DNA from: Escherichia coli
Lineage (GTDB): Bacteria; Pseudomonadota; Gammaproteobacteria; Enterobacterales; Enterobacteriaceae
Length of the DNA stretch: 64,000 nucleotides
Strand: one strand, 5' to 3'
Assembly (NCBI RefSeq): GCF_022846255.1
Contig: NZ_AP025682.1
In this document: positions 1 through 64,000 of the stretch, piece after piece
Layout of the letters: each line of letters opens with the position of its first letter
Position numbering within the stretch: the stretch's first letter is position 1
Notes under the pieces: model-generated
Seen by the model: the letters and a program-made list of their open reading frames with translations, nothing else
The model's database searches: none
What the model was told of the DNA's origin: nothing
Made by a program: the position numbers and the translations under genes

Positions 1-134
1 GATGGTACTGGCAACGTTGCCGGGCTAAATATCTCTGTTGCAACCGGCGTTTTGCTTGGTGAATGGTGGCGTCAGAATAAAGCCTGATAAATCAGCCGGG
101 TGGCAACGCTGCCATCCGGCGTTTTCCTGCAAAT

Positions 135-824
135 TTACTCACTTTCTGCCGGTAATACTGGCATCCAGTCAATCGGTTTCTCGCCACGTTGTTCCAGCCA
201 CTGATTTGCCAGCACAAAATGGTTGCAGCCAAAGAACCCACGATGCGCAGAAAGCGGTGATGGATGCGGCGCTTTCAGTATGTGATGGCGTTGCTTATCA
301 ATAATCGCCCCTTTCTTTTGCGCATGTGAGCCCCACAACAAAAACACCACGCCTTCGCGGTGCTGGTTAATCAGGCTGATTACTTTATCGGTGAAGGTCT
401 CCCAGCCGAGGCTGGCGTGGGAATGCGCCTGACCTGCGCGTACCGTCAACACAGTATTGAGTAGCAGAACGCCCTGACGCGCCCAGCTTTCAAGATAACC
501 ATGATTAGGGCGGGTGAAACCGGGAATAGTATTTTCCAGCTCTTTATACATATTCAGCAGTGACGGCGGTGTCGCAATGCCGGGGCGAACGGAAAATGCC
601 AGACCATGCGCCTGTCCCGGTCCGTGATAAGGATCCTGGCCGAGAATCACCACTTTAACGTCACCCAACTCTGTAAAGCGGAACGCGTTAAAGACATCTT
701 TTTGTGGCGGATAGATAGTGACGCCGGACTGCCGCTCGCTGGCGACGGTCTGTAGGGTATTAAGAAAATAGGGTTGCTGCTTCTCTTCAGCCAGCACATC
801 ATGCCAGGTTAATTCGTTAGCCAT
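135..824 (-). CDS. ung: uracil-DNA glycosylase
   Basis: 229-aa ORF starting [20 protein letters not shown], recognised as E. coli Ung; conserved K-12 neighbourhood. Confidence 0.95.
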
Positions 825-954
825 CTCGCTCTCCTGCGAATCTTCAATCCGCCTAGCTTAACTGCTTCTTTCTACAGAACAAAATCATGCTCATTTTATA
901 GACAAAAAGACATGCAAAAAAATGTAAATTGGTAAAATTTCACACCTGCATAAG

Positions 955-968
955 TTGATGTAAAACAA
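955..968. promoter_or_regulatory. distal FNR-like site TTGAT-N4-AACAA upstream of grcA
   Basis: One mismatch to the FNR consensus; centre exactly 53 bp upstream of the proximal site, matching the known two-site grcA (yfiD) promoter layout. Confidence 0.5.
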
Positions 969-1007
969 TAAAATCCATTTGTGACCACATTCGATATGTG
1001 GTATTTA

Positions 1008-1021
1008 TTGATTTAAATCAA
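1008..1021. promoter_or_regulatory. proximal FNR site TTGAT-TTAA-ATCAA upstream of grcA
   Basis: Perfect FNR consensus palindrome about 115 bp upstream of the grcA ATG. Confidence 0.65.
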
Positions 1022-1128
1022 AGAATCAAGGGTGTTTGAGGAGTATATATACACTCAAGCAACAATGGTTTTACCAATTGGCCGCGACAGGCTGAACAAA
1101 TCAAATAATTTTGCCGGGGAGGCATCAC

Positions 1129-1512
1129 ATGATTACAGGTATCCAGATTACTAAAGCCGCTAATGACGATCTGCTGAACTCTTTCTGGCTGCTGGACAGC
1201 GAAAAAGGCGAAGCGCGTTGCATCGTTGCGAAAGCAGGTTTTGCAGAAGACGAAGTGGTTGCAGTAAGCAAACTGGGTGACATTGAGTACCGTGAAGTTC
1301 CAGTAGAAGTGAAACCAGAAGTTCGCGTTGAAGGTGGTCAACACCTGAACGTAAACGTTCTGCGTCGTGAAACTCTGGAGGATGCAGTTAAGCATCCGGA
1401 AAAATATCCGCAGCTGACCATCCGTGTATCCGGTTATGCAGTTCGCTTTAACTCTCTGACTCCGGAACAGCAGCGCGACGTTATCGCTCGTACCTTTACT
1501 GAAAGCCTGTAA
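1129..1512 (+). CDS. grcA: autonomous glycyl radical cofactor GrcA (YfiD)
   Basis: 127 aa from the internal ATG ([16 protein letters not shown]...[29 protein letters not shown]); GGGAGG Shine-Dalgarno 7 nt upstream; the ORF track start at 1111 is TTG. Confidence 0.95.
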
Positions 1513-1533
1513 GGCTTAAGTAGCAAGTTACTA

Positions 1534-1564
1534 AGCGGAAGAGGGCGACCTCTTCCGCTTTTTT
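1534..1564 (+). terminator. rho-independent terminator after grcA
   Basis: Stem AGCGGAAGAGG / CCTCTTCCGCT, loop GCGA, followed by T5. Confidence 0.65.
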
Positions 1565-1566
1565 CA

Positions 1567-2154
1567 TTAATAGAAAATGCGTACCGCGCAATAGACCAGC
1601 AGCAGCGCGAGCACGATATTTAACTGGCGACCATACTGGCGAAACAATCGCTGAAACAGGTGCCCCGCCAGCGCCCAGCACACATTGCCAAACGTCCCAA
1701 TCATCGCCAGCAAAACGCTGACGCCAATTATCCAGCTTAGCGCCTGCGTTTGCGGCAGGACAAACGTCGACAGTGCTGTAATGCCATACAAAATGATTTT
1801 GACGTTCACAAACTGCAAAGCAAAGCTGGCCCAAAAACTGATTGGTTTTGTCTGAAGCCCATCTTCCTTTGTTGGACTGGTAGCGATTTTCCACGCCAGC
1901 CAGACAATATATGCCGCCCCCGCCCAACTCAACAGATGCACTGCTGCCGGGTCGATAACAGCCAGTGAAAACGAAATTCCCGCGCATAGCAACATGACGA
2001 TTAAAAATCCCAGACTCATCCCTGCCAGCACGCGAGTACTCTGACGAAATCCGTGCGTTGTAGCTGAGCTAAGGGCGAGAATATTGTTCGGTCCTGGCGT
2101 CATGGCGGTAATCAGGGTGTAAGTCCAAAAAGCACTTAAAAGGGTCGGTGTCAC
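1567..2154 (-). CDS. eamB: cysteine/O-acetylserine exporter (LysE/RhtB family)
   Basis: 195-aa hydrophobic ORF at the conserved position between grcA and yfiE. Confidence 0.9.
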   Translation of the reverse strand: MTPTLLSAFWTYTLITAMTPGPNNILALSSATTHGFRQSTRVLAGMSLGFLIVMLLCAGISFSLAVIDPAAVHLLSWAGAAYIVWLAWKIATSPTKEDGLQTKPISFWASFALQFVNVKIILYGITALSTFVLPQTQALSWIIGVSVLLAMIGTFGNVCWALAGHLFQRLFRQYGRQLNIVLALLLVYCAVRIFY

Positions 2155-2256
2155 TTGTTATCTCCTCTGTTTTGGTAGACAGTACCCGACACGGAACATT
2201 TAAAAAAATGAATGTTTTTACATTCTAAATTCGATATTTTCGATAGGTTTGGGGTT

Positions 2257-3138
2257 ATGGATCTGCGCCGTTTTATTACACTTAAAACCGTGGTGGAAGA
2301 GGGTTCCTTTTTGCGAGCTTCGCAAAAATTGTGCTGTACACAATCGACGGTGACTTTTCATATTCAGCAGCTTGAGCAGGAGTTCTCGGTACAATTGTTT
2401 GAGAAAATTGGTCGACGAATGTGCCTTACCCGCGAAGGAAAAAAGTTGCTGCCGCACATCTATGAACTTACCCGAGTGATGGATACGCTTCGTGAGGCTG
2501 CGAAAAAAGAGTCGGATCCGGACGGGGAACTACGCGTTGTTTCAGGCGAAACGTTGCTCTCTTACCGAATGCCGCAGGTGTTGCAGCGTTTTCGGCAACG
2601 CGCTCCAAAAGTGCGTTTATCGTTGCAGTCGCTGAACTGTTACGTGATCCGTGATGCGCTACTGAATGATGAGGCCGATGTCGGGGTTTTTTATCGCGTA
2701 GGGAATGATAATGCTCTGAACCGGCGAGAGTTGGGTGAACAATCGCTGGTGCTGGTGGCTTCACCGCAAATTGCAGATGTCGATTTTACTGAGCCGGGAA
2801 GACATAACGCCTGTAGTTTTATTATCAATGAACCGCAATGTGTCTTCCGCCAGATATTTGAGAGCACGCTGCGCCAGCGACGGATCACGGTGGAAAACAC
2901 CATTGAGCTTATAAGTATCGAAAGCATCAAGCGTTGTGTCGCGGCAAATATCGGGGTCAGTTACCTGCCGCGCTTTACAGTGGTAAATGAACTTGCGAGT
3001 GGCGAATTAATCGAATTGCCTTTTGGCGAACAGTCGCAGACGATTACGGCAATGTGCGCTCACCATGCCGGAAAAGCGGTTAGCCCGGCGATGCACATTT
3101 TTATTCAGTGTGTTGAAGAGTGTTTTTTGCCGGGATAA
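2257..3138 (+). CDS. yfiE: LysR-family transcriptional regulator
   Basis: 293 aa from the internal ATG (MDLRRFITLKTVVEEGSF...), N-terminal helix-turn-helix; conserved synteny. Confidence 0.85.
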   Translation: MDLRRFITLKTVVEEGSFLRASQKLCCTQSTVTFHIQQLEQEFSVQLFEKIGRRMCLTREGKKLLPHIYELTRVMDTLREAAKKESDPDGELRVVSGETLLSYRMPQVLQRFRQRAPKVRLSLQSLNCYVIRDALLNDEADVGVFYRVGNDNALNRRELGEQSLVLVASPQIADVDFTEPGRHNACSFIINEPQCVFRQIFESTLRQRRITVENTIELISIESIKRCVAANIGVSYLPRFTVVNELASGELIELPFGEQSQTITAMCAHHAGKAVSPAMHIFIQCVEECFLPG

Positions 3139-3170
3139 AAATAATGCCGGGCTTAAACCCGGCATTGAGA

Positions 3171-4505
3171 TTACTCTTCTGTCGTTTGCGGTGGCACGCC
3201 CGTTCCGCTCGGTTTACGGCGCTTACCAATATTTTTGGTGTCGCGATGGCGTTTTTTCACCCGCGGCTTATCTTTCTCTTTAGCTTTTTTCTTCTCGGCG
3301 CGTTTAGCCAGTACTTTCTTCGATGGCTTGCCGGTCTGCTTCTCGCTTGGCGCACGCGTTTTCGGGCGTAACTCATCAATTACACGAGCTTTAATTGGCT
3401 CTTCAATATAGCGACCAACTTTGCCCAGCAGCAGATGGTCATGGGCTTCTACCAGCGAAATTGCGGTGCCTTTACGACCGGCGCGCGCGGTACGTCCGAT
3501 ACGGTGCAAATAAGTATCGCCACTGCGCGGCATATCGAAGTTAAAGACGTGGCTGACGTCAGGAATGTCGATACCGCGCGCGGCAACATCGGTTGCAACC
3601 AGTACGTTTACGCGACCTTCGGTCAAACGCTTGATCGCTTCGTTACGCTTGCCCTGTACCATCTCACCTTCGAGATAGCAGTTGTTGATGCCCGCTTCGC
3701 GCAGCCAGTTTGCCAGCTCATGCACACGCTCACGCTTACGCACAAACACAATTGAGCGGGTCGCTTCCGGCTGTTTTAACAGGTGCACCAGCAATGCGGT
3801 TTTATGTTCCAGGTCATCGGCGCGGTAATACCACTGATGAATTTTTTTGCGCTCACGGGTGGACGGATTGGCAGAAACCTCCACCGGATCTTCCAGCAGA
3901 CGCTCGGCAAAGTCCTGAATCGCATCGCCTTCCAGCGTTGCCGAAAAGAGCAGGGTCTGTTTACGCCAGCGCGTTTCGCCAGCAATATGTTCGATATCCT
4001 GAGCGAAGCCCATATCCAGCATACGGTCTGCTTCGTCGAGGATCAGCGTTTCAACCGCGCGGCAATCGAAGTTCTCTTCTTTTATGTATTGCAGCAGACG
4101 TCCGGTCGTGGCGACCACAATGTCCTGGTTTTCGCTGAACACTTCTGCGTGGTTCATATAGGCCACGCCGCCGGTGATGGTGGCGATATCCAGATGCGTA
4201 TGTTTCGCCAGTTCGCGGGCATGATCGGCCACCTGCATCGCCAGCTCGCGAGTTGGGGTGAGGATCAAAATACGCGGCGGACCGGATTTCTTACGTGGGA
4301 AATCGAGCAGGTGCTGCAACGCTGGCAGCAGATACGCCGCCGTTTTACCGGTGCCTGTCGGCGCAGAACCGAGTACATCACGGCCATCGAGCGCAGGCGG
4401 AATGGCGGCAGCCTGAATGGCGGTCGGGCGAGTGAAACCTTTATCCTGGAGGGCTTCCAGCAGGCTTTCGTCGAGTTCAAGTTCGGAAAAAGTCGTTACA
4501 GTCAT
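3171..4505 (-). CDS. srmB: ATP-dependent DEAD-box RNA helicase SrmB
   Basis: 444 aa; APTGTGKT Walker A, DEAD box ([14 protein letters not shown]), basic C-terminal tail. Confidence 0.95.
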
Positions 4506-4636
4506 GTTCTACCTCTGTGTGGGGCGCTGATTATAGACGTTACGGCTGCAATCTTCATCTGTTTGTATGGATATCGCTTCTCGGGTATTGTTCTCACCCG
4601 GTGCTATCGCCGTTTTTCCTGCAAGGTTTTATTTTC

Positions 4637-7005
<2,369 letters not shown>

Positions 7006-7278
7006 TGGTTTGGTCAGCATAGCATCATGTTGTGCGAATAAACACCTGCTATTTTAATATTTGTTACAGTTGCTAAACACGCTGACGCAGGGCGGCGAGA
7101 AAAAGAGAAGTTACTGGCTGGTGGAGGATTAGGTGGTGAAATAAAAAGGCCGTTGGGTTACTCTTCAGGCAGTTAAATGGGCATTTCTACACAGATAATG
7201 CGATGTTCAGATTCTGTAGACTTATAATGATAGATAATGATCCGTCTACAGCATGACAAACAAAAACAGATGCGTTAC

Positions 7279-7306
7279 GGAACTTTACAAAAACGAGACA
7301 CTCTAA
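7279..7306 (+). promoter_or_regulatory. sigma-E-type promoter upstream of rpoE (rpoE P2-like)
   Basis: GGAACTT, 16-nt spacer, TCTAA; about 83 bp upstream of the rpoE ATG. Confidence 0.7.
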
Positions 7307-7388
7307 CCCTTTGCTTGCTCAAATTGCAGCTAATGGAGTGGCGTTTCGATAGCGCGTGGAAATTTGGTTTGGGGAGACTTTACCTCGG

Positions 7389-7964
7389 ATGAGCGAGCAG
7401 TTAACGGACCAGGTCCTGGTTGAACGGGTCCAGAAGGGAGATCAGAAAGCCTTTAACTTACTGGTAGTGCGCTATCAGCATAAAGTGGCGAGTCTGGTTT
7501 CCCGCTATGTGCCGTCGGGTGATGTTCCCGATGTGGTACAAGAAGCTTTTATTAAAGCCTATCGTGCGCTGGATTCGTTCCGGGGAGATAGCGCTTTTTA
7601 TACATGGCTGTATCGGATTGCTGTAAATACAGCGAAAAATTACCTGGTTGCTCAGGGGCGTCGTCCACCTTCCAGTGATGTGGATGCCATTGAAGCTGAA
7701 AACTTCGAAAGTGGCGGCGCGTTGAAAGAAATTTCGAACCCTGAGAACTTAATGTTGTCAGAAGAACTGAGACAGATAGTTTTCCGAACTATTGAGTCCC
7801 TCCCGGAAGATTTACGCATGGCAATAACCTTGCGGGAGCTGGATGGCCTGAGCTATGAAGAGATAGCCGCTATCATGGATTGTCCGGTAGGTACGGTGCG
7901 TTCACGTATCTTCCGAGCGAGGGAAGCTATTGATAACAAAGTTCAACCGCTTATCAGGCGTTGA
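7389..7964 (+). CDS. rpoE: RNA polymerase sigma-E factor
   Basis: 191 aa from the internal ATG (MSEQLTDQVLVERVQKGDQKAF...). Confidence 0.95.
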   Translation: MSEQLTDQVLVERVQKGDQKAFNLLVVRYQHKVASLVSRYVPSGDVPDVVQEAFIKAYRALDSFRGDSAFYTWLYRIAVNTAKNYLVAQGRRPPSSDVDAIEAENFESGGALKEISNPENLMLSEELRQIVFRTIESLPEDLRMAITLRELDGLSYEEIAAIMDCPVGTVRSRIFRAREAIDNKVQPLIRR

Positions 7965-7996
7965 CGATAGCGGGATACTGGATAAGGGTATTAGGC

Positions 7997-8647
7997 ATGC
8001 AGAAAGAACAACTTTCCGCTTTAATGGATGGCGAAACGCTGGATAGTGAGCTGCTTAACGAACTGGCTCATAACCCAGAAATGCAGAAAACCTGGGAAAA
8101 CTATCACTTAATCCGTGACTCAATGCGGGGTGATACTCCCGAGGTGCTCCATTTCGATATCTCTTCACGCGTGATGGCCGCCATTGAAGAAGAGCCAGTA
8201 CGTCAACCGGCGACATTGATCCCGGAAGCCCAGCCTGCGCCGCATCAATGGCAGAAAATGCCATTCTGGCAGAAAGTACGTCCGTGGGCGGCACAGCTTA
8301 CCCAAATGGGCGTAGCCGCATGCGTATCGCTTGCAGTTATCGTTGGTGTCCAGCACTATAATGGACAATCTGAAACGTCCCAGCAGCCCGAAACGCCGGT
8401 ATTTAATACACTGCCGATGATGGGTAAAGCCAGCCCGGTAAGCCTGGGAGTACCTTCTGAAGCGACCGCAAACAATGGTCAACAGCAGCAGGTACAGGAG
8501 CAGCGTCGTCGCATTAATGCAATGTTGCAGGATTACGAACTGCAACGCCGACTCCACTCTGAACAGCTTCAGTTTGAGCAGGCGCAAACCCAGCAAGCCG
8601 CTGTACAGGTGCCAGGAATTCAAACTTTAGGAACGCAATCGCAGTAA
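7997..8647 (+). CDS. rseA: anti-sigma-E factor RseA
   Basis: 216 aa from the internal ATG (MQKEQLSALMDGETLDSELLNELAHNPEMQKTWENYHLIRD...). Confidence 0.9.
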   Translation: MQKEQLSALMDGETLDSELLNELAHNPEMQKTWENYHLIRDSMRGDTPEVLHFDISSRVMAAIEEEPVRQPATLIPEAQPAPHQWQKMPFWQKVRPWAAQLTQMGVAACVSLAVIVGVQHYNGQSETSQQPETPVFNTLPMMGKASPVSLGVPSEATANNGQQQQVQEQRRRINAMLQDYELQRRLHSEQLQFEQAQTQQAAVQVPGIQTLGTQSQ

Positions 8648-9603
8648 TGAAGCAACTTTGGTTTGCCATGTCATTAGTGACAGGTAGCCTGTTATTCTCT
8701 GCTAACGCCTCGGCCACTCCCGCGTCCGGGGCGTTATTACAGCAGATGAACCTGGCCAGTCAGTCACTGAATTACGAGCTGTCATTCATCAGCATCAATA
8801 AACAGGGTGTTGAGTCTCTGCGTTATCGACATGCACGCCTCGATAACCGTCCTCTTGCACAATTGTTGCAAATGGATGGCCCGCGCCGGGAAGTGGTACA
8901 GCGCGGCAATGAGATCAGCTATTTTGAACCGGGACTTGAACCGTTCACGCTTAATGGCGATTACATTGTTGATTCTCTGCCATCGCTCATCTATACCGAT
9001 TTCAAACGCCTTTCTCCTTACTACGACTTTATCTCCGTCGGGCGCACGCGTATTGCTGATCGTCTTTGCGAAGTTATTCGCGTGGTTGCCCGAGATGGTA
9101 CACGCTACAGCTACATCGTGTGGATGGACACCGAATCGAAATTACCGATGAGGGTTGATCTCCTTGATCGCGATGGTGAAACGCTGGAACAATTTCGCGT
9201 GATTGCTTTTAATGTCAATCAGGATATCAGCAGCAGTATGCAGACGCTGGCGAAGGCAAATTTGCCGCCGTTGCTTTCTGTTCCTGTAGGTGAAAAAGCC
9301 AAATTCAACTGGACTCCAACCTGGTTGCCACAGGGTTTTAGCGAAGTTTCCAGTAGTCGACGTCCGCTACCGACGATGGACAACATGCCTATTGAATCAC
9401 GTCTCTATTCCGACGGATTATTCAGCTTCTCGGTAAACGTTAACCGCGCTACGCCATCGAGCACCGATCAGATGTTGCGCACCGGACGCAGAACCGTCAG
9501 TACAAGCGTACGTGATAACGCCGAAATCACCATTGTCGGTGAACTGCCGCCGCAAACGGCGAAACGCATTGCCGAGAATATTAAGTTCGGGGCAGCGCAA
9601 TGA
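8647..9603 (+). CDS. rseB: sigma-E regulatory protein RseB
   Basis: 318 aa with signal peptide; start overlaps the rseA stop. Confidence 0.95.
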   Translation: MKQLWFAMSLVTGSLLFSANASATPASGALLQQMNLASQSLNYELSFISINKQGVESLRYRHARLDNRPLAQLLQMDGPRREVVQRGNEISYFEPGLEPFTLNGDYIVDSLPSLIYTDFKRLSPYYDFISVGRTRIADRLCEVIRVVARDGTRYSYIVWMDTESKLPMRVDLLDRDGETLEQFRVIAFNVNQDISSSMQTLAKANLPPLLSVPVGEKAKFNWTPTWLPQGFSEVSSSRRPLPTMDNMPIESRLYSDGLFSFSVNVNRATPSSTDQMLRTGRRTVSTSVRDNAEITIVGELPPQTAKRIAENIKFGAAQ

Positions 9604-10079
9604 TCAAAGAGTGGGCTACCGTCGTCTCCTGGGAAAACGGGCAGGCGCTGGTTAGTTGTGATGTTAAAGCCTCATGCAGCAGCTGCGCTTCACGCGCCGG
9701 TTGCGGTAGCCGCGTGTTGAATAAACTTGGCCCGCAAACCACGCATACCATTGTCGTACCCTGTGATGAACAGTTAGTGCCGGGGCAAAAAGTAGAATTA
9801 GGAATCGCCGAAGGCAGCCTGCTTAGCTCCGCATTACTGGTTTATATGTCGCCGTTGGTGGGACTATTCCTCATCGCTTCACTATTTCAGCTACTCTTTG
9901 CTTCAGATATTGCAGCATTATGCGGTGCGATTCTCGGTGGCGTTGGTGGATTCCTGATTGCACGTGGCTGCTCTCGAAAGTTTGCTGCCCGGTCTGAATG
10001 GCAACCGATCATCTTAAGCGTGGCCTTGCCGCCTGGCCTTGTGCGATTTGAAACATCTTCGGAAGACGCGAGCCAGTGA
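9600..10079 (+). CDS. rseC: sigma-E regulatory protein RseC
   Basis: 159 aa with cysteine-rich N-terminus and C-terminal membrane segments; overlaps the rseB stop. Confidence 0.93.
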   Translation: MIKEWATVVSWENGQALVSCDVKASCSSCASRAGCGSRVLNKLGPQTTHTIVVPCDEQLVPGQKVELGIAEGSLLSSALLVYMSPLVGLFLIASLFQLLFASDIAALCGAILGGVGGFLIARGCSRKFAARSEWQPIILSVALPPGLVRFETSSEDASQ

Positions 10080-10276
10080 TTTCACTGGCTTTGTTGCATT
10101 TTGCATAACAAATGCGAGGACGTTTCCAGATACCACAATCCATACGGTATGAACATTTCCTCGCCTCAATGTTGTAGTGTAGAATGCGGCGTTTCTATTA
10201 ATACAGACGTTAAGCTCAGAACAGCGACTTCTAAAAGCCTGGTTAACCGGGCATTAAGGCACAATAATCATACTTT

Positions 10277-12076
<1,800 letters not shown>

Positions 12077-12091
12077 CCCTTAGGAGTTGGC

Positions 12092-13066
12092 ATGGCGAAT
12101 ATGTTTGCCCTGATTCTGGTGATTGCCACACTGGTGACGGGCATTTTATGGTGCGTGGATAAATTCTTTTTCGCACCTAAACGGCGGGAACGTCAGGCAG
12201 CGGCGCAGGCGGCTGCCGGTGACTCACTGGATAAAGCAACACTGAAAAAGGTTGCGCCGAAGCCTGGCTGGCTGGAAACCGGTGCTTCTGTTTTTCCGGT
12301 GCTGGCTATCGTATTGATTGTGCGTTCGTTTATTTATGAACCGTTCCAGATCCCGTCAGGTTCGATGATGCCGACTCTGTTAATCGGTGATTTTATTCTG
12401 GTAGAGAAGTTTGCTTATGGCATTAAAGATCCTATCTACCAGAAAACGCTGATCGAAACCGGTCATCCGAAACGCGGCGATATCGTGGTCTTTAAATATC
12501 CGGAAGATCCAAAGCTTGATTACATCAAGCGCGCGGTGGGTTTACCGGGCGATAAAGTCACTTATGATCCGGTCTCGAAAGAGCTGACGATTCAACCGGG
12601 ATGCAGTTCCGGCCAGGTATGTGAAAACGCGCTGCCGGTCACCTACTCCAACGTGGAACCGAGCGATTTCGTTCAGACCTTCTCACGCCGTAATGGTGGG
12701 GAAGCGACCAGCGGATTCTTTGAAGTGCCGAAAAACGAAACCAAAGAAAATGGAATTCGTCTTTCCGAGCGTAAAGAGACACTGGGTGATGTGACGCATC
12801 GTATTCTGACAGTGCCGATTGCGCAGGACCAGGTGGGGATGTATTACCAGCAGCCAGGGCAACAACTGGCAACCTGGATTGTTCCGCCGGGACAATACTT
12901 CATGATGGGTGACAACCGCGACAACAGCGCGGACAGCCGTTACTGGGGCTTTGTGCCGGAAGCGAATCTGGTCGGTCGGGCAACGGCTATCTGGATGAGC
13001 TTCGATAAGCAAGAAGGCGAATGGCCGACAGGTGTGCGCTTAAGCCGCATTGGCGGCATCCATTAA
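12092..13066 (+). CDS. lepB: signal peptidase I
   Basis: 324 aa; catalytic SGSMMPTL motif. Confidence 0.97.
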   Translation: MANMFALILVIATLVTGILWCVDKFFFAPKRRERQAAAQAAAGDSLDKATLKKVAPKPGWLETGASVFPVLAIVLIVRSFIYEPFQIPSGSMMPTLLIGDFILVEKFAYGIKDPIYQKTLIETGHPKRGDIVVFKYPEDPKLDYIKRAVGLPGDKVTYDPVSKELTIQPGCSSGQVCENALPVTYSNVEPSDFVQTFSRRNGGEATSGFFEVPKNETKENGIRLSERKETLGDVTHRILTVPIAQDQVGMYYQQPGQQLATWIVPPGQYFMMGDNRDNSADSRYWGFVPEANLVGRATAIWMSFDKQEGEWPTGVRLSRIGGIH

Positions 13067-13081
13067 TAGCCCATCTTCGTT

Positions 13082-13110
13082 CACGTTGTCGCCGTTATGG
13101 CGACAACGTG
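13082..13110 (+). terminator. hairpin after lepB (probable terminator)
   Basis: 12-bp perfect stem CACGTTGTCGCC / GGCGACAACGTG with loop GTTAT; the downstream T-run is weak. Confidence 0.45.
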
Positions 13111-13211
13111 AATTATTTATGAGATAAATCTCCCGTGGCTAACGACATCCCCCGTCGTTGTGTATAGAATATTCCCCCGAAGTTTAAGGTTGGCACCTCC
13201 AGGTTGCCACG

Positions 13212-13305
13212 GCACACGAAACAGCGTTGGTCCCCATATACCGGTAAACTGAAACTGCAGCGAAGCAGTTAGCAGAGCCATGTATATCAGGTCTGTTTCG
13301 TGTGC
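13212..13305 (+). promoter_or_regulatory. rnc leader long-range stem (candidate RNase III autoregulatory site)
   Basis: 13-bp inverted repeat GCACACGAAACAG (13212..13224) / CTGTTTCGTGTGC (13293..13305) in the 5' UTR of rnc. Confidence 0.45.
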
Positions 13306-13308
13306 TGA

Positions 13309-14921
<1,613 letters not shown>

Positions 14922-14932
14922 GAGTAACTCCG

Positions 14933-15661
14933 ATGGAAGGCTGGCAGCGCGCATTTGTCCTGCATAGTCGCCCGTGGAGCGAAACCAGCTTGATGCTGGA
15001 CGTCTTCACGGAGGAATCGGGTCGCGTGCGTCTGGTTGCCAAAGGCGCACGCTCTAAACGCTCTACTCTGAAAGGTGCATTACAGCCTTTCACCCCTCTC
15101 TTGCTACGTTTCGGCGGGCGTGGCGAAGTAAAAACGCTGCGCAGTGCTGAAGCCGTCTCGCTGGCGCTGCCATTAAGCGGTATCACGCTTTACAGCGGTC
15201 TGTACATCAACGAACTTCTCTCCCGCGTACTGGAATACGAGACGCGCTTCTCTGAACTCTTTTTCGATTACTTGCACTGCATTCAGTCACTTGCAGGTGC
15301 CACTGGTACGCCAGAACCCGCGCTGCGCCGCTTTGAACTGGCACTGCTCGGGCATCTGGGCTATGGCGTCAATTTTACCCATTGTGCGGGTAGCGGCGAG
15401 CCGGTAGATGACACCATGACGTATCGTTATCGCGAAGAAAAAGGGTTTATCGCAAGCGTCGTTATCGACAATAAAACGTTCACCGGAAGGCAGTTAAAAG
15501 CGTTAAACGCGCGGGAATTTCCTGACGCAGACACACTGCGCGCCGCGAAACGCTTTACCCGCATGGCGCTTAAGCCGTATCTTGGCGGTAAACCATTAAA
15601 GAGCAGGGAACTGTTCCGGCAGTTTATGCCTAAGCGAACGGTGAAAACACATTATGAATGA
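14933..15661 (+). CDS. recO: DNA repair protein RecO
   Basis: 242 aa; conserved operon position. Confidence 0.95.
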
Positions 15662-15672
15662 TGAGGATTGTC

Positions 15673-16404
15673 ATGGCTGAATTACTGTTAGGCGTCAACA
15701 TTGACCATATTGCAACGCTGCGTAACGCACGCGGTACTGCTTACCCGGATCCGGTGCAGGCGGCGTTTATTGCCGAGCAGGCGGGAGCAGACGGCATTAC
15801 CGTGCATTTACGTGAAGATCGCCGCCACATTACCGACCGCGATGTGCGCATCCTGCGTCAGACGCTGGATACCCGCATGAATCTGGAGATGGCGGTGACC
15901 GAAGAGATGCTGGCGATCGCCGTTGAGACGAAGCCACATTTTTGCTGTCTGGTACCGGAAAAGCGTCAGGAAGTAACAACCGAAGGCGGCCTGGACGTCG
16001 CTGGACAGCGTGAAAAAATGCGCGATGCCTGCAAACGTCTGGCGGAGGCCGGGATCCAGGTTTCTCTGTTTATCGACGCCGATGAAGAGCAGATCAAAGC
16101 TGCGGCAGAGGTTGGCGCACCGTTTATCGAGATCCACACAGGTTGCTATGCTGATGCCAAAACTGACGCCGAACAGGCGCAAGAGCTGGCGCGTATCGCC
16201 AAAGCCGCGACCTTTGCCGCCAGTCTCGGTCTGAAAGTTAACGCTGGTCACGGTCTGACCTATCACAACGTGAAAGCCATTGCCGCCATTCCTGAGATGC
16301 ACGAACTGAATATCGGTCATGCCATTATTGGTCGTGCAGTGATGACCGGACTGAAAGATGCGGTGGCAGAAATGAAGCGTCTGATGCTGGAAGTGCGTGG
16401 CTAA
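15673..16404 (+). CDS. pdxJ: pyridoxine 5'-phosphate synthase
   Basis: 243 aa from the internal ATG ([21 protein letters not shown]...). Confidence 0.93.
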
Positions 16405-16784
16405 TGGCAATATTAGGTTTAGGTACGGATATTGTGGAGATCGCTCGCATAGAAGCGGTGATCGCCCGATCCGGTGAACGCCTGGCACGCCGCGTATTAA
16501 GCGATAACGAATGGGCAATCTGGAAAACGCACCACCAGCCGGTGCGTTTTCTGGCGAAGCGTTTTGCTGTGAAAGAAGCGGCGGCAAAAGCGTTTGGCAC
16601 CGGGATCCGCAATGGTCTGGCGTTTAATCAATTTGAAGTATTCAATGATGAGCTCGGCAAACCACGGCTACGGCTATGGGGTGAGGCATTAAAACTGGCG
16701 GAAAAGCTCGGCGTTGTAAATATGCATGTAACGCTGGCAGATGAACGCCACTATGCTTGTGCCACGGTAATTATTGAAAGTTAA
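16404..16784 (+). CDS. acpS: holo-ACP synthase
   Basis: 126 aa ([20 protein letters not shown]...); start overlaps the pdxJ stop. Confidence 0.95.
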
Positions 16785-16805
16785 AAAATACCGTTCTCTT
16801 TATAA

Positions 16806-16890
16806 AGTAAAACCCCCGAACTGGTAAGGAACGGGGGTTTTCAGTTTACAACTTTAATTTTGTGCAGCACACGATTCCAACGGAAATAAT
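16806..16890 (-). ncRNA. ohsC: candidate OhsC-like antisense sRNA; approximate bounds
   Basis: Inferred from the K-12 locus. A minus-strand transcript over 16862..16880 would be complementary (18 of 19) to 17111..17129 in the shoB 5' UTR and could end at the hairpin at 16813..16841. Confidence 0.3.
16813..16841. terminator. rho-independent terminator after acpS, possibly bidirectional
   Basis: Stem CCCCCG / CGGGGG with a 13-nt loop and T4 on the + strand; U-rich on the opposite strand as well. Confidence 0.6.
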
Positions 16891-17204
16891 TATGGATCAA
16901 TTTCGTTGACCTGTACAAGCAACTTGCAATCTCTGACATAAAAAACGCGAGCCTTTACGAAGAAATCGACATTGATGAAAAGATTAACGTGACCGCTTTT
17001 TGATAAGTACATTAAAATCGGTTTCATTATTGGCAATTTTGCTGTGCTTTACACCATGCCACTGAATTCCCCCATTGAAACGAGTGGTGTCGTCAAAGCT
17101 CTGGTGTGGAGTGCAGCACTCGATTCCAATAACTCGCACGTTCAGTTTTGGGGAGATGTAAGGGCTAATCTGAACGGCTGCATTCCTTGTTTAAGGAAAA
17201 ACGA

Positions 17205-17285
17205 ATGACTGATTGCCGATACCTGATTAAACGGGTTATCAAAATCATCATTGCTGTTTTACAGCTGATCCTTCTGTTCTTATAA
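17205..17285 (+). CDS. shoB: small toxic membrane peptide ShoB (type I toxin)
   Basis: 26-codon ORF MTDCRYLIKRVIKIIIAVLQLILLFL, below the ORF-track size cutoff and found by eye. Confidence 0.8.
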   Translation: MTDCRYLIKRVIKIIIAVLQLILLFL

Positions 17286-17307
17286 CACAAGGAAACGTAC
17301 TTAAGGT

Positions 17308-17337
17308 GCGTCCGGTGAACCAGTCGGACGCGCCTTT
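17308..17337 (+). terminator. hairpin after shoB
   Basis: Stem GCGTCCG / CGGACGC with a 10-nt loop, short T-run. Confidence 0.4.
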
Positions 17338-17478
17338 AATAACTATAAATAAGTGTCTGGGCAGATACTATATAAATTAACTTAGTGAATGATTATGCTA
17401 ATGTCATCATTTAAATAAATATAATAGCGTTAAGATTTTTCTATAAAATAATTAACACTCTACTTCCAGAGCAGAATA

Positions 17479-17748
<270 letters not shown>

Positions 17749-17954
17749 TTACCGTTAAATCATTTTAAAAATCAGTAAGTTGTATCGAGTTTGTATGCTT
17801 TACTGTCATTAACTTACTGTATGTTGATCCAGTGTATTTAACCTTGATAAACTCAGTCCAGTAACACAAAGCCGCAACACATTGCATTTTGTCCCGTAGA
17901 AAAGACTTGTATGTGTGTGCTTGTTTTCTGCGCCTACGCAGATAAGGATTGAGA

Positions 17955-19352
17955 ATGCCGCGCACTGTAACACATAATCCGGATAGCCCCAATAATGACG
18001 ATGTTTTAGCCGCATCTGAAAAATGGGACGCCTGTAAACCCCCCTATACCAGCGCACACATGAAAATCTGTGTTGCTGCCGCCAAAATCATCCTCGCTGC
18101 TTCCGGCGTGGCTCGCCGTTCCAAATACGAAAAAGAGAACTATCTCCGTATCGATTTCAGCAAAGCCGGTAAGGTTACATTTTACGCCGAGTTTCCAAAA
18201 AAGATGGGCCTCAAAGGTAAAAAGCTCGGCGAGTGGCCGGAGCTCGCTATCCAGCTGGCGCGCGAAAAAGCGCTAGGTATGGCTGACGGTGGCCTGCGGG
18301 CAGAGTCCGTACATGCAGCGCTGGAAATGTACCGGGATGACCTCAAAGCCAAAGTCGCCCGGCAGAAGCTGAGCCCGGACAGTTTCACAACCTACGGGGT
18401 GCGTATCGACCGGATTAAAGCAACGTTCGGCGAGCGCGAGGTGTTCAGCGACGTAACATACAATCGGCTGGTGGAAGTGCTGGACGAGTGGATCGCTACT
18501 CGCTCGAACAATAACGCCCTGGAGTTGTTTGCCGAGCTCCGTCGGTTCTGGAAGTTCTGCGCACCTACTCTTTGCAACGGCCGCAATGTTGCCGCCAGTC
18601 TGCCAGATGATTATGTTTCCTCCCGCGTACAGAAACCTACCCCCACACGGCTTTTTACCGATATTGAATCAATCGCCCGACTCTGGCTCAATGTTGCTGC
18701 CTGCACCTCTGTACACCAGAAGAATGCTGTTCGCTTCATGATCATCACTGGTGTTCGTCCGATTAATGTCCATAACCTGCGCTGGGACTACGTTCACGAG
18801 GAGGCTGGTGAAATTGTTTATCCGGAAGGGGTTATCGGCATGCGAGGGGCTATGAAAACACAAAAGGCTTTCCGCCTGCCGATAACCCCTGAGATCCGGC
18901 GGATTATCGACGAGCAGAAAGCCTGGCGTGATTCAGTTCCTGAGTGCAACAGGGATTATGTATTTTTGCAGCCACGTGATCCAATGCAGCCATTTTCAAA
19001 ACGATCACTGGATAAGCTGGTGAAAACATACAGCCCGGACGGGGCTGTAAAAGGAATAAAACATGATGGGACTGTTAAAGGGAAAGACGGTGCATTTAAT
19101 ACGATGTGCCGTAAATTCCTTAAGAGCAATGTTATTGCCTTGATGAAGGAAAGAGGCTATTCCCGCTCAGACCGAAGGGAAATCAGCCTCCTTTGCCTTC
19201 ACCACTCCAGCAAGTCAGATGACCCGATGGCAGAACATTACGACTTTTCTGATGAGATTTTACAGGAAGAGATTGCGTTGAAGCGCGAAGCTTTCGAGGC
19301 TCACGAGCGGAGCATACTTGCGCAGGTGGCATTGCTACGGCGGCGAGGTTAA
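17955..19352 (+). CDS. phage integrase (divergent tyrosine-recombinase-like)
   Basis: 465 aa from the internal ATG with AAGGA Shine-Dalgarno (ORF-track start 17949 is TTG); position beside attL; candidate catalytic R/H/Y residues in the C-terminal half. Confidence 0.65.
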   Translation: MPRTVTHNPDSPNNDDVLAASEKWDACKPPYTSAHMKICVAAAKIILAASGVARRSKYEKENYLRIDFSKAGKVTFYAEFPKKMGLKGKKLGEWPELAIQLAREKALGMADGGLRAESVHAALEMYRDDLKAKVARQKLSPDSFTTYGVRIDRIKATFGEREVFSDVTYNRLVEVLDEWIATRSNNNALELFAELRRFWKFCAPTLCNGRNVAASLPDDYVSSRVQKPTPTRLFTDIESIARLWLNVAACTSVHQKNAVRFMIITGVRPINVHNLRWDYVHEEAGEIVYPEGVIGMRGAMKTQKAFRLPITPEIRRIIDEQKAWRDSVPECNRDYVFLQPRDPMQPFSKRSLDKLVKTYSPDGAVKGIKHDGTVKGKDGAFNTMCRKFLKSNVIALMKERGYSRSDRREISLLCLHHSSKSDDPMAEHYDFSDEILQEEIALKREAFEAHERSILAQVALLRRRG

Positions 19353-19549
19353 TACTGGCTGCGACATTTTTGAATAAAAGCGTCGATATTTCGGCGCTCA
19401 TAACGAACTACTTTTGCACTGAAACGAATTGGTGCCAGGATAGCCCGATGACGATGCTTAATATTCCACTCACATAGCGTTTTCTGTGTAATACCTAACT
19501 TTTGGCATACTTCATCCGGGGTGAGTAAATCGTCGGGTTTCTCGCTCAT
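19349..19549 (-). CDS. AlpA-like excisionase / DNA-binding protein
   Basis: 66 aa (LLTPDEVCQKLGITQKTLCEWNIKH...); convergent with and 4 bp overlapping the integrase 3' end. Confidence 0.6.
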   Translation of the reverse strand: MSEKPDDLLTPDEVCQKLGITQKTLCEWNIKHRHRAILAPIRFSAKVVRYERRNIDAFIQKCRSQY

Positions 19550-20940
19550 GCTATACCTCTCTTTTTCATGGCATCGAGCAGGATGTCCTGCACTGTTCGT
19601 TTTGAGTTGCGCCGCTCCATCACCATTTCATCCATAGTGTCGGCAGCAATAATGTGGTGAATAAATACCGGACGATTGTGTCCGGCCTGTATCTGCCTGG
19701 TGGGGCCGATACGTTCAATAATTTGCTGATATTGCTCCAGGTCCCACCAGTGTGAGAAAAATACCAGTATATTTCCGCCGTCCTGCATGTTCAGGCCGTG
19801 GCCCGCGCTGGCTGGGTGTGCAAAGAGAACAGGAATCTTTCCGGAATTCCAGTCGCGCAGTGTCTGTGGATCCTGGTCGAGGTGACGACCGCGAGGGAAT
19901 GCTTTAAGCAAGCGTTCAAGATCGTGTTTCCAGTGATAAGCAACCAGCACAGGTGCGCCAGCTGCTTCGGTCAGTATGCTGTCCAGCGCCTGTAGTTTGG
20001 TGTCATGCAGTTCTGACCAACTTCCGGTGTCATCTGTGTATACTGCGCCGCTGGCGATTTGCAGACACTTCAGTGTCTTTGCCGCGGCGTTCGGTGCTTC
20101 GATGCCTTCGCCATTCAGCTCGAGGAACATTTCCTTTTCCATTTCACGATACTGCTGACGGGCCTTCGGTGGCATATCCACGCGGATTACGTTATGGATG
20201 GGGTCTTTGATATCGAACCAGTCGGCCGCATCCAGCGAGAGGGTTACATCGGCTAACGCTCGCTGTATTTCACCCTGTGAGTGAGCAAAAGGCTCCAGTT
20301 TGGTCCAGCTCTGCCCCGGAAACTGTATCGAGTTGAACCAGCGTGAGGTAAACGCGCCGTAAGTGCGCCCGAGACGTTGCCCCTGGTCCACAAACCACGA
20401 TTGTCCCCACAAATCTACCAGGCCGTTCGGTGCTGGCGTACCGGTGAGATTTATCCAGCGCCGGACATACTTATGCGCCACTTTGCCCAGCGCCGCCGCG
20501 CGCTTACCACCACCGCGCAGCCGGAAGGATTTTAGCCGGGTGCTTTCATCTGGAATGACAGTACCGAACGGCCATCGTTCTCCCAATTCTTCAATCAGCC
20601 AGACAAGGTTATCGTAGTTGATGGTGAACACGCTTGCGTTGCTGTTCGTCAGCGCCATAGAGCGCGCTTTGGCATTACCAATAATTGGCTGCACCTCGAT
20701 ATTGCGCAAATGTCCCCACTTCAGTGCTTCATCCGGCCATGTGCTGGCAGCCACGCGCAGCGGCGCGAGGACCAGTGCGGGGCATGTTTCTGCCCCTGCC
20801 ATAAAGAGATCTTCCAGCGCAGTGAGCGTTGCCACGGTTTTACCCATTCCCATCCCCGCCCAGATGTTGCCGCGCAGGGTTTCGGTTTCGTGGTTGATAA
20901 TGAGATCTTGGTAGGGGCGAGGTATATATTTTGGGGGCAT
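19546..20940 (-). CDS. SNF2-family helicase-like protein
   Basis: 464 aa; GMGMGKT Walker A, DEAD-like VIPDESTRL, helicase C-terminal region. Confidence 0.7.
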   Translation of the reverse strand: MPPKYIPRPYQDLIINHETETLRGNIWAGMGMGKTVATLTALEDLFMAGAETCPALVLAPLRVAASTWPDEALKWGHLRNIEVQPIIGNAKARSMALTNSNASVFTINYDNLVWLIEELGERWPFGTVIPDESTRLKSFRLRGGGKRAAALGKVAHKYVRRWINLTGTPAPNGLVDLWGQSWFVDQGQRLGRTYGAFTSRWFNSIQFPGQSWTKLEPFAHSQGEIQRALADVTLSLDAADWFDIKDPIHNVIRVDMPPKARQQYREMEKEMFLELNGEGIEAPNAAAKTLKCLQIASGAVYTDDTGSWSELHDTKLQALDSILTEAAGAPVLVAYHWKHDLERLLKAFPRGRHLDQDPQTLRDWNSGKIPVLFAHPASAGHGLNMQDGGNILVFFSHWWDLEQYQQIIERIGPTRQIQAGHNRPVFIHHIIAADTMDEMVMERRNSKRTVQDILLDAMKKRGIA

Positions 20941-20955
20941 ATAATATGGCTCCTA

Positions 20956-20989
20956 AACAACAAAAGGCCAATTTAGGCCTTTTGTTGTT
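20956..20989 (-). terminator. 14-bp perfect hairpin between the 305-aa cargo gene and the helicase gene
   Basis: AACAACAAAAGGCC / GGCCTTTTGTTGTT with loop AATTTA; 3' arm is U-rich on the minus-strand transcript. Confidence 0.45.
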
Positions 20990-21002
20990 TTAAAAATGTT
21001 AT

Positions 21003-21920
21003 TTATAATAGTGCTGTTACTATTGCATCTTTAAAAATATTTTCTTCTTCATTTATTAAAGGTGATGACAGATGAATAATTACTTCTTTTCCTGTCAATA
21101 CTATTTGCTCGACTTGAAATCCTGCGTTGTGTAGTCTTTGGCGTAACTTTTCTAGTGCTGATTTTGATATACTAAATCCTTCACTCCTTATAGTATAACT
21201 GGCAACTCCATTTTTAATAATATCTACAGAGTTGTCAATTTCCTGCTGCGAGTAATTTTTCGGTGAGTCGAAAAATCTGGATTTTGTCGTTGCTGTTGCC
21301 CTAAGAGATATCAATAATGATTTGATATCTTTAATCTCAGATGCCAGATACTCAGTTTCTGATACTTCTTTCTGGTCTAGTTGTGCAACTTTGAAAGTGC
21401 CAAAATGTTTGAGGAATGTTGTGTATTCAGGATCAGTTACTGACTTTAAATATGTTTCTTTTATCTTGCTCGCAAGTCTTTCTTTGAATAAATTGATTGA
21501 TTGGTATCTTAAATCCGAAGGGTACTCTAAATGTTCAATTGATGAAATGTCAAAGCTATAAGGAGTGCGCTCGTCCTTAATAATTACGGTCGGTTTGTCA
21601 AATGCGAGACGCATTCCTAATTCAAACATTACATTAGCGTTTCGAGCACTTATATCGCAAACAACTATGGGGTTTTCATAAAGATTTTGAACAATTCGTT
21701 TTTGTATTACTGCAACATCATCATCTGAACTTACCAAATTTGCCTTGAATCCGGCATCATTTGATGCTTCACAAATAATGTCATGAACATTTCTCCAATG
21801 TCCAGTGGGATAACCTTCTATGTCCGCAATTGGCATAATAATGCCGCATATATGAGGTGGCATATTTTTGTTGTCTTTTACATCATCTTGGTTTATTTCT
21901 TTCGTTTGTTGCTTAGCCAT
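21003..21920 (-). CDS. hypothetical cargo protein with N-terminal TIR-like/NDT-like domain
   Basis: 305 aa; motifs ICGIIMPI, PIVVCDIS and RNANVMFELGMRLAFDKPTVII resemble the beta-strand and NV-x-FELG core of the 253-aa protein; AT-rich by eye. Confidence 0.35.
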   Translation of the reverse strand: MAKQQTKEINQDDVKDNKNMPPHICGIIMPIADIEGYPTGHWRNVHDIICEASNDAGFKANLVSSDDDVAVIQKRIVQNLYENPIVVCDISARNANVMFELGMRLAFDKPTVIIKDERTPYSFDISSIEHLEYPSDLRYQSINLFKERLASKIKETYLKSVTDPEYTTFLKHFGTFKVAQLDQKEVSETEYLASEIKDIKSLLISLRATATTKSRFFDSPKNYSQQEIDNSVDIIKNGVASYTIRSEGFSISKSALEKLRQRLHNAGFQVEQIVLTGKEVIIHLSSPLINEEENIFKDAIVTALL

Positions 21921-21935
21921 AGCTTACACAGACTC

Positions 21936-22220
21936 CTATTGTAATTTTTTGCCTAATATACATGAAAGCTCCTTACTATCCAGTACTACCACGGTAAAGC
22001 CCAGTTTTCGCAGACGTTCATGCTCGCGCAACTGATCAGGTCGTGGTGGTTTGCCTGGTGCTTTGCATTCGACAAAGACGATGCGACCGCCGGGTAGCAG
22101 AACAATGCGATCTGGTACCGAGCGGAGACCGGGAGATACGAACTTAAAGGCAACCCCGCCAGCCTTTTTTACTTCAGCGACGAGGTGCTTTTCGATTAGG
22201 TTTTCACGTTCATAGGCCAT
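21936..22220 (-). CDS. VRR-NUC domain nuclease
   Basis: 94 aa (GFKFVSPGLRSVPDRIVLLPGGRIVFVECKAPGKPPRPDQ). Confidence 0.65.
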   Translation of the reverse strand: MAYERENLIEKHLVAEVKKAGGVAFKFVSPGLRSVPDRIVLLPGGRIVFVECKAPGKPPRPDQLREHERLRKLGFTVVVLDSKELSCILGKKLQ

Positions 22221-22414
22221 TAGCTTTCGCCTTCCTGCTTTTTGCGTTTCTTCATGCAGATAGCGCAGTTCTCAGGATGGTCATGCCATTCGTCAATCCT
22301 GATACCTGTGAACATCCATTTTCCGCATAGTGATATGGCTTCCCCCGAATTAAAGAAATGTGCTTTTTTCGACAGGGCGGGGAACCCCCAACCTTTATTA
22401 TCGATATTAGACAT
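22220..22414 (-). CDS. small cysteine-containing phage protein
   Basis: 64 aa with C..C and CxxC spacing (SLCGKW...ENCAICM). Confidence 0.4.
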   Translation of the reverse strand: MSNIDNKGWGFPALSKKAHFFNSGEAISLCGKWMFTGIRIDEWHDHPENCAICMKKRKKQEGES

Positions 22415-22604
22415 CGTCCACCTCCTTACGCTTTTCGCGCATGTTCTGCATCAGACAAAAATCAAACCGACGTTCGCTTTGGCCCAGACCTGCATCGCCC
22501 GGTCGTACCCGCTGGACTGTTCAAGGCGCAAAGCCTCCCGCGCAGTCCGGTAATAAAGCGGACTGTCCCGGTATTTAAATGACATAGGGTTTTTATTCCC
22601 AAAT

Positions 22605-22625
22605 AAAAAACCCCGCAATGCAGGG
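22605..22625 (-). terminator. hairpin with U6 after the 253-aa cargo gene
   Basis: Minus-strand CCCTGC / GCGGGG stem with one G-U pair and a 3-nt loop, followed by U6. Confidence 0.4.
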
Positions 22626-22649
22626 TTGTAATCAACAATAAGGGGGTAA

Positions 22650-23411
22650 TTACGAGGAAGCGTTAGCTATTTGAGCTTGTGTAAATTCGAAACCAGAATT
22701 TTGTAACCGTTGCACTAGACGAGGAACTGTTTCACGTACATGGTCGTTGAAATTCAGATACAAAATCCCGTTAGCATCAGAAGGCTGTTCTAGGTGCTGT
22801 TTCTGAAGGATTGCTACATTGCTGCGCCCTAAGGACGAAAGAAGCATACCCATCTCGAGTACAACGTTCTGTCTTGCGCGGGGTTGGATTTCTGCTTCAC
22901 CGGCGCGCTTTGAGTATCCCATATCATCAGGTGTCAAAAGAACAATCCCGAAACGGGTAGCAGTTTGTCCTTGCCCAATTTCACGTTCAAGCTCTTCAAT
23001 AATGGTGAGTCCAGTCCCTCCCGTATTCTGCAAAATGAAATGGTCTGGTAATCCAAGTTTATGAAGGATTAGCTCAAGTTGTTCCTTTGCAGTATGGTCA
23101 TGGCCGTGAACAATGAATATCTTTTTGGGAAGCTCAGATGGCTGTTCTACGGCTAGTGGTGTTGCCGTGGGGGGCGTTCCTAAATGGGACATTATTGCAG
23201 TTTCAACATTGGGACGTTCTTGAGGGTTACCTTGAAACTGAATGGTCCGGGTGGTGTAAAGGTTAACAATTACGCCATTCGTTAAACGATAGCAGTCATA
23301 AGTCTCACGCTGTTCGTGGGAAAAATTGGTGAACCCACACTCCCTCAAAAAGTCAGGAAAAGATTCTCTCGGGTATGGATAGGTGATCGGCATTTCAGTT
23401 AGTTCCTGCAT
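22650..23411 (-). CDS. hypothetical cargo protein with C-terminal TIR-like domain
   Basis: 253 aa; KKIFIVHGHDHTAKEQLELILHKLGL and RARQNVVLEMGMLLSSLGRSNVAILQK resemble the COG4271-type TIR-like nucleotide-binding fold (from memory of motifs); unrecognised ~100-aa N-terminal domain. Confidence 0.45.
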   Translation of the reverse strand: MQELTEMPITYPYPRESFPDFLRECGFTNFSHEQRETYDCYRLTNGVIVNLYTTRTIQFQGNPQERPNVETAIMSHLGTPPTATPLAVEQPSELPKKIFIVHGHDHTAKEQLELILHKLGLPDHFILQNTGGTGLTIIEELEREIGQGQTATRFGIVLLTPDDMGYSKRAGEAEIQPRARQNVVLEMGMLLSSLGRSNVAILQKQHLEQPSDANGILYLNFNDHVRETVPRLVQRLQNSGFEFTQAQIANASS

Positions 23412-23475
23412 AAGTATTGTTCCTTTAATTTACTCGAATTCAGCATGTCGCCATAGCTCGATAAGGTGAGTTATA

Positions 23476-25551
23476 TCAATCTTTTTTGTAGTGGTACGCC
23501 TCAAAGCCGCCAGCGTTCAGCGGAATATCGGGTGCCCATTCGGGGTTAGTGGAGAGAAGCGCGGAAAGCGCTTTATCGTTGAAATCTTCTGTGTCTGGTG
23601 CTTCGGTGATCACCTCGTCGTGTACCGTTAGCACAATGCTGTAACCGGCACCCTCGATCAGCGGCATGTTTCTGGCCAGAACGTCGCGGGCGGCCGCCTG
23701 GGTGACGTTCTCCACCAGCTTTCCGCCGTAGGTTTTGAGTCGTTGCCATTTACGCGAATAAGAGTTAACACCCATGTAGGTGATATTCCCTTGTTCGATA
23801 ACCGGAGACGGGTAGCATACAGCGCGTCCGGATGGTAGCTGTATGCGCAGCCACGCGCCATCACGTCGGATTTTAAGATAGCCGCAATACAATGTTTTTT
23901 GCGGTGTGGCGATTGCTGTGCGGACAGTGCGCTCCAGCTCGTACCAGAAATCGCAGGTCGCCGGGTGCGCCCTGCGCCACAGGCGCTTGAGCGAGTCACA
24001 TGCGATGAATACACGCTCGGACAGGCCAAAGGTCGACTTACGCTTAACCGATTCGTCGTACCAGCTTTTTGCCTCGCGGATAACATCGCGGGGAATGTTT
24101 GGCAGTGCGGCGTTCGCCAGCTCGTCGAGATCGAGACCGTAAACCAGAGCAAAAGTGATGAAAGCCGATACACCACCTCCATAACCCAGACCGAGTTCCA
24201 TGACTTTACCGATCTGACGCATGTGTTTATCAACATCATCTGGTGCAATATCGAAAGCTTTTGCATACGCCAGTTTATATAAGTCCGGACCCGTTCCAGC
24301 GTCATACTCTCTGAATGCATTCAGTTTCCATTCTTCTCCCGCCAGCCATGCCAGCATACGGCCTTCAATGTTTGACAAGTCACTTACCACTAGTTTTTTG
24401 CCTGTTGGCGCGATAATGCAGCCACGTAACGCTGAACTGGTTAGTTCCATGATATTGTCAAACAGCAGGTCTGCACATCCGGCTTTCAGTGCTTCGATGC
24501 CTTCGTCTATTTGTTCCTGTTTTAGTGAAGGGCGGGGAAGGTTCTGGGGCTGGAATAGCCGTCCGGCCCAACGACCGGTACGTGACGCCCCGCAGAACTG
24601 TAGCGTACCGCGTAAGCGCCCGTCGTGGCTTACGCCTTTCATCAGTGCCTTGTATTTACTGGTGCTGGTAGTACTGGCTTGCAGGCGGATAGCCAGCAGT
24701 TCTTTCACGGCAGATGATAAATCGGGGTCGGCCATACGACGTTCCAGGGTACTGCGTTGCATGTCTGGTAGCTCCACACCGTAGGATTCAACGATGTGCT
24801 TAATCAACGCGTCCCGTTGTGTGGCTGCCTGCACTTCGCCATCAGTCATTTCCTGTGTACGCTTTGCTAGGCGCTTTTGCTCCTGGTCTACCGCTTCGAT
24901 CGCAGCGCGCGCGAGTTGCATGTCCATGCAGACGCCCCGGTCGTTGATCTGCTGATCACGATGCCAGAGCGCCAGCTCTGTCCCCTGATAATTCCACTTC
25001 GGCAGACGTTTATAGACTTCGCGCATTGCCTCGATATCCAGTCCGGCGTAAGCAACAAAGCGCCGCCATTCTTCCGGGTGGGTTTTGCTGGTGGCACGGC
25101 GCAGTTTGCTGTTTTTCGGGCGGGGCTTACAGAACAGCTGGATCAGCGCTTTACCTTCTTTGTCCTTCGCTTTGTCTTGCGGGACGCCGAGTATTTCGCA
25201 GAGTTCCCCCAGAGACCCCGGGAGACCGTGCGCCAGCGCCTGCACCATTGTGTCTCGCCAGCGTTTGGCGCTACCTGCAACAACGCATTGGGGAGTGTGC
25301 AGCAATGCATGGCGCAACATGGTGCGATCGAAATGGCTGTTGTGTGCATATATTAGTACGCTCTCATCGCTGAGAGCTGTCAGTAGTCGTGTCGGCAAGT
25401 TATAGTCTGTGGTTAAATCGTGTACGCTGACGGGGTCTTCGTCGATTGCCCATGCGAATAACATGATTTCGACTCCTTCTGCATAGACATGGGTGCCGTT
25501 TTTTATTGGGATTTCGCTGAAAGTTTCGAGGTCTAACCAAAGTTTTTGCAT
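23476..25551 (-). CDS. family A DNA polymerase (PolA-like, exonuclease + polymerase)
   Basis: 691 aa from the first ATG ([13 protein letters not shown]... exonuclease-like); the ORF-track start at 25593 is TTG and lies inside the upstream hairpin. Confidence 0.8.
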
Positions 25552-25580
25552 CAAGTAAGGACCCGTTGGATTTAATAAAT

Positions 25581-25607
25581 AAAAAGCCGCCAAAATGGCG
25601 GCTTTTT
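25581..25607 (-). terminator. rho-independent terminator directly after the SIR2-like gene
   Basis: GCCGCC / GGCGGC stem with a 5-nt loop, flanked by A5 and T5 (bidirectional shape). Confidence 0.6.
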
Positions 25608-25627
25608 ATAACCGAAGTTAAGAATGC

Positions 25628-27130
25628 TTAATATGATAAATAATCATACAAGCATAAAAGTCGCCTGTATTGGGTATCAATTTTATGCCCTGGTTTTGTT
25701 AAATAATCTCGTAGTTGTTTCAATGAAATAGTATCGTTTAGTACGCAATACATAATCGTGTTAGCAACTTTATACTCTTTCGTTTCTTTTAGTATTTCAT
25801 CAATAGACACAGCCTCACTCTTACATGTTTTAATTCGAGAAAGGTTACCAATGATTTTATCTAGCTGCCGTTTTCTGTATGTCTCGGTATTTTCTAGTTC
25901 AGGGCAGATAGAACTAAAAGCGTATATTGGAAAGTGTTCGCTATTAGCTATGGTTTGCTTATTCAGTAATGCGATAAGCTGAGAGTTTGCTTCGTCAACT
26001 ATTTTAAAATAGTTCTGTATCATTTCAGATTTTGTTTGATAAACATATTGTACGGTTCTTTCTGAACCAACAGCAATGACCATTTCATCATTGCGAAGTT
26101 CATCTAAATTTTCTGTAATTTTAACCTTTATCTCACCACCACTTTTGATGGTACTCCAAACTTTTTGAACCTTTCTTATGTCCATTGCGGATACTGGCAA
26201 AACTAGTCCCGAGATGGCATCATATACAGCTTTGTAATTGTTTGTTTTTATTTTGTTTATTCTTATGATAGACATGCCTTCTATATCTATGTCATGCTCC
26301 GTAATTTCAGTTGACATGCTGTCTTTTTCGTATTCAACCAAAAGAAAATTATCTTTTATCCTTTTTGCAAGTTCGGTATTTAAGTCAACGTATGAGAATA
26401 TGGTTTTTAATAAGTACTTAATGTTTTTATCGCTAATACTATACCCTATAAATATGATAGGGTTGTGTATGAATATTGAGAGTAATTGAGCGCGAATTAA
26501 CTCATATTTATTGTCGAAGTTTGCGTAGTCTTCACCTGTGATAATTATGTTGTTAGGATCACTAACACAGCCATGTATTTTGTAAACTGAACCGTATGGG
26601 TTACTTAAAAGAATGTTATTACCAATCAGTGGGTTAAATTCGAAGATGTTCTCTACGAGTTGGTCGTAGTTTGTTGTAATGATGGAGCCTATGTTTTTTC
26701 TTGTTTTTATTAAGCTGTTTATTTCCTCCATCATTGACTCTTTTATCTTTAGGTCTTTAAGTATTGAAGTTAAATAAATTTTGAATCGACTTAGTTTTTT
26801 TCCTTTTTTCATGTGCTCATAGAAAACATCATTGATGTCTTTGAACTTACCGTTACGATCTTCTGCCAGCTTTTTATTAAAAATATCTTCAAGTTTTGTA
26901 GCTAAGATATCATATCGATAGTCGTCACCTTCTAGGCTTTCAGCTTTCAAATCGTAGTAAAACTCAGCATTACCGGTTAGTTCCATTGCGACACTCAAAA
27001 GAAGACCATCCCAGCTAAATGAGTTTTCTAGATACCGTAGGCTAAATCCTGTTCCAATGAATAGAACAGGGTGGTTTTTATAGTGACTTACAAACTCTTG
27101 GATTTCCATACCGATTCTCAAAGTTGACAC
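25628..27130 (-). CDS. SIR2-like domain protein (SIR2_2 / ThsA-type N-terminus, unknown C-terminal domain)
   Basis: 500 aa; LFIGTGFS, ITTNYDQLVE, KIHGCVSDPNNIIITGEDY and PIIFIGYSISDKN align by eye with the ThsA SIR2 motifs; GTG start with AGAGG Shine-Dalgarno (alternative ATG at 27109); AT-rich. Confidence 0.7.
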   Translation of the reverse strand: MSTLRIGMEIQEFVSHYKNHPVLFIGTGFSLRYLENSFSWDGLLLSVAMELTGNAEFYYDLKAESLEGDDYRYDILATKLEDIFNKKLAEDRNGKFKDINDVFYEHMKKGKKLSRFKIYLTSILKDLKIKESMMEEINSLIKTRKNIGSIITTNYDQLVENIFEFNPLIGNNILLSNPYGSVYKIHGCVSDPNNIIITGEDYANFDNKYELIRAQLLSIFIHNPIIFIGYSISDKNIKYLLKTIFSYVDLNTELAKRIKDNFLLVEYEKDSMSTEITEHDIDIEGMSIIRINKIKTNNYKAVYDAISGLVLPVSAMDIRKVQKVWSTIKSGGEIKVKITENLDELRNDEMVIAVGSERTVQYVYQTKSEMIQNYFKIVDEANSQLIALLNKQTIANSEHFPIYAFSSICPELENTETYRKRQLDKIIGNLSRIKTCKSEAVSIDEILKETKEYKVANTIMYCVLNDTISLKQLRDYLTKPGHKIDTQYRRLLCLYDYLSY

Positions 27131-27220
27131 GTAATACCTCTATAAAAACAAATAGCCGTAAAAATTCCAATAGCTTTTTGGATCTCGCCCGGTGTGTAAC
27201 CGGGCGTCTATGAAGAAGGG

Positions 27221-27769
27221 TTAAATCAGTGCTTCAGCATCAGCACCTTCGCTGATATCGTCGAAATCGTCAGCGCTTGCCACTCCGCCGCCAGCGAATG
27301 CATCGCCGTCTCGCAGGAACTGGACTCCGCCGAGTGAGGCATTAATGCGTTTACCGAAATTATTGTCCTGTGCCCAGATATCGATAACGGCGTTTACATA
27401 GCACCCTGCATAGGGACGTCCATCAGCCTGAATTAGTGGCGAACGATCGCGATCAAGAACAGCTGGGCGCGCTTTGTTAGCAGCGTTCAGGAAGAAATTG
27501 CCGGGAAAACCTTCATACTCTGCTTTTTCATCACCATCATGCAGGCACAGATTGAGTTTTTTCTCCAGCTGGTTATAAATGGACTCCCACTTCTCCCCCC
27601 ATTTTTCCTTCGCTACCTGCTTCATAGCTTTACGGATTTCTTCCAGTTGTGGGTGTTTGGGAGACATTAAAAATACTGCGGAGAAACGCGGATCGCCTTC
27701 GCCGTTTACAGTTTTAGCTTCAAACAGAGACGGGAAGGCCAGACGAACATTGTTCAACTTCAGTTTCAT
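27221..27769 (-). CDS. DUF2815-like phage protein (putative ssDNA-binding)
   Basis: 182 aa; MKLKLNNVRLAFPSLFEAK N-terminus typical of this family. Confidence 0.55.
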   Translation of the reverse strand: MKLKLNNVRLAFPSLFEAKTVNGEGDPRFSAVFLMSPKHPQLEEIRKAMKQVAKEKWGEKWESIYNQLEKKLNLCLHDGDEKAEYEGFPGNFFLNAANKARPAVLDRDRSPLIQADGRPYAGCYVNAVIDIWAQDNNFGKRINASLGGVQFLRDGDAFAGGGVASADDFDDISEGADAEALI

Positions 27770-27784
27770 GGGTATTTCCTTAAA

Positions 27785-29086
27785 TCAGATGAGGTCTGCG
27801 GTTAGCGTATCGTCGGATACGTCGTCGAAATCATTTACAGGGTTGATATTGAGTGCGGGGCGTGGGTCTGACTCGGGAACGACGGTGGGTTTACCATCAG
27901 CTCGTGTTATCAGTGCCTCGACTTTTGACCAACGGCGCGGACTGGCCTTTTTGATAAGTTTTTCGGCTTTTGTGGGACTAATAAGTTTAAAGTCGAATAC
28001 TTCTTCAGTTTTGTACCTGAACTGGTCCTTCAGAAGTGCGCGAGCTGCCTCTTCATCACTCCAGGCCCGGTTACCTTGTTTTCCTGTTACCAGTTTAAAC
28101 CCCGGTACCGAATGTCCGGCATTGAGTTCATTGTGAACCCGGTCCCGTACTTCCTTTAGCCAGGATTCAATAAAGTCGGCCTGGCTATAGATCTCCGCAA
28201 GCTGCTCAATGGTTAACAGAGGTACACGTGCGCTGGCATTGGTGATTATTTCGCTGACAGGCTTTGTCAGATCTTCAAAGTCGCTGGCCGCTGTTTGTAA
28301 ATGCTGCATTTTCTGGGCAGTGCAAATAGCTTTTGCTTTACAGAAGCGGCACTGTTTTTCTCCAGGTATGAATTTTTCCAGCGGTAGTGTCTCAATGCCT
28401 TCGCATTCAGCAATATTGAGAACAAGCATCGCACTGGTTGCGGCCTCCTGTGCCCGTTCACCGAAAGACTGAAGTTCCTGCACGGTTAACGACCATTCTG
28501 AAACGTGGTTGAGCCTTGGCTGGTGAATAAATAATCTTACAGTCTCAAAGTCATACAGCATGCTGAATTGTTCGAGCGCACCCAGAGCATACAGTTGTAG
28601 TTGCTCATTTTGTTCTGCATCAATGCGGACGCCTTTGCCATATTTCAGGTCGTGGATTTGTAATTCGTTACCAGCGATGATTATGCCGTCGGCAGTTCCG
28701 AAAGATTCTTCCACACCCGTTATATGTGAGAAATCAACACGTTGTTCAACCAATAGTTCATTATTCTTTGCAAGAGTCCAGACCGTATCAACATACCGGC
28801 CGACGGCTTCGACCATTTCATCATCCACCTGTGGGCCAGATGTATCATCAGGATTTTCGCGAAGGGGGTATGAGCCGAGAAACATAGAAACATTGCATCC
28901 GGCGTAGTGTTCCGGGTGGCTTTGCCTGTTTCGTAGAACTTTTTCAGCAAGCGCGTGCGCTGCAGTGCCCTCGATTGCAAAAGTTGTTTCTTTATCCGGT
29001 TGTGTGGCCTCCAGCGCCAGACTTCCTGGGCAGCGCATCCATCGATGCGCTGATGATGGAGAAAGTTGTGCATGAACGTCTGGCAT
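27785..29086 (-). CDS. DUF2800-like PD-(D/E)XK nuclease with C-terminal cysteine cluster
   Basis: 433 aa; [15 protein letters not shown]-terminus and C-terminal [10 protein letters not shown] cluster. Confidence 0.55.
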
Positions 29087-29088
29087 GA

Positions 29089-29991
29089 TTAACCCTCCAG
29101 TGCTTTTTCAGCCAGGGTGATTACTTCAGCGAGATTTTCATCCGTTACTTCACCAAGTTTCCTGGCTCCCTGTTTTTCCAGAATTGCAATAGCTTCTGCC
29201 CGGTAACCCCCTTTTGCTAACTGGAGGATCAACCCTTCAGCTTGTTTGCGTAGTGCCGCGAAATCAATTGTATGGTCATCTTTGGCGTCATTATTCTGGC
29301 TGGAATTTGCTGCGTCTCTGCGTGCAAATTCTTCCTGCAGCTGAAGGTACTCAACACGGTTGATCTCGATATGGCCTTTTTTCAGCATCTCGTTCAACTT
29401 GCGTAAGGTGTGGAGTTCACTGGCTGCTGTGCCGGATACATTTTTGACGTAAAACGGCCCCGTGCGTTCTCCATCTTTGTTACTGGCCTTTTTCGGCTTA
29501 ACTTCATCACGCCCATCCGCAGGTGCATCAAGTAGCTGCTCGGCAAAAGCACGTCGCTCGCCGATGGTTGGCAGGTCGTCCCAGAACTTAAGGATGTTAC
29601 GGGACAGGTCCAGGAGAGCAGGTTTAAGCAGCGCCCTGGCTCGTTTGACGCCCTGCAATGCGCTGTCGAGAGCATCAATCTGAACTACTCGTTTATCGCC
29701 TTCAGCATCACGGTAGGCAACAGCACGTTGCAGCATGTCTTCTGTGATAGGGGTGGCTACCGGGTAGAAACCCGCCAGTGCGATAACGTCGCTGAACTCC
29801 AGATCATCCAGTGTCATTGCCGCTGACATATTTTCAGTTTCAGTTGCTGTATCCCGACATTCCTGCACTCGTGAAATCGTGTCAGGATGCATAACAATGC
29901 CTGATGCCATTGTGCGGATAAGACGTTCAAGCAGCGCATTATGTTGTGCCAGAAGTTGATTATTAAGTTCTAGACTGGTTTCTAAACTCAT
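29089..29991 (-). CDS. hypothetical phage early protein
   Basis: 300-aa ORF translationally coupled to its neighbours. Confidence 0.5.
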
Positions 29992-30158
29992 ACTGTGGTC
30001 CTCGCTACAAGGAGAATGAAAGTGATGATCAGACCGAGCGCAGTGGCAACGGCCAGACCGGTCATCAAATCGAAGTTTTTACGGCGATAACGGAGAACAT
30101 CGCGCCCCGTCAGTCGATGGATGTGTTCAGGTTTCATCGGTTGTATTCCTTTTTTCAT
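29988..30158 (-). CDS. small membrane protein (hypothetical)
   Basis: About 56 aa from the internal ATG, C-terminal hydrophobic helix; start uncertain. Confidence 0.3.
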   Translation of the reverse strand: MKKGIQPMKPEHIHRLTGRDVLRYRRKNFDLMTGLAVATALGLIITFILLVARTTV

Positions 30159-30253
30159 ATCGGGGAGCACGCTGTTGCGAGTGCGCTTTCAGACATAAAA
30201 AAGCCCGTCACTTGAGGCGGGCAAAGACTACACACAGCAATTACATGGATGAT

Positions 30254-30448
30254 TCAGTTGGTATTGTGCGTACGTGGTACCACAAGGTTGAAGCGGACAC
30301 GCCAGTGCGTTGCAATGGTATGCAGGAAAGCACCACATCCAGGGCAGTGCTCATAACATTCGTTGATTTGGTATCGTTTTGGCTTTGGTGTCAGAAGCTG
30401 TGTTTGGCAAGCAGGGCATTCACCTTTGAGCGGTTTATACGTTTTCAC
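30254..30448 (-). CDS. zinc-ribbon protein (hypothetical)
   Basis: 64 aa with CPAC...CPGC; GTG start with GAGGA Shine-Dalgarno. Confidence 0.4.
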   Translation of the reverse strand: MKTYKPLKGECPACQTQLLTPKPKRYQINECYEHCPGCGAFLHTIATHWRVRFNLVVPRTHNTN

Positions 30449-30720
30449 GCCGTTTCCTCATTCAGTTCACTTTGGTGGTTCGGCGGCTTCGACTTGTATC
30501 AGTAGACAGTGCTTCGCCGCACCCCAAAGGGAACTTACTGACCCGTATTGCCGACATCCTGTCCCGCCACGGTCCCGACGCATGGTTTAGAGTCGCGCCG
30601 TTCGACTTGTGGTTTAAATATCTGTGTATAGATATCTTAACTTTACGCGTATAGTTAAGACTTCTAAACTCACAAAGTCAAGTGTTGAGGTTAAGAAAAG
30701 TGAACTTTTTCGGATAGGTA

Positions 30721-30746
30721 AAGAAAAGCCCGCTTAGGAAGCGGGC
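30721..30746 (-). terminator. rho-independent terminator after the repressor gene
   Basis: GCCCGCTT / AAGCGGGC stem with loop AGG, followed on the minus strand by UUUUCUU. Confidence 0.55.
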
Positions 30747-30770
30747 ATGTGGTATAGAGTGAATTTACGC

Positions 30771-31463
30771 TCAGAGCAGAACGGAGTACCAAAATACTTG
30801 GCCTATAATCCTGATTTTATTAGCCTCTTGATTAAAATACTCTTCGTCTGCGTATTCATCCCTATTGAAAGAGCGTATCCGGAGTCCGCTTGGGAGACGG
30901 TACAATAGTTTGACACGAAGTAATCCGTCTTGGTCTATGGCGTACATTTGACCATCTTTTACACCTGTTTTTGATGTATCTATGCCGACGACAGCGCCAT
31001 CCGGTAATACCGGTTCCATGCTGTTGCCGTGGATGCTGACACAAGCCGCACAATTTACGTCAACACCTGCTTTGCGCAACGTTGAACGGGCGAATCTTAA
31101 CTTACATCCCATTCGATCTATATCAACATAAGTACCATTACCGGCAGATAGCTCAATTTCCTGATAGAACGGTATTTCCACTTCATCATCCTCTAATGGC
31201 GTTGATGAGTCCCATACAGAAAACCCTCCCTCAACTTGTGCATTAGAATGTATTTCTTTGGTATCGCTTGTTTTGCCTGAAAGTAGCCACTCTGGAGAAA
31301 CGTTCAATGCTTCGGCCAGATTTATAAGATTTTTCCCGTTAGGTGTGGTGTTTCCGGATTCCCATTGTGAAATCGTGGCTTTAGTTAGACCAATACGTTT
31401 AGCAAGCGCATCCTGCGTTAGGTGGACATTGCGACGAGCCTCGCGAATACGATCATTAATCAT
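30771..31463 (-). CDS. CI-like repressor (HTH plus S24 LexA-like peptidase)
   Basis: 230 aa; N-terminal helix-turn-helix (LTQDALAKRIGLTKATISQWESG) and C-terminal S24 fold; divergent from a cro-like gene. Confidence 0.85.
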   Translation of the reverse strand: MINDRIREARRNVHLTQDALAKRIGLTKATISQWESGNTTPNGKNLINLAEALNVSPEWLLSGKTSDTKEIHSNAQVEGGFSVWDSSTPLEDDEVEIPFYQEIELSAGNGTYVDIDRMGCKLRFARSTLRKAGVDVNCAACVSIHGNSMEPVLPDGAVVGIDTSKTGVKDGQMYAIDQDGLLRVKLLYRLPSGLRIRSFNRDEYADEEYFNQEANKIRIIGQVFWYSVLL

Positions 31464-31471
31464 GGTTTTAC

Positions 31472-31553
31472 CCTCATATAGTTTAGTTAGCTTAACTTAA
31501 TCAGGGTATCGCTTTCTTGACTTGTTGGTTTAGTTTTCTTAACCTCATATAAC
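31472..31553. promoter_or_regulatory. immunity-region operator/promoter segment
   Basis: Repeated CCTCATATA, GTTTAGTT and CTTAAC motifs in two mirrored arrays; candidate rightward promoter TTGGTT (31525..31530), 17 bp, TATAAC (31548..31553). Confidence 0.4.
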
Positions 31554-31576
31554 CATATATTTCCTGGGTAACGGTT

Positions 31577-31762
31577 ATGAAAAAAGCAGAAGCAATTGAG
31601 CTTGCAGGAAGTAAAGCGAAACTAGCGAGACTATTGAAGGTTTCCAAAGGAGCCGTATCTCAATGGGGGGAGGAAATCCCAGAGTTAAGAGCTCTTCAAC
31701 TTGAAAAGATTTTGGAGCAAAAAAATGTAGTCAAACAAAAAGGCTTAACCCATGTCCGATAG
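31577..31762 (+). CDS. Cro-like helix-turn-helix regulator
   Basis: 61 aa; LAGSKAKLARLLKVSKGAVSQW helix-turn-helix. Confidence 0.65.
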   Translation: MKKAEAIELAGSKAKLARLLKVSKGAVSQWGEEIPELRALQLEKILEQKNVVKQKGLTHVR

Positions 31763-33938
31763 CAAACCATGGGGAGCTACGCCTGATGAGTGGTTTCATT
31801 TTGACCTGGTATTGGGGAGAACTGATCATCTTCTGCCAGTTGTATGTAACCCCGGTGCGACCATATCCCCTGATAGTAAACTGAAAGCGTTGGGTAAGAC
31901 GCCGAGTCGCTATAACCGGGACCGCCAGGTCACCGGTATTGCTCAATGGACCGGGCATGTTGTTACTGAGCATGATTTTGCCCGCTGGTCGAATGAACCG
32001 GATTATGGCATCTGCGTGCGTACAGGCCATGGCTGGCTGGCGCTGGACTGTGATAGCGAAGATGAAGACATTCAGGCAGATATTCGTAAAACGCTTGTGC
32101 AACTTCTGGGTGAGTTGCCGCCGCGACGCTGGCGAGCAAACAGTAATAAGTGTCTGTATCTGCTGGCCGTTGATGGTGATTTCCGTAAGCGTATCCATCG
32201 CCTGGCGGGGGATATGGGCATTATCGAGTTGCTGGCGAACGGGCAGCAGTTCGTTGCCTGCGGTACGCACAGCAGCGGCGCGCGTATTGAATGGGACGGC
32301 GGTTTGCCGGATGAACCTCCGGCTATTACTGGTGAGCAGCTTGAAACGCTGTGGCAGCGCCTGGCTGAACAACTCCCTGTGTCGGTAACCACCGAAGCGG
32401 GCAACACGAAGATGCGCGACCGATCAGCATTCACGCCCGGCGCGACGGATGATACAGCTGAATATCTTGATGCCAATGGCTGGACGCTGCTGGATGGCGC
32501 AAATGGTGAACGATATATCCGCTGTCCGTTTGAAGACGGCCACAGTAGCGGGGGCGATCCAACAAGCACAGTTTATTTTCCTGCGGGAACCGCGGGCTTT
32601 GAGCAGGGGCATTTTAAATGCCTGCATGCCAGTTGTGCGCATCGTGATGACGGAGATTTCCTTAATGCCATCGGGATCCGCAACGACGATTTCGAAGATC
32701 TGACCAGCACCGAAGTGGCGGAACCTTTACCGCTGCCTGCTTTCGAGCGTGATAAATGGGGGCGTATCGAGGCAACCATCAGCAACGCAGCAAAAGCAGT
32801 AGTACGCCCTGATTTTGTGGACATCGATATTCGCTTTGACCAGTTCCGCGACGAAATCATGTTTGCCCCTGCAGGATCCGGACAATGGCGGGCATTCACC
32901 GATGCGGATTATGCGCGCCTGCGCATCACGATGGAAAAGCGGGGATTTAAACCTGTTGGTCGTGAACTTATTCGCGATGTGGTGTTACTTGCAGCCGATG
33001 AACAACCATTCGATTCAGCGATCACCTGGCTGAACGGACTGGAGTGGGATGGCGTGCCGCGCATCGAATGTTTCTACCATACGCACTTCGGTACAGCCGA
33101 CACGCCTTATACCCGTGCGGTGTCTATGTACATGTGGACCGCGTTGGCGGGGCGAGTACTGGAGCCAGGCATCAAAGCGGATATGGTGCCGATCCTCGTT
33201 GGTCCGCAGGGCTGCGGTAAGTCTTCCGGAGTAGAGGCACTGAGCCCTGATCCTGCGTTTTTTACTGAAATCTCTTTTGCCGAAAAAGACGATGATCTCG
33301 CTCGAAAAATGCGTGGTCGGCTGGTGGCAGAGATTGGTGAACTGCGCGGACTTAATACCAAAGAGCTGGAGTCAATCAAAGCGTTTGTGACGCGTACTCA
33401 CGAAAACTGGATCCCGAAATACCGGGAGTTCGCCACCCAGTTTCCTCGTCGCCTGGTGTTCGTTGGTACCACCAATGAGGACGAATTCCTTGCGGACAAG
33501 ACTGGTAACCGTCGCTGGCTCCCCGTGGAAGTGTCGAAAGTCGACGTGAAAGCGATAAAAAGAGATCTCCTTTTACTTTGGGCTGAGGCTCGTGAGGTGT
33601 TTCAGCGTCTGGGGGGTATCCAGTTCCGTGAGGCTGAACAACTGGCAGCGAGTGTCCATGAACAGTACACCATCAAGGATGCTTGGCTTGAAACGGTAGA
33701 GAAATGGCTCGACACGCCAGACCTGATGACTAATGAACTTCCGCGAAATTGCGAATTTTTACGCGCAAGTGATGTTTTGCGTGATGCGATTGGGCTAAAT
33801 CCTGACCGCATCGGAAAACGCGAAGAAATGCGAATTAGTAATGTTTTGCAAAATTGCGGGTATAAGCGTGCCCAAAGGCGAATTGGGGGGAAAAAATGCA
33901 AGGTTTGGGAACCGCTGGAACCACGCGGAACCACCTAA
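31752..33938 (+). CDS. primase / replicative NTPase (bifunctional primase-polymerase N-terminus, P4/VirE-type C-terminus)
   Basis: 728 aa; Walker A GPQGCGKSSG in the C-terminal half. Confidence 0.75.
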   Translation: MSDSKPWGATPDEWFHFDLVLGRTDHLLPVVCNPGATISPDSKLKALGKTPSRYNRDRQVTGIAQWTGHVVTEHDFARWSNEPDYGICVRTGHGWLALDCDSEDEDIQADIRKTLVQLLGELPPRRWRANSNKCLYLLAVDGDFRKRIHRLAGDMGIIELLANGQQFVACGTHSSGARIEWDGGLPDEPPAITGEQLETLWQRLAEQLPVSVTTEAGNTKMRDRSAFTPGATDDTAEYLDANGWTLLDGANGERYIRCPFEDGHSSGGDPTSTVYFPAGTAGFEQGHFKCLHASCAHRDDGDFLNAIGIRNDDFEDLTSTEVAEPLPLPAFERDKWGRIEATISNAAKAVVRPDFVDIDIRFDQFRDEIMFAPAGSGQWRAFTDADYARLRITMEKRGFKPVGRELIRDVVLLAADEQPFDSAITWLNGLEWDGVPRIECFYHTHFGTADTPYTRAVSMYMWTALAGRVLEPGIKADMVPILVGPQGCGKSSGVEALSPDPAFFTEISFAEKDDDLARKMRGRLVAEIGELRGLNTKELESIKAFVTRTHENWIPKYREFATQFPRRLVFVGTTNEDEFLADKTGNRRWLPVEVSKVDVKAIKRDLLLLWAEAREVFQRLGGIQFREAEQLAASVHEQYTIKDAWLETVEKWLDTPDLMTNELPRNCEFLRASDVLRDAIGLNPDRIGKREEMRISNVLQNCGYKRAQRRIGGKKCKVWEPLEPRGTT

Positions 33939-34086
33939 AAGAGAAGGTGGTTCCACCTTGCAGACCTTGTGGCAAGCGGGGCGGAACCACTGGAACCACC
34001 TTTCTACTAGAAACCCCATATATATATATAAGTCGATTGAGGGAAAGGTTAGGAAAAGGTGGTTCCAGGTGGGGGCAGGTGGTTCC
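33908..34086. repeat. iteron cluster with central (AT)6 tract; candidate replication origin
   Basis: GGAACC(A/G)C direct copies at 33908, 33917, 33927, 33983, 33992; inverted GGTGGTTCC at 33946, 34058, 34078; ATATATATATATA at 34018..34030. Confidence 0.55.
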
Positions 34087-34217
34087 ACTCCGCATTAGCA
34101 ACTTTTTGCATGTTGATACATGCAATATGCGAATCGGAACTGCGTTATCCACACCCACGGATAAACAGACGTGGTTCTCAGAAAATTTTTTCGTAGCAAA
34201 ACGTAGAGGTCAGAGCT

Positions 34218-34640
34218 ATGCGTAATATTCAACAGGTTTTAGAGCGCTGGGGTGGCTGGGCAGCGAGTGAAGGTGGTAGCGTCTACTTTCCTCCTGTTGC
34301 AGCCGGGTTTAAGAATCTGCTACCCGCGACGCAGTCTGGAAGGCTGAAATGCAGTGACAATGACGGTCTTATCATCAACTCCGCTATGAGCTGCCTGAAG
34401 AAAAAAGATCCGTATCTGTGCACGCTCCTTGAGTGGCATTACGTCCAGGCCATGCCCGTGCGGGCGATGGGTGAGAAGCTCGGCGTATCTCACACCCACG
34501 TTCTGAAGAGGCTTCAGGCGGCAGAGGGATTTATTGACGGTTGCTTAGCCATGCTGGATGTGGTGCTCGAAATGGATCAGTCGGTTCAGTCAAAGCCTCA
34601 GGCGATCAGGACTTTGCGTAGGAGCTGCTCGGCGGCATAA
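34218..34640 (+). CDS. late-gene antiterminator Q (QuuQ-like)
   Basis: 140 aa; MRNIQQVLERWGGWAA... resembles lambdoid Q as recalled; lies upstream of the lysis cassette. Confidence 0.75.
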   Translation: MRNIQQVLERWGGWAASEGGSVYFPPVAAGFKNLLPATQSGRLKCSDNDGLIINSAMSCLKKKDPYLCTLLEWHYVQAMPVRAMGEKLGVSHTHVLKRLQAAEGFIDGCLAMLDVVLEMDQSVQSKPQAIRTLRRSCSAA

Positions 34641-34671
34641 TATCCAGCAATCAATCACGTAAGGGAACCAG

Positions 34672-35013
34672 ATGGCTCTGATCAGCGTTCGCAACAGATT
34701 TGAAAGCTTCATGGAACAGAGGTACCCAGACCTGTCGTTGCAGGTCAAAGGTAATATTAGCGCATCAATGAAGGCTCAACTTGGCATCAGGATTGAACGA
34801 GAATTGTACAGTGAAGATGTTACTTACTGTGATTCAGCAGTTCAGTTGATGTGGACACTCTTTCAGGCAGGTGTTCTGGCCGAACGAAGAGCTACCAGCG
34901 TTACGCTTCCTGCGCTGAAGGCAAAGCCGGATAGCTTATACGATGCGGGTTATAACGAAGGTATTCAGGACTGTCGTAAACATCTGACGGCATCAGGCAT
35001 CAAGGTAAGATAA
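34672..35013 (+). CDS. hypothetical protein between Q and the lysis cassette
   Basis: 113-aa ORF followed by a terminator at 35080..35104. Confidence 0.45.
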   Translation: MALISVRNRFESFMEQRYPDLSLQVKGNISASMKAQLGIRIERELYSEDVTYCDSAVQLMWTLFQAGVLAERRATSVTLPALKAKPDSLYDAGYNEGIQDCRKHLTASGIKVR

Positions 35014-35079
35014 AAAATAGTTGTGGAATTCCAAAAAGCCGATTAGCCTGATATCCGTTGAAAACAGTTCATCACGAAG

Positions 35080-35104
35080 AGGCTTCCGCAAGGGGGCCTT
35101 TTTT
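35080..35104 (+). terminator. rho-independent terminator
   Basis: AGGCTTCC / GGGGGCCT stem with two G-U pairs and a GCAA tetraloop, then T5. Confidence 0.55.
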
Positions 35105-35334
35105 ATTGCCCCATTCTGGGGAAAAGTTAATAAAACAGGGCTTTCGCTGCGAAAAAACGCTATGCAGTTTTTGCCCTTTTTTATGCACCTTTTATTCACT
35201 CGAATTTCGTCATTCTGGACCACTTAAGTTGATTAAATAGGCCTTTCATCGCAAATCTATTGCGAGCGGGGATCGTGTGGTTCCTATAACGTACATTATG
35301 TTAAATCACCTTCTTTTTTAACAAATTTAACAAG

Positions 35335-35357
35335 GTTCGCTATGGCGAACTTTTTTT
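35335..35357 (+). terminator. rho-independent terminator upstream of the holin (candidate tR')
   Basis: Perfect GTTCGC / GCGAAC stem with loop TATG followed by T7; position analogous to the lambda 6S RNA terminator. Confidence 0.6.
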
Positions 35358-35458
35358 GTATTCAGGGCCCACCGAAGGACGGCTCATAACCCAATCCTAC
35401 GGGCGTATACGCAGGGCCCGCCTTTCAACAACACCCCGTAATGGCGGAGGTGGGAAGT

Positions 35459-35800
35459 ATGAAAATGCACAATGCTCCTCATTCCTGGCCTGACTTACTG
35501 GAACTCTTACAAAGTTGGTGGCGTGGAGATACGCCGTTGGGCGCAGTGGTTATGTCAATTGTTATGGCTGGTTTGCGCATTGCCTATTTTGGCGGTGGCG
35601 GCGGCTGGAAACGAAAAACGCTTGAGATTTTGCTCTGTGGTGCTCTGACGCTGACCTTTGCATCCGCTCTTGAGTATGTTGGATGGCCTAAATCGCTTTC
35701 TGTTGCCATTGGTGGCGGCGTTGGGCTGATCGGTGTCGATGCTATTCGTGGGGCTGCAATGCGAGTAATCGGTAACAAATTTGGTAGCTCGAAGGAGTAA
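35459..35800 (+). CDS. holin
   Basis: 113 aa from MKMHN... with dual-start M-K-M motif, GGAGG Shine-Dalgarno and hydrophobic segments; precedes the endolysin. Confidence 0.7.
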   Translation: MKMHNAPHSWPDLLELLQSWWRGDTPLGAVVMSIVMAGLRIAYFGGGGGWKRKTLEILLCGALTLTFASALEYVGWPKSLSVAIGGGVGLIGVDAIRGAAMRVIGNKFGSSKE

Positions 35801-35803
35801 TTT

Positions 35804-36280
35804 ATGCAGGAACTAAATCCCCAGCGTAAAGCTTTCCTGGATATGTTGGCCTGGTCAGAAGGAACGGATAACGGGCGACAACCGACACGTAATCACGGTT
35901 ATGACGTTATCGTCGGAGGTGAGTTGTTCACTGATTACTCCGATCACCCTCGCAAACTTGTCACGCTAAACCCGAAGCTTAAATCAACAGCTGCAGGCCG
36001 GTATCAACTTCTTTCACGCTGGTGGGATGCCTACCGCAAGCAGCTTGGCCTGAAAGATTTTTCGCCAGAAAGTCAGGACGCTGTGGCGCTGCAGCAGATT
36101 AAAGAGCGTGGCGCTTTACCGATGATTGACCGTGGCGATATTCGTCAGGCAATCGACCGTTGCAGCAATATCTGGGCGTCGTTACCTGGTGCAGGTTACG
36201 GTCAGTATGAACATAAAATCGGTGACCTGATTTCCAGGTTTAAAGATGCTGGTGGGGTGGTAAATGAAGCTGACTTATAA
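35804..36280 (+). CDS. endolysin (lambda R-like lytic transglycosylase)
   Basis: 158 aa; near-identical by eye to lambda R over NQRKAFLDMLAWSEGTDNGRQ...HGYDVIVGGELFTDYSDHPRKLVT. Confidence 0.9.
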   Translation: MQELNPQRKAFLDMLAWSEGTDNGRQPTRNHGYDVIVGGELFTDYSDHPRKLVTLNPKLKSTAAGRYQLLSRWWDAYRKQLGLKDFSPESQDAVALQQIKERGALPMIDRGDIRQAIDRCSNIWASLPGAGYGQYEHKIGDLISRFKDAGGVVNEADL

Positions 36281-36788
36281 GATTGTCATCGCGGCATTTT
36301 TCTTCTCTGTCTTTGGGGCGCTCGTCTGGTCTGCAAACCATTACCACAGCAAGTATCAGGCAGAAAAGTTGCGGGCTGATAAAGCGGAAGGTGAAGCTGA
36401 ATATCAAGGGAAAGTGATAGCTAATCAGGCATTAAACTTCAATCGTTTTAACCAGATAGCAGAAAACGCAAGCCGATTAAATTCTCTGGTCGACATCGGT
36501 CACGAGAAGACAGTCATCAAATACCGTGAGGTTCTGCTCCGTGAAAAGAACTGTGATTTCCCTGTTCCTGTTGATATTGCTGTCGGGTTGCTCAACTACG
36601 CGAACCGTTTACGTGCCAGCGCATTGCACGCCGATTCCGGGGACATTGACTCAGCCGGTGATCGTGCCACTACCACCAGAACGTTGACATATTGCCAGGC
36701 TGTTCTGTGGATTAACCCACTGTTGGCAGCCATCGAGAAGGCGAATAACCAGTTGGCTGGTGTCCGACAAATAGAACAGTCCCGGTAA
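36264..36788 (+). CDS. i-spanin (Rz-like)
   Basis: 174 aa; N-terminal membrane helix and coiled-coil; directly follows the endolysin. Confidence 0.75.
   Translation: MKLTYKIVIAAFFFSVFGALVWSANHYHSKYQAEKLRADKAEGEAEYQGKVIANQALNFNRFNQIAENASRLNSLVDIGHEKTVIKYREVLLREKNCDFPVPVDIAVGLLNYANRLRASALHADSGDIDSAGDRATTTRTLTYCQAVLWINPLLAAIEKANNQLAGVRQIEQSR
36541..36687 (+). CDS. o-spanin (Rz1-like lipoprotein) embedded in Rz in the +1 frame
   Basis: 48 codons, GTG start with GAGG Shine-Dalgarno; MKRTVISLFLLILLSGC lipobox followed by a proline-rich mature region; below the ORF-track cutoff. Confidence 0.6.
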   Translation: MKRTVISLFLLILLSGCSTTRTVYVPAHCTPIPGTLTQPVIVPLPPER

Positions 36789-36849
36789 TAGCATTACAGA
36801 AGCTCTTCCAGGAGGGGCTTCGATAATGACCTGATAACTGGAAAATAAA

Positions 36850-37422
36850 ATGACTAAGAAGCTGAAAGCAAAACACGAGGTGTTTTGTCGCGAGTTTCTT
36901 GTCGATCTGAATGCTACACAAGCAGCTATTCGCGCAGGCTACGTCTCCAGGCGAGCACATGTTACGGGGGCTGAACTATACGGTAAACCTGAGATACGCG
37001 CCCGTATTAACGAGCTAAAGCAGGAGCGTATTGATCAACTGGGCATTGATGCGAATTATGTGCTGATACGACTGGTTGAGATCGACAGGCTCGATGTGGC
37101 TGACATCCTGGAGGACGATTTAAGTATTAAGCCTCTGTCTGCGTGGCCGGAATCGTGGCGTCGGTACCTGAGTGGATTTAACCTCGCTGAAATGTTTGAG
37201 GGGCGAGGAGATGACAGAGAAATGGTCGGGATCCTTAAAAAGATTAAGTGGCCTGATAAGGTTAAAAACCTTGAGTTGCTTGGGCGTCATGTTTCTGTTC
37301 AGGCGTTTAAAGACAACGTCAAAAATGAAGTGACTGGCGCTGATGGAGGACCCGTCAGAACAGAAATTACCAACTTAACGCCGGAGCAGGCTGCAGAGGC
37401 GTATAGAAAAATGATGGGCTAA
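36850..37422 (+). CDS. terminase small subunit
   Basis: 190 aa; [12 protein letters not shown] helix-turn-helix-like N-terminus; immediately precedes the large subunit. Confidence 0.65.
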
Positions 37423-37424
37423 GT

Positions 37425-39047
37425 ATGCCGTTACCATTCCCCTTCGATTTTAAACATCCTGATTACCAGATGGTTTTTGAATGGCGGATGGAACGCCTGC
37501 AGCGCATTCGCCAGAATCCTGAAATATTGCCTGCACTAAAACAGTTTTACCGAACTAATCCGGCTCAGTTCATCATCGACTGGGGCATGACAACGGACCC
37601 GCGTAATATTGATTATGGCCTGCCGGTGACCATTCCGTTTTTACTCTTCCCTAAGCAGGAGGAGTGGATCCACTGGATTATGGAACGCTGGGGCAATCGG
37701 GAGAATGGTATTACCGAAAAATCCCGTGAAATGGGGCTCAGTTGGACCGCGATCGGACTGGCATGTTCGCTTTGTCTCTTCAACAAAGAAATGGTTATCG
37801 GTTTCGGCTCCCGTAAAGAGGAATACGTCGACAGCACCGGTGACCCGAAAGCATTGTTCTGGAAGGCGCGCAAGTTCGTGGAAACACTGCCTGTAGAGTT
37901 TCGCGGTTCGTGGAGCGAGAAGAAGCACGCGCCATATATGCGTGTTGAGTTTCCTGAAACTGGTGCCGTTATCAAAGGCGAGGCTGGCGATAATATTGGT
38001 CGTGGTGACCGTACCACGCTTTATCTGGTTGATGAGGCTGCATTCCTTCAGCGTCCTCTGCTGATTGATGCGGCGTTGTCACAAACGACGCGTTGCCGTA
38101 TCGACCTGAGTTCAGTTAACGGCATGGCGAACCCGTTCGCTCAGAAGCGTCATGGCGGGAAGATACCAGTATTCACATTCCACTGGCGGGATGATCCTCG
38201 CAAGGATGAAGAGTGGTATCGCAGGGAATGCGAGAAAATCGATAATCCGGTGGTGGTGGCACAGGAACTTGATCTGAACTACAGCGCATCAGCGGAAGGC
38301 GTCCTGATTCCATCCGAATGGGTACAGGCTGCCGTTGATGCGCATATCAAACTGGGTATCCAGCCAACAGGCAAACGACTTGGCGCGATGGATGTCGCCG
38401 ACGAAGGCAGGGACAAAAATGCCTTTTCCACCCGTCATGGCTTCCTCCTGGAAAATGTGCGGGAATGGTCCGGTGTGGGCAGCGACATTTATCAGTCCGT
38501 CGAGAAGGTTTTCGGCTTTTGCGAACAGGATAACCTCGAAGAGTTTCGCTTTGACGAGGACGGGCTGGGCGCTGGCGTTCGCGGCGATGCACGCGCTATC
38601 AACGAACTGCGTAACGCTGCGCGTCGACCGTCAATACTCGCCACACCGTTTCGAGGTAGTGGCGCGGTATTTGATCCGGATGATGAAGCTGTTCGCGGGG
38701 ACAACGGGCAAGCCGCACGTCTGAACAAGGACTTCTTCGCTAACGCCAAAGCCCAAAGCTGGTGGCGGTTACGTAAACTTTTTCAGAATACCTGGCGCGC
38801 CGTGGTTGAAGGTATGGCTTACAACCCGGACGAAATCATCTCAATCAGCAGTAGCATGGCACTCAAAGATAAACTCATCATCGAGCTTTCGCAGCCGACC
38901 TATTCCATTAATGGTGTGGGAAAAATCGTTATTGATAAACAGCCTGATGGGACCCGGTCGCCAAATCTTGCCGACTCGGTGATGATCAACTATGCCCCAA
39001 TGAATTCAGCCCTGAACATCTGGGAGTTGCTAGGGAGACAGGCCTGA
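37425..39047 (+). CDS. terminase large subunit
   Basis: 540 aa; position and size; acidic [10 protein letters not shown] Walker-B-like motif. Confidence 0.65.
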
Positions 39048-40513
39048 TGGCACGAAACAAACAAGCCCTGCGGCGAACTGCGCAGGCCACAGCTGATGGT
39101 TATGAGAATTTTATCGCCCGCGTAGGGATGCAGACACCTAACCAGCACTCAGCATCCACCTACCGGGCTAATTTCACCAGTCGTAACCGCATGCTGGTGG
39201 AATGGTCCTATCGTTCTTCCTGGATCATCGGCGAAGCAGTCGATGCTATCCCGGATGATATGACCCGCAAAGGCATTCGCATCACTTCGGAAATTGATGC
39301 AAAAGATCGTGGCATTCTCGAATCACAACTGGATGAGTTGCAAATCTGGGATGCGCTGAATGACGTGCTGAAATGGTCGCGCCTCTACGGCGGCGCGGTG
39401 GGTTTCATCATGATTGAGGGGCAGGCACCAATGACCCCGCTGCGACCCGAAACCATCGGTAAGGGCAAGTTTAAGGGGATTCTCCCGCTCGACCGCTGGA
39501 TGATTGACCCGGTACTGACCCGCCGCATTAAAGATATGGGGCCGGACCTGGGTAAACCTGAGTTTTATGATGTGGTGACCACAGCAACGGGAATTCCTGC
39601 CTGGCGCATTCATCACAGTCGCCTGATTCGCTTTGATGGCGTCACGCTGCCATTTCAGCAGAAGATGACCGAGAACGAATGGGGAATGTCGGTTGTAGAG
39701 CGTATCTGGGATCGTCTTACCGCGTTCGACAGCGCTACTGTCGGTGCGGCGCAGCTGGTCTACAAGGCGCATTTGCGTACCTACAGCGTGGAGAAGCTAC
39801 GCGAGCTTATCGCACTTGGTGGTCCTGCGTATGAAGCGTTGCTGAAGAATATTGACCTGATTCGACAGTTCCAGAGCAATGAAGGCATGACTCTCATGGA
39901 CTCGCGGGATAAGTTTGAAACCCATCAGTACAGCTTCAGTGGTCTGGATGACATCCTTTCACAGTTTGCAGAACAGATTAGTGGCGCTGTTGGTATCCCA
40001 CTGGTGCGGTTGTTCGGACAGTCCCCGAAGGGATTTTCTACCGGCGATGCAGACCTTGCCAACTATTACGACCGGGTAAGTTCGTTGCAGGAGAGGCGTT
40101 TACGTCTTCCGGTGCGGCGGATACTGGACATCATGCATCGTTCGGAACTTGGCAAGCCGCTCCCGGATGATTTTACATTTGAGTTTAACCCGCTCTGGCA
40201 AATGTCTGATGTCGATCGTTCAACGGTGGCATTAAATACCACCAACGCAATCAGTACAGCGCTGGGTGATGGTCTGATGACACTGAAAGCTGCTATGACT
40301 GATTTGCGCGAAAATTCTGACGTAACCGGCATCGGGGCATCCATTACCGACGAGGACATCGAGAATGCCGAAGACGAAGCGCCGCCCGGCATCGGCGAAC
40401 CTGATGACGAACCGCAGGAACCGTCAGGCGGAAATCCGCTATCGAACCAGCCTACGCAGGATAGCGCGGGCGGTCGGGGACATCGTAAATGGTCGCTACG
40501 ATGGTTCAAATGA
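39047..40513 (+). CDS. portal protein
   Basis: 488 aa; start overlaps the terminase stop (ATGA); acidic C-terminus. Confidence 0.6.
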   Translation: MARNKQALRRTAQATADGYENFIARVGMQTPNQHSASTYRANFTSRNRMLVEWSYRSSWIIGEAVDAIPDDMTRKGIRITSEIDAKDRGILESQLDELQIWDALNDVLKWSRLYGGAVGFIMIEGQAPMTPLRPETIGKGKFKGILPLDRWMIDPVLTRRIKDMGPDLGKPEFYDVVTTATGIPAWRIHHSRLIRFDGVTLPFQQKMTENEWGMSVVERIWDRLTAFDSATVGAAQLVYKAHLRTYSVEKLRELIALGGPAYEALLKNIDLIRQFQSNEGMTLMDSRDKFETHQYSFSGLDDILSQFAEQISGAVGIPLVRLFGQSPKGFSTGDADLANYYDRVSSLQERRLRLPVRRILDIMHRSELGKPLPDDFTFEFNPLWQMSDVDRSTVALNTTNAISTALGDGLMTLKAAMTDLRENSDVTGIGASITDEDIENAEDEAPPGIGEPDDEPQEPSGGNPLSNQPTQDSAGGRGHRKWSLRWFK

Positions 40514-41138
40514 CAGTATCACGGAAATTATTGAGGCGCTGGAACGCTACAGTGAAATCATAACCCCCTGGGCGACAAAGGTCGCGGAAAACTTTACCGC
40601 CGACATTGTGCGCAAGAATGATGAGCAGTGGCGTAAACACAGCAAAACCATCAGCCGTGAGCTACGCAATCTGGTAAACAGTGCCCCTCCAGGGCAGGTG
40701 ATGAAATCCATCGTTGCTGAACAGGTTAAGTACATCAAATCGCTACCCCTCGAGGCGGCTGACAGGGTGTACGACATCCAGAATCGGGCGATAGAAGCTG
40801 TTGTTACCGGTGGGAGAGCGGAACATTTTGCTAAAGAAATAGCAGCATCGGGTGATATAGCAAAGTCCAGAGCTGACCTGATTGCCTGTACTGAACTTGG
40901 ACGTGCAACCGGCGCGCTGGATCAGGCGCGTGCGCTGTCAATTGGTTCGAATGGTTATATCTGGCGTACAGCCGAAGATGGTGATGTCAGGCATTCTCAT
41001 CGGGAAATGGAAGGTAAATTTGTCGAATGGGGCAAACCTCCAACGCTTGACGGCATGACAGGTCACGCTGGCGAGCTCCCGAATTGTCGCTGTAATAAAG
41101 AAATTGTTTTTCCCACCTCCCATTCTTACCCCGCCTGA
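40365..41138 (+). CDS. head morphogenesis protein (Mu F / SPP1 gp7-like)
   Basis: C-terminal HSHREMEGKF...GELPNCRCN motif typical of this family; 5' end overlaps the portal gene by about 110-150 nt, start uncertain. Confidence 0.55.
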   Translation: MPKTKRRPASANLMTNRRNRQAEIRYRTSLRRIARAVGDIVNGRYDGSNDSITEIIEALERYSEIITPWATKVAENFTADIVRKNDEQWRKHSKTISRELRNLVNSAPPGQVMKSIVAEQVKYIKSLPLEAADRVYDIQNRAIEAVVTGGRAEHFAKEIAASGDIAKSRADLIACTELGRATGALDQARALSIGSNGYIWRTAEDGDVRHSHREMEGKFVEWGKPPTLDGMTGHAGELPNCRCNKEIVFPTSHSYPA

Positions 41139-41152
41139 ATCGCAGGTAACAC

Positions 41153-42373
41153 ATGAAATATTTTTTCAATACCCGGCTGGGGGAAACCCGCTATCAGCTG
41201 GCTGACGGCTCGTTGCTGTGCAGAGACGTGCCGATAGGACGAACAGGTAAGCAGCTCTATGGTGCTGATGACCTGCCAAAACTGAAACCCGATAAGTTCG
41301 GTGAAATAGTCGTCACGCGTTCTCCTGAGCAGGTATTCCATCCCGCCACGCTTGCCTCATTCGAAGGAATGAGTATCACGGTGTTGCATCCCGAGGATGA
41401 AAACGGGGATGTGCGGCTGGTGAATCCAGAGAACTGGAAAGAGCTCGCGGTCGGGCATCTTCAGAATGTCCGGCGCGGGGCGGGTGTGCAGTCTGATTTG
41501 ATGCTGGCTGACCTTATCGTCAAAGACGAAAACGCCATTCAGCTGATCGAAGATGGCCTGCGCGAAGTGTCGTGTGGCTATGACGCGGAATATAAACAGG
41601 CTGAGCCGGGTAAGGCTCAGCAGGTCGATATTACCGGAAACCATGTGGCTCTTGTCCCTAAAGGCAGAGCCGGAAATCGTTGTGCAATTGGAGACAGAGA
41701 CACAATGGCAAATCAAAAGAAAAGCTGGTGGACCCGCATGCGCACGGCCATCAAAACGGGTGACGCTGACACCATGAACGAACTGGTGGAGTCGGCTCCC
41801 GCATCGGTTACAGGAGATGAGGGGGATTTGCCGCAGGGCGTTAATCTCAACATCAACCTGTCCCCGCAGCAACCGCTACCGGACAAAGCACCAGAGATGG
41901 GCGGAGGTCCAACCGGCGACAGTGATGATGACCTCAAAACATTACTGAAAGCCCTGCTGGCTAAGCTGGAAGGAAATGCGACGGGCGATAACGACAATAA
42001 GCCTGACGATAATCCGACCGGTGACGGCGAGGACGATGAAGAGGAAACCACGATTACTGGTGACTCAGCCTGGCGTGCCGAAGTTATCGTTCCGGGTATC
42101 GATCTGAGCCGTAAGATGAAACCGACCGCGTTCAAACGTGAGGTTCTGGCTTCTGCTGACAAAACGCTGGTTCGCCAGATAGTCGGTGATGCGGATATCC
42201 GCAAATTACCGAAACAATCGGTCGACATGGCGTTTAATGCCGTGTCTGAGATTGCCAAAGGGCGAAACACCCGCGCCACCACCGGCGATGCACAGCGCCC
42301 AAACATGGGCATGACCAGTATCGCTTCCCTGAACAAACAAAACGCTGAATTCTGGGCAAACCGTAAAGGGTAA
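41153..42373 (+). CDS. putative head protease/scaffold protein
   Basis: 406 aa with a long acidic low-complexity segment; position between morphogenesis and capsid genes. Confidence 0.4.
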   Translation: MKYFFNTRLGETRYQLADGSLLCRDVPIGRTGKQLYGADDLPKLKPDKFGEIVVTRSPEQVFHPATLASFEGMSITVLHPEDENGDVRLVNPENWKELAVGHLQNVRRGAGVQSDLMLADLIVKDENAIQLIEDGLREVSCGYDAEYKQAEPGKAQQVDITGNHVALVPKGRAGNRCAIGDRDTMANQKKSWWTRMRTAIKTGDADTMNELVESAPASVTGDEGDLPQGVNLNINLSPQQPLPDKAPEMGGGPTGDSDDDLKTLLKALLAKLEGNATGDNDNKPDDNPTGDGEDDEEETTITGDSAWRAEVIVPGIDLSRKMKPTAFKREVLASADKTLVRQIVGDADIRKLPKQSVDMAFNAVSEIAKGRNTRATTGDAQRPNMGMTSIASLNKQNAEFWANRKG

Positions 42374-42376
42374 AAA

Positions 42377-42883
42377 ATGAATAATGTATTTCTGTACCGG
42401 ATGCCTGTTGGCATTGCCGGGGCCGTCTCTCGCCCGCAGGACTTAACCGTCGAACCGGTGGTCCTTAAATCCGATAACGCCTTCGCTGCCTATGGCCTGG
42501 CTGGTAAATACGATGATGACGGTTTTTTCGTGCCGCTGGCAGATGGTGATACCGCAGACAAGGTGAAGGGGATCTACGTGCGCCCTTATCCGACCACTTC
42601 GCAGCCGGACATGGTTCGCCAGGTGGGGACTGGCAAGAACTTCCCGGGCGACGCCATGAAGCGTGGCTACGTGACCGTTAATCTCGGTTCTGATTTTGAT
42701 GCCAGCACCATCAAAAAAGGCGACCCGGTATACGTTGTCGTCTCCACTGATGAATCCATCAAAGTGCCGCTGGGTGGATTCATGGCCACGTCAGTCAGTG
42801 GCAAAAACGTGGTGCTGACCAACGCTGAATTCACAGGTGCCGGTGATGCTGACGGCAATGCAGAAATTTCCTGGAAGATTTAA
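42377..42883 (+). CDS. putative head decoration/structural protein
   Basis: 168 aa; position just before the major capsid gene. Confidence 0.35.
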   Translation: MNNVFLYRMPVGIAGAVSRPQDLTVEPVVLKSDNAFAAYGLAGKYDDDGFFVPLADGDTADKVKGIYVRPYPTTSQPDMVRQVGTGKNFPGDAMKRGYVTVNLGSDFDASTIKKGDPVYVVVSTDESIKVPLGGFMATSVSGKNVVLTNAEFTGAGDADGNAEISWKI

Positions 42884-42894
42884 GGAACAGACGA

Positions 42895-43836
42895 ATGATT
42901 ACTTTTGATCAGGCAACCGTTGACAGCTCTGGTGCCTTTCTCATCGGGGAGCTGGAGCGACTCGACCAGACGCTGAACCTGCCACTGGTGGGGTACACCT
43001 GGACCCGCGATATTCAGTTGCGTGAAGATGTCTCCATCGCAGATGACATTTCCAGCTGGACGAATACCAGCTTCGCCGCTGCGGGTACTGGTGCAAATCC
43101 GAATGGCAAAAACTGGGTAGGCAAAGACTCAACCGCTATTGCTGGCGTGAACGTGGATATCGGCAAATCCGGTAACCCGCTGAACTTGTGGGGGATGGAA
43201 CTTGGCTGGACGGTCATAGAATTGCAGGCTGCTCAGCAGATCGGACGCCCGATTGATACGCAGAAGTATGACGGGATGCAACTGAAATGGCAGATGGATA
43301 ACGATGAACAGGTATATGTTGGCGATTCCGCATTAAACCTGAAAGGTCTTGTTACCCTGGACGGCGTGCCTGTCAACAACGCTGCCAAAACGTGGGCAAC
43401 CTCAACACCGGACGAAATCCGCGCAAGCATTAACCAGGTGCTGTCTGATGCGTGGGCCGCTTCCGGTTACTCTGTGGTTCCGCGTGATTTGCTGATCCCG
43501 CCTGAGCAGTTTGCTCTGTTGTCCAGCATCATCGTTTCATCTGCGGGTAACCAGTCCCTGTTGACGTACCTTCAGACCAACACCATCAGCTATCACCAGA
43601 ACGGTGTTCCGCTGAATATCCGCGCGGTTAAATGGCTGAAAGGCCGTGGTGTGGGGAATAAGGATCGCATGGTTGCGTACACCAACGATAAAAAATACGT
43701 CCGCTACCCGCTGGTTCCGCTTCAGAGCGTGCCGGTGCAGTATCGCGGTCTGTATCAGATCGTCACTTACTACGGCAAGCTGGGTGCAGTCGAGCCAGTG
43801 TACAAAGAAACCATTTCGTACGTTGATGGCATTTAA
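42895..43836 (+). CDS. major capsid protein (putative)
   Basis: 313 aa; size and position in the head module. Confidence 0.55.
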   Translation: MITFDQATVDSSGAFLIGELERLDQTLNLPLVGYTWTRDIQLREDVSIADDISSWTNTSFAAAGTGANPNGKNWVGKDSTAIAGVNVDIGKSGNPLNLWGMELGWTVIELQAAQQIGRPIDTQKYDGMQLKWQMDNDEQVYVGDSALNLKGLVTLDGVPVNNAAKTWATSTPDEIRASINQVLSDAWAASGYSVVPRDLLIPPEQFALLSSIIVSSAGNQSLLTYLQTNTISYHQNGVPLNIRAVKWLKGRGVGNKDRMVAYTNDKKYVRYPLVPLQSVPVQYRGLYQIVTYYGKLGAVEPVYKETISYVDGI

Positions 43837-43877
43837 CAGCCACATGGCCCCCTGGCGGGGCCATTAAGGATGACCCG

Positions 43878-44099
43878 ATGGCAAAAAATAATGCAGTAAT
43901 ACACGTACATACCCCGTTTGTGCTCACGCTTCCCGACGGTTCACGGCGCGAGTTTGTTAAAGGCCGTCATGCTGTGGAGGAAGACGTTGCCACGCACTGG
44001 TTCACTCGTGCGCACGCGGAAGTATCCGTTGGCAAAGCCACAGACGCGCGTAACGAGGTAAAAAATGCCAAAGAATCAAAGTCTGCCAGCGGTAAGTGA
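43878..44099 (+). CDS. hypothetical head-module protein
   Basis: 73-aa ORF in the co-oriented late block. Confidence 0.3.
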
Positions 44100-44472
44100 T
44101 TTTCGCCGCGACTTCCCGCAGTTTGCTGACCCTGCCAAATATCCCGAAGCGCAAATCCAGTTTCGTCTGAATCTGGCCGATGAACTGCTGAGCGAAAACG
44201 TCACCGGCAAAAAGTTGTTTCCGTACTTTGCCGGGTTGTTCGTTGCGCACTACATGACGCTCTGGGCGGCAGACAGCCGGGCGATGCTGGCTGGCGGGCC
44301 GGGCGGTTCAACCAATGGTGTTCAGTCCTCAAAGTCCGTGGATAAGGTAAGCGTCAGTTATGACACCAGCGCGACGCTGAATCCTGATGCAGGTTTCTGG
44401 AATAACACCCGATATGGCGCTGAATTTTATCAGTTGATCACGATGTTCGGTGCAGGTGGTCGCCAGCTATGA
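44065..44472 (+). CDS. head-tail connector/completion protein (putative)
   Basis: 135-aa ORF, translationally coupled. Confidence 0.35.
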
Positions 44473-45023
44473 GTTTCAAAAGCGGTGTAACAACGAGGGT
44501 GGATAACGCTAAGGCTATTCTGGATGCGCTCAGGTCGTTAACCAAAAAAGATGTGCTGGTCGGCATCCCTTCGGAAGACAGCGAGCGGGATGATGTTCCG
44601 TTTGGTAATGCGGGCATCGGTTACCTCAACGAATACGGCTCACCAGAGCAGAACATCCCGCCACGACCTCACCTGGTCCCCGGCGTTAAATCGGCAGAAG
44701 AGCAGACGGTGCCGCAGCTCAAAGCCGCGGCGCAGGCTGCACTTGATGGTAATGCTGCGGGAGCAGAAAGCGTACTCAACCGTGCCGGAACACTGGCCGC
44801 TAATGGCGTCAGGCGTTACATGACCATTACCGGCTTTACGCCGCTTGCTGACAGTACTGTTGAAGCCCGGGCTCGTCGGGGGCGCAAGGGGGCAACACTG
44901 GAACTTGCCCGGCGTGCTGCTGGCGAATCCCCGGGAACCGAACTGGCGAAACCATTAATTGACACCGGGCAATATCGCAGAGCGATTACCCATGTTGTGA
45001 GGGATAAAAATGCCGACTCTTGA
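44469..45023 (+). CDS. head-tail joining protein (putative)
   Basis: 184-aa ORF, overlapping start/stop with neighbours. Confidence 0.35.
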
Positions 45024-45399
45024 TGTAACAGATGTGCTTTTTGACCCCGATTTTTGCGATTTCAATTTGTGGGTAACACGCCGTGTGCAAACGGTGGATG
45101 AGGACGGGATCGGCAGCGACAGCGAAGTTAAAAAGCAGTTTGCCGGAGTCGTAACTGTTGATCGCTCTCTGGAAAACCGTCGTATGCAGGCCGGGCAGGT
45201 AGTCAGTGGTGCAATTCTGATTGTGACGACTGAGCGACTGACGCAGGGACAGACTGGCCGTGATGCCGATATCGTGACGTATCAGGGCCGTGATTATCGT
45301 GTGACTTTCGTCGACCCGTATACAGCGTATGGTGCCGGATTCGTTCAGGCGCATTGTGAGTTGCTGCCGTTTGATGGGGGAATTCCGGTTGAGCAATAA
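45010..45399 (+). CDS. hypothetical virion protein
   Basis: 129-aa ORF in the late block. Confidence 0.35.
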   Translation: MPTLDVTDVLFDPDFCDFNLWVTRRVQTVDEDGIGSDSEVKKQFAGVVTVDRSLENRRMQAGQVVSGAILIVTTERLTQGQTGRDADIVTYQGRDYRVTFVDPYTAYGAGFVQAHCELLPFDGGIPVEQ

Positions 45400-45937
45400 C
45401 ACCAGCACAGAGCGCGGATGGCTGATACCAACCAGTGGCGATCCGGATTATGACGAAGCGCTCGACAGGCTGTTAAGCCAGTGGATGCGTAACGTTTCCG
45501 GTCTGTCTGCCGGGATGGTTCGCCCGCGCTGGCAGAAAGAGCAGCCGCCACTGCTACCGGCTGAAACGAACTGGTGTGCGTTTGGGGTTATCGGATGGTC
45601 AGGTGATGACAGTCCGGCATTCACCAGACAGACTGATGATGGCTCTCAGCTCTGGCGGCATGAAACGATTGAGTGTATGGCTTCGTTTTATGGTCCGGCG
45701 GGGATGGTGTATGCGTCCCGGTTTCGTGACGGTATATCTGTACCGCAGAACAACGCAGCACTGAATGTGCTGGGGCTGTCTCTTGGCGATTACACAGGTC
45801 TGACTCCCTTCCCTGAACTTATTAATCAGCAATGGGTCCGCCGCTACGATATGACGGTGCGTCTGCGCCGGAAGGTTGTGCGCGAGTACGGTATTAAATC
45901 GCTGGTGGAAGCACCAGTCATCTTTTTCGGAGATTAA
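45329..45937 (+). CDS. hypothetical virion protein
   Basis: 202-aa ORF in the late block; start uncertain. Confidence 0.3.
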   Translation: MVPDSFRRIVSCCRLMGEFRLSNNTSTERGWLIPTSGDPDYDEALDRLLSQWMRNVSGLSAGMVRPRWQKEQPPLLPAETNWCAFGVIGWSGDDSPAFTRQTDDGSQLWRHETIECMASFYGPAGMVYASRFRDGISVPQNNAALNVLGLSLGDYTGLTPFPELINQQWVRRYDMTVRLRRKVVREYGIKSLVEAPVIFFGD

Positions 45938-45940
45938 GCT

Positions 45941-47086
45941 ATGGCACAGGGCTTGCCTGTATCAAACGTTGTTAATGTTGATGTGATCATGTCGCCACGT
46001 GCAGCATCAGGGCGAAATTTTGGTGCATTACTCATTCTCGGCCCGTCCACAATCATTCCGGTAAGTGAGCGCATTCGCCGTTATTCTGCCGCGGAAGATA
46101 TTGGAAAAGATTTTGGCGTGGAATCACCAGAATATAAGGCTGCGCAGGTGTTTTTCTCTCAATCACCGAAACCTCAGGAGGTTTTTGTTGGTCGTTGGGT
46201 GAAAACGAAGGGAGACAGCGAACAGGCCACGCCTGAGACGCTGGAGCAGGCTGTGAATGCCATGCTCGATTATACTTCATGGTATGGGCTGGGGATTGCA
46301 GACGATGCAGATATTCCGGATGCAGACTGGCTGAAAGTGGCTGCGGCGATCGAATCCTCTTCTGTAAGCCGTATTCTGGCGATTACGACAAGCGATGAGA
46401 AATGCCTGCAGACTGCATCCAGCGATGATTTGGCATCAAAACTGAAAACCGCCGGATATTCACGCAGTTTTATTCAGTATTCATCGGGTAATAAATACGC
46501 TGCGTTATCTGCATTTGGCCGGGCATTCACGGTTAATTTCAATGGCAGTAATACCGCGATTACGCTCAAGTTTAAGCAGGAGCCGGGCGTCGGGTATGAA
46601 ACACTGACAGTCAGCCAGGCATCGGCACTTGATGCAAAAAACTGCAATGTATTCGTGTACTACCAGAATGATACGGCTATCCTCCAGCAGGGAGTGATGG
46701 CTAACGGCGATTTCTTTGATGAACGCCACGGCCTGGACTGGTTACAGAATTATGTGCAGACCAACCTCTATAACCTGCTTTATACCAGCGCCACGAAAGT
46801 ACCCCAGACTGAAGCCGGTATTACCAGACTGTTATCAAGTGTTGAAAAATCACTGGATCAGGCCGTTCAGAATGGACTGATTGCTCCGGGCGTATGGAAC
46901 GGTGGCGACCTGGGTCAGTTGTCATCAGGTGACACGCTGCCCAAAGGTTATTACGTATACGCCCAGCCACTGGATGAACAGGCACAATCAGAACGTGAAG
47001 CCCGTAAGGCTCCGGTGATTCAGGCTGCAATAAAACTTGCAGGCGCGGTTCATTACGCTGACGTACAGATTAACGTTGTTCGCTAA
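45941..47086 (+). CDS. tail sheath-like protein (putative)
   Basis: 381 aa; position before the tube and tape-measure genes. Confidence 0.4.
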
Positions 47087-47096
47087 GGGGAAGTGA

Positions 47097-47537
47097 ATGT
47101 CTACCTATTCTTTTATGGATGTCACTGCGACGCTGACCGGGCCGACCGGTTCGATTGACCTCGGGTACGGTTCGGCAAGTTCTGAAGAGGGGATTGTGGT
47201 TGCGATGGGCGGTCCTAAAAACACCATGACCATCGGTGCTGATGGCGAAGTGATGCACAGTCTCCATGCAGATAAAAGCGGGACGATTACCGTTAACCTT
47301 CTGAAGACATCACCGACAAATAAAAAATTGTCGCTGGCGTATAACGCACAGAGCCAGTCTTCTGCCACATGGGGGAATAACGTTATCGTGATCCGCAACA
47401 AGGTCAGCGGCGACATCATCACGGCACGCAGTGTTGCGTTCCAGAAACAACCGGATAACGCCAACGCTAAAACCGGTAATACGATGCCGTGGGTGTTTGA
47501 CTGCGGCAAGATTGACCAGGTTCTCGGGGAGTTTTAA
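47097..47537 (+). CDS. tail tube protein (putative)
   Basis: 146 aa; position. Confidence 0.4.
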   Translation: MSTYSFMDVTATLTGPTGSIDLGYGSASSEEGIVVAMGGPKNTMTIGADGEVMHSLHADKSGTITVNLLKTSPTNKKLSLAYNAQSQSSATWGNNVIVIRNKVSGDIITARSVAFQKQPDNANAKTGNTMPWVFDCGKIDQVLGEF

Positions 47538-47540
47538 TAC

Positions 47541-47993
47541 ATGGAATTCGAAATCAAAGGCGTGAAATATCGCGTGGTAAAACTCAGCGTTTTTGACCAA
47601 CTGAAAGTGACCCGCAAACTTCTGCCGGTGCTGGCAGGAATGATGTCAGATTTCGGGAGCATTCGCTCCCGTTTGCCTGCTGATGGCAAAATCGACACCG
47701 TGAAATTCGAGCAGTTAAAACCGGTGTTTGAAACCATGCTCCCGCGTATCGCTGAGGAACTGTCTTCCCTGACCGAAGATGACACCAGTGCGATTATTCA
47801 TCCCTGTCTTGCGGTGGTATCGCGGCGTCATATGGACGGATGGGTTCCGGTATTTACCCAGGGCGAACTGATGTTTGATGATATTGACTTGCTGGTCATG
47901 CTGCAGCTGGTGGCGCGGGTGGTCGCCGATTCGCTGGGAAATTTTTTGCCTACACCCCTTACCAGCACGACGCAGAGCCTGCAACAGGGCTGA
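47541..47993 (+). CDS. tail assembly chaperone (putative)
   Basis: 150 aa; position before the tape-measure gene. Confidence 0.35.
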   Translation: MEFEIKGVKYRVVKLSVFDQLKVTRKLLPVLAGMMSDFGSIRSRLPADGKIDTVKFEQLKPVFETMLPRIAEELSSLTEDDTSAIIHPCLAVVSRRHMDGWVPVFTQGELMFDDIDLLVMLQLVARVVADSLGNFLPTPLTSTTQSLQQG

Positions 47994-48149
47994 CGTTTAA
48001 CAGCCTGCCGGACGGGCTGTCCTACCTTCTCAATCCGGTTGACGCCGGGTTAATTCCTTATACAGCACTTAAAGATGGCTCTGTCGATTTGTACGATATT
48101 GCTCTTTTGAATGACCATCTGGCGGTAAAAGCGGATAACCAGCGGCGCA

Positions 48150-50159
48150 TTGAGAAATGGAGAGAGGATAATGAACGCTGAAACTATTAAAGATTTCCTC
48201 GTCTCGCTTGGCTTCAGTGTGGATGATGCAGGAGCGAAAAAGTTCGGTTCTGTCCTCGCCGGTACAACTGCAAATGTCATCAAAATGGGGCTGGCCGTTG
48301 AAGGAGCCGCGCTGTCCGTGGTGGCCTTCACGGCTAAGATCGCCTCCGGTCTGGATAATCTTTACTGGGCGTCACAGCGCACTGGAGCGACAGTCCAGGG
48401 AATTCAGTCTATTGGCTATGCGGTTTCGCAGGTTGGCGGCAGCGTGGACGCTGCGCGATCTTCTCTGGAAAGCCTCTCCCGGTTTATTCGTAATAATCCC
48501 GGTGCAGAGGGATTTCTGAATCGCCTGGGGGTACAGACACGGGATGCCAGCGGTAACATGCGTGACATGGCCGCTATTTTTACAGGTGTAGGCCAGAAGC
48601 TCAGCGGCATGCCGTATTACCGGGCTAACCAGTATGCGCAGATGCTGGGCATTGACGAAAATACCCTTATGGCGATGCGTCGGGGTGTGGGTGGTTTCTC
48701 CGGGCAGTACAGCGCAATGGCGAAAGCTATCGGCTTCAATGCTGACGAGGCGGCCAGAAGCTCCAACAAATTTATGACCTCCCTGCGTGAGTTTAGCGCG
48801 ATGGCAGGCATGGCCCGTGACAAAATCGGCTCTAATCTTGCGGGTGGACTTGCGGGGTCGCTGGACACCCTGCGCCGCCATATCCTGGACAACTTCCCGC
48901 GCATCGAGCAGACTCTGACGAAAGCCATAAAAGGCATTCTGGCGCTCGGGGATATTATCGGGCGGCTGTTCTTCAGACTGATTGAGGGGACATCAGGCCT
49001 TATCACCTGGTGGCAATCGCTGGATAAGCAAACGCGGGAGTTGATCTCGCTGTTTGGCGCACTGACGATTGCGCTGCGCATTCTGAACAGTACGTTCTGG
49101 ATGTCGCCGATTGGCCTCATTACCGCGCTGGCGGCGGGGATTGCCCTCCTGTGGGAGGACTATCAGACCTGGAAGGAAGGCGGCGACAGCCTGATTGACT
49201 GGGGCAAGTGGAAACCGGAGGTCGATGCCGCGCTGAAGATGGTTCGTGACCTTAAAACGACCGTTAACGACCTGGCGAAAGCGCTGGCGAAACTACTCAA
49301 TATTGACCCCAAATCATGGTCCCTGAAGTGGGATTTCAGCAACTTCATCGACCAGATGGGCGAATTCAGCAAAATGCTGAACATGATCGCCGACCTGCTC
49401 AACGCTATCAAAGATGGCCGCTGGGCTGATGCCGTCAGCATCGGCAAACAGATACTTAATCAGGGCAGCGAAAATCCGTCAGCGATGCCGATGGTTACAG
49501 ACAGCGCTAACAGTACTGCCGACTGGATTAAAGAGCACTGGGGATTCGATCCCCGCAGTGTGGGCCGAACGGTACGCGGCTGGTTTGGTGATGATGAGCC
49601 GGAACAACATGCACAGGCTACGAAACGAGGAGAACGGAATAACAATCCGGGAAACCTTAATTTTGCTGGTCAGGCGGGGGCTTCTCTTGAACGCCCGGGC
49701 GGGCGATTTGCCAGATTCGAAACTGCCTTTGATGGATTACGGGCTCTTGCTCGTCAGTTAATGTTGTACGCCGGACGTGGAATAAACAGCGTGGAGAAAA
49801 TTATCTCTACCTGGGCGCCTGCGTCTGATAATAACAACACAACTGCGTATATCAGGGCTGTATCGCAACGACTGGGAGTGGATCCCCGGGCTGCCCTGAA
49901 TATGAGCGATCCGCAAACCATGTCAGCATTGATGAGCAGCATTATCCAGCATGAAAATGGAAGAAATATCTATTCTCAAGAGCTGATTAATAAGGCTGCC
50001 GTGGCGGGAATTAGTGGCAAAGTGACAGAGGTTAACCAGCAAAATACCTACCACATTTACGGTGGCGGAGATCCGCACGTTGTCGGTAATGAGGTTGCAC
50101 GTCGGCAACAGTCTGCAAATGCTCAGGTCATGCGAAGTAATCAGGTGAGGGTGAGTTAG
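48150..50159 (+). CDS. tail tape-measure protein
   Basis: 669 aa, helical with hydrophobic segments; largest tail-module gene. Confidence 0.6.
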   Translation: MRNGERIMNAETIKDFLVSLGFSVDDAGAKKFGSVLAGTTANVIKMGLAVEGAALSVVAFTAKIASGLDNLYWASQRTGATVQGIQSIGYAVSQVGGSVDAARSSLESLSRFIRNNPGAEGFLNRLGVQTRDASGNMRDMAAIFTGVGQKLSGMPYYRANQYAQMLGIDENTLMAMRRGVGGFSGQYSAMAKAIGFNADEAARSSNKFMTSLREFSAMAGMARDKIGSNLAGGLAGSLDTLRRHILDNFPRIEQTLTKAIKGILALGDIIGRLFFRLIEGTSGLITWWQSLDKQTRELISLFGALTIALRILNSTFWMSPIGLITALAAGIALLWEDYQTWKEGGDSLIDWGKWKPEVDAALKMVRDLKTTVNDLAKALAKLLNIDPKSWSLKWDFSNFIDQMGEFSKMLNMIADLLNAIKDGRWADAVSIGKQILNQGSENPSAMPMVTDSANSTADWIKEHWGFDPRSVGRTVRGWFGDDEPEQHAQATKRGERNNNPGNLNFAGQAGASLERPGGRFARFETAFDGLRALARQLMLYAGRGINSVEKIISTWAPASDNNNTTAYIRAVSQRLGVDPRAALNMSDPQTMSALMSSIIQHENGRNIYSQELINKAAVAGISGKVTEVNQQNTYHIYGGGDPHVVGNEVARRQQSANAQVMRSNQVRVS

Positions 50160-50746
50160 TGGATATTCTCTCTACACTTTTTCATCAGCAGAGCAGAAAA
50201 ATAGGAATGATTGTTCCCAGTGTTGTTATTTCAGAGAAGCATACAGATATGCTTGAAATAACCGAGCATCCGGTAGAAGTCGGGGCCGCTGTCGCTGATC
50301 ATGCCTATAAAAAACCGTCAGAAGTGGTGATGGAGGTTGGTTTCGCCGGTGGCGGCGCATTGCTGGATTTTGCCAGTAATCTGACGGCTACCAGCCTGCT
50401 CGGCCTGAGTCCTCAGCAGACGTATCAGGAGCTACTGGATCTGCAGGAAAGCCGTATCCCCTTCGATGTGGTAACCGGTAAACGACTGTACAGCAACATG
50501 TTGATCCGGGCGCTGGAAGTGACGACGGACAAGACAACCGAAAACGTCCTGTCCGCCGTTCTTACCCTGAGGGAGGTCCTTATCTCCCGGACACAGCAGA
50601 TTACCGTCGCGGATAAAACCAATATGAAGGAAGGGGCCAGCACCTCGGCGGTACAGAACAGCGGCAACAAAACCACAAAACCTCCAGATACTTCACTGCT
50701 GAAAAGCATCACGGGTAACGTGGCGTCATTACTGGGGGGCGGCTAA
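50159..50746 (+). CDS. tail/baseplate assembly protein (putative)
   Basis: 195 aa; start overlaps the tape-measure stop. Confidence 0.4.
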   Translation: MDILSTLFHQQSRKIGMIVPSVVISEKHTDMLEITEHPVEVGAAVADHAYKKPSEVVMEVGFAGGGALLDFASNLTATSLLGLSPQQTYQELLDLQESRIPFDVVTGKRLYSNMLIRALEVTTDKTTENVLSAVLTLREVLISRTQQITVADKTNMKEGASTSAVQNSGNKTTKPPDTSLLKSITGNVASLLGGG

Positions 50747-51048
50747 TGACAATTCAGGAAATTCCGCTGACAGCGGACAACCAGCAGTTCAGCATCGTCC
50801 TGGGTGGTGTCACCTGGCGGATTAGCATCATATGGCGCGATCTTTACTGGATTATGGACCTGCTGAATGACAGAGGGGAGCCGGTAATCTCCGGTATTCC
50901 TCTCGTCACTGGCGCTGATCTGCTGGCGCAGTACGCCTGTATGGGACTTGGTTTTAAGCTGTTGGTGGTCTGCGATGACAACACACAGGATTATCCCACG
51001 AAAACTGACTTGGGCGGGCGCAGTCATTTACTGGTATTAACGGAGTAA
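50746..51048 (+). CDS. tail protein (putative)
   Basis: 100 aa; coupled. Confidence 0.35.
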   Translation: MTIQEIPLTADNQQFSIVLGGVTWRISIIWRDLYWIMDLLNDRGEPVISGIPLVTGADLLAQYACMGLGFKLLVVCDDNTQDYPTKTDLGGRSHLLVLTE

Positions 51049-51050
51049 GC

Positions 51051-52112
51051 ATGTCACAGAACTGGATGAGACATTTCGAGCTGCAGCTTGTGGACGGGAA
51101 CGGTCAGGGAATTGAGCTAAGTGATTTCAAAGTCACCTTTACGATCGACTGGTTCAACATCAGCAGCGCGTCCCGGGTAGGGACTATCAAAATTTATAAC
51201 CTTTCGGCAGATACTGTGAACCGAATTACCGGGCAGGAGTTTTCGAAAGTGCGTCTGATTGCGGGTTACGACGGTATCGCGCCGGAGGTGTCGGCAAGCG
51301 ACGTCGGGACAGTGCGGGAAGTTGACGCGGCGGACGTGGGCCAGAGTGATGGTCGCAACTACGGACTGATTTTCAGCGGTGAAATTCGCTACTCGGTCAC
51401 AGGAAAAGACAGTCCGGTTGATTCCTACGTCCTGATTCAGGCAGCAGATACTGATCTGGCTTTTGCCACCAGTATAACCTCACAGACGCTGGCTGCCGGT
51501 TACACGGTCGCTGATGTGAACCGTGCGCTGATGAAAGACTTCGAAGCCAAAGGTGTGACCGAAGGCCTGACGCCTGAAATGCCTGCTACTGTATTCCCCC
51601 GGGGGCGGGTGCTCTTTGGCATGACGCGGCATCTAATGGATAACGTAGCCGGGCAATGTGGCGCAACATGGCAATTCGTGGACGGTCAGCGCCAGATGGT
51701 GGCGACTAATGAATATGTTCACGAAGCGATTGTGCTCAACAGTGCTACCGGGCTTATTGGCATGCCGCAGCAGACCATCGGCAACGGCGTAAACGTCCGC
51801 GCTCTTATTAATCCGAACATCCGGGTTAACGGGCTCATTCAGCTGGATCAGGCTTCCGTCTATCGTACCGCGTTGTCGAACAACGATATTGCGATGGCTG
51901 GTGGTCAGATCACCGACCAGAACACGGACGGAAATATCACGCTCAGCGGCACCACATCGCAGCCTGCCAGCATCGCAACGGATGGAGTTTATATTGTGCG
52001 CGGGATTATGTACAGTGGCGATACAAGGGGCCAGGCGTGGTACATGGATATGATGTGCGAAGCGCGTGGCGCGGCGGATCTGTATACGCAATCGGCTTTG
52101 CAAAGGGGATGA
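51051..52112 (+). CDS. baseplate/tail protein (putative)
   Basis: 353 aa; position. Confidence 0.4.
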   Translation: MSQNWMRHFELQLVDGNGQGIELSDFKVTFTIDWFNISSASRVGTIKIYNLSADTVNRITGQEFSKVRLIAGYDGIAPEVSASDVGTVREVDAADVGQSDGRNYGLIFSGEIRYSVTGKDSPVDSYVLIQAADTDLAFATSITSQTLAAGYTVADVNRALMKDFEAKGVTEGLTPEMPATVFPRGRVLFGMTRHLMDNVAGQCGATWQFVDGQRQMVATNEYVHEAIVLNSATGLIGMPQQTIGNGVNVRALINPNIRVNGLIQLDQASVYRTALSNNDIAMAGGQITDQNTDGNITLSGTTSQPASIATDGVYIVRGIMYSGDTRGQAWYMDMMCEARGAADLYTQSALQRG

Positions 52113-52115
52113 GCA

Positions 52116-52457
52116 ATGAGGGGTATTATTTTTCTGTTAGCTGTCTTTTCTGCGTGCAGCGCGTGGGCGGATGGCTTCACGGTTAAATGCGGTGGCTACA
52201 CTATGGTTGCAAACCAGGGCGAGTTATCGACAATCAACGGTGAAAGAGTTACCTCTCAAAAAATCACCGAACTGGGTACCAATGGTTTGAAAGTAGACAT
52301 GGGGCTTATGCCTGCCAAAGACGGTAACAACTACGGCTTTGAATACATTCGTCGCCCTGGTACCGAAACGCGATTCCTGAATGTCCAACTGCTGCAGAAC
52401 AGCATGGATGCGCCGAAAATCATCGGTTCCTTTCCATGCAAAAAGATTGTTGATTAA
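52116..52457 (+). CDS. secreted small protein / possible lipoprotein (cargo)
   Basis: 113 aa; N-terminal signal sequence MRGIIFLLAVFSACSAWA; inserted between baseplate genes. Confidence 0.45.
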   Translation: MRGIIFLLAVFSACSAWADGFTVKCGGYTMVANQGELSTINGERVTSQKITELGTNGLKVDMGLMPAKDGNNYGFEYIRRPGTETRFLNVQLLQNSMDAPKIIGSFPCKKIVD

Positions 52458-52474
52458 TCACTCGTAATTATAAT
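52447..52474 (+). promoter_or_regulatory. candidate sigma-70 promoter for the 79-aa membrane-protein gene
   Basis: TTGTTG, 16 bp, perfect TATAAT; about 37 bp upstream of the ATG at 52511. Confidence 0.45.
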
Positions 52475-52510
52475 GTGGTACTTCTACTTTCACGATAAGG
52501 AATTTGTCGC

Positions 52511-52750
52511 ATGTTCGGATTTGATAAATTAATAACTCCAAAAATCATCAACGTTCTGTATGGCATCACAATGTTACTTCTGGTTGTTGCCGCCATTATA
52601 ACGTTTGTTAATGGGAAGGCTGCTGGCGCTTTAGTGCTTTTGTTATGTGCTGTATTTTGCCGAATATTCTTTGAGTGCATCATGGTTTCATTTAAAAACA
52701 ATGAGTATCTTCGCCGAATAGCTGAAGCGTTAGAAGCAAACAAGCAGTAA
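52511..52750 (+). CDS. small two-helix membrane protein (cargo cassette)
   Basis: 79 aa with two hydrophobic helices; own promoter and terminator; AT-rich. Confidence 0.5.
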   Translation: MFGFDKLITPKIINVLYGITMLLLVVAAIITFVNGKAAGALVLLLCAVFCRIFFECIMVSFKNNEYLRRIAEALEANKQ

Positions 52751-52766
52751 TGAAACTTCAATAATG

Positions 52767-52790
52767 AACCCGCCACCCGGCGGGTTTTTT
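52767..52790 (+). terminator. rho-independent terminator after the membrane-protein gene
   Basis: CCCGCC / GGCGGG stem with loop ACCC followed by T6. Confidence 0.65.
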
Positions 52791-52809
52791 GCTTTCTGGA
52801 GCCTACTAA

Positions 52810-53562
52810 ATGGCAGTATCTGACCAGACCCGCAGCGGCGACCTTGCCGAAACATTCAAATCTGAACGGGAAACAACAAAGAACCAGATCCGTGTCGCCT
52901 TGCCTGGCATTGTTCAGTCATTCGATCCCGACGCGGTGACGGCGGTTGTGCAGCCAGCTATCCGTTCGGTTGAAAAGGATAACGACGGTAACCGCATTAC
53001 CAAAAATTACCCGTTGCTGGTGGATGTGCCAGTGGTATTTCCGCGCGGCGGAGGCTGTACGTTGACTTTTCCGGTTAAAGCCGGGGATGAGTGTCTTGTC
53101 GTTTTTGCCGATCGTTGTATTGATTTCTGGTGGCAGAGCGGTGGGATACAGGAGCCGGTCGATGACAGAATGCATGATTTATCGGATGCGTTTTGTATTG
53201 CCGGTCCCCAGTCGCAGGCGAGGAAGATTAGCGGTATTAATACCAGTGCCACACAGTTGCGTAGTGACGACGGCAGCACCTATTTTGAGCTTAATCCTGA
53301 TACCCGGAAAATTAAAATTGTCGCCCCGGGTGGTCTTGATGTGGTTGCCCCTCTGGCTGATTTTTCTGAGAAAGTAACCATTCATGGCCTATTAACCTGG
53401 ATGGGGGGCATGGTGGGGTCTGTTGTTTCTGGTGTGGCTTCAAAAATCACTGGTGCTGTTGAGTTCTTGGGGAGCGTTAAGGCTAACGGCAAGCCAATCG
53501 ATGATACGCACACTCATGGCGGTGTTCAGCGCGGTGGAAGCAATACCGATGGGGTAAACTGA
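52810..53562 (+). CDS. baseplate central spike protein (gpV-like)
   Basis: 250 aa; C-terminal HTHGGVQRGG motif typical of V-type spikes. Confidence 0.55.
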   Translation: MAVSDQTRSGDLAETFKSERETTKNQIRVALPGIVQSFDPDAVTAVVQPAIRSVEKDNDGNRITKNYPLLVDVPVVFPRGGGCTLTFPVKAGDECLVVFADRCIDFWWQSGGIQEPVDDRMHDLSDAFCIAGPQSQARKISGINTSATQLRSDDGSTYFELNPDTRKIKIVAPGGLDVVAPLADFSEKVTIHGLLTWMGGMVGSVVSGVASKITGAVEFLGSVKANGKPIDDTHTHGGVQRGGSNTDGVN

Positions 53563-53915
53563 TGCGATACAGACGTGAAGACGCCGATGGCGATTACACC
53601 TTTGGCAGCGGTGATGACACCTGGCTGATTAACTCACCGGAGGCCGTGGCGCAGGCGGTAAAAACGCGATTCGAATTGTGGTATGGGCAATGGTTTCTCG
53701 ACACCACCGAGGGGACTCCGTGGATCCAGTCCGTGCTGGGCAGGCAAAAACCGGAAACTTACAACCTGGCGATCAGAAAACGCATTCTGGAAACGCGGGG
53801 CGTTAAATCAATCCTCTCTTTCAATACGACGGTGGATACCACGACCCGACGTGTCATGTTTTCCGCTGAAATCGACACTCTCTATGGAATAACGACTGTT
53901 ACATCGGAGGCGTAA
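53562..53915 (+). CDS. baseplate protein (gpW / Mu gp46-like)
   Basis: 117 aa; coupled between spike and J-like genes. Confidence 0.45.
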   Translation: MRYRREDADGDYTFGSGDDTWLINSPEAVAQAVKTRFELWYGQWFLDTTEGTPWIQSVLGRQKPETYNLAIRKRILETRGVKSILSFNTTVDTTTRRVMFSAEIDTLYGITTVTSEA

Positions 53916-55114
53916 TGGCTCTGAACCTTGATTCTCTCGGTTTATCTGCAAAGGTAACCGCGGAGGGGATCAGTGCGCCTGATTATCAGACGATACTCAG
54001 CACCCTGATTAGCTATTTTCAGCAGATTTATGGCAGTGATGCCTACCTCGAACCGGACAGCAAAGACGGCCAGATGGTGGCTCTGACGGCGCTGGCGATT
54101 CATGATGCCAATAATATGGCGATAACTGTCTACAACTGTTTTTCACCGGCAACCGGCTATGGGGCTGCACTGACCAGTAACGTGAAAATAAATGGTATTT
54201 CACGTAAAGGCGCGACGAACTCTACGGTTGATTTGCTTCTTACAGGAACTGCCGGAACAACCATCATTAATGGCAGCGTGAAAGACAGTAATAATGTGAT
54301 ATGGCGTTTGCCTGCTTCAGTGGTGGTCGGCGTGGATGGTACAGTGATGGCGACCGCAACATGTTCCGTCAGTGGTGCAGTGGCGGCGCTGGCTGGAACT
54401 ATCACTGAAATTAATACGCCAACCCGTGGCTGGGTTTCGGTAACTAATCCTGCTGCGGCTACTGTTGGCTCTCCGGCAGAAACTGATGCTGAGTTACGTA
54501 TCCGCCAGTCGCAAAGTGTTGCGTTGCCATCAATAACCCCATTTGAAGCACTGGATGGTGCTGTTTCTAATGTTACCGGTGTAACCCGCCACAAACTCTA
54601 TGAAAACGATACTGGTTCGGAGGACGGTAACGGGTTACCGCCACACTCTGTTGCTGTAATTGTGGATGGCGGTGATGTGACGGATATTGCTCAGGCTATC
54701 AGAGGGAATAAAGGCCAGGGGACAGCCACTCACGGTACAACATCCGTTACGGTTCCGGATAAATACGGCAATCCCCATGTAATCAAATTCTCGCGTTCCA
54801 GTGATGTGCCTGTTTATGCCCGGATTAAATTAAAAGTTTTTACGGGTTATACCTCACAGATAGGGCAGCAGATCCAGCAGGCTATTTCCGACTATATCAA
54901 TAGTTTGACGATTGGTGATTCGGTCCTTTTAAGTCGCATTTACTCACCGGCGAATCTTGGCGTGGTGAGTGGCGGGAATGCACGCTATTACGATATTCAG
55001 GAACTGACGATTGGGAAATCCCCGGGGGCTTTGTCGTCATCAAACATTGATATCAGATACAACGAATCTGCGTCCTGTACCCCGGAAAATATCGTTATAA
55101 CGGTGGAGTCATGA
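53915..55114 (+). CDS. baseplate J-like protein
   Basis: 399 aa; position and size. Confidence 0.55.
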   Translation: MALNLDSLGLSAKVTAEGISAPDYQTILSTLISYFQQIYGSDAYLEPDSKDGQMVALTALAIHDANNMAITVYNCFSPATGYGAALTSNVKINGISRKGATNSTVDLLLTGTAGTTIINGSVKDSNNVIWRLPASVVVGVDGTVMATATCSVSGAVAALAGTITEINTPTRGWVSVTNPAAATVGSPAETDAELRIRQSQSVALPSITPFEALDGAVSNVTGVTRHKLYENDTGSEDGNGLPPHSVAVIVDGGDVTDIAQAIRGNKGQGTATHGTTSVTVPDKYGNPHVIKFSRSSDVPVYARIKLKVFTGYTSQIGQQIQQAISDYINSLTIGDSVLLSRIYSPANLGVVSGGNARYYDIQELTIGKSPGALSSSNIDIRYNESASCTPENIVITVES

Positions 55115-55791
55115 GCAAATACACCGAACTAATCACGAACTACCACGCCACCAAACCTAAATTTCTTGCGCATGTTGATCTGATGACCCGGCCGCTTATT
55201 GATGCTGCGGCGGCCACCAGAGGGCTGATTACTGCATTTGATATTGACTCTGCGGTTGGTGTGCAACTTGACATTCTGGGATTGTGGATCGGACGTAGCC
55301 GTGTTGTCAGCCAGCCTATCTCAGGTGTCTATTTCAGCTGGGATACCGACGGGCTTGGATATGATCAGGGGGTATGGCAGGGACCATACGATCCTGATTC
55401 CGGATACATGTACCTCAGCGATGAAACTTATCGTGTCATTCTTAAAGCGAAGATTGCGATTAATAACTGGGATGGACGGAATGATTCGCTTCCGGCAATT
55501 CTTGACGCTGCAACAGCAGGATCCGGGCTGCGAATGCAGATAGTCGATAACCAGGACATGACGATATCGGTCTGGGTCTTTCCTGATACTGATATTTCAG
55601 ATGTATCGCGTGAGTTAATTGCGGCAATTAAACAGGGGTATCTCACAGTAAAAGCCGCCGGGGTATGGGCGGGTGGCATTGAAACACCTTCGGTGGAAAC
55701 CCCATCGGAAGGCTCAAAATTTTTTGGTTTTGATATGGATAACGAATTCATCAGTGGTTTTGATGTAGGAGCATGGGGAGTATTACTCTGA
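55111..55791 (+). CDS. baseplate/tail-fibre-associated protein (Mu gp48-like)
   Basis: 226 aa; between the J-like and fibre genes. Confidence 0.45.
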
Positions 55792-56609
55792 TGGCGAAAA
55801 ATGACTTTAAAGCGTTTGCAACGGATCGAAATGCCAATGTTATATCGCAGGAGGAATGGGAAGCGTTGCCCGCGCTTGTATCCGGATTTACAGCAGGGAA
55901 AGCCTCCAGTGCGCAAGTCAATAAGGTTATTCGGCAGGCCAGCTTTATTGCTGCAGCTCTGGCCCAGTTTGTAAGTGATAAAACGCAACGGGATGTGCTT
56001 GATAATGGTGATCTGCCCGGTTTTGTTGAATTGCTGGGATCGGGGTTTGCTGTTGAATACCTGAGCCGCAAGAATCCGTTTGGTGATATCAAATCGGATG
56101 GCACGGTGAAAACGGCTCTCGAAAACCTTGGTTTGGGAGAAGGCTCTGCATTACCTGTTGGTGTGCCTGTTCCGTGGCCCTCCGCAACCCCGCCAACGGG
56201 CTGGCTGAAATGCAACGGCGCTGCCTTTGATAAGGTGAAATATTCCCATCTTGCTACAGCATATCCATCAGGGAAACTACCTGATCTCCGTGGTGAGTTT
56301 ATTCGTGGATGGGATGACGGGCGTGGTATTGATGCAGGACGTGCTTTATTGAGCATTCAGACTGGGATGCTGGAAAAACACCGCCATATTGTTGTTGCCA
56401 ACGATGGGTATGATTCAAAAGAGGAATGGGAACTGGCGACAATCTTCAGAAGAGCATATACGCAAGGCCGGGGGCTTGATGCTGCCGATGCCGGAGGAAC
56501 TCTGATTCCATCACCAACGCTACATACACGAGGGAGTATTGGTAACACAGGTGGGAGCGAAACCCGTCCACGAAATATTGCATTTAACTATATCGTGAGA
56601 GCTGCATAA
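55773..56609 (+). CDS. tail fibre protein (constant N-terminus plus invertible variable C-terminus)
   Basis: 278 aa; crossover site lies within codons 117-124 (ENLGLGEG). Confidence 0.7.
56128..56142. repeat. left crossover site of the invertible segment (gix/hix-like)
   Basis: TTGGTTTGGGAGAAG, inverted repeat of 58069..58083; contains the AAACC-TT-GGTTT core typical of Gin/Hin sites. Confidence 0.6.
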
Positions 56610-57211
56610 TGGATAAAGCCGTATTAAATAGCGAACTTATTGCCACGAAGGCGGGGAATATTACCGTCTATAACTATGATGGTGAAACACGGGAATATAT
56701 TTCCACTTCAAATGAATATCTTGCCGTTGGTGTCGGTATCCCGGCATATTCCTGTTTAGATGCTCCTGGCACATATAAGGCTGGTTATGCAATCTGCCGT
56801 TCAGTAGATTTAAACTCATGGGAATATATGCCAGACCATCGCGGTGAAATTATCTATAGCACCGAAACAGGAGAAGCAAAAGAAATCACAGCTCCGGGTG
56901 ATTACCCTGAAAATACAACCACTATCGTCCCGTTAACGCCATATGATAAATGGGATGGTGAGAAATGGGTGACAGATTCTGAGGCACAACACGGTGCCGC
57001 AGTAGAAGCGGCAGAAGCACAGCGCCAGTCACTGATTGATGCAGCAATGGCTTCCATCGGTCTGATTCAGCTGAAATTACAGGCCGGACGGAAGCTGATG
57101 CAGGCAGAAACAACCCGGCTTAACGCTGTGCTGGATTACATTGACGCGGTGACGGCAACAAATACCAGCACAGCGCCGGATGTCATCTGGCCTGAACTGC
57201 CGGAGGCGTAG
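56609..57211 (+). CDS. tail fibre assembly protein (U-like)
   Basis: 200 aa; C-terminal TSTAPDVIWPELPEA-type motif. Confidence 0.65.
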   Translation: MDKAVLNSELIATKAGNITVYNYDGETREYISTSNEYLAVGVGIPAYSCLDAPGTYKAGYAICRSVDLNSWEYMPDHRGEIIYSTETGEAKEITAPGDYPENTTTIVPLTPYDKWDGEKWVTDSEAQHGAAVEAAEAQRQSLIDAAMASIGLIQLKLQAGRKLMQAETTRLNAVLDYIDAVTATNTSTAPDVIWPELPEA

Positions 57212-57626
57212 GCCATTCAATATCTGGCGCACAGGAAGTATCGACCAGTTCCAGTGCGTCCAGATAATCCAGCCATAAATTATATTGCTCCAGCTCGTTA
57301 CCTTTCAGACGACCAATAGCAGCTTTGCCAGGCCACTGATGGGTATTGATGTAAGTATTGGCTTCTGAAACCAAAGATATTTTTTTCATTTCAGCCATCA
57401 ACACCTCATCCTCTTTTGAAGGCGGTGGGGAATTAATCCATATTGGCCGTCCTGAACTGTCAGCGCCAATTTCTTTCCCTTCTGGATGCAGCCCAAGAAA
57501 TTGCTCATATGTTTCTCGGGTAATTTCAATAACATCATCTGGAAGCGTTCCCGCATCCTCATATTCTGGAAACAATTCTTGTAGATAAAAACTTTTACTT
57601 CCGGGTGAAAAGAATACTGAGTTCAT
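57183..57626 (-). CDS. alternative tail fibre assembly protein (U'-like)
   Basis: 147 aa on the opposite strand; C-terminus TSCAPDIEWPTPPAVQAR paralogous to the plus-strand gene. Confidence 0.6.
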   Translation of the reverse strand: MNSVFFSPGSKSFYLQELFPEYEDAGTLPDDVIEITRETYEQFLGLHPEGKEIGADSSGRPIWINSPPPSKEDEVLMAEMKKISLVSEANTYINTHQWPGKAAIGRLKGNELEQYNLWLDYLDALELVDTSCAPDIEWPTPPAVQAR

Positions 57627-57628
57627 TA

Positions 57629-58123
57629 TTACCGTCCAATGATTAACGCTGAGACGCTGGTATCTGAAGGAAAGGCTGCATTCAGTGGTTTGTCGACTTT
57701 GAACACAATCGTATTATTCCCCCTGACAGCGGCAAAAGAACAAACCGCAGTCGCGTATGAACCTGTAATATTACTGGATACACCACCATAAGCTGTTGTT
57801 GATACCAGAGGGATAACGCCCAGCACCTTATTAGGAAATACAAAGGGCAATGTGGCTGTGGCAATATAAGACTTATTAGAGCCTGTGATGGCATAAGCAT
57901 TATCAGTCATTCCATTCATCGCCACCGGGCCGCTTATACTTACAGTAACCATCTGAATGATTAGCCCGTCAGGTTGACGAATCACAAAATTTCCATTGCC
58001 ACCAGTAACCGTCCAGAAAGACATATCAGGGATTTGGTTTTCCCCGTTGCCCACATTCCGTTTTGCCGCTTCTCCCAAACCAACGTTTATGAAAATGCAG
58101 AAATAACGAGCAAATGGCATCAT
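57629..58123 (-). CDS. alternative tail fibre variable C-terminal segment (Sv'-like)
   Basis: Minus-strand ORF whose 5' end (..INVGLGEAAK) spans the right crossover site; expressed only after inversion fuses it to the constant fibre N-terminus. Confidence 0.55.
   Translation of the reverse strand: MMPFARYFCIFINVGLGEAAKRNVGNGENQIPDMSFWTVTGGNGNFVIRQPDGLIIQMVTVSISGPVAMNGMTDNAYAITGSNKSYIATATLPFVFPNKVLGVIPLVSTTAYGGVSSNITGSYATAVCSFAAVRGNNTIVFKVDKPLNAAFPSDTSVSALIIGR
58069..58083. repeat. right crossover site of the invertible segment
   Basis: CTTCTCCCAAACCAA, reverse complement of 56128..56142; about 67 bp upstream of the invertase start. Confidence 0.6.
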
Positions 58124-58149
58124 TCCTGCTTTTGTCAGGGAGATCTACC

Positions 58150-58704
58150 ATGCTTATTGGCTATGTACGCGTATCAACAAATGACCAGAATACCGATCTA
58201 CAACGTAATGCGTTGAACTGTGCAGGATGCGAGCTGATTTTTGAAGACAAGATAAGCGGTACAAAGTCCGAAAGGCCGGGACTGAAAAAACTGCTCAGGA
58301 CATTATCGGCAGGTGACACTCTGGTTGTCTGGAAGCTGGATCGGCTGGGGCGTAGTATGCGGCATCTGGTCATTCTGGTTGAGGAGTTGCGCGAACGTGG
58401 CGTTAATTTTCGCAGCCTGACGGATGCTATTGATACCAGCACACCGATGGGGCGTTTTTTCTTTCATGTGATGGGGGCCCTGGCTGAAATGGAACGAGAA
58501 CTGATTGTTGAACGAACAAAAGCTGGACTGGAAGCTGCTCGCGCACAGGGACGAATTGGTGGACGTCGTCCCAAACTTACACCAGAACAATGGGCGCAGG
58601 CCGGGCGACTAATTGCATCAGGAGTTCCTCGCCAGAAGGTGGCGATCATTTATGATGTTGGCGTATCGACTTTGTATAAGAAGTTTCCGGTCGGAGATAA
58701 ATGA
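58150..58704 (+). CDS. serine DNA invertase (Gin/Pin/Hin family)
   Basis: 184 aa from MLIGYVRVSTNDQNTDLQRNAL...; closely resembles Mu Gin as recalled; the ORF-track start at 58114 is an upstream in-frame ATG. Confidence 0.85.
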   Translation: MLIGYVRVSTNDQNTDLQRNALNCAGCELIFEDKISGTKSERPGLKKLLRTLSAGDTLVVWKLDRLGRSMRHLVILVEELRERGVNFRSLTDAIDTSTPMGRFFFHVMGALAEMERELIVERTKAGLEAARAQGRIGGRRPKLTPEQWAQAGRLIASGVPRQKVAIIYDVGVSTLYKKFPVGDK

Positions 58705-58784
58705 AACCGTAGCACGTCGTATGCAAGAACGTGCCACGGCTGGCTGATAAGCTTGTAAAAATATTGAACAGGGAGTGGAGCATT

Positions 58785-59432
58785 CTATGAAGCTAATTTG
58801 TTTAATTTCATTTGTAGTGACTTTACTTCTTGGTCGATAATGTCGAATCCCTTATTGACAGCATCTCTTAGCTCTGCATCAATATTTTTTATCCCTTGAG
58901 CATAATCTACCATTACATTTATTTTTGCATCATGTAATCTCTTATACATGGTTTTATCTTTGTTATTGTCTGCCATGCCAATAAGGATTTTTTCATAATC
59001 CTCAATGAGTTTGTTGTTTCCTTTAAATGATTGTATTAATGAGCGTGAATATGTGTATATGTTAATTATTGAGTCTCTAGCAGAATCATTTAGTTTTGCA
59101 ATGACATTCGCATTTTGCTCATAGAATGTGAAATTATCATCCCCTACAGGGAATGTGAGAATCAACATTTGTCCCGGTTTTATATTATCAATGTGTGTTT
59201 TCATCCTTTTATTATATAAATTGATTAGGGTGAAAACTTCTCCCTTAACTCCTTTTAATACTGAAAGTTGTAATTCAAGGGATTCTCTTTCTGTCTCTAC
59301 TTTAGACAGCTTAGCTTGTTGGGTAACTCCTTTTAGGGTAAACCATCCGCCAATAAGAGTACCAACTAGAGCTGTGAGGGAGGAGGATAACCATCCAGGT
59401 ATGCTATTTAAAAGATTACTAAATTCACTCAT
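58785..59432 (-). CDS. membrane-anchored coiled-coil protein (cargo, unknown function)
   Basis: 215 aa; N-terminal membrane helix (SSLTALVGTLIGGWFTL), coiled-coil, C-terminal domain; very AT-rich. Confidence 0.45.
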   Translation of the reverse strand: MSEFSNLLNSIPGWLSSSLTALVGTLIGGWFTLKGVTQQAKLSKVETERESLELQLSVLKGVKGEVFTLINLYNKRMKTHIDNIKPGQMLILTFPVGDDNFTFYEQNANVIAKLNDSARDSIINIYTYSRSLIQSFKGNNKLIEDYEKILIGMADNNKDKTMYKRLHDAKINVMVDYAQGIKNIDAELRDAVNKGFDIIDQEVKSLQMKLNKLAS

Positions 59433-59490
59433 TATAAGTACTCGCTAATATTGAACGATATATATATCAAATTATTATAAAACTCGTCAG

Positions 59491-59769
59491 CTACTGGAGC
59501 AGGCTACCTGAACTTCGATCTATTCCTGCATCCATATAGTTGATGGTCTTCTGGAGCTCTTCGATTAGGGCAACAGCTTTTGCTCGAGAAATGCATATTA
59601 GTTGATCCGGAAATTCTTGTAAGGGCCAGTTTGGTATACAGGCCATGTTATCAGTGAAGGATGCAGACAAGTAAACTTCATTGGTAACCAGAGAATAGCT
59701 TACCTCAAAATTGGTGAGTTCCGGCAAACTGCTAACGTTTGACTCTTTTCTGCGCATAATATTATCCAT
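59491..59769 (-). CDS. small hypothetical protein (cargo, upstream partner of the membrane protein)
   Basis: 92 aa from the internal ATG (MDNIMRRKES...); the ORF track extends to 59919 through the G10/C10 tract; AT-rich. Confidence 0.4.
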   Translation of the reverse strand: MDNIMRRKESNVSSLPELTNFEVSYSLVTNEVYLSASFTDNMACIPNWPLQEFPDQLICISRAKAVALIEELQKTINYMDAGIDRSSGSLLQ

Positions 59770-59851
59770 GACTGTAATTATGTACAGGTGATGGTCTTCA
59801 ATTTCGAAGAGGGAGTCAAGGGGGAGTCTCAAATGAACCGTTATAGAAAAA

Positions 59852-59861
59852 GGGGGGGGGG
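59852..59861. repeat. G10 homopolymeric tract
   Basis: Ten consecutive G upstream of, or within an N-terminal extension of, the 59491..59769 gene. Confidence 0.5.
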
Positions 59862-59970
59862 ATCTTTGTGTTGCTGAACTTATGCAAAATTTTTTTGCAC
59901 CATAAATCCAACAACACATTCAATAACACATTGCTGTATCACTATGAAAATAAATGTGTTTTTATTTGAT

Positions 59971-59988
59971 TTCACACATATCACAATT
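59971..59988. repeat. attR core, 18-bp direct repeat TTCACACATATCACAATT
   Basis: Identical to 17692..17709. Confidence 0.7.
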
Positions 59989-60018
59989 GATGCATTTTTT
60001 AGTGATTAACAGCGCCAT
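59971..60018 (-). pseudogene. yfhL: displaced original 5' fragment of yfhL (16 codons)
   Basis: Minus strand reads ATG GCG CTG TTA ATC ACT AAA AAA TGC ATC AAT TGT GAT ATG TGT GAA ([16 protein letters not shown]); 19 of 30 bp identical to the phage-borne yfhL 5' end outside the core. Confidence 0.6.
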
Positions 60019-60073
60019 AAGGAAACTCTCAAAACAACACAAACCGGGCGGGCATTATACGCGCATTCTTTAC

Positions 60074-60922
60074 TCAGACCAGTTTTTTCACCAGCGCTTC
60101 GCTATGACGAATACGTTCTGGTGCCAGTTCCAGATCCTGCTGAATCAGCGCAATGAACAGCAAATCCGTTAACATTCCCTGCGCGTGACAAGCAGAGATT
60201 GAAGCACTGTTTGTCGCTTGTTCTTCGGCAATGGTATACAGGCAATGAGAAGCACGCTGTTGCAGGGCATTGGGAGTAAAGCCGGTAATAGCCAGCACTT
60301 TTCCGCCCACTCGCAGCATCTCATCTGCCGCCAGGTTTAACTCGCGTCGTACACCGGTGTAGGAAATGGCTAATAACAGATCGTCAGGGGACGACGCCTG
60401 TACTGTAGCGAGTAGCGCATGCATATCGCGCACTGCGGCAGCATTGAAGCCAATCTTCATCAGCTTCCAGGCAAAGTTTTGCGCCACCAGACCCGAAGCG
60501 CCAATACCGGTCAGAATTATCCGCCGCGCAGAGCGCAACATTGCCACGCATTCATGCAGTTTCTCTTCACTATTAACGTTTAACGTTGCGTACATAGCGG
60601 CAGTATTTTCTTTAATCAGTTTTTCGCCGACCAGCCGTAACGGATCATCACCGCGGATTTGGTTATGAATGGGCACGGAGGGAGATTCCGGCTGGCTTGC
60701 CAGCGCTTCACTCAACGCCAACTTTAGTGCCGGAAAACCTTTATAGCCGAGTTTTTGCGCGAACTTCACGACGCTGGATTGACTGACTCCGGCTTCGTTG
60801 GCCAGTTGCTGAGAGCTTAAATGGCGCGCCGTATCAGGTTGTAGCAGCAGATAATCCGCCAGTTTTTTATCACTCTGGGCAAGCCCCTGGTAACGCTGAC
60901 GGATACGAAGTAAGCCGTTCAT
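60074..60922 (-). CDS. yfhH: RpiR-family transcriptional regulator (HTH plus SIS domain)
   Basis: 282 aa from the internal ATG (MNGLLRIRQRYQGLAQSDKKLADYLL...). Confidence 0.8.
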   Translation of the reverse strand: MNGLLRIRQRYQGLAQSDKKLADYLLLQPDTARHLSSQQLANEAGVSQSSVVKFAQKLGYKGFPALKLALSEALASQPESPSVPIHNQIRGDDPLRLVGEKLIKENTAAMYATLNVNSEEKLHECVAMLRSARRIILTGIGASGLVAQNFAWKLMKIGFNAAAVRDMHALLATVQASSPDDLLLAISYTGVRRELNLAADEMLRVGGKVLAITGFTPNALQQRASHCLYTIAEEQATNSASISACHAQGMLTDLLFIALIQQDLELAPERIRHSEALVKKLV

Positions 60923-61130
60923 ATCTTTCCTCGCGATGAAATAATGGCGACAACAGGCAATATGAGACAAACGCGAGTGAATTTTATATTCCATTGCCGC
61001 TAATTGCCATGAATTAAAAATTCCAGTTAGCCATGATGCGGTCGATTGTTGCCGGAAAAGTGATGATCTATCTGTTAGGCTATGTAGTAGCGAAAATTAA
61101 TCAGGATGTTTCAGTCCAGAGGAGTATGGT

Positions 61131-61766
61131 TTGGCAACTCACGAGCGTCGTGTGGTGTTTTTTGACTTAGATGGAACATTGCATCAGCAGGATATGTTCG
61201 GCAGTTTTTTGCGTTATTTACTGCGTCGCCAACCGCTGAATGCGTTACTTGTTCTGCCGTTGTTGCCGATCATAGCCATTGCGTTATTGATAAAAGGTCG
61301 TGCGGCACGCTGGCCGATGAGTCTGCTTCTGTGGGGATGCACTTTTGGTCACAATGAAGCGCGTTTGCAGGCGTTGCAGGCCGATTTCGTACGCTGGTTT
61401 CGTGACAATGTTACCGCCTTTCCGCTGGTTCAGGAGCGATTAACCACCTACCTGTTAAGTTCCGATGCTGATATCTGGTTGATTACCGGCTCTCCGCAGC
61501 CGCTGGTTGAAGCGGTTTATTTCGATACGCCCTGGCTGCCGCGGGTTAATCTTATCGCCAGTCAGATTCAGCGTGGCTATGGTGGTTGGGTATTGACGAT
61601 GCGTTGTCTGGGACATGAAAAGGTCGCGCAACTGGAGCGCAAAATCGGCACGCCGCTGCGGCTGTACAGTGGCTATAGCGACAGTAATCAGGACAACCCG
61701 CTGCTTTATTTCTGTCAGCATCGTTGGCGAGTAACTCCGCGCGGTGAACTCCAGCAACTGGAATAG
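61131..61766 (+). CDS. pgpC: phosphatidylglycerophosphatase C (HAD family)
   Basis: 211 aa; HAD motif VVFFDLDGTL. Confidence 0.9.
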   Translation: MATHERRVVFFDLDGTLHQQDMFGSFLRYLLRRQPLNALLVLPLLPIIAIALLIKGRAARWPMSLLLWGCTFGHNEARLQALQADFVRWFRDNVTAFPLVQERLTTYLLSSDADIWLITGSPQPLVEAVYFDTPWLPRVNLIASQIQRGYGGWVLTMRCLGHEKVAQLERKIGTPLRLYSGYSDSNQDNPLLYFCQHRWRVTPRGELQQLE

Positions 61767-61778
61767 AGTAAAGCATAG

Positions 61779-63880
<2,102 letters not shown>

Positions 63881-64000
63881 TTAGTTAATTCTCTGTGTCG
63901 TGCGCGTCCCAGCTTGAAAAAACGTAATAATAGTGAAAGGTTTACTCATAAATGAGCGGCATTTTGCGTAAACCTGCGCCAGTTGGCAACTTATTACAGC

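Follow-up and report, generated by a model that had tools for sequence, protein, structure and literature searches.

Head Module and Gene Identities

The window, a stretch of 64,000 nucleotides of Escherichia coli DNA (contig NZ_AP025682.1), contains a prophage head module. The genes for the small terminase (TerS), large terminase (TerL), portal, Mu F-like minor head protein (MuF), DUF2213 protein, cement protein, and major capsid protein follow one another on the + strand (Table 1). MuF lies directly downstream of the portal, which is where muf genes are known to sit (PMC5576092). Its SPP1 counterpart, gp7, binds the portal and is present in 1–2 copies per capsid (PMC5576092).

Table 1. Genes and sequence features of the head module (positions in the window).
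Feature	Position	Strand	Remarks
Small terminase (TerS)	36850..37422	+	PF03592
Large terminase (TerL)	37425..39047	+	No Pfam match
Portal gene, 488 aa	39047..40513	+	PF06381 Phage_portal_3/DUF1073, 354 bits; TIGR01555 HI1409 family
Mu F-like/SPP1 gp7-like minor head protein gene (MuF), full length 257 aa from the most likely start	40365..41138	+	PF04233, 60.8 bits
DUF2213 protein	41153..42373	+	PF09979 (DUF2213)
Cement protein	42377..42883	+	PF23982/PF22758
Major capsid protein	42895..43836	+	PF09950
Dual-coding overlap, 149 nt	40365..40513	+	Portal residues 440–488 (frame 0); MuF residues 1–49 and part of codon 50 (frame +1)
Shine–Dalgarno GAGGA for MuF	40352..40356	+	8 nt before ATG 40365; portal codons Glu-Asp of the conserved ITDEDIE
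Second in-frame ATG (Met14), RefSeq/PGAP start	40404..40406	+	Not conserved; no Shine–Dalgarno upstream
Portal-tail motif P-L-S-N-Q-P-T-Q-D-S (family consensus PVSxxPTxDS)	40436..40465	+	Co-encoded with MuF helix residues IRYRTSLRRI
Portal C-terminal motif L-R-W-F-K	40496..40510	+	Co-encoded with the invariant MuF Y45-D46-G47-S48 (40497–40508)

The assignment of the two overlapping genes as portal and Mu F-like, made in an earlier note from the letters alone, was confirmed by family model searches (PF06381, 354 bits; PF04233, 60.8 bits). The PF04233 (Phage_Mu_F) match covers MuF residues 137–244 and is well above the cut-off of 29.6 bits; TIGR01641 matches MuF with 40.0 bits (cut-off 39.65). 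TIGR01555 matches the portal with 251.8 bits (cut-off 196.25). Among solved structures, the Pam3 portal (8hds) is a homologue at E 2.7e-37 over query residues 15–413, and the E217 gp19 portal matches at 2.6e-14. The PF06381 and TIGR01555 matches, together with homology to a structurally proven portal, place it in the portal family. The curated Pfam and NCBIfam models cover only residues ~137–244 of MuF and cannot place its N-terminus. A sequence search of the PDB with MuF returned no match and so no solved structure of a relative. The solved portal homologues in the PDB align only up to residue ~413–452 and are uninformative on the overlapped tail.

The module, which shares 99.7% identity with a prophage of E. 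coli O55:H7 CB9615, is present in 381 of 5,426 complete E. coli genomes. It is also found in Salmonella phage SEN34, in the Escherichia phages vB_EcoM-606R2 and 689R2, and in Salmonella, Citrobacter, and others.

The Portal/MuF Overlap

The portal ORF ends with the TGA at 40511–40513. The MuF frame, which is the portal +1 frame, has ATG codons inside the portal at 40365–40367 and 40404–40406, giving overlaps of 149 and 110 nt; these figures agree with those first read from the sequence. Upstream, the MuF frame is open only to 40326. The overlap is indeed longer than usual coupling overlaps, as had been noticed at the outset (149 nt versus the usual 1–4 nt), and the TerL/portal overlap in the same operon is 1 nt. 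In the window alone, an open alternative frame of ~50 codons could arise by chance (roughly 10%). Judged by the comparative sequence data presented below, the open MuF frame inside the portal is not a chance occurrence.

Long overlaps in prokaryotic annotation are frequently errors, and the deposited records disagree on where MuF starts. PGAP calls MuF from 40404 (244 aa) in CB9615 and MINF_2E. SEN34-like records use an ATG equivalent to position 40530 (202 aa), where the codon in the window is ATT. The gene in vB_EcoM-689R2 is called from the GTG at 40608 (176 aa), and some metagenome callers start MuF at 40365 (257 aa). Deposited proteins starting at the equivalents of 40404, 40530, or 40608 lack 13, 55, or 81 N-terminal residues, respectively. 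The head modules of SEN34 (Brunovirus), vB_EcoM-606R2/689R2, and the CB9615 prophage have 84–99.7% nucleotide identity to the one in the window and an identical overlap architecture; the only difference is the annotation of the MuF start.

Conservation of the MuF N-Terminus

Homologues with as little as ~45% identity still conserve MuF residues ~20–50 (AEIRYRTSLRRIARAVGDIVNGRYDGSN), all of which are coded within the portal ORF. Homologues at 60–70% identity (Xenorhabdus, Arsenophonus, Morganella, Providencia, and Pantoea) align from residues 1–14 onward, and this alignment keeps AE.RYRTSL..IA..VG.IV.G.YDGSNDS. At 60–90% identity, in a set that includes Rahnella, residues ~20–51 are conserved as (A)E(I)RYRTSL(RR)IA(RA)VG(D)IV(NG)RYDGSNDS, and all of these conserved residues are coded before 40513. 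In several homologues, the protein starts with a basic M-(P/R)-K...RR stretch that lines up with Met1 (shared character M-(P/R)-K-x-x-x-R-R); MuF residues 2–13 are conserved in basic character only. A structure predicted with AF2 from a 45-sequence alignment has helices at MuF residues 11–44 and 49–106, with a pLDDT of ~75 from about residue 21 to 80. Residues 1–15 are predicted to be disordered, the pLDDT being <50 for residues 2–13.

We extended the comparison to 80 species-level loci (one genome per species; Gamma-, Beta-, and Alphaproteobacteria; MuF 43–89% identical), in which the tblastn matches begin at query residues 1–26. Both the portal and MuF genes were available at 78 loci, which were used for the overlap counts. 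MuF is in the portal +1 frame at 74 of these. At 68 of the 78 loci, whichever start is assumed, the portal ORF runs into the conserved MuF core (counted from the residue that aligns with Ala22); at 57 of those 68 the overlap is at least 60 nt. At three loci where the overlap is 4 nt or absent (L071, L072, and L076), the same N-terminal helix is coded after the portal stop. The N-terminal segment is thus ancestral MuF coding sequence. The MuF N-terminus is almost certainly coded within the portal ORF. A true N-terminus after 40513, which the earlier note had named as the outcome that would speak against a long overlap, is the opposite of what was found: in the homologue alignments, conservation begins well before that position.

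Selection on Both Frames

We examined substitutions in 81 unique close relatives (82–99.7% nucleotide identity, gapless alignment). An NJ tree was built from the 81 sequences, changes on it were counted by Fitch parsimony, and the counts were divided by mutational opportunity with kappa set to 3.5 (Table 2). Recombination among prophages and the tendency of parsimony to miss changes make the Poisson P values approximate; the effects themselves are large.

Table 2. Substitution rates and counts in the overlap and its flanks (81 sequences).
Segment	Class of change	Result
Portal-only upstream segment	Portal-synonymous	Rate 0.75
Portal-only upstream segment	Portal-nonsynonymous	Rate ~0.035
MuF-only downstream segment	MuF-synonymous	Rate 0.59–0.60
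MuF-only downstream segment	MuF-nonsynonymous	Rate ~0.08
Overlap	Portal-synonymous, MuF-nonsynonymous	Rate 0.146
Overlap	MuF-synonymous, portal-nonsynonymous	Rate 0.268
Overlap	Nonsynonymous in both	Rate 0.037
40368–40403	Portal-synonymous, MuF-nonsynonymous	11 observed, 42 expected; P ~1e-8 (Poisson, approximate)
40368–40403	MuF-synonymous, portal-nonsynonymous	6 observed, 36 expected
40421–40510	Portal-synonymous, MuF-nonsynonymous	11 observed, 98.7 expected
40421–40510	MuF-synonymous, portal-nonsynonymous	50 observed, 84.8 expected

The shared stretch is under purifying selection in both frames, as expected of dual-coding DNA. From 40365 onward, portal-synonymous changes drop about 5-fold relative to the flank, and MuF-synonymous changes about 2.2-fold. 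By these counts, the MuF frame dominates between 40421 and 40510, and the portal tail is still constrained there. In a codon table of the region, the variable position is portal position 3 up to about 40361 and MuF position 3 beyond it. Change at portal position 3 falls from 3.35 to 0.85 per site in 40365–40403 (Mann–Whitney P = 6e-4). The overlap is therefore very probably a real, evolutionarily conserved, out-of-frame gene pair on the late head-assembly mRNA, with both frames coding. As a candidate third coding frame, an antisense ORF (40066..40509, 147 aa) was rejected, since portal-synonymous sites keep their usual high rate of change along most of its length.

The Start Codon of MuF

The downstream gene has an independent, conserved start signal inside the upstream gene. 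The GAGGA at 40352–40356 and the ATG at 40365 are invariant in 81 of 81 close relatives, while wobble bases in the spacer between them vary (7 changes at 40357 and 14 at 40360). At the species level, an ATG or GTG with AGGA/GGAG at exactly 8 nt is present at 45 of the 78 loci, with overlaps of 134–179 nt and a mode of 149 nt; the homologous start in Yersinia is GTG. The 33 loci that fall outside this strict arrangement are mostly from distant taxa and have other spacings. We consider 40365, rather than 40404, to be the probable start of MuF. The N-terminal sequence from this start reads MPKTKRRPASANLMTNR....

The strongest competitor holds that the overlap is real and that MuF starts at the ATG at 40404 (Met14; 244 aa; overlap of 110 nt), or that both ATG codons are used and yield two isoforms. 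PGAP chose this start in both CB9615 and MINF_2E, the 244-aa cluster has >1000 member sequences, and the annotated proteins of some homologues begin at the corresponding position (MSTHQQ..., MTTRKQ...). The poor conservation and predicted disorder of MuF residues 1–13 are also consistent with it. However, just 49 of the 81 close relatives have ATG at 40404, the others having GCG (16), TCG (12), or ACG (4); the ATG is thus missing in 32 of 81, and it is missing in SEN34-like lineages as well. It has no Shine–Dalgarno sequence, whereas the ATG at 40365 with its GAGGA is invariant. Constraint on the MuF frame is already evident in 40368–40403, where 11 changes of the portal-synonymous class were observed against 42 expected. 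This segment is tight in both frames, which indicates MuF coding upstream of 40404. Part of the constraint could stem from the conserved portal motif or from the needs of an initiation region instead of MuF coding. Use of both ATG codons could occur in this lineage. Overall, we regard a start at 40404, alone or as one of two, as improbable.

A mis-called start, with the true MuF start beyond the portal stop (at the ATT/ATG of 40530 or the GTG at 40608) and the upstream extension open by chance, is a far weaker explanation. Several deposited annotations use these positions, and there are protein clusters with lengths of 202 and 176 aa. Yet the window has ATT at 40530, which is not a start codon, and neither 40530 nor 40608 is preceded by a Shine–Dalgarno sequence. 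Across Proteobacteria, few parts of MuF are as well conserved as the 30 residues that precede the portal stop. Portal-synonymous sites in 40421–40510 are suppressed about 9-fold, and the predicted helix 11–44 (pLDDT ~75 from residue 21) leads directly into helix 49–106. The earlier note had raised both a mis-called start and a non-ATG start downstream of the portal stop; with the conserved N-terminus inside the portal ORF, before 40513, neither can be upheld, and we judge a start of this kind to be extremely improbable.

Frameshifting and RNA Signals

A programmed +1 (or −2) ribosomal frameshift in the overlap would produce a portal–MuF fusion. The frame relation is compatible with this, MuF being in the portal +1 frame at 74 of 78 loci, and portal and MuF proteins are known to associate (PMC5576092). 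The sequence signals are not. A scan for X_XXY_YYZ heptamers in the portal frame over 40250–40513 found none, and the −1 frame is closed by nearby stops. The homotriplets that could re-pair after a +1 shift (GGG_G at 40334 and CCC_G at 40385) vary at the critical base, and the context of the portal stop differs between lineages (AAA TGA versus AAA CGA TAG). RNA folding of 40315–40425 gave a structure no more stable than shuffled controls (z = +0.98). Neither a slippery sequence nor an accompanying stimulatory structure or suitably spaced internal Shine–Dalgarno was therefore found; the sole conserved Shine–Dalgarno lies 8 nt before the ATG, which is the geometry of initiation. The portal tail is under selection right up to its own stop, and MuF has its own invariant Shine–Dalgarno and ATG. 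Given these two features, independent translation of the two genes is the economical reading, and a frameshift fusion is scarcely credible.

Frameshifting, which had been proposed earlier along with a search for slippery heptamers, thus failed that search and has no conserved +1 site. Of the original interpretation, the gene identities and the unusual length of the overlap stand; the mis-called start, the downstream start, and the frameshift do not, and real dual coding was not on its list. The start region is unstructured, and hairpin-gated coupling was dropped as a mechanism on the same folding result. A scan of the junction for promoters and terminators found none on the + strand.

The Portal C-Terminal Tail

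Enterobacterales portals share two tail motifs, PVSxxPTxDS and a terminal LRWF followed by 0–11 residues. LRWF is kept in nearly all Enterobacterales portals and in 80 of the 81 close relatives. It is co-encoded with MuF YDGS, the codons of which were compared in 49 species-level loci: tyrosine is TAC in 49/49, aspartate is GAT in 47/49, and glycine is GGT in 48/49. The background frequencies of these codons across the same genes are 62% for TAC, 52% for GAT, and 32% for GGT. Any alternative synonymous codon for Y, D, or G alters R, W, or F of the portal, and TAT creates a portal stop. The freezing of these wobble bases shows selection acting on the portal tail itself. AF2 predicts portal residues 447–488 to be disordered (pLDDT <50).

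The dual-coding overlap is kept throughout Enterobacterales, where the portal tail extends further into MuF. Shorter overlaps of about 26–110 nt, without LRWF, are seen in more distant relatives (Acinetobacter, Burkholderiales, and Alphaproteobacteria). On present sequence comparisons, MuF initiation within the acidic C-terminal motif of the portal is likely ancestral to the portal/MuF module in Proteobacteria. The portal ORF was likely extended across the MuF helix later, in the enterobacterial lineage, where it would have gained the constrained terminal motif.

Relation to Known Systems

The architecture is similar to that of Mu gp29/gp30 and SPP1 gene 6/gene 7, which have the same gene order, a same-strand terminal overlap, and MuF in the portal +1 frame. 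The annotated overlaps in the reference records are 20 nt in Mu and 44 nt in SPP1. The overlap described here is 3–7 times longer (149 nt) and spans a whole MuF helix. The portal is also of another family (PF06381/DUF1073, as opposed to Mu gp29 or SPP1 gp6), and its overlapped tail has conserved motifs of its own (PVSxxPTxDS and LRWF). The pair is a long example of the existing portal/MuF pattern without a new mechanism, neat but not surprising to a specialist. Our literature search, made in a limited library, turned up general work on MuF and on overlapping genes; neither an account of this portal/MuF overlap nor proteomics of SEN34-like phages was among the results.

Classical long out-of-frame overlaps in phages and viruses likewise have two translated, constrained frames in one stretch. 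In overlapping-gene reviews (PMC8227390), the younger, overprinted part is described as disordered and less constrained than the older frame. The portal tail, as the younger, overprinted, predicted disordered, and less constrained part, fits that description. Origin classes of overlaps (PMC2268670) include terminal overlaps that arise by stop-codon loss or start-codon shift, and overprinting. Unlike classical overprinting, this is a terminal overlap of two old neighboring structural genes with no nested new gene. No new protein arises; the portal gains a tail extension.

The overlap bears on annotation. Most public records of this prophage head module start MuF 13, 55, 81, or more residues late. 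The N-terminally truncated entries lose a conserved helix, and gene callers that penalize long overlaps will repeat the error. The locus is a clean case, with deep conservation, of two interacting virion proteins that are coded in part by the same 149 nt; a Shine–Dalgarno sequence is made from conserved portal codons, and a portal tail motif is upheld by freezing synonymous sites of the neighboring gene. It is a tractable system for the role of long terminal overlaps in setting expression ratio and in linking partners.

Translation and Possible Function of the Overlap

In the mechanism we propose, ribosomes translating the portal would continue to the UGA at 40511–40513, and separate ribosomes would initiate at the AUG at 40365, recruited by the GAGGA Shine–Dalgarno (40352–40356) that the ITDEDIE codons of the portal provide. 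Frame 0 of the shared 149 nt would yield the predicted disordered C-terminal tail of the portal (residues 440–488), ending in LRWF. Frame +1 would yield the basic N-terminal arm of MuF (residues 1–15) and most of its first helix. Such an arrangement may couple the expression of two physically interacting proteins. Elongating portal ribosomes crossing the MuF initiation site would keep MuF output below portal output, and, with their nucleotides shared, recombination could not split the portal tail from the MuF N-terminus.

A more speculative proposal, which we make tentatively and consider rather unlikely, goes beyond compaction and coupling. The Enterobacterales portal might have been extended by overprinting so that its tail peptide (PVSxxPTxDS ... 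LRWF) serves as a docking or regulatory element, for example one contacting MuF, the terminase, or packaged DNA in the head, and the overlap might act as a genetic lock on the interacting pair. Sharing their nucleotides, the portal tail and the MuF N-terminus would have to evolve jointly and to move as one in mosaic exchange, as the recombinant locus L061 suggests.

A few relatives (L071 and L076) manage with a 4-nt overlap or none, which counts against a required role in coupling, stoichiometry, or recombination locking.

The portal/MuF overlap in related loci

The Serratia marcescens locus L061 is a mosaic. Its portal body is 87% identical to that of the window, and its MuF protein shares 48% identity with the window's. 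From a point just 3' of the acidic ITDEDI motif, both the tail of the portal and all of MuF in this locus belong to another sublineage. The recombination junction is located at the start of the overlap, so that MuF, rather than the body of the portal, is what the portal tail moves with.

The PTGDS…LRWF portal tail is retained in all four Xenorhabdus loci (L015, L016, L018, and L023). The portal sequence preceding the tail is divergent in these loci (…MGSVGNGF…), and the portal ORFs of L015 and L016, at 556-558 amino acids, are approximately 70 residues longer. The MuF start is displaced, giving an overlap of 134-137 nt with GGAG as the Shine-Dalgarno sequence.

One short segment of the overlap in the window, 40404-40420, shows unusual variability in both frames: changes that are nonsynonymous in both have a rate of 0.18 here, compared with 0.01-0.04 across the remaining overlap. 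The segment encodes a linker in both proteins (D-D-E-P-Q-E in the portal and M-T-N-R-R-N in MuF).

As in the window, the annotated portal/MuF overlaps of phage Mu and SPP1, the two model MuF phages, exceed the minimal length, with MuF in the +1 frame. These annotations suggest that muf genes may in general tend to begin inside the portal gene.

Coordinates of the loci and features compared
Feature	Location	Strand or frame	Description
Portal/MuF overlap, phage Mu (L167)	16073-16092	+1 frame	20 nt, as annotated
Portal/MuF overlap, SPP1 (L168)	3802-3845	+1 frame	44 nt, as annotated
L061 portal	NZ_VFMJ01000001, 1662-3125		compared with window 39047-41138
L061 MuF	NZ_VFMJ01000001, 2980-3729		compared with window 39047-41138
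Large terminase gene	window 37425-39047		overlaps portal start by 1 base
Antisense ORF	window 40066-40509	minus	147 aa, TTG start; covers portal 3' region and overlap
Portal part kept in E. coli B/BL21	window 39047-39799		first 753 nt of portal gene

Neighboring features

The large terminase gene overlaps the portal gene by 1 base, the usual coupling geometry; at the next junction, portal/MuF, the overlap is 149 nt. The terminase gave no Pfam match at E<=0.01, and its RefSeq names vary ('hypothetical protein', 'TerL protein', and 'PBSX family phage terminase large subunit').

The antisense ORF is uninterrupted in 78 of the 81 close relatives. Portal-synonymous sites across most of its length show the high rate of change that is normal for them, so a non-coding shadow ORF is the probable reading.

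In E. coli B, BL21, and their derivatives (hits H34-H37), the portal gene is reduced to its first 36%, with 98.9% identity. RefSeq names this remnant 'anti-CBASS protein Acb1 family protein' and the full-length copies 'DUF1073 domain-containing protein'; for a portal homologue, this naming looks inconsistent.

Follow-up and report, generated by a model that had tools for sequence, protein, structure and literature searches.

An accessory site with two positions appears to lie between the baseplate hub and spike genes of an Escherichia coli prophage, within a late operon under Q antitermination. Its second position carries a probable moron, a gene of the DUF4282 family, and the terminator that closes it belongs to the phage backbone. 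We assign this reading a probability of roughly 0.6. The prophage is SEN34-like (Brunovirus-type), with the accessory site placed inside its late tail operon. According to this model, the exported-protein gene in the first position (slot 1) would be read as part of the late operon, and the moron in the second (slot 2) would bring its own sigma-70 promoter and ribosome-binding site. In the lysogen, transcription from the promoter of the cassette would yield a short RNA ending at the backbone terminator, which would keep transcripts started within the cargo from entering the spike and baseplate genes. Once the phage is induced or grows lytically, Q-modified RNA polymerase would pass the same terminator. 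The 79-aa product of the moron would insert into the inner membrane.

Gene order, variable cargo and the closing terminator

The window, by which we mean the whole 64-kb stretch of DNA analysed here, contains a prophage from ~32 kb to 58.6 kb that is 97-98% identical to a prophage of E. coli E62. The integration site of this E62 counterpart adjoins yfhH/purL. The late genes lie on a single strand (+) throughout and follow the order Q-family antiterminator, terminator at the tR' position, holin/endolysin/spanin, head genes and tail module. The tail module, likewise entirely on the + strand, is of the contractile SEN34/STY1053 type. The features that define the accessory site and its surroundings are as follows.

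34218..34640, + strand: ORF of the Q-family antiterminator gene, head of the late operon (97% identity there with the E62 prophage)
35332..35353, + strand: tR'-like terminator between the Q and holin genes (from the scan: nine-pair stem plus T-run)
Tail module, upstream of the baseplate genes: tape measure, 669 aa, with a muralytic domain at its C-terminus
After the tape measure: baseplate protein, 195 aa
After the 195-aa baseplate protein: plug, 100 aa
51051..52112, + strand: baseplate hub gene, left flank of the accessory site (353 aa; phrog_196, E 5e-89)
52116..52457, + strand: slot 1 gene, exported protein (113 aa; phrog_3443)
52511..52750, + strand: slot 2 cargo, DUF4282 gene (79 aa; PF14110, phrog_12129, RefSeq name)
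52766..52787, + strand: hairpin of an intrinsic terminator, the element extending to 52793 (stem ACCCGCC/GGCGGGT, loop ACCC, T-run)
52810..53562, + strand: spike/gpV-like baseplate gene, right flank (250 aa; weak match to TIGR01644 phage_P2_V)
After the spike gene: gp25-like protein, 117 aa
After the gp25-like protein: baseplate J, 399 aa
After baseplate J: fibre genes

The hub gene is conserved in all related loci. The spike product carries the RefSeq name 'membrane-puncturing spike protein', PF18352 is found on its homologues, and the Shine-Dalgarno sequence of its gene (GGAG, 52798..52801) stands immediately 3' of the terminator. At the head of the operon, the RefSeq annotation of the E62 prophage gives 'antiterminator Q family protein' at the Q position, and the holin gene starts at 35441. 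A preliminary description of this DNA had recognized two small ORFs interrupting the baseplate genes and had called the second AT-rich. Both observations hold, with the hub and spike genes flanking the pair and a GC content of 37.5% in the 79-aa gene against 52-54% in the flanking genes (hub 54.5%, spike 51.8%); the 113-aa gene has 47.1% and the intergenic DNA 35.8%. A minus-strand ORF (52468..52776, 102 aa) was rejected as a gene, being the antisense of the DUF4282 gene and without support. The sole match in an Rfam search of 51500..53500 was a spurious, sub-threshold snoRNA.

The DNA in slot 2 differs strongly between related phages. From the stop codon of the 113-aa gene to the ATG of the spike gene we measured 61-1844 nt among 113 IMG/VR and GenBank loci. 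Clustering of the cargo DNA from 196 loci, some of them duplicate contigs, yielded ~26 classes plus two empty sites (L059 and L070), where 61-63 nt separate the 113-aa gene from the spike gene. One cargo class gives a strong PD-Lambda-1 match (E 1.4e-84), and several two-gene cargoes encode a second protein with a RAYYxMYH (HEPN-like) motif. Further cargoes include a weakly YafO-like protein, a weak PycTM-like match, and small membrane and secreted proteins. DUF4282 itself occurs in 15 of 81 relatives selected by their hub protein. It is absent from the isolated phages among the GenBank relatives, namely Yersinia phage YP3, E. coli vB_EcoM-689R2 and its kin, Salmonella SEN34 and Klebsiella Mulock, each of which has a different gene at this place. 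Given this absence from isolated, viable relatives, comparison of the loci indicates that DUF4282 is dispensable for virions and that slot 2 is a hypervariable, free cargo slot. We found no description of this accessory position of the baseplate module in the literature.

The preliminary description had further reported a strong terminator after the 79-aa gene and had counted it as the cassette's own. The terminator is present, with a nine-pair stem, six GC pairs and a dG of -16.4 kcal/mol, and it ranks first in a terminator scan of 46-60 kb, clearly above chance. Its attribution to the cassette did not survive comparison, as evidenced by the same hairpin in 44/46 distinct pre-spike sequences, both empty sites included; YP3 and L049 are without any hairpin and were left out of this set of 46. 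The loop of the hairpin is variable (ACCC, ACTT, ATTC, TTCG and others) and the stem is kept. On the more distant backbone of L175 and L177 it reads GGTCGCC-AATT-GGCGGCC, with two compensatory pairs and one wobble. The hairpin variants track the downstream backbone sequence and not the cargo, which identifies the slot terminator, at the level of sequence, as an element of the phage backbone. Late transcription has to pass it in order to reach the essential baseplate and fibre genes farther along. In phage lambda, Q-modified polymerase ignores terminators. The Q antiterminator of the prophage, together with the upstream tR'-like element, which is the sole other strong + strand terminator in the late region, would account for late read-through at the slot terminator.

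The DUF4282 family and its promoter candidate

The 79-aa protein is a full-length match to the Pfam family DUF4282 (PF14110; E 6.8e-9, with residues 2-71 aligned to positions 2-85 of the 86-position model), a name that RefSeq also uses and that gives no mechanism. PF14110 is found on homologues as well. It had been described as a two-helix membrane protein, in accordance with its two hydrophobic stretches and with the helices at residues 8-33 and 37-78 of an AF2 model (pLDDT 85). The product is predicted to form an inner-membrane helical hairpin, oriented N-in/C-in by the positive-inside rule. All relatives recovered in a profile search are stand-alone proteins of ~78-113 aa from Enterobacterales, and no domain fusions were among them. 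Searches of the PDB by sequence and by fold returned no solved DUF4282 relative, and a literature search for DUF4282, PF14110 or the RefSeq accessions found no paper.

DUF4282 genes occupy the baseplate slot in prophages of E. coli, Pectobacterium, Erwinia and Hafnia. Identity between these same-slot copies goes down to 65-68% across the four genera, a divergence that suggests an old phage-linked role and not a casual passenger. Comparison of the window with the same-slot copies L174-L177, of 84-87% amino acid identity, gives dN/dS values of 0.04-0.07, which indicates that the gene is under strong purifying selection. DUF4282 directly follows the tape measure in 21 of 27 relatives from a second phage group, the other six having different cargo there, and this slot too is closed by a conserved hairpin (AAAATCCCCTC...GGGGATTTTTTT). 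Klebsiella siphovirus-type prophages likewise carry the gene after the tape measure. Other copies lie between lysis and terminase genes, in Pantoea-type prophages just after the lysis genes, and one homologue (L178) sits at a plain chromosomal site in Erwinia. In three different tail types, the neighbours of DUF4282 thus include a tape-measure, hub or spike gene.

Ahead of the gene in the window, and of several of its homologues, promoter-like elements can be recognized.

52447..52474, + strand: sigma-70-type promoter candidate (-35 TTGTTG at 52447..52452, 16-nt spacer, -10 TATAAT at 52469..52474)
52497..52501, + strand: Shine-Dalgarno sequence AAGGA of the 79-aa gene, 9 nt ahead of its ATG and invariant in the alignment
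Hafnia prophage copy: TTGATG-16-TAAAAT, at the same distance to the ATG as in the window
Erwinia non-prophage chromosomal copy: TTGCCG-16-TACAAT, at the same distance to the ATG as in the window, with its own terminator
Copies flanked by lysis and terminase genes: TTGAAA-17-TAAGAT, with 30 nt to the ATG

The element of the window, already noted in the preliminary description, is present, and its -35 hexamer overlaps the final codons of the 113-aa gene. It is one of two sites of the form TTGnnn-16..18-TATAAT on both strands of the window, and such a site was found in 0.4% of shuffles of the local 111 nt. The candidate matches the consensus at 9/12 positions (-35 at 3/6), a 'best 9 of 12' statistic that is not significant alone (p ~0.09). 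A consensus scanner missed 52447..52474, because the -35 matches at just three of six positions. A 10-bp palindrome, TGATTAATCA, lies in the same stretch (52400..52510). In the diverged L174-L177 copies, the TTGTTG, the 16-nt spacing, the TATAAT and the AAGGA are all unchanged, although the 5' UTR differs at many positions and by an indel. The coding sequences of these copies depart from the window at 38-42 of ~55 synonymous sites, which are saturated. In L086-type phages, whose hub is 48% identical, the cassette stands behind a complete, divergent 111-aa signal-peptide gene and is preceded by a remnant of ~80 nt of the window-type gene end, carrying the -35 TTGTTG. These comparisons indicate that the promoter candidate travels with the DUF4282 gene, also into a foreign backbone, and we consider it probable that 52447..52474 is a functional promoter.

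No convincing promoter was found at the same-slot copies of Pectobacterium and Erwinia rhapontici, nor at any of the copies right after tape-measure genes, and these are probably made with the late genes only. The latter, which in two other phage groups start 10-60 nt after the tape measure, fit an account in which DUF4282 is a late-expressed, phage-linked accessory with a lytic role at the inner membrane, in lysis timing or in protection of the infected cell; the promoter motif would then be inactive or marginal, and the hairpin would serve as a stabilizer or attenuator of the late mRNA. The long residence in the same slot across four genera and the simple promoter score are consistent with this account. 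The same applies to the position just after the lysis genes in Pantoea-type prophages and to the architecture of the protein, which resembles that of class II holins; these have two transmembrane helices and a charged C-terminus. Nevertheless, we regard a purely late function as rather unlikely. The promoter elements of the window hold their position despite the saturated synonymous sites, and the chromosomal Erwinia copy is accompanied by its own terminator and by a motif resembling a promoter. Moreover, the gene is missing from viable isolated relatives and present in only a minority of the close ones, and the prophage encodes a complete set of holin, endolysin and spanin elsewhere.

A possible role at the inner membrane

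Of the roles considered, the most likely is that the DUF4282 protein shields the lysogen from incoming phage at the inner membrane, by a block of genome entry like that of HK97 gp15. We offer this as a tentative suggestion because of the analogy with gp15, the recurrence of the gene beside tail-tip genes and the defence content of the slot. In the DUF4282 alignment, the invariant residues are F4, T9, P10 and Y17 near the N-terminus and, where helix 2 ends, R51, E55 and FKNNEYLRRI; helix 1 varies, as do the short loop (NGKAAG) and the first part of helix 2. The conserved surface is predicted to lie at the cytoplasmic face of the membrane, with a short and variable periplasmic loop. Conserved cytoplasmic residues are not the first expectation for a protein that meets an incoming tail tip.

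Such residues would suit the binding of a conserved host partner, and DUF4282 could be a membrane-acting toxin or abortive-infection effector, or a modulator of a host membrane protein (conversion), in place of an entry block. The PD-Lambda-1, weak YafO-like, HEPN-like and PycTM-like matches that the slot holds in relatives point in the same direction, together with the non-prophage chromosomal homologue and a weak Pfam resemblance of the 79-aa protein to YbhQ. On the other hand, neither the 79-aa nor the 113-aa protein matched anything in PADLOC (PADLOC-DB 2.0, E <= 0.1), an NCBIfam search gave nothing useful for either, the cassette contains no partner, sensor or antitoxin gene, and a promoter scan found no antisense promoter there. 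We judge this function to be improbable.

Taken to its full extent, the reading of slot 2 as a moron dock would make DUF4282 a previously unrecognized family that blocks genome entry of competitors and is carried beside membrane-crossing genes in at least three unrelated tail types. In SEN34-like phages the exported-protein gene, the cargo slot and the backbone terminator would form a dedicated dock, from which cargo with a promoter of its own could be expressed in lysogens while the baseplate genes stay off. We put this wider proposal forward with considerable reserve. If it holds, it provides a first testable role for DUF4282, a widespread Enterobacterales family of ~80 aa, and reveals an undescribed accessory and defence hotspot in prophages of E. 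coli, Salmonella, Klebsiella, Erwinia, Pectobacterium and Hafnia. This hotspot could be mined for defence genes, as it already holds PD-Lambda-1 and several HEPN-like pairs. The conserved terminator would then be an insulator for interchangeable cargo within an antiterminated late operon, a layout seen again in an unrelated phage group. How phage morons are understood in general is unchanged by this result.

The exported-protein position and known accessory loci

The 113-aa gene starts 3 nt past the stop codon of the hub gene and is on this ground part of the late operon; a scan of the hub gene found no promoter-like element upstream of it. The signal sequence that the preliminary description had assigned to its product is supported by an N-terminal signal peptide at ~residues 1-18, with a likely A-x-A cleavage site after residue 18 (AWA before the cut, DG after it), and by the invariance of A18 among homologues. 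Two cysteines are invariant as well, and the signal peptide and Cys pair point to export and not to virion assembly. The AF2 model (pLDDT 80) is all-beta, with an eight-stranded beta-barrel. On this model, the product is a periplasmic eight-stranded beta-barrel made with the late genes. The gene has a dN/dS of ~0.12. A lipoprotein was considered and rejected: the lipobox around Cys14 (FSAC) is poor, and this residue, unlike the A-x-A site, lacks conservation. The 113-aa protein has no Pfam match, and fold comparison returned generic small-barrel matches only. The peptidoglycan-hydrolase inhibitors PliC/MliC and Brucella PhiA, which are small periplasmic beta-barrels, were considered for comparison, and T4 Spackle was weighed as a functional analogue. 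Neither the fold matches nor the allele comparison lent support to a lysin-inhibitor role.

A first set of loci had been chosen by the 113-aa protein itself, which made any count of its presence circular, and the 81 loci counted here were chosen by the hub protein instead. In 72 of these 81 relatives a 113-like gene directly follows the hub gene, as it does in the isolated phages YP3, 689R2, SEN34 and Mulock. The remaining nine encode another exported protein at this position, namely a lipoprotein of 241 aa or a protein of 153 aa with a signal peptide. Slot 1 is thus a position for exported proteins, in most of these loci but not in all of them a member of the 113-aa family. Among backbones that share 97-99% identity, the 113-aa alleles themselves are 62-100% identical. 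In one relative, L064, the cargo is a distant paralogue of the 113-aa protein (26% identity).

The two positions are filled separately. The 113-aa gene is paired with more than 20 different downstream cargoes and also with none, and three backbones share an identical DUF4282 cassette, with at least three different slot 1 genes ahead of it. In Hafnia, the hub gene itself stands immediately before the cassette. A homologous crossover within the gene has made the 111-aa gene ahead of the cassette a chimera in L087 and L115. Besides E62, candidate E. coli carriers of the cassette are FDAARGOS_1059 and O55:H7 DEC5E. We conclude from these arrangements that the 113-aa and 79-aa genes assort independently and are not one cassette, contrary to the preliminary description. 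That description had also proposed a comparison with relatives lacking the insert, and had taken conservation of the genes in all related phages, as virion proteins, as speaking against a cargo role. Such relatives exist for the 79-aa gene, which is absent, replaced by other cargo or missing from an empty site; the conservation applies to the 113-aa gene, kept in most hub-selected relatives and in all four isolated phages. That both genes were nevertheless imported as one cassette with its own promoter and terminator, serving jointly in superinfection exclusion or conversion, agrees with the side-by-side position of two envelope proteins, the replaceability of slot 1 and the spread of the 113-aa alleles, and is very improbable in view of the independent assortment, the retention of the 113-aa gene at empty sites and with other cargoes, the terminator common to almost all cargo classes and empty sites, and a promoter placed 3' of the 113-aa gene and so unable to serve it.

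The moron concept was defined on phages HK97 and HK022 (Juhala et al. 2000, as reviewed in PMC3594210). Like those morons, the accessory DNA described here is inserted in a late operon between genes that are adjacent in relatives, deviates in GC content, and has a promoter candidate before it and a terminator after it. Insertion between otherwise adjacent genes applies to the 79-aa gene and not to the 113-aa gene in the same insert. The base composition of the 79-aa gene (37.5% GC) deviates from that of both the hub and the spike gene. A terminator of its own is lacking, the hairpin being that of the backbone. Herein lies the difference from HK97 and HK022: the terminator is fixed in the backbone and common to ~26 cargo classes and to the empty sites, so that the site acts as a reusable dock and not as a one-off insertion.

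The closest functional comparison is with the gp15 moron of HK97, an inner-membrane protein that confers superinfection exclusion (Cumby et al. 2012, as cited in PMC3594210). In HK97, 12 nt separate the terminator behind gene 15 from the next tail gene. Both systems place a gene for a small inner-membrane protein (in the case of DUF4282, by prediction) in the tail operon beside genes of the membrane-crossing apparatus, with a terminator next to it, and both proteins have chromosomal homologues outside prophages, YebO for gp15 and L178 for DUF4282. They differ in that gp15 has 62 aa and one hydrophobic helix, whereas the DUF4282 protein has 79 aa and two helices. Membership of the 79-aa protein in the gp15/YebO family was rejected, as BLASTP gave no alignment at E <= 100.

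Defence hotspots of prophages and satellites have been described for P2 and P4 (Rousset et al. 2022, as cited in PMC11364771), and moron loci that carry Tai systems are also known (PMC11364771). The site shares with such hotspots a fixed position between conserved genes and many unrelated cargoes, including the validated PD-Lambda-1 family. It differs from those of P2 and P4 in its position amid the baseplate genes of SEN34-like myovirus-type tails, its conserved closing terminator and the exported-protein gene in front. Overall, the DUF4282 gene is probably a classical moron save for the reusable backbone terminator, in a hotspot of a type known from P2, P4 and lambdoid phages.

Variation directly behind the hub gene

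The 113-aa protein with a signal peptide that is encoded directly 3' of the baseplate hub gene (window 52116..52457) occurs as discrete alleles among the related loci L001-L259, with about 98, 81, 76, 70 and 63% identity to the window's copy. The backbones bearing these alleles are 97-99% identical in tape measure, hub and spike. This pattern speaks for exchange of alleles, or for diversifying selection, confined to the 113-aa gene. In about 11% of close relatives an unrelated exported protein is encoded in its place. Some of these replacements are 241-aa lipoproteins with the lipobox LTSC, and the others have a signal peptide and a length of 153/154 aa. Their genes lie at the following positions of the respective loci:

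L226, 3512..4237
L229, 3668..4393
L224, 3668..4129
L174, 1741..2205

As these substitutes of the 113-aa gene are exported proteins too, the position seems to be reserved for exported proteins. A distant paralogue was found as cargo of L064 (3350..3715), directly behind a normal copy of the 113-aa gene. It is a 121-aa signal-peptide protein with 26% identity to the 113-aa protein and retains both cysteines.

Candidate promoter region and late control

A perfect 10-bp palindrome, TGATTAATCA, lies at window 52451..52460, within the spacer of the candidate DUF4282 promoter, and covers the 113-aa gene's stop codon. It is retained in copies at 84-87% identity, with one change in L174 and L176, and is not kept in an Erwinia chromosomal copy. 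The palindrome could be a regulator site or could have arisen by chance. The sole other TTGnnn-16-TATAAT site in the window (20982..21009) likewise has TTGTTG as its first hexamer. This site overlaps with the T-tract of the hairpin AAAAGGCC-AATTT-AGGCCTTTT in very AT-rich surroundings; the stretch that aligns with the prophage of E. coli E62 begins about 11 kb further downstream.

A strong plus-strand terminator (35332..35353) follows the Q gene (34218..34640) and precedes the holin gene (35441..35800), the same position as tR' in lambda. This position suggests that a late promoter and a qut site of the lambda type lie directly 5' of the terminator.

Tail fibre segment and tape measure

Three neighbouring genes lie at 57183..58704 of the window:

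57183..57626, minus strand
57629..58123, minus strand
58114..58704, plus strand, 196-aa serine recombinase of the Pin/Gin/Cin invertase type

The recombinase gene adjoins the two minus-strand genes, which resemble tail-fibre and fibre-assembly genes and face the plus-strand fibre genes, and the whole is probably an invertible host-range segment. The E62 prophage differs here, encoding a macro-domain protein and a serine acetyltransferase. The tape-measure protein (48150..50159) carries a C-terminal peptidoglycan-hydrolase domain (about residues 480-650). PHROG families of endolysins and tail-injection transglycosylases match this domain, as does Pfam SLT on homologues.

Other cargo and other settings of DUF4282

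The most frequent other cargo of the slot before the spike gene is a protein pair of about 250 aa and 130-142 aa, the second of which has a HEPN-like motif, RAYYxMYH, and no database name. The slot of L082 (about 3429..4658) encodes a 409-aa protein that strongly matches PD-Lambda-1, a defence family in PADLOC (E 1.4e-84), and cargo of this type is also found in L083 and L084.

In an unrelated phage group (L122-L138, L147-L173) an analogous slot follows the tape-measure gene and precedes a 204-aa baseplate gene (for example L147, 2141..2503). DUF4282 is its usual cargo; small membrane proteins of other kinds, or proteins of 245-260 aa, sometimes take that place. In every case a conserved hairpin, AAAATCCCCTC...GGGGATTTTTTT, closes the slot immediately 5' of the next gene.

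Finally, a DUF4282 homologue with 73% identity is encoded on an Erwinia chromosome (L178, 4001..4240), with its own promoter-like motif and its own terminator. It is flanked by an ATP_bind_3 gene on one side and a gene for an amino-acid permease on the other, and there are no phage genes within 4 kb. This situation parallels that of the HK97 exclusion moron gp15 and its chromosomal homologue YebO.

Follow-up and report, generated by a model that had tools for sequence, protein, structure and literature searches.

The question raised by this locus is whether part of a prophage tail-fibre operon, bounded by a short inverted repeat and lying beside a DNA invertase gene, can be flipped so as to exchange one fibre tip for another, and to which of the known inversion systems such a switch would belong. 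An initial annotation of the window (the whole stretch of Escherichia coli DNA analysed here, 64,000 nucleotides) had proposed an invertible host-range segment of the Gin/Hin type. Our analysis makes it very probable that this is a site-specific inversion switch of the Pin type (Gin/Cin/Hin family), which has two states and sits on the tail-fibre operon of an E. coli prophage that is complete. The coordinates of its parts are collected in Table 1.

Table 1. Features of the invertible tail-fibre locus, in window coordinates
Feature	Position	Strand	Basis or remark
Left crossover site, pixL type	56116-56141	.	CTCTCGAAAACC TT GGTTTGGGAGAA; central dinucleotide 56128-56129
Right crossover site, pixR type	58070-58095	.	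TTCTCCCAAACC AA CGTTTATGAAAA; central dinucleotide 58082-58083
Constant N-terminal fibre part (Sc)	55791-56129	+	ORF list; PGAP start in near-identical locus L001
Fused, expressed-state tip (Sv), StfE/collar-domain type	56130-56609	+	Pfam, PHROG and K-12 stfE similarity
TfaE-type tail-fibre assembly chaperone for the fused tip, 200 aa	56609-57211	+	phrog_105, tfaE similarity, PGAP names
Silent-tip assembly chaperone, 147 aa	57183-57626	-	phrog_188
Silent alternative tip (Sv')	57629-58081	-	In frame with the constant part once inverted
Putative leader, 13 codons, MMPFARYFCIFIN	58084-58123	-	Own ATG outside the segment; within ORF 57629-58123
Pin-type serine DNA invertase, 184 aa	58150-58704	+	PinE/Cin/Gin identity, structure matches, phrog_125
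Putative recombinational enhancer (putative Fis-binding region)	58168-58239	.	In the 5' end of the invertase gene

Crossover sites

Both arms of the 15-bp inverted repeat on which the initial annotation was built were found to be exact, with TTGGTTTGGGAGAAG at 56128-56142 and its reverse complement at 58069-58083, and the left arm does lie within the tail-fibre gene, inside the open reading frame 55773/55791-56609. With a repeat finder each arm grew to 20 nt (56123-56142 and 58069-58088) at a complementarity of 95%; between the arms lie 1926 nt. Taken alone, the 15-mer repeat is only mildly unlikely to have arisen by chance: the window holds two exact inverted 15-mers less than 3 kb apart, against a mean of 0.175 over 40 composition-preserving shuffles, 4 of which held at least one such pair. 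What marks the repeat as non-random is that both of the full 26-bp sites are those of the e14 element of E. coli K-12, and that natural inversions have their breakpoints inside it.

In each site, 12-bp half-sites flank a 2-bp core, and the cores are equal when read as inverted repeats (the reverse complement of the right site has the same TT core as the left), so that the Gin/Hin-type architecture that had been described is borne out. The two sites are inverted relative to each other, with imperfectly symmetric half-sites and matching cores, as in the sites of serine invertases. At the left site AAACCTTGGTTT is exact; the right site reads AAACCAACGTTT, with a single mismatch that falls in the outer half-site. 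In the alignment with Mu gix, P1 cix and e14 pix that had been recommended, the site centres align with the points at which the P1 and Mu records place the crossover, and both sites are base-for-base identical to those of e14 in K-12 (positions 3779-3804 of locus L007 for the left site and 5606-5631 for the right). A multi-site shufflon like Min of p15B was considered and rejected, as only two sites match AAACCNNGGTTT at two or fewer mismatches in 55700-58300. The other one-mismatch matches to this pattern in the window, at 39554 and 47718, are at chance level (4 found versus 2.3 expected).

Alternative fibre tips and their chaperones

The fibre gene encodes 272 amino acids and is split in frame by the left site. 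Its start is the ATG of a TGATG at which it overlaps the DUF2612 baseplate gene that precedes it, the in-frame ATG at 55773 being the mechanical start of the open reading frame. Residues 1-125 match the PHROG tail-fibre N-terminal families phrog_11303 and phrog_1396. As had been noted, it is the plus-strand tip that is fused to the constant N-terminus in the window, which is evident from the list of open reading frames. The fused tip contains a Pfam Collar domain (PF07484, E = 2.3e-13), matches PHROG tail collar fibre families and has 80% nucleotide identity to K-12 stfE, lying inverted relative to the K-12 record. The 200-aa chaperone matches phrog_105 (tail fiber assembly, E = 3.6e-95), has 89% nucleotide identity to K-12 tfaE and bears assembly-type PGAP names in the related loci L001-L005.

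On the opposite strand, the 147-aa chaperone matches phrog_188 (tail fiber assembly protein, E = 2.2e-54). Its gene is convergent with that of the 200-aa chaperone, which it overlaps by 29 bp, and it directly follows the fused alternative fibre in L005 and L012, relatives in the flipped state. The silent tip matches phrog_12714 (E = 1.5e-47) and, weakly, Pfam Gp53-like_C (E = 8.5e-4). These family matches confirm two tips and two chaperone genes, and with them the proposal that alternative C-termini and assembly proteins are encoded on opposite strands. Flipping the segment in silico gave an open, in-frame fibre of 263/269 aa, the 263-aa form of which is identical at 258 of 263 positions to a naturally fused protein of strain CFS3292. 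The constant 5' part joins either 3' part in frame, each with its own assembly gene, and both tips are open and carry a conserved GLGE coding motif. The tips appear to belong to different domain families (Collar versus gp53-like), which would fit the recognition of different receptors.

Invertase and putative enhancer

The Gin-like invertase gene had been placed 67 bp outside the right site, and its ATG at 58150 does stand 67 nt past 58083 and opens an intact gene. The predicted protein is 96% identical to K-12 PinE, 81% to P1 Cin and 77% to Mu Gin, and L001, L002 and the flipped L004 encode exactly the same protein. Residues Y5, R7, S9, D33, R42, D64, R65 and R68 are invariant among the window invertase, PinE, Gin and Cin; the initial annotation had allowed for an inactive enzyme, and this was not upheld, every catalytic residue being kept. 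The best solved structures, 3uj3 and 4m6f (“DNA-invertase”), align over residues 1-181 (E = 1e-93) and have sequences that match Mu Gin, while residues 142-182 match the Hin DNA-binding domain (1hcr). The protein also matches phrog_125 (DNA invertase), and its size and its catalytic/helix-turn-helix architecture agree with those of serine invertases (~185-195 aa). Searches of the invertase and two downstream cargo ORFs with NCBIfam and PADLOC yielded no specific family and no defence match.

Residues that contact Fis and the enhancer, conserved in invertases and not in resolvases, have been defined in Hin as Q151, R154 and L155, along with basic residues 47, 48 and 51 (PMC3798978). The window invertase carries the Fis-contact residues Q150, R153 and L154 and the basic residues K46, K47 and R50. 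The putative enhancer is the positional homologue of the one annotated in the P1 record (cin +19 to +90), and it shares 96% identity with the corresponding stretch of e14, 76% with that of P1 and 75% with that of Mu. Synonymous-site conservation across four sequences is 37% in this region versus 16% in the remaining gene (one-sided p = 0.044), which is weak evidence that the putative enhancer is under selection. Two candidates for the Fis-site motif G-N13-C, at 58171-58185 and 58220-58234, were considered and no sites were assigned; P1 does not keep the final C of the first. A consensus scan of 55000-59600 for promoters and terminators gave promoter-like matches that were not above shuffle expectation, none of them placed convincingly ahead of either the invertase gene or the leader ORF.

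Host prophage

The host element, which the initial annotation had not recognized, is a prophage of ~42 kb between yfhL and yfhH that is unrelated to e14. All of its head, tail, lysis and replication genes are open and, judged by this gene content, it looks complete. Annotated sheath, tube and baseplate genes mark it as myovirus-type, and a puncturing-spike gene and the DUF2612 baseplate gene are also present. Homology with e14 is limited to a 2.7-kb module at 56064-58746. Identity as e14 itself was considered and rejected, as neither the backbone nor the fibre N-terminus is related to that of e14, and the surroundings of e14 (linkage to icd, with ymfQ-stfP upstream and mcrA downstream) were not found around a backbone that is that of the yfhL/yfhH prophage. 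Because the backbone differs and the homology is confined to this one module, the locus is assigned as a Pin-type module and not as e14.

Both orientations in related genomes

Evidence of the inverted orientation, the lack of which was to have counted against the proposal, is present in public genomes: among complete assemblies of E. coli, the module is oriented as in the window in 49 and flipped in 36. In the near-identical prophage L004, which occupies the same position at yfhH and whose flanks are 97-99% identical, the segment is flipped, and the inversion breakpoints fall within 56123-56142 and 58069-58088, that is, inside the 20-nt repeat. The near-clonal isolates 23CRST031 and 23CRST027 carry opposite orientations between flanks that are 99.96-99.98% identical, and a single-nucleotide difference in the inner half-site moves together with the segment. 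From these relatives we infer that the segment probably flips in the present strain as well. Both orientations of the e14 segment coexist in clonal cultures of K-12 (PMC4272514), and overproduction of PinE increases inversion as measured by qPCR (PMC12529663).

Matches to Pin-family invertases are present in 3,624 of 5,426 E. coli genomes, at a median of 2 places each. Since inversion at the same sites is also reported for PinQ and PinR, orientation polymorphism is no proof that the local enzyme is the active one; it is nevertheless presumably the local invertase, and not one acting in trans, that does the flipping. Decayed switches also occur among the relatives, with a truncated invertase in ON470588 and a likely inactivating R65W substitution in the invertase of one near-clonal isolate. 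The “phage” records vB_EcoM-606R2, 611R5 and 683R1 were set aside as evidence of virion production; the only one inspected, ON470588 (611R5), looks like a prophage prediction because it includes the host genes yfhH, pgpC and tadA.

Proposed mechanism and alternative explanations

In the mechanism that we propose, dimers of the invertase would bind the two 26-bp sites and, by analogy with Hin and Gin, would be activated by host Fis bound to the enhancer in the 5' end of the invertase gene, so that inversion would be expected to depend on both. Both sites would be cut with a 2-bp stagger at the central TT, half of the complex would rotate by 180 degrees, and religation would leave 56130-58081 flipped. 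The constant N-terminal 113 residues of the fibre would serve as the baseplate anchor, combined with the collar-domain tip and the 200-aa chaperone in the window state and with the gp53-like tip and the 147-aa chaperone in the flipped state. Because the constant part can join either tip/chaperone pair, a lysogen population would release two kinds of virion differing in receptor specificity, and inversion would probably change host range.

The putative leader beside the invertase gene reads in frame into whichever tip adjoins that gene, and its ORF is annotated by PGAP as a hypothetical protein. An equivalent leader, MMPFACYFFIFINV, exists in e14 and differs from that of the window at two nucleotides, both amino-acid changing. 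For StfE2, the corresponding product of e14, a block to adsorption of phage T2 has been reported (Kirigo et al., PMC12529663), and in the Mu record the CDS Mup52 extends 28-29 nt beyond the G-segment boundary on the invertase side. The switch might therefore work while its selected role lies in the lysogen and not in the virion: the invertase-adjacent tip, expressed via the leader, would be a free receptor-binding protein that masks outer-membrane receptors, and inversion would switch resistance to other phages on or off, in line with what has been reported for StfE2 of e14 and phage T2. A leader ORF with its own ATG that reads into the pin-proximal tip and is kept in e14, a Mu CDS crossing the segment boundary on the same side, and an e14 inversion reported to create StfE2 are all in keeping with such a role, which we nonetheless regard as unlikely here. 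The prophage is complete, unlike e14, with open head, tail, lysis and replication genes, and virion host range is for that reason the simpler selected function. In addition, both nucleotide differences in the leader being nonsynonymous, nothing points to purifying selection on the peptide; the consensus scan showed no promoter-like site directly upstream of the leader; and no DNA similarity could be detected between the pin-proximal tip of the window and the StfP tip of K-12. A dual role, in which inversion changes virion host range and the lysogen also expresses the off-virion tip through the leader as a receptor-masking protein, is quite unlikely; if true, each flip would alter which outside phages the lysogen excludes.

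That the segment has become a frozen relic in this strain, its invertase unexpressed, its enhancer defective or Fis unable to activate it, would agree with the absence of an identified promoter in the scan and with the decayed copies in relatives, including the R65W isolate. This is improbable, however, given an invertase identical to that of L004, whose segment is oppositely oriented at the same locus, catalytic and Fis-contact residues that are all intact, sites that are the very ones experimentally shown to recombine, and an enhancer region so close to that of e14. Inverted repeats can mislead assemblers, and the GLGE motif shared at the tip starts provides some common sequence, so that the orientation differences might be ascribed to RecA homologous recombination or to assembly errors at a short inverted repeat. 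The shared repeat is merely 20 nt, however, and 20 nt is short for efficient RecA recombination. Breakpoints that fall on sites identical to experimentally proven pix sites, an intact dedicated invertase next to them, the two orientations in many independent complete assemblies, and their occurrence in K-12 cultures verified by PCR and qPCR make such an origin extremely improbable. The Pin-type inversion switch remains the preferred reading.

Significance

The locus is an ordinary intact copy of a long-known Pin/Gin-type switch, a sound finding and not a new one. Inversion of fibre genes by Pin, Gin and Cin has been textbook knowledge since the 1980s. Public E. coli genomes already carry the module under the annotation pinE, and inverting fibre genes with DUF2612 neighbours were already caught in a systematic survey (PMC9881135). 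The value for annotation is that this prophage has a fibre gene with two alternative 3' ends, that the 164-aa “hypothetical protein” beside the invertase gene is a silent fibre tip and no independent gene, and that the region may legitimately be found in either orientation in different assemblies. The locus further shows, in clean form, how a module of fibre tips and invertase has been grafted onto a baseplate-attachment domain to which it is unrelated. As a weaker possibility, the 2.7-kb unit of adaptor peptide, site, cassettes, site and invertase gene may be a portable cassette that moves between unrelated tail modules.

Comparison with known systems

Judged by sequence, the closest relative is the Pin/pix system of e14 rather than Gin or Hin. 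The two share the order of a site within the fibre gene, a tip with its chaperone, a convergent chaperone with its tip, a second site and the invertase gene. The TfaE/StfE-type cassette is common to both at 80-89% nucleotide identity, as is the 13-codon leader, and the 22 fibre residues before the crossover are 90% identical. In contrast, e14 is a defective element at icd, whereas the window holds a complete prophage at yfhL/yfhH. Residues 1-97 of the window fibre are unrelated to either e14 StfP or Mu S, and the second tip has no counterpart in the K-12 StfP tip detectable at the DNA level. The segment measures 1952 bp between crossover centres, compared with 1797 bp reported for e14, and its orientation is opposite to that of the K-12 reference record.

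The Mu G segment has a like gene order (S-U-U'-S'-gin, with the invertase 5' end adjoining the right site), an invertase 77% identical, 12-2-12 sites around an AAACC NN GGTTT centre and a homologous enhancer region (75%). It differs in its core dinucleotide (TC in Mu versus TT in the window), in the outer parts of its half-sites, in its length of ~3 kb and in a fibre of 504 aa with a constant part of 169 aa; comparison of the Mu and window fibre proteins gave no significant similarity. P1 shares the TT core and has an inner half-site, GGTTTAAGAGAA, comparable to GGTTTGGGAGAA in the window, as well as an invertase (Cin) 81% identical and an annotated enhancer 76% identical to the window. P1 has cixL next to the 3' end of cin, whereas in the window the right site is next to the 5' end of the invertase gene; the P1 segment is 4.2 kb with a fibre of ~988 aa.

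Finally, judged at the level of protein residues, the Hin system of the Salmonella H segment (flagellar phase variation) is alike in invertase subfamily and mechanism, and the residues known from Hin to contact Fis, like the basic residues of its helix B, are conserved in the window. Hin, however, flips a promoter to switch flagellin genes and does not swap coding 3' ends, as the present segment would.

Crossover sites and gene layout of the invertible segment

The initial annotation had described a tail-fibre segment flanked by a 15-bp inverted repeat, and both arms were recovered exactly: TTGGTTTGGGAGAAG occupies 56128-56142, and 58069-58083 carries its reverse complement without a mismatch. 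A repeat finder extended the pair to 20 nt with 95% complementarity (56123-56142 and 58069-58088), leaving 1926 nt between the arms. By itself the repeat length is statistically modest, with two exact inverted 15-mers no more than 3 kb apart in the window, where 40 shuffles averaged 0.175 and four of them held at least one; the significance of the repeat lies in its identity rather than its length. The other such pair in the window forms a tight hairpin (20955-20990) just downstream of a minus-strand helicase-like ORF (19546-20940).

Each arm falls within a 26-bp site of 12-2-12 design, in which the inner half-sites of the two sites are identical and the outer half-sites differ. Read as inverted repeats, both sites have the asymmetric core TT, as religation following a 180-degree rotation requires. 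A search for a further crossover site within the segment yielded none, which makes this a simple two-state switch. An additional 18-nt inverted repeat with 83% complementarity (57130-57147 and 57256-57273), close to where the two convergent assembly-protein genes end, probably reflects a C-terminal motif common to both proteins (LDYIDA and LDYLDA) and not a recombination site.

Features of the invertible segment and its borders
Feature	Coordinates	Strand	Details
Tail-fibre gene (mechanical ORF)	55773-56609		spans the left site
Left site	56116-56141		CTCTCGAAAACC TT GGTTTGGGAGAA
Assembly-protein gene, 200 aa	56609-57211	+	tail-fibre assembly match, E 3.6e-95
Assembly-protein gene, 147 aa, convergent	57183-57626	-	tail-fibre assembly match, E 2.2e-54
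Silent fibre tip	57629-58081	-	phrog_12714, strong; Pfam Gp53-like_C, weak (E 8.5e-4)
Right site	58070-58095		TTCTCCCAAACC AA CGTTTATGAAAA; reverse complement TTTTCATAAACG TT GGTTTGGGAGAA
Invertase gene, 184 aa	58150-58704		separated from the right site by a 54-bp spacer that holds a GGGAGA ribosome-binding site

As proposed, the tail-fibre gene contains the left site. This gene probably begins at the ATG at 55791, which forms a TGATG overlap with the gene before it and is also the start used in the PGAP annotation of a 98.9% identical locus. The constant part of the fibre matches tail-fibre N-terminal PHROGs, and the fused tip, predicted to be the expressed one, matches a tail-collar fibre domain (Pfam Collar, E 2.3e-13). 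Judged by homology, these PHROG and Pfam matches agree with the roles assigned to the fibre parts and assembly proteins, including the alternative tips encoded on opposite strands.

Inversion among natural genomes

Both orientations were sought in public genomes. An inverted sequence was built in silico by exchange at the central dinucleotides, and both versions, restricted to the module (56064-58746), were searched against complete E. coli genomes, counting matches in one collinear place at a coverage threshold of 80%, which a genome in the opposite state cannot reach because the segment alone makes up only 73% of the query. The module was oriented as in the window in 49 genomes and flipped in 36. 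Strain OkiPb01695 also has this prophage at yfhH, in the same position and with flanks of 97-99% identity, an identical invertase protein and the segment inverted; its collinear and inverted alignment blocks with the window overlap exactly at 56123-56142 and 58069-58088.

In strains 23CRST031 and 23CRST027 the module resides in a third prophage backbone. Over 6 kb per side the flanks of the two strains share 99.96-99.98% identity, and the 1.9-kb segment has opposite orientations in them. One inner half-site differs by A/G, a difference present in the left site of one strain and the right site of the other, which limits the exchange to 15 bp about the core. The protein from the in-silico flip is identical at 258 of 263 residues to the fibre naturally fused in strain CFS3292. 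In clonal K-12 cultures both orientations coexist, at e14 sites identical to those of the window (PMC4272514), and overproduced PinE or PinQ raises inversion at the e14 sites (PMC12529663).

The switch has decayed in ON470588.1 ("Escherichia phage vB_EcoM-611R5"), where truncation leaves 315 bp of the invertase gene and 168 bp of the second fibre tip. The record was deposited as a phage; it includes the host genes yfhH, pgpC and tadA, and thus appears to be a prophage prediction and not a virion genome.

Invertase and putative enhancer

The gene beyond the right site, annotated as Gin-like, encodes a protein 77% identical to Gin and 81% to Cin, and closer still to K-12 PinE (96%), in comparisons covering e14 of E. 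coli K-12, the G region of Mu and the C region of P1. Inactivity of the enzyme was sought as a refutation, and the catalytic set Y5, R7, S9, D33, R42, D64, R65 and R68 proved invariant. Among solved structures, the enzyme best matches the DNA invertase entries 3uj3 and 4m6f (E 1e-93), the sequence of both matching Mu Gin. McLean et al. reported that residues contacting Fis and the enhancer are conserved in invertases and not in resolvases (PMC3798978); of this set, Hin Q151, R154 and L155 correspond to Q150, R153 and L154 here, and the Hin basic residues 47, 48 and 51 to K46, K47 and R50.

The P1 record annotates an enhancer at cin +19 to +90. The homologous stretch of the window, 58168-58239, is a putative enhancer that shares 96% identity with e14, 76% with P1 and 75% with Mu. 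At amino acids invariant in all four genes, the codon is identical in 7/19 cases within this stretch vs 16/99 elsewhere (one-sided p = 0.044), a higher retention that is only suggestive. Individual Fis sites are not assigned.

The PinE of 23CRST031 (NZ_AP045800.1, 8042-8596) carries R65W at the catalytic arginine invariant in PinE, Gin and Cin, and this strain may be locked in its present orientation; near-clonal 23CRST027 has the normal residue 65 and the opposite segment orientation.

The prophage carrying the switch

The element between yfhL and yfhH of its E. coli host is a complete prophage with open genes for integrase, DNA polymerase, helicase, VapE primase, Q antiterminator, lysis, terminase, portal, capsid, sheath, tube, tape measure and baseplate. 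Two exact copies of an 18-bp direct repeat, TTCACACATATCACAATT, enclose it, at 17692-17709 (between yfhL and the integrase gene) and 59971-59988 (between the last prophage ORF and yfhH). A match of this length between the two searched stretches (1.2-1.4 kb) is expected by chance ~2e-5 times, and the repeat is a candidate att core, implying an element of ~42.3 kb. Pin-family module matches are very common (3,624 of 5,426 genomes); this backbone with the module occurs in roughly ten to twenty.

Two minus-strand ORFs occupy a typical cargo position between the invertase gene and the right prophage end: 58785-59432 (215 aa), with no match in PHROGs, NCBIfam or PADLOC, and 59491-59919 (142 aa), whose sole match is the unknown-function family phrog_17793. 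The equivalent position holds mcrA in e14, and a GIY-YIG protein and a retron Ec67-type gene in other relatives. Five stretches (20904-23488, 25265-27187, 30250-31738, 34261-35093 and 52069-52760) lack a megablast match in the prophage of strain PS1Thumoskin9, which is otherwise 97-99% identical; they represent mosaic replacements, located in the early/replication region and immediately upstream of the gene for the baseplate spike.

Alternative explanations

We are highly confident that a classical Pin-type invertible tail-fibre switch best explains the locus. Its anatomy is established, all parts are intact, and inversion occurs naturally at these sites; such a switch would be expected to depend on Fis, to be driven in cis by the local enzyme and to change host range. 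That the segment is a frozen relic no longer inverting is improbable, and that its orientations arose by RecA recombination or an assembly artefact is more improbable still, since oppositely oriented relatives carry an identical invertase and the breakpoints are site-precise.

The most interesting rival, rather unlikely though less so than these, is an additional role on the lysogen side, in which the tip beside the invertase gene would be expressed from a leader. Starting at its own ATG, a 13-codon leader on the minus strand (58123-58084) continues into whichever tip adjoins that gene, e14 carries the same leader, and the corresponding e14 product is reported to block T2 adsorption (Kirigo et al., PMC12529663). 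However, the window prophage is complete, both differences from the e14 leader alter an amino acid, and a search for a promoter found none.

Comparison with known systems

The Pin-type switch belongs to a known system, Pin/pix of the Gin family, and inverting fibre genes neighboured by DUF2612 had already been flagged by a systematic survey (PMC9881135). Aligned with e14, P1 and Mu, as the initial annotation had suggested, both sites are identical to those of e14 over all 26 bp, and the annotated crossover points of P1 and Mu align with their centres. Identity of the prophage with e14 itself was rejected, as nucleotide homology is confined to the module, beginning only 52 bp ahead of the left site, at 56064, and stopping just past the invertase stop (58705-58746). 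No similarity to e14 StfP or Mu S was detectable in fibre residues 1-97, and only the 22 residues before the crossover are common to StfP and the window fibre (90% identity). These limits indicate that a 2.7-kb unit, comprising adaptor peptide, site, two cassettes, site and invertase gene, was grafted onto a different baseplate-attachment domain. Its cassettes are exchangeable, as seen in MINF_1D and OkiPb01695, where the second slot has a different gp53-like tip. The K-12 reference record is in the opposite state, whereas the window has the StfE/TfaE-type cassette in the expressed position.

Follow-up and report, generated by a model that had tools for sequence, protein, structure and literature searches.

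The region between the serine invertase gene and attR in a SEN34-like Escherichia coli prophage is a slot for cargo near the att site and does not form a dedicated two-gene system. It carries the gene for a 215-aa protein which our best guess, made with moderate confidence, takes to be a membrane-anchored phage-exclusion protein. As a whole, a cargo slot holding a membrane-tethered phage-exclusion factor was the best explanation of the region, with a probability of roughly 45%. Superinfection exclusion or abortive infection is plausible for the 215-aa protein only, and it is genomic context and architecture, not homology, that point this way. A sequence-only reading of the same DNA had described a two-gene module. 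Both open reading frames, one at 58785-59432 and one ending at 59491, were found where that reading had placed them, between invertase and attR and on the minus strand, and both were under purifying selection; the idea of a module was not supported, each gene being found without the other.

The prophage and its cargo slot

The window, meaning the whole stretch of 64,000 nt of DNA that was analysed, contains an E. coli prophage of ~42 kb with yfhL as its integration target. The attachment sites attL and attR form a 45-nt direct repeat with identical 18-nt cores (Table 1); yfhL is interrupted by the prophage, and a replacement 5' end is provided at attL. The prophage is not P2-like but a SEN34-like (Brunovirus-type) myovirus; its modules are of lambdoid style, it encodes a DNA polymerase of its own, and its GC content is 49.3%. 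In the slot, the invertase gene is followed by the cargo (58785-59757) and then by the attR core. Additional AT-rich cargo in the same prophage gave matches to the PADLOC candidates PDC-S35 and PDC-S25.

Table 1. Attachment sites, genes and transcription-related features, in window coordinates
Feature	Position	Strand	Remarks
attL	17685-17729		18-nt core 17692-17709; partner of attR
Pin/Gin-type serine invertase	58114/58150-58704	+	convergent to the cargo; bounds the slot on the left
Terminator-like hairpin	58695..58741	-	14-bp stem 58705-58741, then UUUCAUUUAU; fold -22.5 kcal/mol, z=-2.5
215-aa gene	58785..59432	-	WP_001288820.1, 'hypothetical protein' in RefSeq; ORF and RefSeq annotation
Spacer between the 215-aa and 88-aa genes	59433..59490	-	58 nt, 24% GC
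88-aa gene	59491..59757	-	predicted soluble acidic protein, phrog_17793; last gene before att in SEN34-like prophages
C10T5 homopolymer tract	59847..59861	-	~90 nt upstream of the 88-aa start; hypervariable
attR	59964-60008		18-nt core 59971-59988; lies within the 5' end of the host gene yfhL

The content of the slot differed among the related prophages 611R5, SEN34, A37, FP4 and those of Salmonella and Citrobacter. Downstream of the 88-aa gene there was either no cargo, an O-acetyltransferase (SEN34, Salmonella prophages and E. coli A37), a 281-aa protein, a ThsB-like TIR protein with PDC-M50A (E. coli FP4) or the 215-aa gene, and all cargo between the 88-aa gene and the tail-fibre/invertase module of the relatives had the same orientation. 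Relative to 611R5, the swapped cargo segment had its boundaries at 58411 and at about 59475-59476, the right edge falling inside the 58-nt spacer. The 215-aa gene was present or absent between near-identical prophages. Three marks of a moron or cargo gene thus came together here: a position between the tail module and att, a deviant base composition in the case of the 215-aa gene, and presence or absence among relatives. The earlier proposal of accessory cargo at the att-proximal end is upheld; relatives carry genes for lysogenic conversion and for defence in the same slot. The description of both genes as very AT-rich applies to the 215-aa gene, whose GC content of 33.2% compares with 49.3% for the whole prophage and lies some 3 SD under the average of 648-nt windows, and does not apply to the 88-aa gene, which at 43.4% deviates mildly. 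Cargo slots also hold non-defence genes, for example O-acetyltransferases, which is a point against a defence role.

The position of the genes next to the invertible tail-fibre segment, and the single membrane helix of the larger protein, could also suggest that one or both take part in phage morphogenesis, in lysis or in the switching of tail fibres; a holin-like protein, a chaperone for tail fibres or an accessory factor of the invertase would be examples. This explanation is effectively refuted. Neither protein matched a structural, lysis, tail-chaperone, invertase-accessory or toxin-antitoxin (TA) family in Pfam, PADLOC or NCBIfam, or in PHROG for the phage families, in keeping with the earlier statement that neither was structural or lysis-like; homology to tail-fibre chaperones or invertase accessory factors, which the same reading had named as one finding that would count against it, did not emerge from profile searches. 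The variable presence of the 215-aa gene among near-identical prophages argues against such a role, as do Citrobacter prophages that retain the invertase and the 88-aa gene while lacking the 215-aa gene, and homologues of the 215-aa protein on an integrative and conjugative element (ICE), a chromosomal islet and a phage-plasmid, distant from tail or lysis genes.

The 88-aa gene and its relation to the 215-aa gene

The smaller gene had been read as 92 codons starting at 59769. Two loci that are nearly identical in other respects have CTG in place of the ATG at this position, the homologues measure 87-88 aa and the alignment to phrog_17793 begins at residue 5; the start was therefore corrected to the ATG at 59757, giving 88 aa. 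In the phrog_17793 match (E=9e-45), residues 5-92 of the 92-aa ORF were aligned to profile positions 1-88 of 91. This was the only family found, with no match in PADLOC, NCBIfam or Pfam, and per-member scans of 26 members of the family gave no Pfam match. By sequence search the family comprised 61 clusters of 87-88 aa from E. coli, Salmonella and Citrobacter, and a Foldseek search with the predicted structure found proteins of 28-56% identity also in Klebsiella, Serratia, Yersinia and Sodalis. The gene was under purifying selection (dN 0.11-0.22, with dS saturated) and was always att-proximal, being found so at three integration sites. It is part of the phage backbone and is probably the leading gene of a leftward cargo transcription unit.

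The AF2 model of the 88-aa protein (pLDDT 71) had three strands followed by a long helix. Foldseek returned uncharacterised proteins and one AlphaFold model annotated as DUF1488 (E=2e-4, 29% identity). In DUF1488 (PF07369) the alpha+beta fold comprises a four-stranded sheet and includes a left-handed crossover (PMC2954204). The model has three strands, at a pLDDT of only 71, and the 26 members scanned had no match to the Pfam family. The strand-strand-strand-helix order also raised a HicB-like antitoxin fold, which was dropped for want of Pfam or Foldseek support.

Within the spacer between the genes there is an exact TATAAT (59474-59479) that lacks a convincing -35 element, and no terminator was predicted there. 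The promoter scan called no minus-strand promoter upstream of either gene, and candidates picked by eye were weak. The C10T5 tract varied in length, by alignment, between loci that were otherwise 96-99% identical. At the other end, the terminator-like hairpin lies 43 nt 3' of the 215-aa stop codon and adjoins the stop codon of the invertase. The hairpin segment was common to the late-operon ends of HK97, phiP27 and Stx phages (blastn, query positions 1-55), and an Rfam match to CssrB at 58682-58738, below threshold, overlapped it. Judged from these sequence features, the supposed two-gene module would at most be a shared transcription unit, with both genes on the same strand, 58 nt apart and with no intervening terminator.

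The same arrangement could reflect a functional pair of the toxin-antitoxin, sensor-effector or protein-chaperone type, in which the 88-aa protein regulates or neutralises the membrane protein. The two genes are adjacent and co-oriented, every E. coli copy inspected had them linked, as did a second prophage lineage located at a tRNA site, and the 88-aa protein is small and acidic, like many antitoxins and inhibitors. However, the 88-aa gene occurred without the 215-aa gene in 611R5, SEN34 and the Salmonella and Citrobacter prophages, and homologues of the 215-aa protein outside the SEN34-like lineage were not accompanied by the 88-aa gene in any of the more than 12 independent contexts examined. 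Co-occurrence was confined to the E. coli yfhL prophage, as searched by tblastn, and to the related lineage at the tRNA site. The 88-aa family is also far narrower in its range than the 215-aa family with its 452 clusters at 50% identity, and neither protein matched a TA family. Since the genes are distributed independently, they are not a conserved functional pair, and this explanation was judged very improbable.

The 215-aa membrane protein and its genomic contexts

The 215-aa gene moves independently as an AT-rich cassette and is under purifying selection (dN/dS 0.10-0.17). About 1.5% of complete E. coli genomes carried it, and some E. coli proteomes list versions that are frameshifted or shortened at the N-terminus. 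The family comprised 452 clusters at 50% identity, and close relatives, at 60-75% identity, formed 216 clusters across Enterobacterales. This close family was strongly conserved as a stand-alone cassette, and ~110 nt of upstream DNA with a promoter-like motif inside was kept with it in four different mobile elements. Conserved motifs of the protein were FPVGDDNFTFYEQNA and YTYxRSLIQSFKGNN. Searches of Pfam, PADLOC (PADLOC-DB v2.0.0), NCBIfam and PDB sequence profiles gave no match to the protein, PADLOC searches with 10 distant relatives gave chance-level matches only, and a profile search seeded with distant relatives returned only proteins named 'hypothetical', none with a Pfam domain. By tblastn, no homologue was detectable in 50,697 deposited phage genomes. 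A literature search on WP_001288820.1, the locus tag G2583_3093 and yfhL prophages found no published study, expression data or phenotype data for either gene. These negative results count against the phage-exclusion reading, as do the shortened or frameshifted versions and the negative promoter scan.

The AF2 model of the 215-aa protein (pLDDT 84, pTM 0.71) predicts a short outside (periplasmic) N-terminal tail, one membrane helix and a cytoplasmic four-helix bundle. The single N-terminal membrane helix of the earlier description was retained; the coiled coil with a separate C-terminal domain was not, since in the model the membrane helix continues into the first helix of the bundle and the whole forms one continuous unit. 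The predicted membrane helix, at about residues 15-33, is of glycine-zipper type (A21, G24, G28, G29). The bundle carries a conserved Glu/Tyr/Asn cluster (E65, Y73, F101, Y104, Y126, N139, N140, Y177) and has no enzyme-like motifs. In 122 family representatives the mean number of Lys and Arg residues flanking the helix was 0.37 on the N-terminal side and 3.07 on the C-terminal side, with more on the C-terminal side in 113 of them, and in relatives with N-terminal extensions the first segment was signal-peptide-like. The protein is thus predicted to be a single-pass inner-membrane protein with its N-terminus outside and its C-terminus inside.

Homologues of the 215-aa protein were found in the accessory loci of three P2-like contigs. 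In two of these phages the homologue occupied the orf30 site of P2, which is flanked by S and V; in a further case it lay between gpA and the portal gene Q, the tin/old hotspot of P2, with a PifA-like protein (E=2e-65) as its neighbour. The accessory loci of P2-like phages have been defined as hotspots (PMC9122126, Rousset et al. 2022; PMC3091744), and the TO-region, with tin/old between gpA and gpQ, is an anti-phage hotspot (PMC3091744; PMC9122126). Of eight P4-hotspot loci without assigned function that were chosen at random in another study, six protected against phages (bioRxiv 10.64898/2026.02.27.708500). The new systems described in that P2/P4 preprint were considered for the identity of the 215-aa protein and set aside, as its architecture does not fit them. 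Further homologues lay directly after cI-like repressors, in capsid-encoding satellite-like elements of Klebsiella, beside CcdAB in an ICE of Dickeya, beside HigBA in an islet of Enterobacter and after parAB in a phage-plasmid. This occurrence in the variable cargo sites of many mobile elements makes the 215-aa gene a reasonable candidate anti-phage gene.

In two distant branches of the family, the gene after the homologue encoded a conserved ~140-aa protein that has a coiled coil as well as a zinc ribbon (CxxC...CxxC). This partner occurred in the Klebsiella satellite-like elements, where the homologue is 55% identical to the query, and in one other locus (L050), where it is 29% identical; the two partners were 31% identical to each other (E=1e-26). 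The gene was absent from the window and from most contexts. Because it is conserved in two branches and absent here, the 215-aa protein may need a partner in some settings. At its strongest, this would make the protein the effector half of modular systems with varying partners, here an orphan that is inactive alone or dependent on an unlinked partner, and an 'endonuclease' gene (phrog_4225) between a cI-like repressor and the homologue in another locus (L042) is consistent with such variation. The explanation is nevertheless improbable, given how rarely a partner is found, the conservation of the close family as a stand-alone gene with its upstream DNA in four elements, and a dN/dS of about 0.1, which argues against decay.

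It is also conceivable, though rather unlikely, that the 215-aa protein is an accessory factor outside defence, such as a membrane-anchored regulator or adaptor of host physiology, envelope stress or element maintenance. The protein has no defence homology, serotype-converting acyltransferases occupy the same slot, homologues adjoin plasmid partition genes and TA stability modules, and the bundle resembles a binding or sensor domain with no catalytic signature. Against this stand the recurrence of homologues in a documented anti-phage hotspot, the P2 TO-region, and beside PifA-like and ThsB-like genes, as well as their location right after cI-like repressors. In phage lambda, rexAB is likewise placed right after the cI repressor.

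As a phage-exclusion factor, the 215-aa protein might act as follows, in a scheme that is speculative at each step. The gene would be expressed from the lysogen by co-transcription from an attR-proximal promoter, to which a weak promoter of its own might contribute. At the inner membrane face, the cytoplasmic bundle could then detect a cue that an infecting phage provides, upon which the glycine-zipper helices might oligomerise. Their assembly could lead to abortive infection by damaging the membrane, or to superinfection exclusion by blocking the entry of the genome. This action would not require the 88-aa protein. A more far-reaching version, which we consider doubtful, would make the 215-aa proteins a new and widespread anti-phage family (at least 452 clusters at 50% identity), acting as a single-gene or modular effector with a glycine-zipper helix and a four-helix-bundle sensor. 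It would travel as a portable cassette, with the same promoter-like upstream DNA in four elements, on P2-like phages, capsid-encoding satellite-like elements, ICEs, phage-plasmids and SEN34-like prophages, and would here belong to an operon led by the 88-aa gene, with its output tuned by the slippage-prone poly-C/T tract. If such slippage does tune the cargo operon, this prophage-encoded defence would therefore be phase-variable.

Should the 215-aa family, which spans Enterobacterales on several classes of mobile element, consist of exclusion or abortive-infection factors, it would be a readily testable single-gene system missed by current annotation tools; if its role is not defence, the family still represents a membrane protein that is well conserved on mobile elements. 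For finding further cargo genes in SEN34-like prophages (E. coli, Salmonella and Citrobacter), the interval from the 88-aa gene to the tail module would be a usable landmark.

Comparison with known systems

Lambda RexB, P22 SieA and SieB, T4 Imm and HK97 gp15 are small inner-membrane prophage exclusion proteins, expressed in lysogens from genes near the repressor or the prophage ends, alone or with one partner. The 215-aa protein had no sequence match to Pfam, which would include the SieB family, or to PADLOC models, and its architecture of one membrane helix and a cytoplasmic four-helix bundle of ~180 aa is, to our knowledge, unlike that of any of these proteins.

Fold searches with the 215-aa model returned generic helical bundles, uncharacterised proteins and DUF4760 only. 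Foldseek found three AlphaFold models annotated as DUF4760 (PF15956), similar in size and sharing the N-terminal membrane helix and helical bundle, two with E=3e-7 and TM-scores of 0.75-0.79 and the third with E=7e-5 and a TM-score of 0.5-0.6, but identity was 16-20% and a Pfam scan with the DUF4760 HMM gave no match for the query or for 32 family members. On the question of a paralogue or of DUF4760, a 176-aa membrane protein adjoining the homologue in a further locus (L026) gave an hhalign probability of 42% and had no match in Pfam. The ligand-binding domains of the chemoreceptors Tsr and Tar, and DUF3829, were rejected as relatives at 8-11% identity, generic bundles, de novo designs among them, scoring nearly equally; the Tsr/Tar domains are located in the periplasm with a membrane helix on either side, whereas the bundle of the 215-aa protein is predicted to be cytoplasmic and to follow a single helix.

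The slot behaves like the accessory loci of P2-like phages, being AT-rich, variable among related prophages and, in relatives, a site of known defence genes. It differs in belonging to a SEN34-like prophage and in lying between the invertase and attR, and an anti-phage role of the 215-aa protein is that of a candidate only. The 215-aa gene is comparable in position to the O-acetyltransferase cassettes such as SEN34_29, which share the slot, the orientation and the place downstream of the same 88-aa gene. A serotype-converting O-acetyltransferase cassette at the att-proximal end of a temperate phage is also represented by oac of Sf6. The 215-aa protein differs from these enzymes in its single membrane helix and has no acyltransferase domain. 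In E. coli A37 the 215-aa gene lies alongside the acyltransferase gene and is therefore a separate cargo gene.

The yfhL prophage and its right-end genes

A prophage of about 42 kb interrupts the 5' end of yfhL, with the E. coli chromosomal genes rseA to acpS on its left and yfhH, pgpC, tadA and mltF on its right. The att repeats share an identical core of 18 nt, TTCACACATATCACAATT. attR lies directly left of the host yfhL start. Integration splits the yfhL coding region, but the prophage supplies its own 5' end for the gene, which makes the yfhL frame whole again at attL (17685-17760; attR side 59964-60050). In a metagenomic viral contig (L032, 7423-7470), DNA from upstream of the 88-aa gene is fused to a phage-type yfhL 5' end. 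This junction is attP and suggests that phages of this type would excise and circularise. The invertase is intact in the window, frameshifted in O103:H2 12009, where the 88-aa gene also lacks annotation (locus L001, 5452-6005 and 6733-7373 for both observations), truncated in phage vB_EcoM-611R5 (locus L002, 2550-2864) and reduced to a fragment in the sister prophage of E. coli FP4.

Coordinates of the features (positions in the window unless a comparison locus is named)
Feature	Position	Strand	Details
attL	17685-17729		45-nt direct repeat
att core	17692-17709; 59971-59988		identical copies
305-aa gene	21003-21920	-	weak TIR match
253-aa gene	22650-23411	-	PDC-S35 (E=1e-108)
500-aa gene	25628-27130	-	PDC-S25 (E=4e-158), with ThsA-like SLOG/STALD region
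Pin-type invertase	58114-58704	+	
Segment swapped relative to 611R5	58411-59475		right end 15 nt past 88-aa stop codon
Hairpin segment, ~50 nt	58682-58755		
Terminator-like hairpin	58695-58741		14-bp stem then UUUCAUUUAU; 43 nt past 215-aa stop; -22.5 kcal/mol, z=-2.5
215-aa ORF	58785-59432	-	RefSeq: hypothetical protein WP_001288820.1
88-aa ORF	59491-59757	-	phrog_17793
Homopolymer tract C10T5	59847-59861	-	~90 nt upstream of 88-aa gene
attR	59964-60008		45-nt direct repeat
Cargo slot, E. coli FP4	L029 2340-3621		
~140-aa partner, Klebsiella satellite-like element	L055 7702-8130		
~140-aa partner, Klebsiella satellite-like element	L057 7702-8124		
~140-aa partner, unrelated contig	L050 1235-1663		

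Two minus-strand ORFs lie between the Pin-type invertase and attR, as the sequence-only reading had described. The smaller one, which is without annotation in the RefSeq record of the O103:H2 12009 genome, is present but had been called too long: its true start is the ATG at 59757, giving 88 aa, and not 59769, giving 92 aa. The ATG at 59769 reads CTG in two near-identical loci, homologues are 87-88 aa long and the phrog_17793 alignment starts at residue 5 of the longer ORF. Low GC content had been ascribed to both genes, which holds for the 215-aa gene (33.2 %), the only strongly deviant one, but not for the 88-aa gene (43.4 %); the spacer has 24 %, the prophage 49.3 % and the tail genes ~50 %. 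dN/dS was 0.10-0.17 for the 215-aa gene, while the 88-aa gene had a dN of 0.11-0.22 with dS saturated. On these comparisons both ORFs are under purifying selection and therefore real genes.

The same prophage has defence candidates (21003-27130) in two more AT-rich islands (~32-36 % GC) and in a gene located between the two, all sitting amid helicase, DNA polymerase, SSB and exonuclease genes.

A backbone gene and a variable cargo slot

Sequence searches with the 88-aa protein returned 61 clusters, all 'hypothetical' and only from E. coli, Salmonella and Citrobacter, to which Foldseek added relatives of 28-56 % identity from Klebsiella, Serratia, Yersinia and Sodalis. In all loci examined, the 88-aa gene was the final gene before the SEN34-like prophage attachment site. 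Three integration sites were involved: yfhL for E. coli prophages, a tRNA site adjoining SPI-5 genes for those of Salmonella, and a position downstream of the cytochrome bc1 genes for those of Citrobacter and, again, Salmonella. The gene belongs to the phage backbone. Its product is acidic and soluble, and a model of moderate confidence (pLDDT 71) has three strands followed by a long helix. No Pfam match was found in 26 family members, and one DUF1488-annotated model (E=2e-4) was the only named structural neighbour below 0.001 besides the protein's own relatives.

The slot between this gene and the tail-fibre/invertase module varied in content. It holds nothing in Citrobacter prophages, an O-acetyltransferase and small ORFs in SEN34 and Salmonella prophages, a 281-aa protein in 611R5, an acyltransferase and the 215-aa gene in E. 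coli A37, and a ThsB-like TIR protein (E=8e-43), the PADLOC defence candidate PDC-M50A (E=4e-26) and the 215-aa gene in E. coli FP4; in the window, the 215-aa gene is alone. Every one of these cargo genes was co-oriented with the 88-aa gene, which we take to head a leftward transcription unit for the cargo. What the evidence supports is a slot with a backbone gene at its head and one mobile cassette inside.

The 215-aa gene was present in 79 of 5,426 complete E. coli genomes, always as one chromosomal copy, and lay within the yfhL prophage in all five genomes with annotation inspected. Shortened or frameshifted versions in some E. coli proteomes may reflect mutations or gene-calling choices; the family proteins P0118, P0119 and P0341 (including O55:H7 G2583_3093) are either 139-aa versions from M77, lacking the membrane helix, or have frameshifted C-termini. 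Close relatives (60-75 % identity, 215-223 aa) occur throughout the Enterobacterales. An exhaustive search gave 452 clusters at 50 % identity (E≤0.001), mostly of 190-220 aa, with no Pfam domain or name on any member.

In a tblastn over all fetched loci, the E. coli yfhL prophage was the only place with both genes; a related tRNA-site prophage lineage also has both in unchanged order. Its 215-aa protein is 97-98 % identical to that of the window, but identity falls to ~85 % in the DNA that begins just before the 88-aa gene and ends at the 215-aa gene start, a contrast that speaks for the exchange of cassettes at one fixed position. Homologues without the 88-aa gene were found at the orf30 site of two P2-like phages (tail-completion S to baseplate V), in the tin/old region of a P2-like phage (replication A to portal Q) beside a PifA-like protein (E=2e-65), immediately downstream of cI-like repressors, between integrase and regulatory genes of capsid-encoding Klebsiella satellite-like elements, in a Dickeya ICE adjoining CcdAB, in an Enterobacter islet adjoining HigBA, after parAB in a phage-plasmid and at the end of a Citrobacter prophage. 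Three loci of P2, the orf30 site, Z-region and TO-region, collect horizontally acquired genes (PMC3091744), and anti-phage systems concentrate at the gpA-gpQ locus (PMC9122126). The 215-aa gene is an independently mobile cassette. The earlier proposal that the pair forms a two-gene module is highly improbable, each gene having been found without the other.

A ~140-aa protein that combines a coiled coil with two CxxC pairs is encoded 27-36 nt after the 215-aa homologue in two Klebsiella elements and an unrelated contig, with 31 % identity (E=1e-26) between the Klebsiella and contig versions. Neither the window nor any of the other loci had this zinc-ribbon partner. Homologue and partner may represent a two-gene variant of the family.

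Protein architecture and expression signals

An AlphaFold run using 35 homologues modelled the 215-aa protein (pLDDT 84, pTM 0.71) as a helix of residues 13-82, which contains the membrane segment, a loop bearing an invariant FPVGDDNF motif, and helices 116-154 and 160-214. The membrane helix first described was retained, whereas the separate coiled coil and C-terminal domain were replaced by a four-helix bundle that the helices would form in this model. The membrane helix contains a small-residue zipper (A21, G24, G28 and G29), with at least 90 % conservation of G24 and G29 across the family. Among 122 family representatives, mean Lys+Arg in the 15 residues on each side of this helix was 0.37 before and 3.07 after, with the C-side richer in 113 and the N-side in four, and N-terminally extended relatives start with a signal-peptide-like segment. 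From this bias and these extensions the bundle is predicted to be cytoplasmic. Residues conserved family-wide (E65, Y73, F101, Y104, Y126, N139, N140 and Y177) look more like a surface for binding than a site of catalysis.

No terminator was predicted between the 88-aa and 215-aa genes. The hairpin segment downstream also occurs near late-region or late-operon ends of HK97, HK106, phiP27, Rac-SA53 and many Stx phages, and its match to the Rfam Shigella sRNA CssrB was sub-threshold (31.7 bits; threshold 76). It may serve as a common terminator and as a joint at which cargo is exchanged by recombination. A perfect TATAAT lies in the 58-nt spacer, but no credible -35 element accompanies it, and the window showed no clear promoter ahead of the 88-aa gene; in the tRNA-site lineage a good promoter, TTGACT-18 nt-AATAAT, was read by eye at this position. 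With these signals, co-transcription of the cargo genes from the attR side is plausible.

About 110 nt of DNA upstream of the cassette is conserved in four elements (L004, L010, L040 and L046), which are an Enterobacter islet, a Dickeya ICE and two P2-like phages. It holds an extended -10 motif, TGTATAGT, and a palindrome, AAGTTAACTT, the latter present as well in two Klebsiella loci (L049 and L052), and looks like a portable promoter and operator. The window's copy is without this stretch. The homopolymer tract upstream of the 88-aa gene varied among loci otherwise 96-99 % identical (C10T5, C8T5, C7T4, C9T6, C6T3 and interrupted forms), and may switch or tune the cargo operon by strand slippage, the alternative being homopolymer sequencing error.

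Candidate function of the cassette

For function, context and architecture are the only guides. With a probability of about 0.45, the 215-aa protein would be a membrane-tethered phage-exclusion protein, acting via abortive infection or a block to genome entry. This reading is favoured because family members turn up repeatedly at defence hotspots and in lysogeny operons across many mobile elements, with known defence genes as neighbours, because the host prophage carries other AT-rich defence candidates (PDC-S35 and PDC-S25) and because an oligomerisation-prone membrane helix joins a sensor-like bundle predicted to be cytoplasmic. Six of eight randomly chosen loci of unknown function in P4 hotspots protected against phages (bioRxiv 10.64898/2026.02.27.708500), which raises the prior for defence, though P4 is another element. 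Against defence, the same slot holds non-defence cargo too, and the window lacks the conserved zinc-ribbon partner that accompanies the homologue in two distant branches. The protein also has no homology to any known system, and tblastn found no homologue in deposited phage genomes (n=50,697). Of the other readings, a role as a non-defence accessory factor is rather unlikely and an orphan effector improbable.

The 215-aa gene is a solid candidate for a simple experiment, one among many such. Cargo genes in variable slots of prophages are a familiar arrangement; the 215-aa family itself is unannotated and widespread.

Follow-up and report, generated by a model that had tools for sequence, protein, structure and literature searches.

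Phase variation by simple repeats in promoters is well known from porA, opc and fetA of Neisseria, the poly-C tracts of fim2/fim3 of Bordetella and the TA repeats of hif in Haemophilus, where the repeat sits between or over the -35 and -10 elements, or else separates the -10 from an activator site. Repeats upstream of the -35 can modulate promoters as well, as the TAAA repeats of Neisseria nadA do. Contingency loci typically scatter in length from isolate to isolate. In the prophage CUS-3 of E. coli K1, heptanucleotide repeats within the coding sequence of neuO reportedly switch translation. Here we analyse a run of ten G residues in a 64,000-nt stretch of E. coli DNA (the window), which an earlier note, made from the sequence alone, had singled out as a possible phase-variation switch of a prophage cargo operon. 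Like the tracts of porA, opc, fetA and fim3, it is a poly-G/C run upstream of a gene and its length is polymorphic among isolates; unlike them, it lies 32 nt upstream of a conserved -35 and has no known activator. With CUS-3 neuO it shares the association of a simple-sequence repeat with accessory genes of a prophage, but it lies outside the conserved coding sequence. Compared with simple-sequence-repeat (SSR) contingency loci, the tract is hypermutable, in that closely related genomes differ in its length, and it lies outside both the coding sequence and the core promoter. It also resembles neutral mononucleotide repeats in non-coding bacterial DNA, which vary from strain to strain in 1-nt steps and more in pure than in interrupted runs, and differs from them in being unusually long for E. 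coli and in lying in horizontally acquired AT-rich prophage DNA.

Two further systems bear on the surroundings of the tract. Among LexA-controlled prophage modules (PMC3121763) are the dinI-antirepressor operons of Gifsy phages and, in phage 186, Tum. The gene beside the tract is comparable in that a small acidic product of 88 aa stands behind a conserved LexA box and promoter, and in the relative LH50-c a DinI-like gene with two LexA boxes occupies the same position; unlike these modules, the 88-aa protein showed no sequence or fold similarity to DinI or to any solved structure. A role as obligatory antirepressor is weakened by the S24 peptidase (self-cleavage) domain of the prophage CI repressor, because of which an antirepressor is not required. 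The second system is the lambda-type attP, with which the locus shares a 38-bp core at both attL and attR, arm-type motifs (putative sites) on both sides and an adjacent integrase gene.

The tract comprises exactly ten G on the plus strand (C10 on the minus strand) in the context AGAAAAAGGGGGGGGGGATCTTTG, and lies 110 bp from the prophage's right end, on its inner side. A scan of all 64 kb finds no other G or C run of 7 nt or longer, the next longest G runs being six of 6 nt. Runs of at least ten G are expected 0.07 times per window under an iid model and 0.04 times under a first-order Markov model, and our extrapolation from the decay of run lengths (126, 26 and 6 runs of G4, G5 and G6) gives about 0.02 such runs per window. 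A chance occurrence in the window is unlikely; for a genome of 5 Mb, one or a few such runs would not be extraordinary. Simple repeats in coding regions are reportedly avoided by E. coli (PMC3315296), and given this avoidance the run is conspicuous and mechanistically not new. A literature search returned no description of the tract. The distances noted before are accurate: counted upstream from the ATG at 59769, the tract begins at 83 nt, and in a 142-aa ORF at 59491-59919 it falls in codons S20-P21-P22-P23.

BLAST of the empty yfhH-yfhL locus of K-12 against the window aligns K-12 positions 1-3711 with 63681-59971 and 3674-8001 with 17729-13402. Since the two K-12 matches overlap, attL and attR each hold a copy of a 38-bp core. 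The two copies enclose a myovirus prophage of about 42 kb, integrated in the 5' end of yfhL and encoding a tyrosine integrase, an AlpA/excisionase-like ORF, its own DNA polymerase, a primase-helicase, an exonuclease and CI. The integration point is in the first codons of yfhL: the attR stub retains 18 codons, and at attL the phage supplies a new 5' end (MSLLITKRC... vs K-12 MALLITKKC...), leaving yfhL (17479-17739) intact at 86 aa. For the near-identical ECONIH2 locus PGAP additionally lists genes of the baseplate and, with pinE, an invertible segment for the tail fibres. In the window this segment, a neighbour of the tract, spans 56609-58704 and carries alternative tail-fibre C-termini and assembly genes on opposite strands together with pinE, a genuine DNA-inversion switch; the pinE-type invertase is frameshifted in H10407 and DEC5E. 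An Rfam scan gives only a sub-threshold partial match to the CssrB sRNA at 58682-58738 (plus strand), at the 3' end of pinE (31.7 bits vs a gathering threshold of 76, E = 5e-4), which is probably not significant. The coordinates of all features are collected in Table 1.

Table 1. Features of the prophage ends and of the region around the G10 tract (window coordinates).
Feature	Position	Strand	Remarks
Tyrosine integrase gene	17949..19352	+	adjoins attL; putative P-arm sites at 17862-17871 and 17875-17884; LexA-box candidate at 17815-17834
pinE-type DNA invertase	58150..58704	+	belongs to the adjacent invertible tail-fibre segment; from PGAP of ECONIH2 and ORF list
215-aa cargo gene	58785..59432	-	no family match; other relatives hold different cargo there
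(AT)5 repeat	59458..59467		between two minus-strand genes; (AT)5, (AT)6 or (AT)7 among strains
88-aa gene	59491..59757	-	acidic protein (pI 4.6), phrog_17793 (function unknown); conserved last phage gene beside att
LexA (SOS) box	59770..59789		core CTGTAATTATGTACAG at 59772-59787; CTGT-N8-ACAG
Putative weak -10, GACCAT	59791..59796	-	placed by position vs the conserved -35; missed by generic scan
-35 hexamer TTGACT, promoter of 88-aa gene	59814..59819	-	conserved; 32 nt from tract
A5 run abutting G run	59847..59851	+	varies from A3 to A6; combined purine run 8-15 nt
G10 homopolymer	59852..59861	+	in related prophages, G5 to G10 plus interrupted forms
Outermost putative integrase arm-type site	59864..59873	-	CAACACAAAG; 2 nt from tract
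Imperfect palindrome of P' arm	59867..59918		centre TGCAAAATTTTTTTGCA (59883-59899); T run varies (T6, T7, T8, T5C)
Two further putative arm-type sites	59912..59933	+	CAACACATTC, TAACACATTG; matches to YAACACAWWS
Truncated host yfhL'	59962..60018	-	attR remnant of 18 residues; directed into the prophage, towards the tract
attR core	59971..60008		38-bp direct repeat of attL core (17692-17729); BLAST vs K-12

The motif YAACACAWWS occurs six times in the 64 kb, compared with about 2.2 expected, and five of the six occurrences lie close to the two att cores, at most about 160 bp away: on the integrase side at 17862 and 17875, and on the right at 59864 (minus strand), 59912 and 59924. This clustering suggests that the motifs are arm-type sites of the integrase. 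The G run stops 2 nt short of the outermost putative site; thus the tract lies just outside attP and is not part of it. The palindrome of the P' arm was also considered as an intrinsic terminator and rejected, being AU-rich and lacking a U run directly after the hairpin, and the terminator scan found none there.

On the other side of the tract lies the promoter of the 88-aa gene. In all upstream regions compared (the window and the SEN34, Salmonella, Citrobacter and Escherichia sp. loci) an invariant TTGACT precedes a weak -10-like hexamer with a 17-nt spacer, and a CTG-N10-CAG box stands at -29/-30 from the ATG (window box ACCTGTACATAATTACAGTC; homologues for example TACTGTATAAAACACCAGTA and AACTGTATAAAAACACAGTA). 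The stricter pattern CTGT-N8-ACAG has just two matches in the window, one of which is this box. By a position weight matrix derived from E. coli SOS boxes, whose absolute scores are approximate, the window box scores 16.3 and ranks second in 64 kb, and the homologue boxes score 19.8-23.6 and rank best or second in their own loci. The box thus adjoins or overlaps the promoter and is conserved in orthologues at the sequence level, which suggests that the 88-aa gene is under LexA control; the same promoter probably also drives the 215-aa cargo gene. The two best LexA-box candidates in the 64 kb flank attP, the other one (TACTGTATGTTGATCCAGTG, 17815-17834, score 18.2) lying in the P arm, with about 115 nt between it and the integrase gene downstream. 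This arrangement suggests that both genes bordering attP may be SOS-controlled. The conserved -35 is itself formed at the junction (TTGACT, minus strand) of a tandem 11-nt repeat, AAGAGGGAGTC / AAGGGGGAGTC, at 59807-59828, and the G run in its second copy is G4 or G5 depending on the strain.

Relative to this promoter, whose transcription start is predicted near 59784, the tract is located at about -68 to -77, and relatives from other genera have no G or C run at the equivalent place. According to the earlier note, a change in tract length would alter promoter spacing. The -35, the -10 and the LexA box all lie downstream of the tract, and since the promoter is wholly beyond the 32-nt gap its -35/-10 spacing is unaffected by tract length. 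A core promoter spanning the tract was also considered; a generic scan gave none, and on our own reading there are no acceptable hexamers.

A shift of the reading frame had been proposed as the other consequence. The PHROGs profile phrog_17793 starts at Met 59757, with profile positions 1-88 of 91 covered. The search for homologues of the 88-aa protein returned 61. Those in Salmonella, Citrobacter and Escherichia sp. have 87-88 residues, and E. coli entries reach 113-145 aa through an upstream extension that is read in different frames, and so with different sequence, in different alleles (MCCWIYGAKKFCISSATQRSPPPF..., MLLNVLLDLWCKKILHKFSNTKIPPPF..., ...SPPFYNGSFETPLD...). Two of the three frames are open in different alleles and give extensions to 140-145 aa. 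Because the extension shifts frame between alleles, the upstream region with the tract is non-coding. In the tract-bearing allele series PGAP annotates the 267-nt ORF alone, and this in some genomes only. The 88-aa ORF is uninterrupted at all tract lengths examined, and with the family beginning at 59757 and the extension frames inconsistent, the proposed frame-shift switch does not hold. Gene callers produce spurious N-terminally extended versions of 113-160 aa, among them PGAP in strain A16 (480-nt CDS), because the tract region is without stop codons in two frames. Small plus-strand ORFs with a G-rich RBS (GTG/TTG near 59869; ATG 59833, giving MNRYRKRGGGSLCC and a stop) were likewise rejected, as indels in the T run and the G run shift their frames between alleles and they are absent from other cargo variants.

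Searches with the 88-aa protein gave no match in Pfam, NCBIfam or PADLOC, and the best hit of a profile search against the PDB reached only E ~1.5. Its AlphaFold model is of low confidence (pLDDT 62.7) and Foldseek matches to it are meaningless. An excisionase function is unnecessary, given a 66-aa AlpA/excisionase-like ORF beside the integrase gene and the acidic nature of the 88-aa protein. The 88-aa gene is always the final phage gene before att in SEN34 and in prophages that occupy other integration sites, and on its far side these relatives carry an acyltransferase, nothing or an IS element. Some relatives carry IS elements in or beside the 88-aa gene region (Z226-5, Escherichia sp.; IS1A-family, rve-type transposases), and in strain CAU16175 the segment 59780-59837 matches within an annotated 'phage tail protein'.

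The description of the two right-end genes as a cargo operon is accurate for the 215-aa gene, which is variable cargo and whose product has no match in PHROGs, PADLOC, NCBIfam or Pfam; the 88-aa gene is instead a conserved end gene of the phage family. Some relatives share sequence with the window only from the tract rightwards and carry other cargo to the left, namely DUF2335 genes (CREC-544, DEC5E), tail-fibre genes (SMBL) or the DinI-like gene and two LexA boxes of LH50-c. Since the left cargo differs among relatives, the purine-rich motif marks the left limit of a conserved attP-proximal block.

To compare tract lengths, the 161-nt segment 59780-59940 was searched in 5,426 complete E. coli genomes, of which 153 matched, 123 of them over 80% or more of its length; the tract itself was read in about 25 loci, and most entries of the allele census are inferred from match length. 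Direct reading gives at least 12 combinations of A and G run lengths in related E. coli prophages and viral contigs. These are A5G10 (window, ECONIH2, TUM1880), A6G9 (an IMG/VR contig), A5G9 (23CRST009), A5G8 (H10407, O103:H2 12009), A4G8 (JNEC-KY208), A5G7 (O55:H7 CB9615), A4G7 (ETEC-2264 and an IMG/VR contig), A5G6 (O55:H7 DEC5B), A3G8 (JNE23-001), A3G7 (16F5M1D1, Z226-5, DEC5E), A3G6 (A37, EH2252) and A3G5 (21KM1392). Also read directly were the interrupted forms A3-GGGGGAGG (that is, A3G5AGG; F11, A16, 2014C-3061, SMBL) and GGGGAGC (G4AGC; WP3-W18, vB_EcoM-611R5), and GTGGTGT in CREC-544. The combined A/G length takes every value from 8 to 15 nt in 1-nt steps and without periodic constraint. 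Thus the slipped-strand hotspot postulated in the earlier note is borne out, and the invariance among related phages that was to count against it is not observed.

The O55:H7 strains CB9615 (G7) and DEC5B (G6) are nearly identical over the flanking 570 bp, each with at most 3 substitutions relative to the window, and differ at the G run and at (AT)n. As such near-identical strains differ in length, the tract locus mutates far faster than by base substitution. The remaining indels in the 570-bp segment all fall at simple repeats, (AT)5-7, G4/G5 at 59820 and T6-8 near 59890, and this confinement is the pattern expected of unselected slippage. A plus-strand promoter-like match, TTGAAC-16-TATTAT (59451-59478), which would be directed antisense to the 88-aa gene, has the (AT)5 repeat in its 16-nt spacer; this match may be a chance occurrence in AT-rich DNA.

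Long pure tracts are rare. G9 or longer is found in 3 of about 123 carrier genomes; among the best 60 matching genomes, match length indicates two with G10, one with G9 and 23 in the A5G8 length class, the interrupted F11 type accounts for about 20 more, and the divergent G4AGC type is also widespread. There is no enrichment of long pure tracts and no sign of selection for them. Within clones the length is shared: the 11 genomes of the O103:H2/O45:H2 group have identical match lengths, all apparently G8, and UTAK-2/-4/-6 and the resequencings of H10407 each show one match length. The isolate-to-isolate scatter of contingency loci is not seen at the tract. Clonal sharing argues, as a proxy, against very high switching rates, although it is read from assembly consensus, which hides sub-population heterogeneity and is compatible with a moderate rate.

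Taken together, we consider it probable that G10 is a neutral, slippage-prone homopolymer in a non-coding spacer, which switches nothing on or off. The tract lies between the outermost putative arm site of attP (P' arm) and the upstream edge of the LexA-box promoter. It may have arisen from a purine-rich boundary sequence, AAAGAAAGGGGGAGG. A single A-to-G change in GGGGGAGG (G5AGG) would yield G8; replication slippage and G/A changes at the A/G border could then have generated the alleles from G5 to G10. Such length changes would be tolerated and would drift, as their position is outside the arm sites, the core promoter and the coding sequence.

An alternative is that the C10 of the minus strand, present in read-through RNA from the host genes (yfhH, yfhL'), serves as a rut-like insulator that recruits Rho and halts transcription before the LexA-box gene, a longer C run loading Rho more strongly. 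Among RNA cofactors of Rho, poly(C) is the strongest known, and the minus-strand 78-nt windows within 59782-59879 contain 37% C and 11.5% G, a C/G ratio of 3.2 that exceeds the 99th percentile (2.25) of all 78-nt windows in the 64 kb. The C-rich stretch is unpaired in the predicted RNA fold, the stop of the yfhL' ORF at 59962 leaves untranslated RNA upstream of it, an intrinsic terminator was not found in 58650-60150, and the pyrimidine-rich boundary motif is retained in most cargo variants. However, the basis of this reading is composition; the C-richness predates the expansion, so that G10 itself adds little, and CREC-544 carries GTGGTGT at the tract position. Insulation by Rho is therefore unlikely to explain the tract.

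Tract length could also set the distance and helical phase that separate RNA polymerase at the LexA-box promoter from proteins bound to the P' arm (integrase at CAACACAAAG and possibly IHF), so that lineages would differ heritably in how strongly the 88-aa gene and the 215-aa cargo are expressed, basally or after SOS induction. The position of the tract relative to the promoter and 2 nt from the putative integrase site, the eight length values in 1-nt steps and a weak -10, which could make the promoter sensitive to upstream contacts, are consistent with such a rheostat. By analogy with the nadA repeats, integrase bound this close to the tract could matter to the promoter. Against this, neither integrase nor another factor is known to activate the promoter, homologous promoters in Salmonella, Citrobacter and SEN34 do without a tract, and the commonest alleles are interrupted and therefore stable, clones holding a single allele. 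We regard tuning by helical phase as quite improbable.

A homopolymer artefact of sequencing or assembly, in which the true length is shorter and the variation technical, has a very small chance of being correct. Homopolymer length errors are common in long-read assemblies, and many of the compared genomes are of this type. However, G10 is identical in the window and in the independent complete genomes ECONIH2 and TUM1880, the window counting as a third independent source because its nearby (AT)n differs from both; the older finished references H10407, O103:H2 12009 and O55:H7 CB9615 carry G8, G8 and G7, and alleles are consistent inside clonal groups. G10 is thus probably not an assembly artefact.

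Translational phase variation, in which the long ORF from 59919 or a GTG-started frame would be translated and the tract would toggle an N-terminal extension, has an almost negligible probability: the ORF 59491-59919 is open with A5G10 and other alleles open extensions in two of the three frames, but the extension is missing from the PHROG profile and from all orthologues of other genera, switches amino-acid sequence with the frame between alleles, is preceded by no Shine-Dalgarno motif before 59919 on our reading, overlaps the putative arm sites, the -35 hexamer and the LexA box, is never called by PGAP in the tract-bearing allele series, and in Salmonella would be closed, four codons before the ATG, by an in-frame stop.

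If the tract is a neutral spacer repeat, as we think probable, it is usable as a fast-evolving typing marker for the yfhL prophage, and it warns of spurious ORFs of 140-145 aa from gene callers. Of greater use than the tract itself is the anatomy around it, in which attP with its putative arm sites is defined and the 'cargo operon' opens with a conserved LexA-box gene found in phages of Escherichia, Salmonella and Citrobacter. That the tract acts as a heritable tuner of this LexA-box module, via P'-arm/promoter phase or Rho loading, is very unlikely; if its length did tune the promoter, E. coli would have in this prophage an unusual case of contingency regulation by a repeat.

Follow-up and report, generated by a model that had tools for sequence, protein, structure and literature searches.

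attR of an Escherichia coli prophage in the 5′ part of yfhL carries the displaced start of the gene and its probable native promoter

We found that, in a 64,000-nucleotide stretch of Escherichia coli DNA (the window), positions 59971–59988 are the 18-bp attR core left by a tyrosine-integrase prophage, whose recombination falls within codons 11–16 of the ferredoxin gene yfhL. It is an ordinary attR at a known integration site, and its less common feature is that the 5′ end rather than the 3′ end of the target gene is exchanged. The parts of yfhL left behind at this junction are the first 16 codons and, very probably, the intact native promoter, as judged from conservation among species. Transcription from this promoter would run into the prophage in the sense direction relative to its terminal cargo genes, and we regard such transcription as a by-product of recombination (probability about 0.6). 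The features that define the two junctions are:

17479–17739, minus strand: hybrid yfhL of 86 residues, composed of phage-supplied codons 1–10, the core and the host body of the gene
17692–17709: attL core, exact 18-bp repeat and partner of the attR core
17949–19352, plus strand: tyrosine integrase (PF00589, E 4e-7; phrog_1 integrase, E 1e-26; PGAP 'tyrosine-type recombinase/integrase')
59962–60018, minus strand: chimeric 18-codon mini-ORF, made of 16 host codons, two phage codons (IK) and TAA at 59964–59962 (from translation)
59971–59988: attR core, the 18-bp crossover identity, which is yfhL codons 11–16 on the minus strand (exact repeat, K-12 attB alignment)
59989–60018, minus strand: displaced host yfhL codons 1–10 (MALLITKKCI), with the ATG at 60018–60016 (unoccupied loci match)
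60019–60073, minus strand: yfhH-yfhL spacer of 55 bp with the probable native yfhL promoter
60074–60922, minus strand: yfhH, encoding a MurR/RpiR regulator, directly upstream of and co-oriented with yfhL (RefSeq annotation of identical loci)

The core sequence, TTCACACATATCACAATT, is present in two exact copies in the 64-kb window (17692–17709 and 59971–59988, 0 mismatches) and nowhere else in it; in shuffled sequence, about 0.05 matches to this 18-mer are expected by chance even when three mismatches are allowed. Alignment of the attL site with the attR site limits exact identity to the 18-bp core, to the right of which the two sites are alike but not identical (11 of 30 positions differ). 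In a three-way alignment, K-12 attB equals the left side of attL, one core and the right side of attR, without a gap. With 1 kb across the right junction as the query, 5425 of the 5426 complete E. coli genomes had a match to its host side. Homology began at query position 572, corresponding to window position 59971 and thus to the first base of the core, in 29 of 29 non-lysogens picked evenly down the ranking of matches to this query. The exact repeat, the fit to K-12 attB and the breakpoint all uphold the first-pass annotation, which had named 59971–59988 as the partner of the attL core. The 42.3 kb between the cores contain genes for replication, lysis, terminase, head, tail and baseplate as well as a DNA invertase, and the integrase gene adjoins attL, divergent from the hybrid yfhL.

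Surrogate yfhL codons 1–10, ATGTCTTTACTAATTACTAAACGCTGTATT, come from the phage at attL and lie flush against the core. The predicted hybrid protein is 95% identical to K-12 YfhL and retains all Cys ligands, and PGAP calls it an intact YfhL in 159 lysogens. Judged by its reading frame, yfhL is reconstituted and not disrupted by this integration. In the 209 bp from the ATG of the hybrid gene to the start of int, we saw no convincing promoter for this gene, and the promoter scan gave no match on that strand. No match to the integrase region was found in the phage collection, and the unintegrated attachment site was taken from IMG/VR, where one metagenomic viral contig contains an intact attP. 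Its order is unbroken and runs from the invertase, the 215-aa gene and the small gene through the P′ arm, the core and the surrogate yfhL start to the P arm and the integrase. This attP also encodes an 18-codon mini-ORF, downstream of the phage's surrogate yfhL start. The upstream leader of the surrogate resembles the native yfhL upstream region of Morganellaceae (Proteus, Moellerella, and Providencia), with which it shares GATA(C/T)AA(C/G)TTACTGA; in Proteus penneri, yfhL comes after tadA and an integrase is absent nearby. This resemblance suggests that a host yfhL 5′ region, possibly one captured from such a host, gave rise to the surrogate. The closest records in the phage collection were ON470588 ('Escherichia phage vB_EcoM-611R5'), deposited as a 'complete phage genome', and the related ON470579, ON470582, and ON470593. 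They appear to be excerpts of prophages and were rejected as attP references: the integrase is lacking, host yfhH, pgpC, and tadA are included, and ON470588 ends in these host genes.

At attR, the minus strand from 60018 to 59971 reads ATGGCGCTGTTAATCACTAAAAAATGCATCAATTGTGATATGTGTGAA and encodes YfhL residues 1–16. The proposal that 59989–60018 is the original yfhL start proved right, in that these 30 bp are yfhL codons 1–10 and differ from K-12 and unoccupied loci at a single synonymous base. More broadly, 59989–60073 is nearly identical to unoccupied loci (E. coli genomes, K-12, and KV7). The remnant also recurs in other lysogens of this site. We read nine right junctions, namely the window and eight other loci including that of strain 89-3156, and the stub was kept in all of them, ending in either IK* or II*, across five right-end types and two phage backbones.

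We next consider the spacer upstream of the stub, which had been presumed to hold the yfhL promoter. The yfhH stop lies at 60074–60076, leaving 60019–60073 as a spacer whose length of 55 bp agrees with that first given. Within it is a perfect −10 element, TATAAT (60059–60054), followed by the GC-rich discriminator GCCCGCCC, from which we place the yfhL transcription start near 60047. A −35 hexamer was not recognisable at 16–18 bp from the TATAAT; the best candidate by eye is TGGTCT, which matches 3 of 6 positions at a 16-bp spacing, and an A6 tract at about −37 to −42 might compensate for the poor −35. A consensus promoter scan reported neither this promoter nor the one proposed below for the cargo, in keeping with the weak hexamers in both and the poor host −35, and phylogenetic footprinting was used in its place. 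Among the yfhL loci of one genome per species, 33 Enterobacterales species have yfhH upstream, and in 32 of these a perfect TATAAT and GC-rich discriminator lie 41–49 nt before the yfhL ATG (among them Escherichia, Citrobacter, Enterobacter, Kluyvera, Kosakonia, Serratia, Yersinia, Erwinia, and Mixta). The stretch that separates the TATAAT from the yfhH stop varies among the 33 species in both sequence and length. The spacer is identical at 55 of 55 positions in the divergent E. coli KV7, in which the flanking coding DNA is 89% identical. The conserved element in 32 of 33 species thus backs the presumption that this spacer contains the native promoter of yfhL, which, stranded at attR, is probably still firing. 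No intrinsic terminator is predicted in the spacer, and yfhH is a possible second source of read-through into the prophage.

On the phage side of attR, the features that such transcription would meet are:

59862–59970, unstranded: P′ arm with (C/T)AACACA motifs at 59867–74, 59907–18, 59919–30, and 59953–60
59852–59861, unstranded: G10 homopolymer (C10 on the minus strand), where the conserved P′ arm gives way to variable cargo
59772–59819, minus strand: promoter-like module of cargo gene 1, with TTGACT (59819–59814), 17 nt, GACCAT (59796–59791) and a LexA-type box (59787–59772)
59491–59757, minus strand: cargo gene 1 of 88 aa, co-oriented with yfhL (whole-length match to phrog_17793, E 9e-45)
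58785–59432, minus strand: cargo gene 2 of 215 aa, co-oriented with yfhL (PGAP CDS)

Both cargo genes lie on the minus strand, as do yfhH and yfhL, and leftward transcription from the host promoter would thus be sense to them; the first-pass annotation had it antisense to the AT-rich cargo, and in this respect the direction of the proposed interaction is corrected. The region of the two genes has a GC content of 36%. Cargo gene 1 was found in 120 genomes and is annotated as a 267-nt CDS in ON470588; the phrog_17793 profile begins at its second ATG, and the first ATG is CTG in a variant. For cargo gene 2, there are 216 homologues across Enterobacterales, each of them a 'hypothetical' protein by annotation. 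In its AF2 model (pLDDT 84), a low-confidence N-terminus, hydrophobic by eye, leads into a long helical bundle, and the protein probably consists of an N-terminal membrane helix and this bundle. Significant PDB fold matches were absent, as were matches in Pfam, PHROG, and PADLOC. For the cargo as a whole, searches against Pfam, PADLOC, Rfam, and PDB folds returned nothing, and the sole match was phrog_17793, a family with no assigned function.

Directly upstream of cargo gene 1, at 59787–59772, is the LexA-type box CTGTACATAATTACAG. It is one of two CTGT-N8-ACAG sites in the window, where 0.67 are expected, agrees with the LexA consensus at 14 of 20 positions (by eye), and as a putative box is kept in variants. 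The module in front of it is weak by consensus, with GACCAT as its −10. The TTGACT module recurs in the DinI-type right end of strain B771, where it precedes two CTGT-N8-ACAG boxes and a DinI-like gene. The operator-like sequence suggests SOS control of the cargo at this end of the prophage.

The P′ arm is conserved in 153 genomes irrespective of the cargo. At least seven copies of (C/T)AACACA, which are candidate arm-type integrase sites, are spread over both arms of attP. Inverted copies form a 23-bp hairpin (59918–59868) in the minus-strand transcript, with a predicted energy of −24.4 kcal/mol and a z-score of −5.1. We rejected this hairpin as a terminator, for it is AU-rich and has no adjacent U tract, the closest U run being 16 nt downstream. 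Its changes among variants follow no clear compensatory pattern, and both points make it more likely a DNA-level palindrome bound by protein. The homopolymer next to the P′ arm varies among lysogens (C10T5, C9T6, C7T3, C7T4, C4, or absent), and BLAST breakpoints between the P′ arm and the cargo fall at 59855–59864. The tract could be prone to slippage or could mark a recombination seam.

We examined right-end diversity in complete E. coli genomes, as a P′ arm scan of viral contigs gave four loci, too few for this purpose, and viral loci retrieved through the integrase end at attL. The right junction is spanned in 122 genomes and the attL junction in 159, and 153 carry the P′ arm. The difference between 159 genomes with attL and 153 with the P′ arm indicates that a few lysogens have a divergent, deleted or rearranged right end. 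Carriers of the junctions make up about 3% of complete E. coli genomes (153–159 of 5426) and represent at least two unrelated phage backbones. The remnant and the P′ arm are constant among the right-end types, and the cargo switches at the G10 homopolymer. The types are:

Type A (the window and ECONIH2), minus strand: the 215-aa gene and a small gene nearest attR
Type B (611R5), minus strand: a 281-aa gene and a small gene nearest attR
Type C (DEC5E, STEFF_1, and 85.0412), minus strand: three small genes nearest attR, one of them DUF2335
Type D (89-3156, lambdoid, with gpJ): co-oriented gene absent; two minus-strand terminator-like hairpins (by eye)
Type E (B771 and F1022), minus strand: a DinI-like gene nearest attR

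The same int/att module and attR remnant are found both on lambdoid prophages (with gpJ, a tail fibre and a YadA-like protein) and on the window's baseplate-type phage, which indicates that the integration module has been exchanged between unrelated backbones. Beyond E. coli, Shimwellia, Morganella psychrotolerans, and an Arsenophonus endosymbiont have related integrases (94% and about 64% identical) beside yfhL.

To ask whether host-promoter transcription would reach the cargo, we looked on the minus strand, from 60018 to 59757, for a GC-rich hairpin directly followed by a U tract; no intrinsic terminator was predicted there, so that RNA might read through into the cargo. Of the earlier statement that the promoter drives only a 16-codon fragment reading into phage DNA, the 16 host codons do run into phage DNA, and the word 'only' is incomplete, as no intrinsic terminator is predicted before the cargo. 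Past the stop of the mini-ORF, the RNA would be untranslated for about 200 nt before the cargo, and at 59870–59793 it would contain a C-rich, G-poor stretch (C/G up to 3.2) with a composition like that of a Rho loading site.

In our reading, the phage attP brings its own yfhL start, in the form of ten surrogate codons and an upstream leader, and integration creates the intact hybrid yfhL at attL. The host promoter, the ribosome site and the first 16 codons are then left at attR, joined to two phage codons and a stop. From there, the stranded promoter would yield the 18-codon chimeric ORF and a leftward transcript that is sense to both cargo genes. Most of this RNA would probably be removed past the mini-ORF stop by Rho-type polarity, a step suggested by the roughly 200 untranslated nt, the strong hairpin and the C-rich, G-poor stretch, with Rho dependence inferred from base composition alone. 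Cargo gene 1 would be expressed from its own promoter-like module with the LexA-type operator. Our preference for a by-product of recombination comes first from the constancy of the remnant and the P′ arm while the cargo varies. It is also drawn from right ends of type D, which have terminators and no co-oriented gene, and of type E, in which the DinI-like gene lies behind two LexA boxes. A further reason is the LexA-type box directly upstream of cargo gene 1, together with the hairpin and the C-rich stretch. Counted against it are the lack of a predicted intrinsic terminator before the cargo, the weak promoter of the cargo, the poor host −35 and the co-orientation of the cargo in four of the five right-end types.

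That co-orientation also fits a different view, in which the host yfhL promoter, together with any read-through from yfhH, is captured by the prophage and mainly drives the cargo in the lysogen. We consider this on balance unlikely. The lack of a predicted intrinsic terminator between the host promoter and the cargo would suit it, as would the poor −10 of the cargo's own promoter, and the deep conservation of the host promoter makes it probably active. In attP, moreover, the mini-ORF and the cargo lie downstream of the surrogate yfhL start. In the free phage, the surrogate yfhL leader would then drive the cargo, which would always have a yfhL-type promoter and 18-codon leader ORF upstream of it, making the change on integration a reciprocal promoter swap; this extension is as tentative as the view it belongs to. 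The attenuating features argue against it, that is, the untranslated stretch of about 200 nt, the strong hairpin and the rut-like C-rich tract, and the LexA-type operator and conserved TTGACT module suggest that the cargo promoters are autonomous and regulated. One right-end type (D) has terminators and lacks a co-oriented gene, and types D and E together argue that capture is not a general requirement of this integration site.

In its fullest form, this would be a reciprocal exchange of two yfhL-type promoter/leader modules, with the host promoter passing to the phage cargo and the phage leader to the ferredoxin gene, which we consider unlikely. If true, a single crossover would rewire both a host redox protein and the prophage's own cargo, and the cargo would be expressed in step with host physiology in lysogens; the GC-rich discriminator of the host promoter suggests stringent control.

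A further possibility, which appears rather improbable, is that the spacer contains no independent promoter, that yfhL is expressed only through read-through from yfhH, and that attR merely strands the tail of the yfhH transcript. The two genes are co-oriented and 55 bp apart with no predicted terminator, the consensus scan was blank in the spacer, and our literature search found no mapped yfhL transcription start. Against this, 32 of 33 species keep the TATAAT at its distance from the ATG yet differ in the bases around it and in the length of the spacer, a pattern that is hard to explain without a function. In addition, Elsen et al. (PMC2984482) cite promoter activity for the 5′ region of yfhL, in a passage that draws on the Zaslaver 2006 reporter library (its reference 23).

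The antisense version, in which RNA from the orphaned promoter would run antisense through the AT-rich cargo, is very improbable: it would hold only if the plus-strand ORF at 59128–59448 (106 aa), which overlaps the cargo, were the real gene, and the minus-strand ORFs are real, one with its phrog_17793 match (E 9e-45) and the other a PGAP CDS with 216 homologues, on the strand that yfhL and yfhH share.

For phage 21 and e14 in icd, as for integrases that use the 3′ ends of tRNA genes, attP duplicates the end of the target gene (Campbell 1992, Hill et al. 1989). These systems resemble the yfhL prophage in having a tyrosine integrase that acts on a core inside a gene, a surrogate gene end that keeps the gene intact and a displaced host remnant at the other junction. 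In them, however, it is the 3′ end that is replaced and the promoter stays with the gene, whereas in the yfhL prophage the 5′ end is replaced and the promoter is displaced. The closest studied analogue is HK022, which integrates between torS and torT, after which the host gene is transcribed from a start inside the prophage (Carey et al. 2019, PMC6814406). As in the yfhL prophage, the native promoter and regulator site are separated from the host gene by integration. The attB of HK022, however, lies between genes, coding sequence is not exchanged and what becomes of the displaced promoter is not at issue; for the yfhL prophage, transcription from phage DNA is our reading of the hybrid locus. 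Integration in the 5′ part of a gene, as seen here, is also described for Staphylococcus phage phi13 in hlb and SpyCI in mutL (cited in PMC6814406; PMC4129442); there, the gene is inactivated or switched off, but in the yfhL prophage the frame is restored. The yfhL locus itself has been published as a prophage site in E. coli, where the relevant passage describes the gene as 'disrupted' (Bobay et al. 2013, PMC3603311), and as an insertion site of Stx2b prophages (PMC10675304 and PMC12029490). The locus is the same as that of the window prophage. These accounts, as far as the passages go, treat yfhL as 'disrupted' or just as an insertion site and dissect neither junction, whereas the window prophage rebuilds yfhL at attL and leaves a 16-codon stub at attR.

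A gene that figures in the literature as disrupted by prophages is rebuilt here, and the only stranded parts are its promoter and the stub. With the stranded promoter, a simple natural test is at hand of whether prophage accessory genes are fed by host promoters that 5′-end integration has displaced. If read-through proves negligible, the junction would be merely a clean and well-documented att site.

Some further features of the prophage were noted. At the end of the invertase gene (58700–58738), Rfam gave a match of 29.5 bits (E 0.0012) to the 3′ end of CssrB, below the gathering score of 76; it drops out when that threshold is applied and is probably due to chance. Positions 57183–58704 contain a Pin/Hin-type DNA invertase (PF00239, E 1e-51) beside oppositely oriented genes for a tail-fibre C-terminus and its assembly, and probably form an invertible host-range segment. 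In the early region of the prophage, AT-rich islands at 21000–22000 and 26000–27000 have a GC fraction of 0.32–0.35. Related records annotate a TIR-like domain protein in the AT-rich early part of the genome, and these islands may be additional cargo or defence genes.
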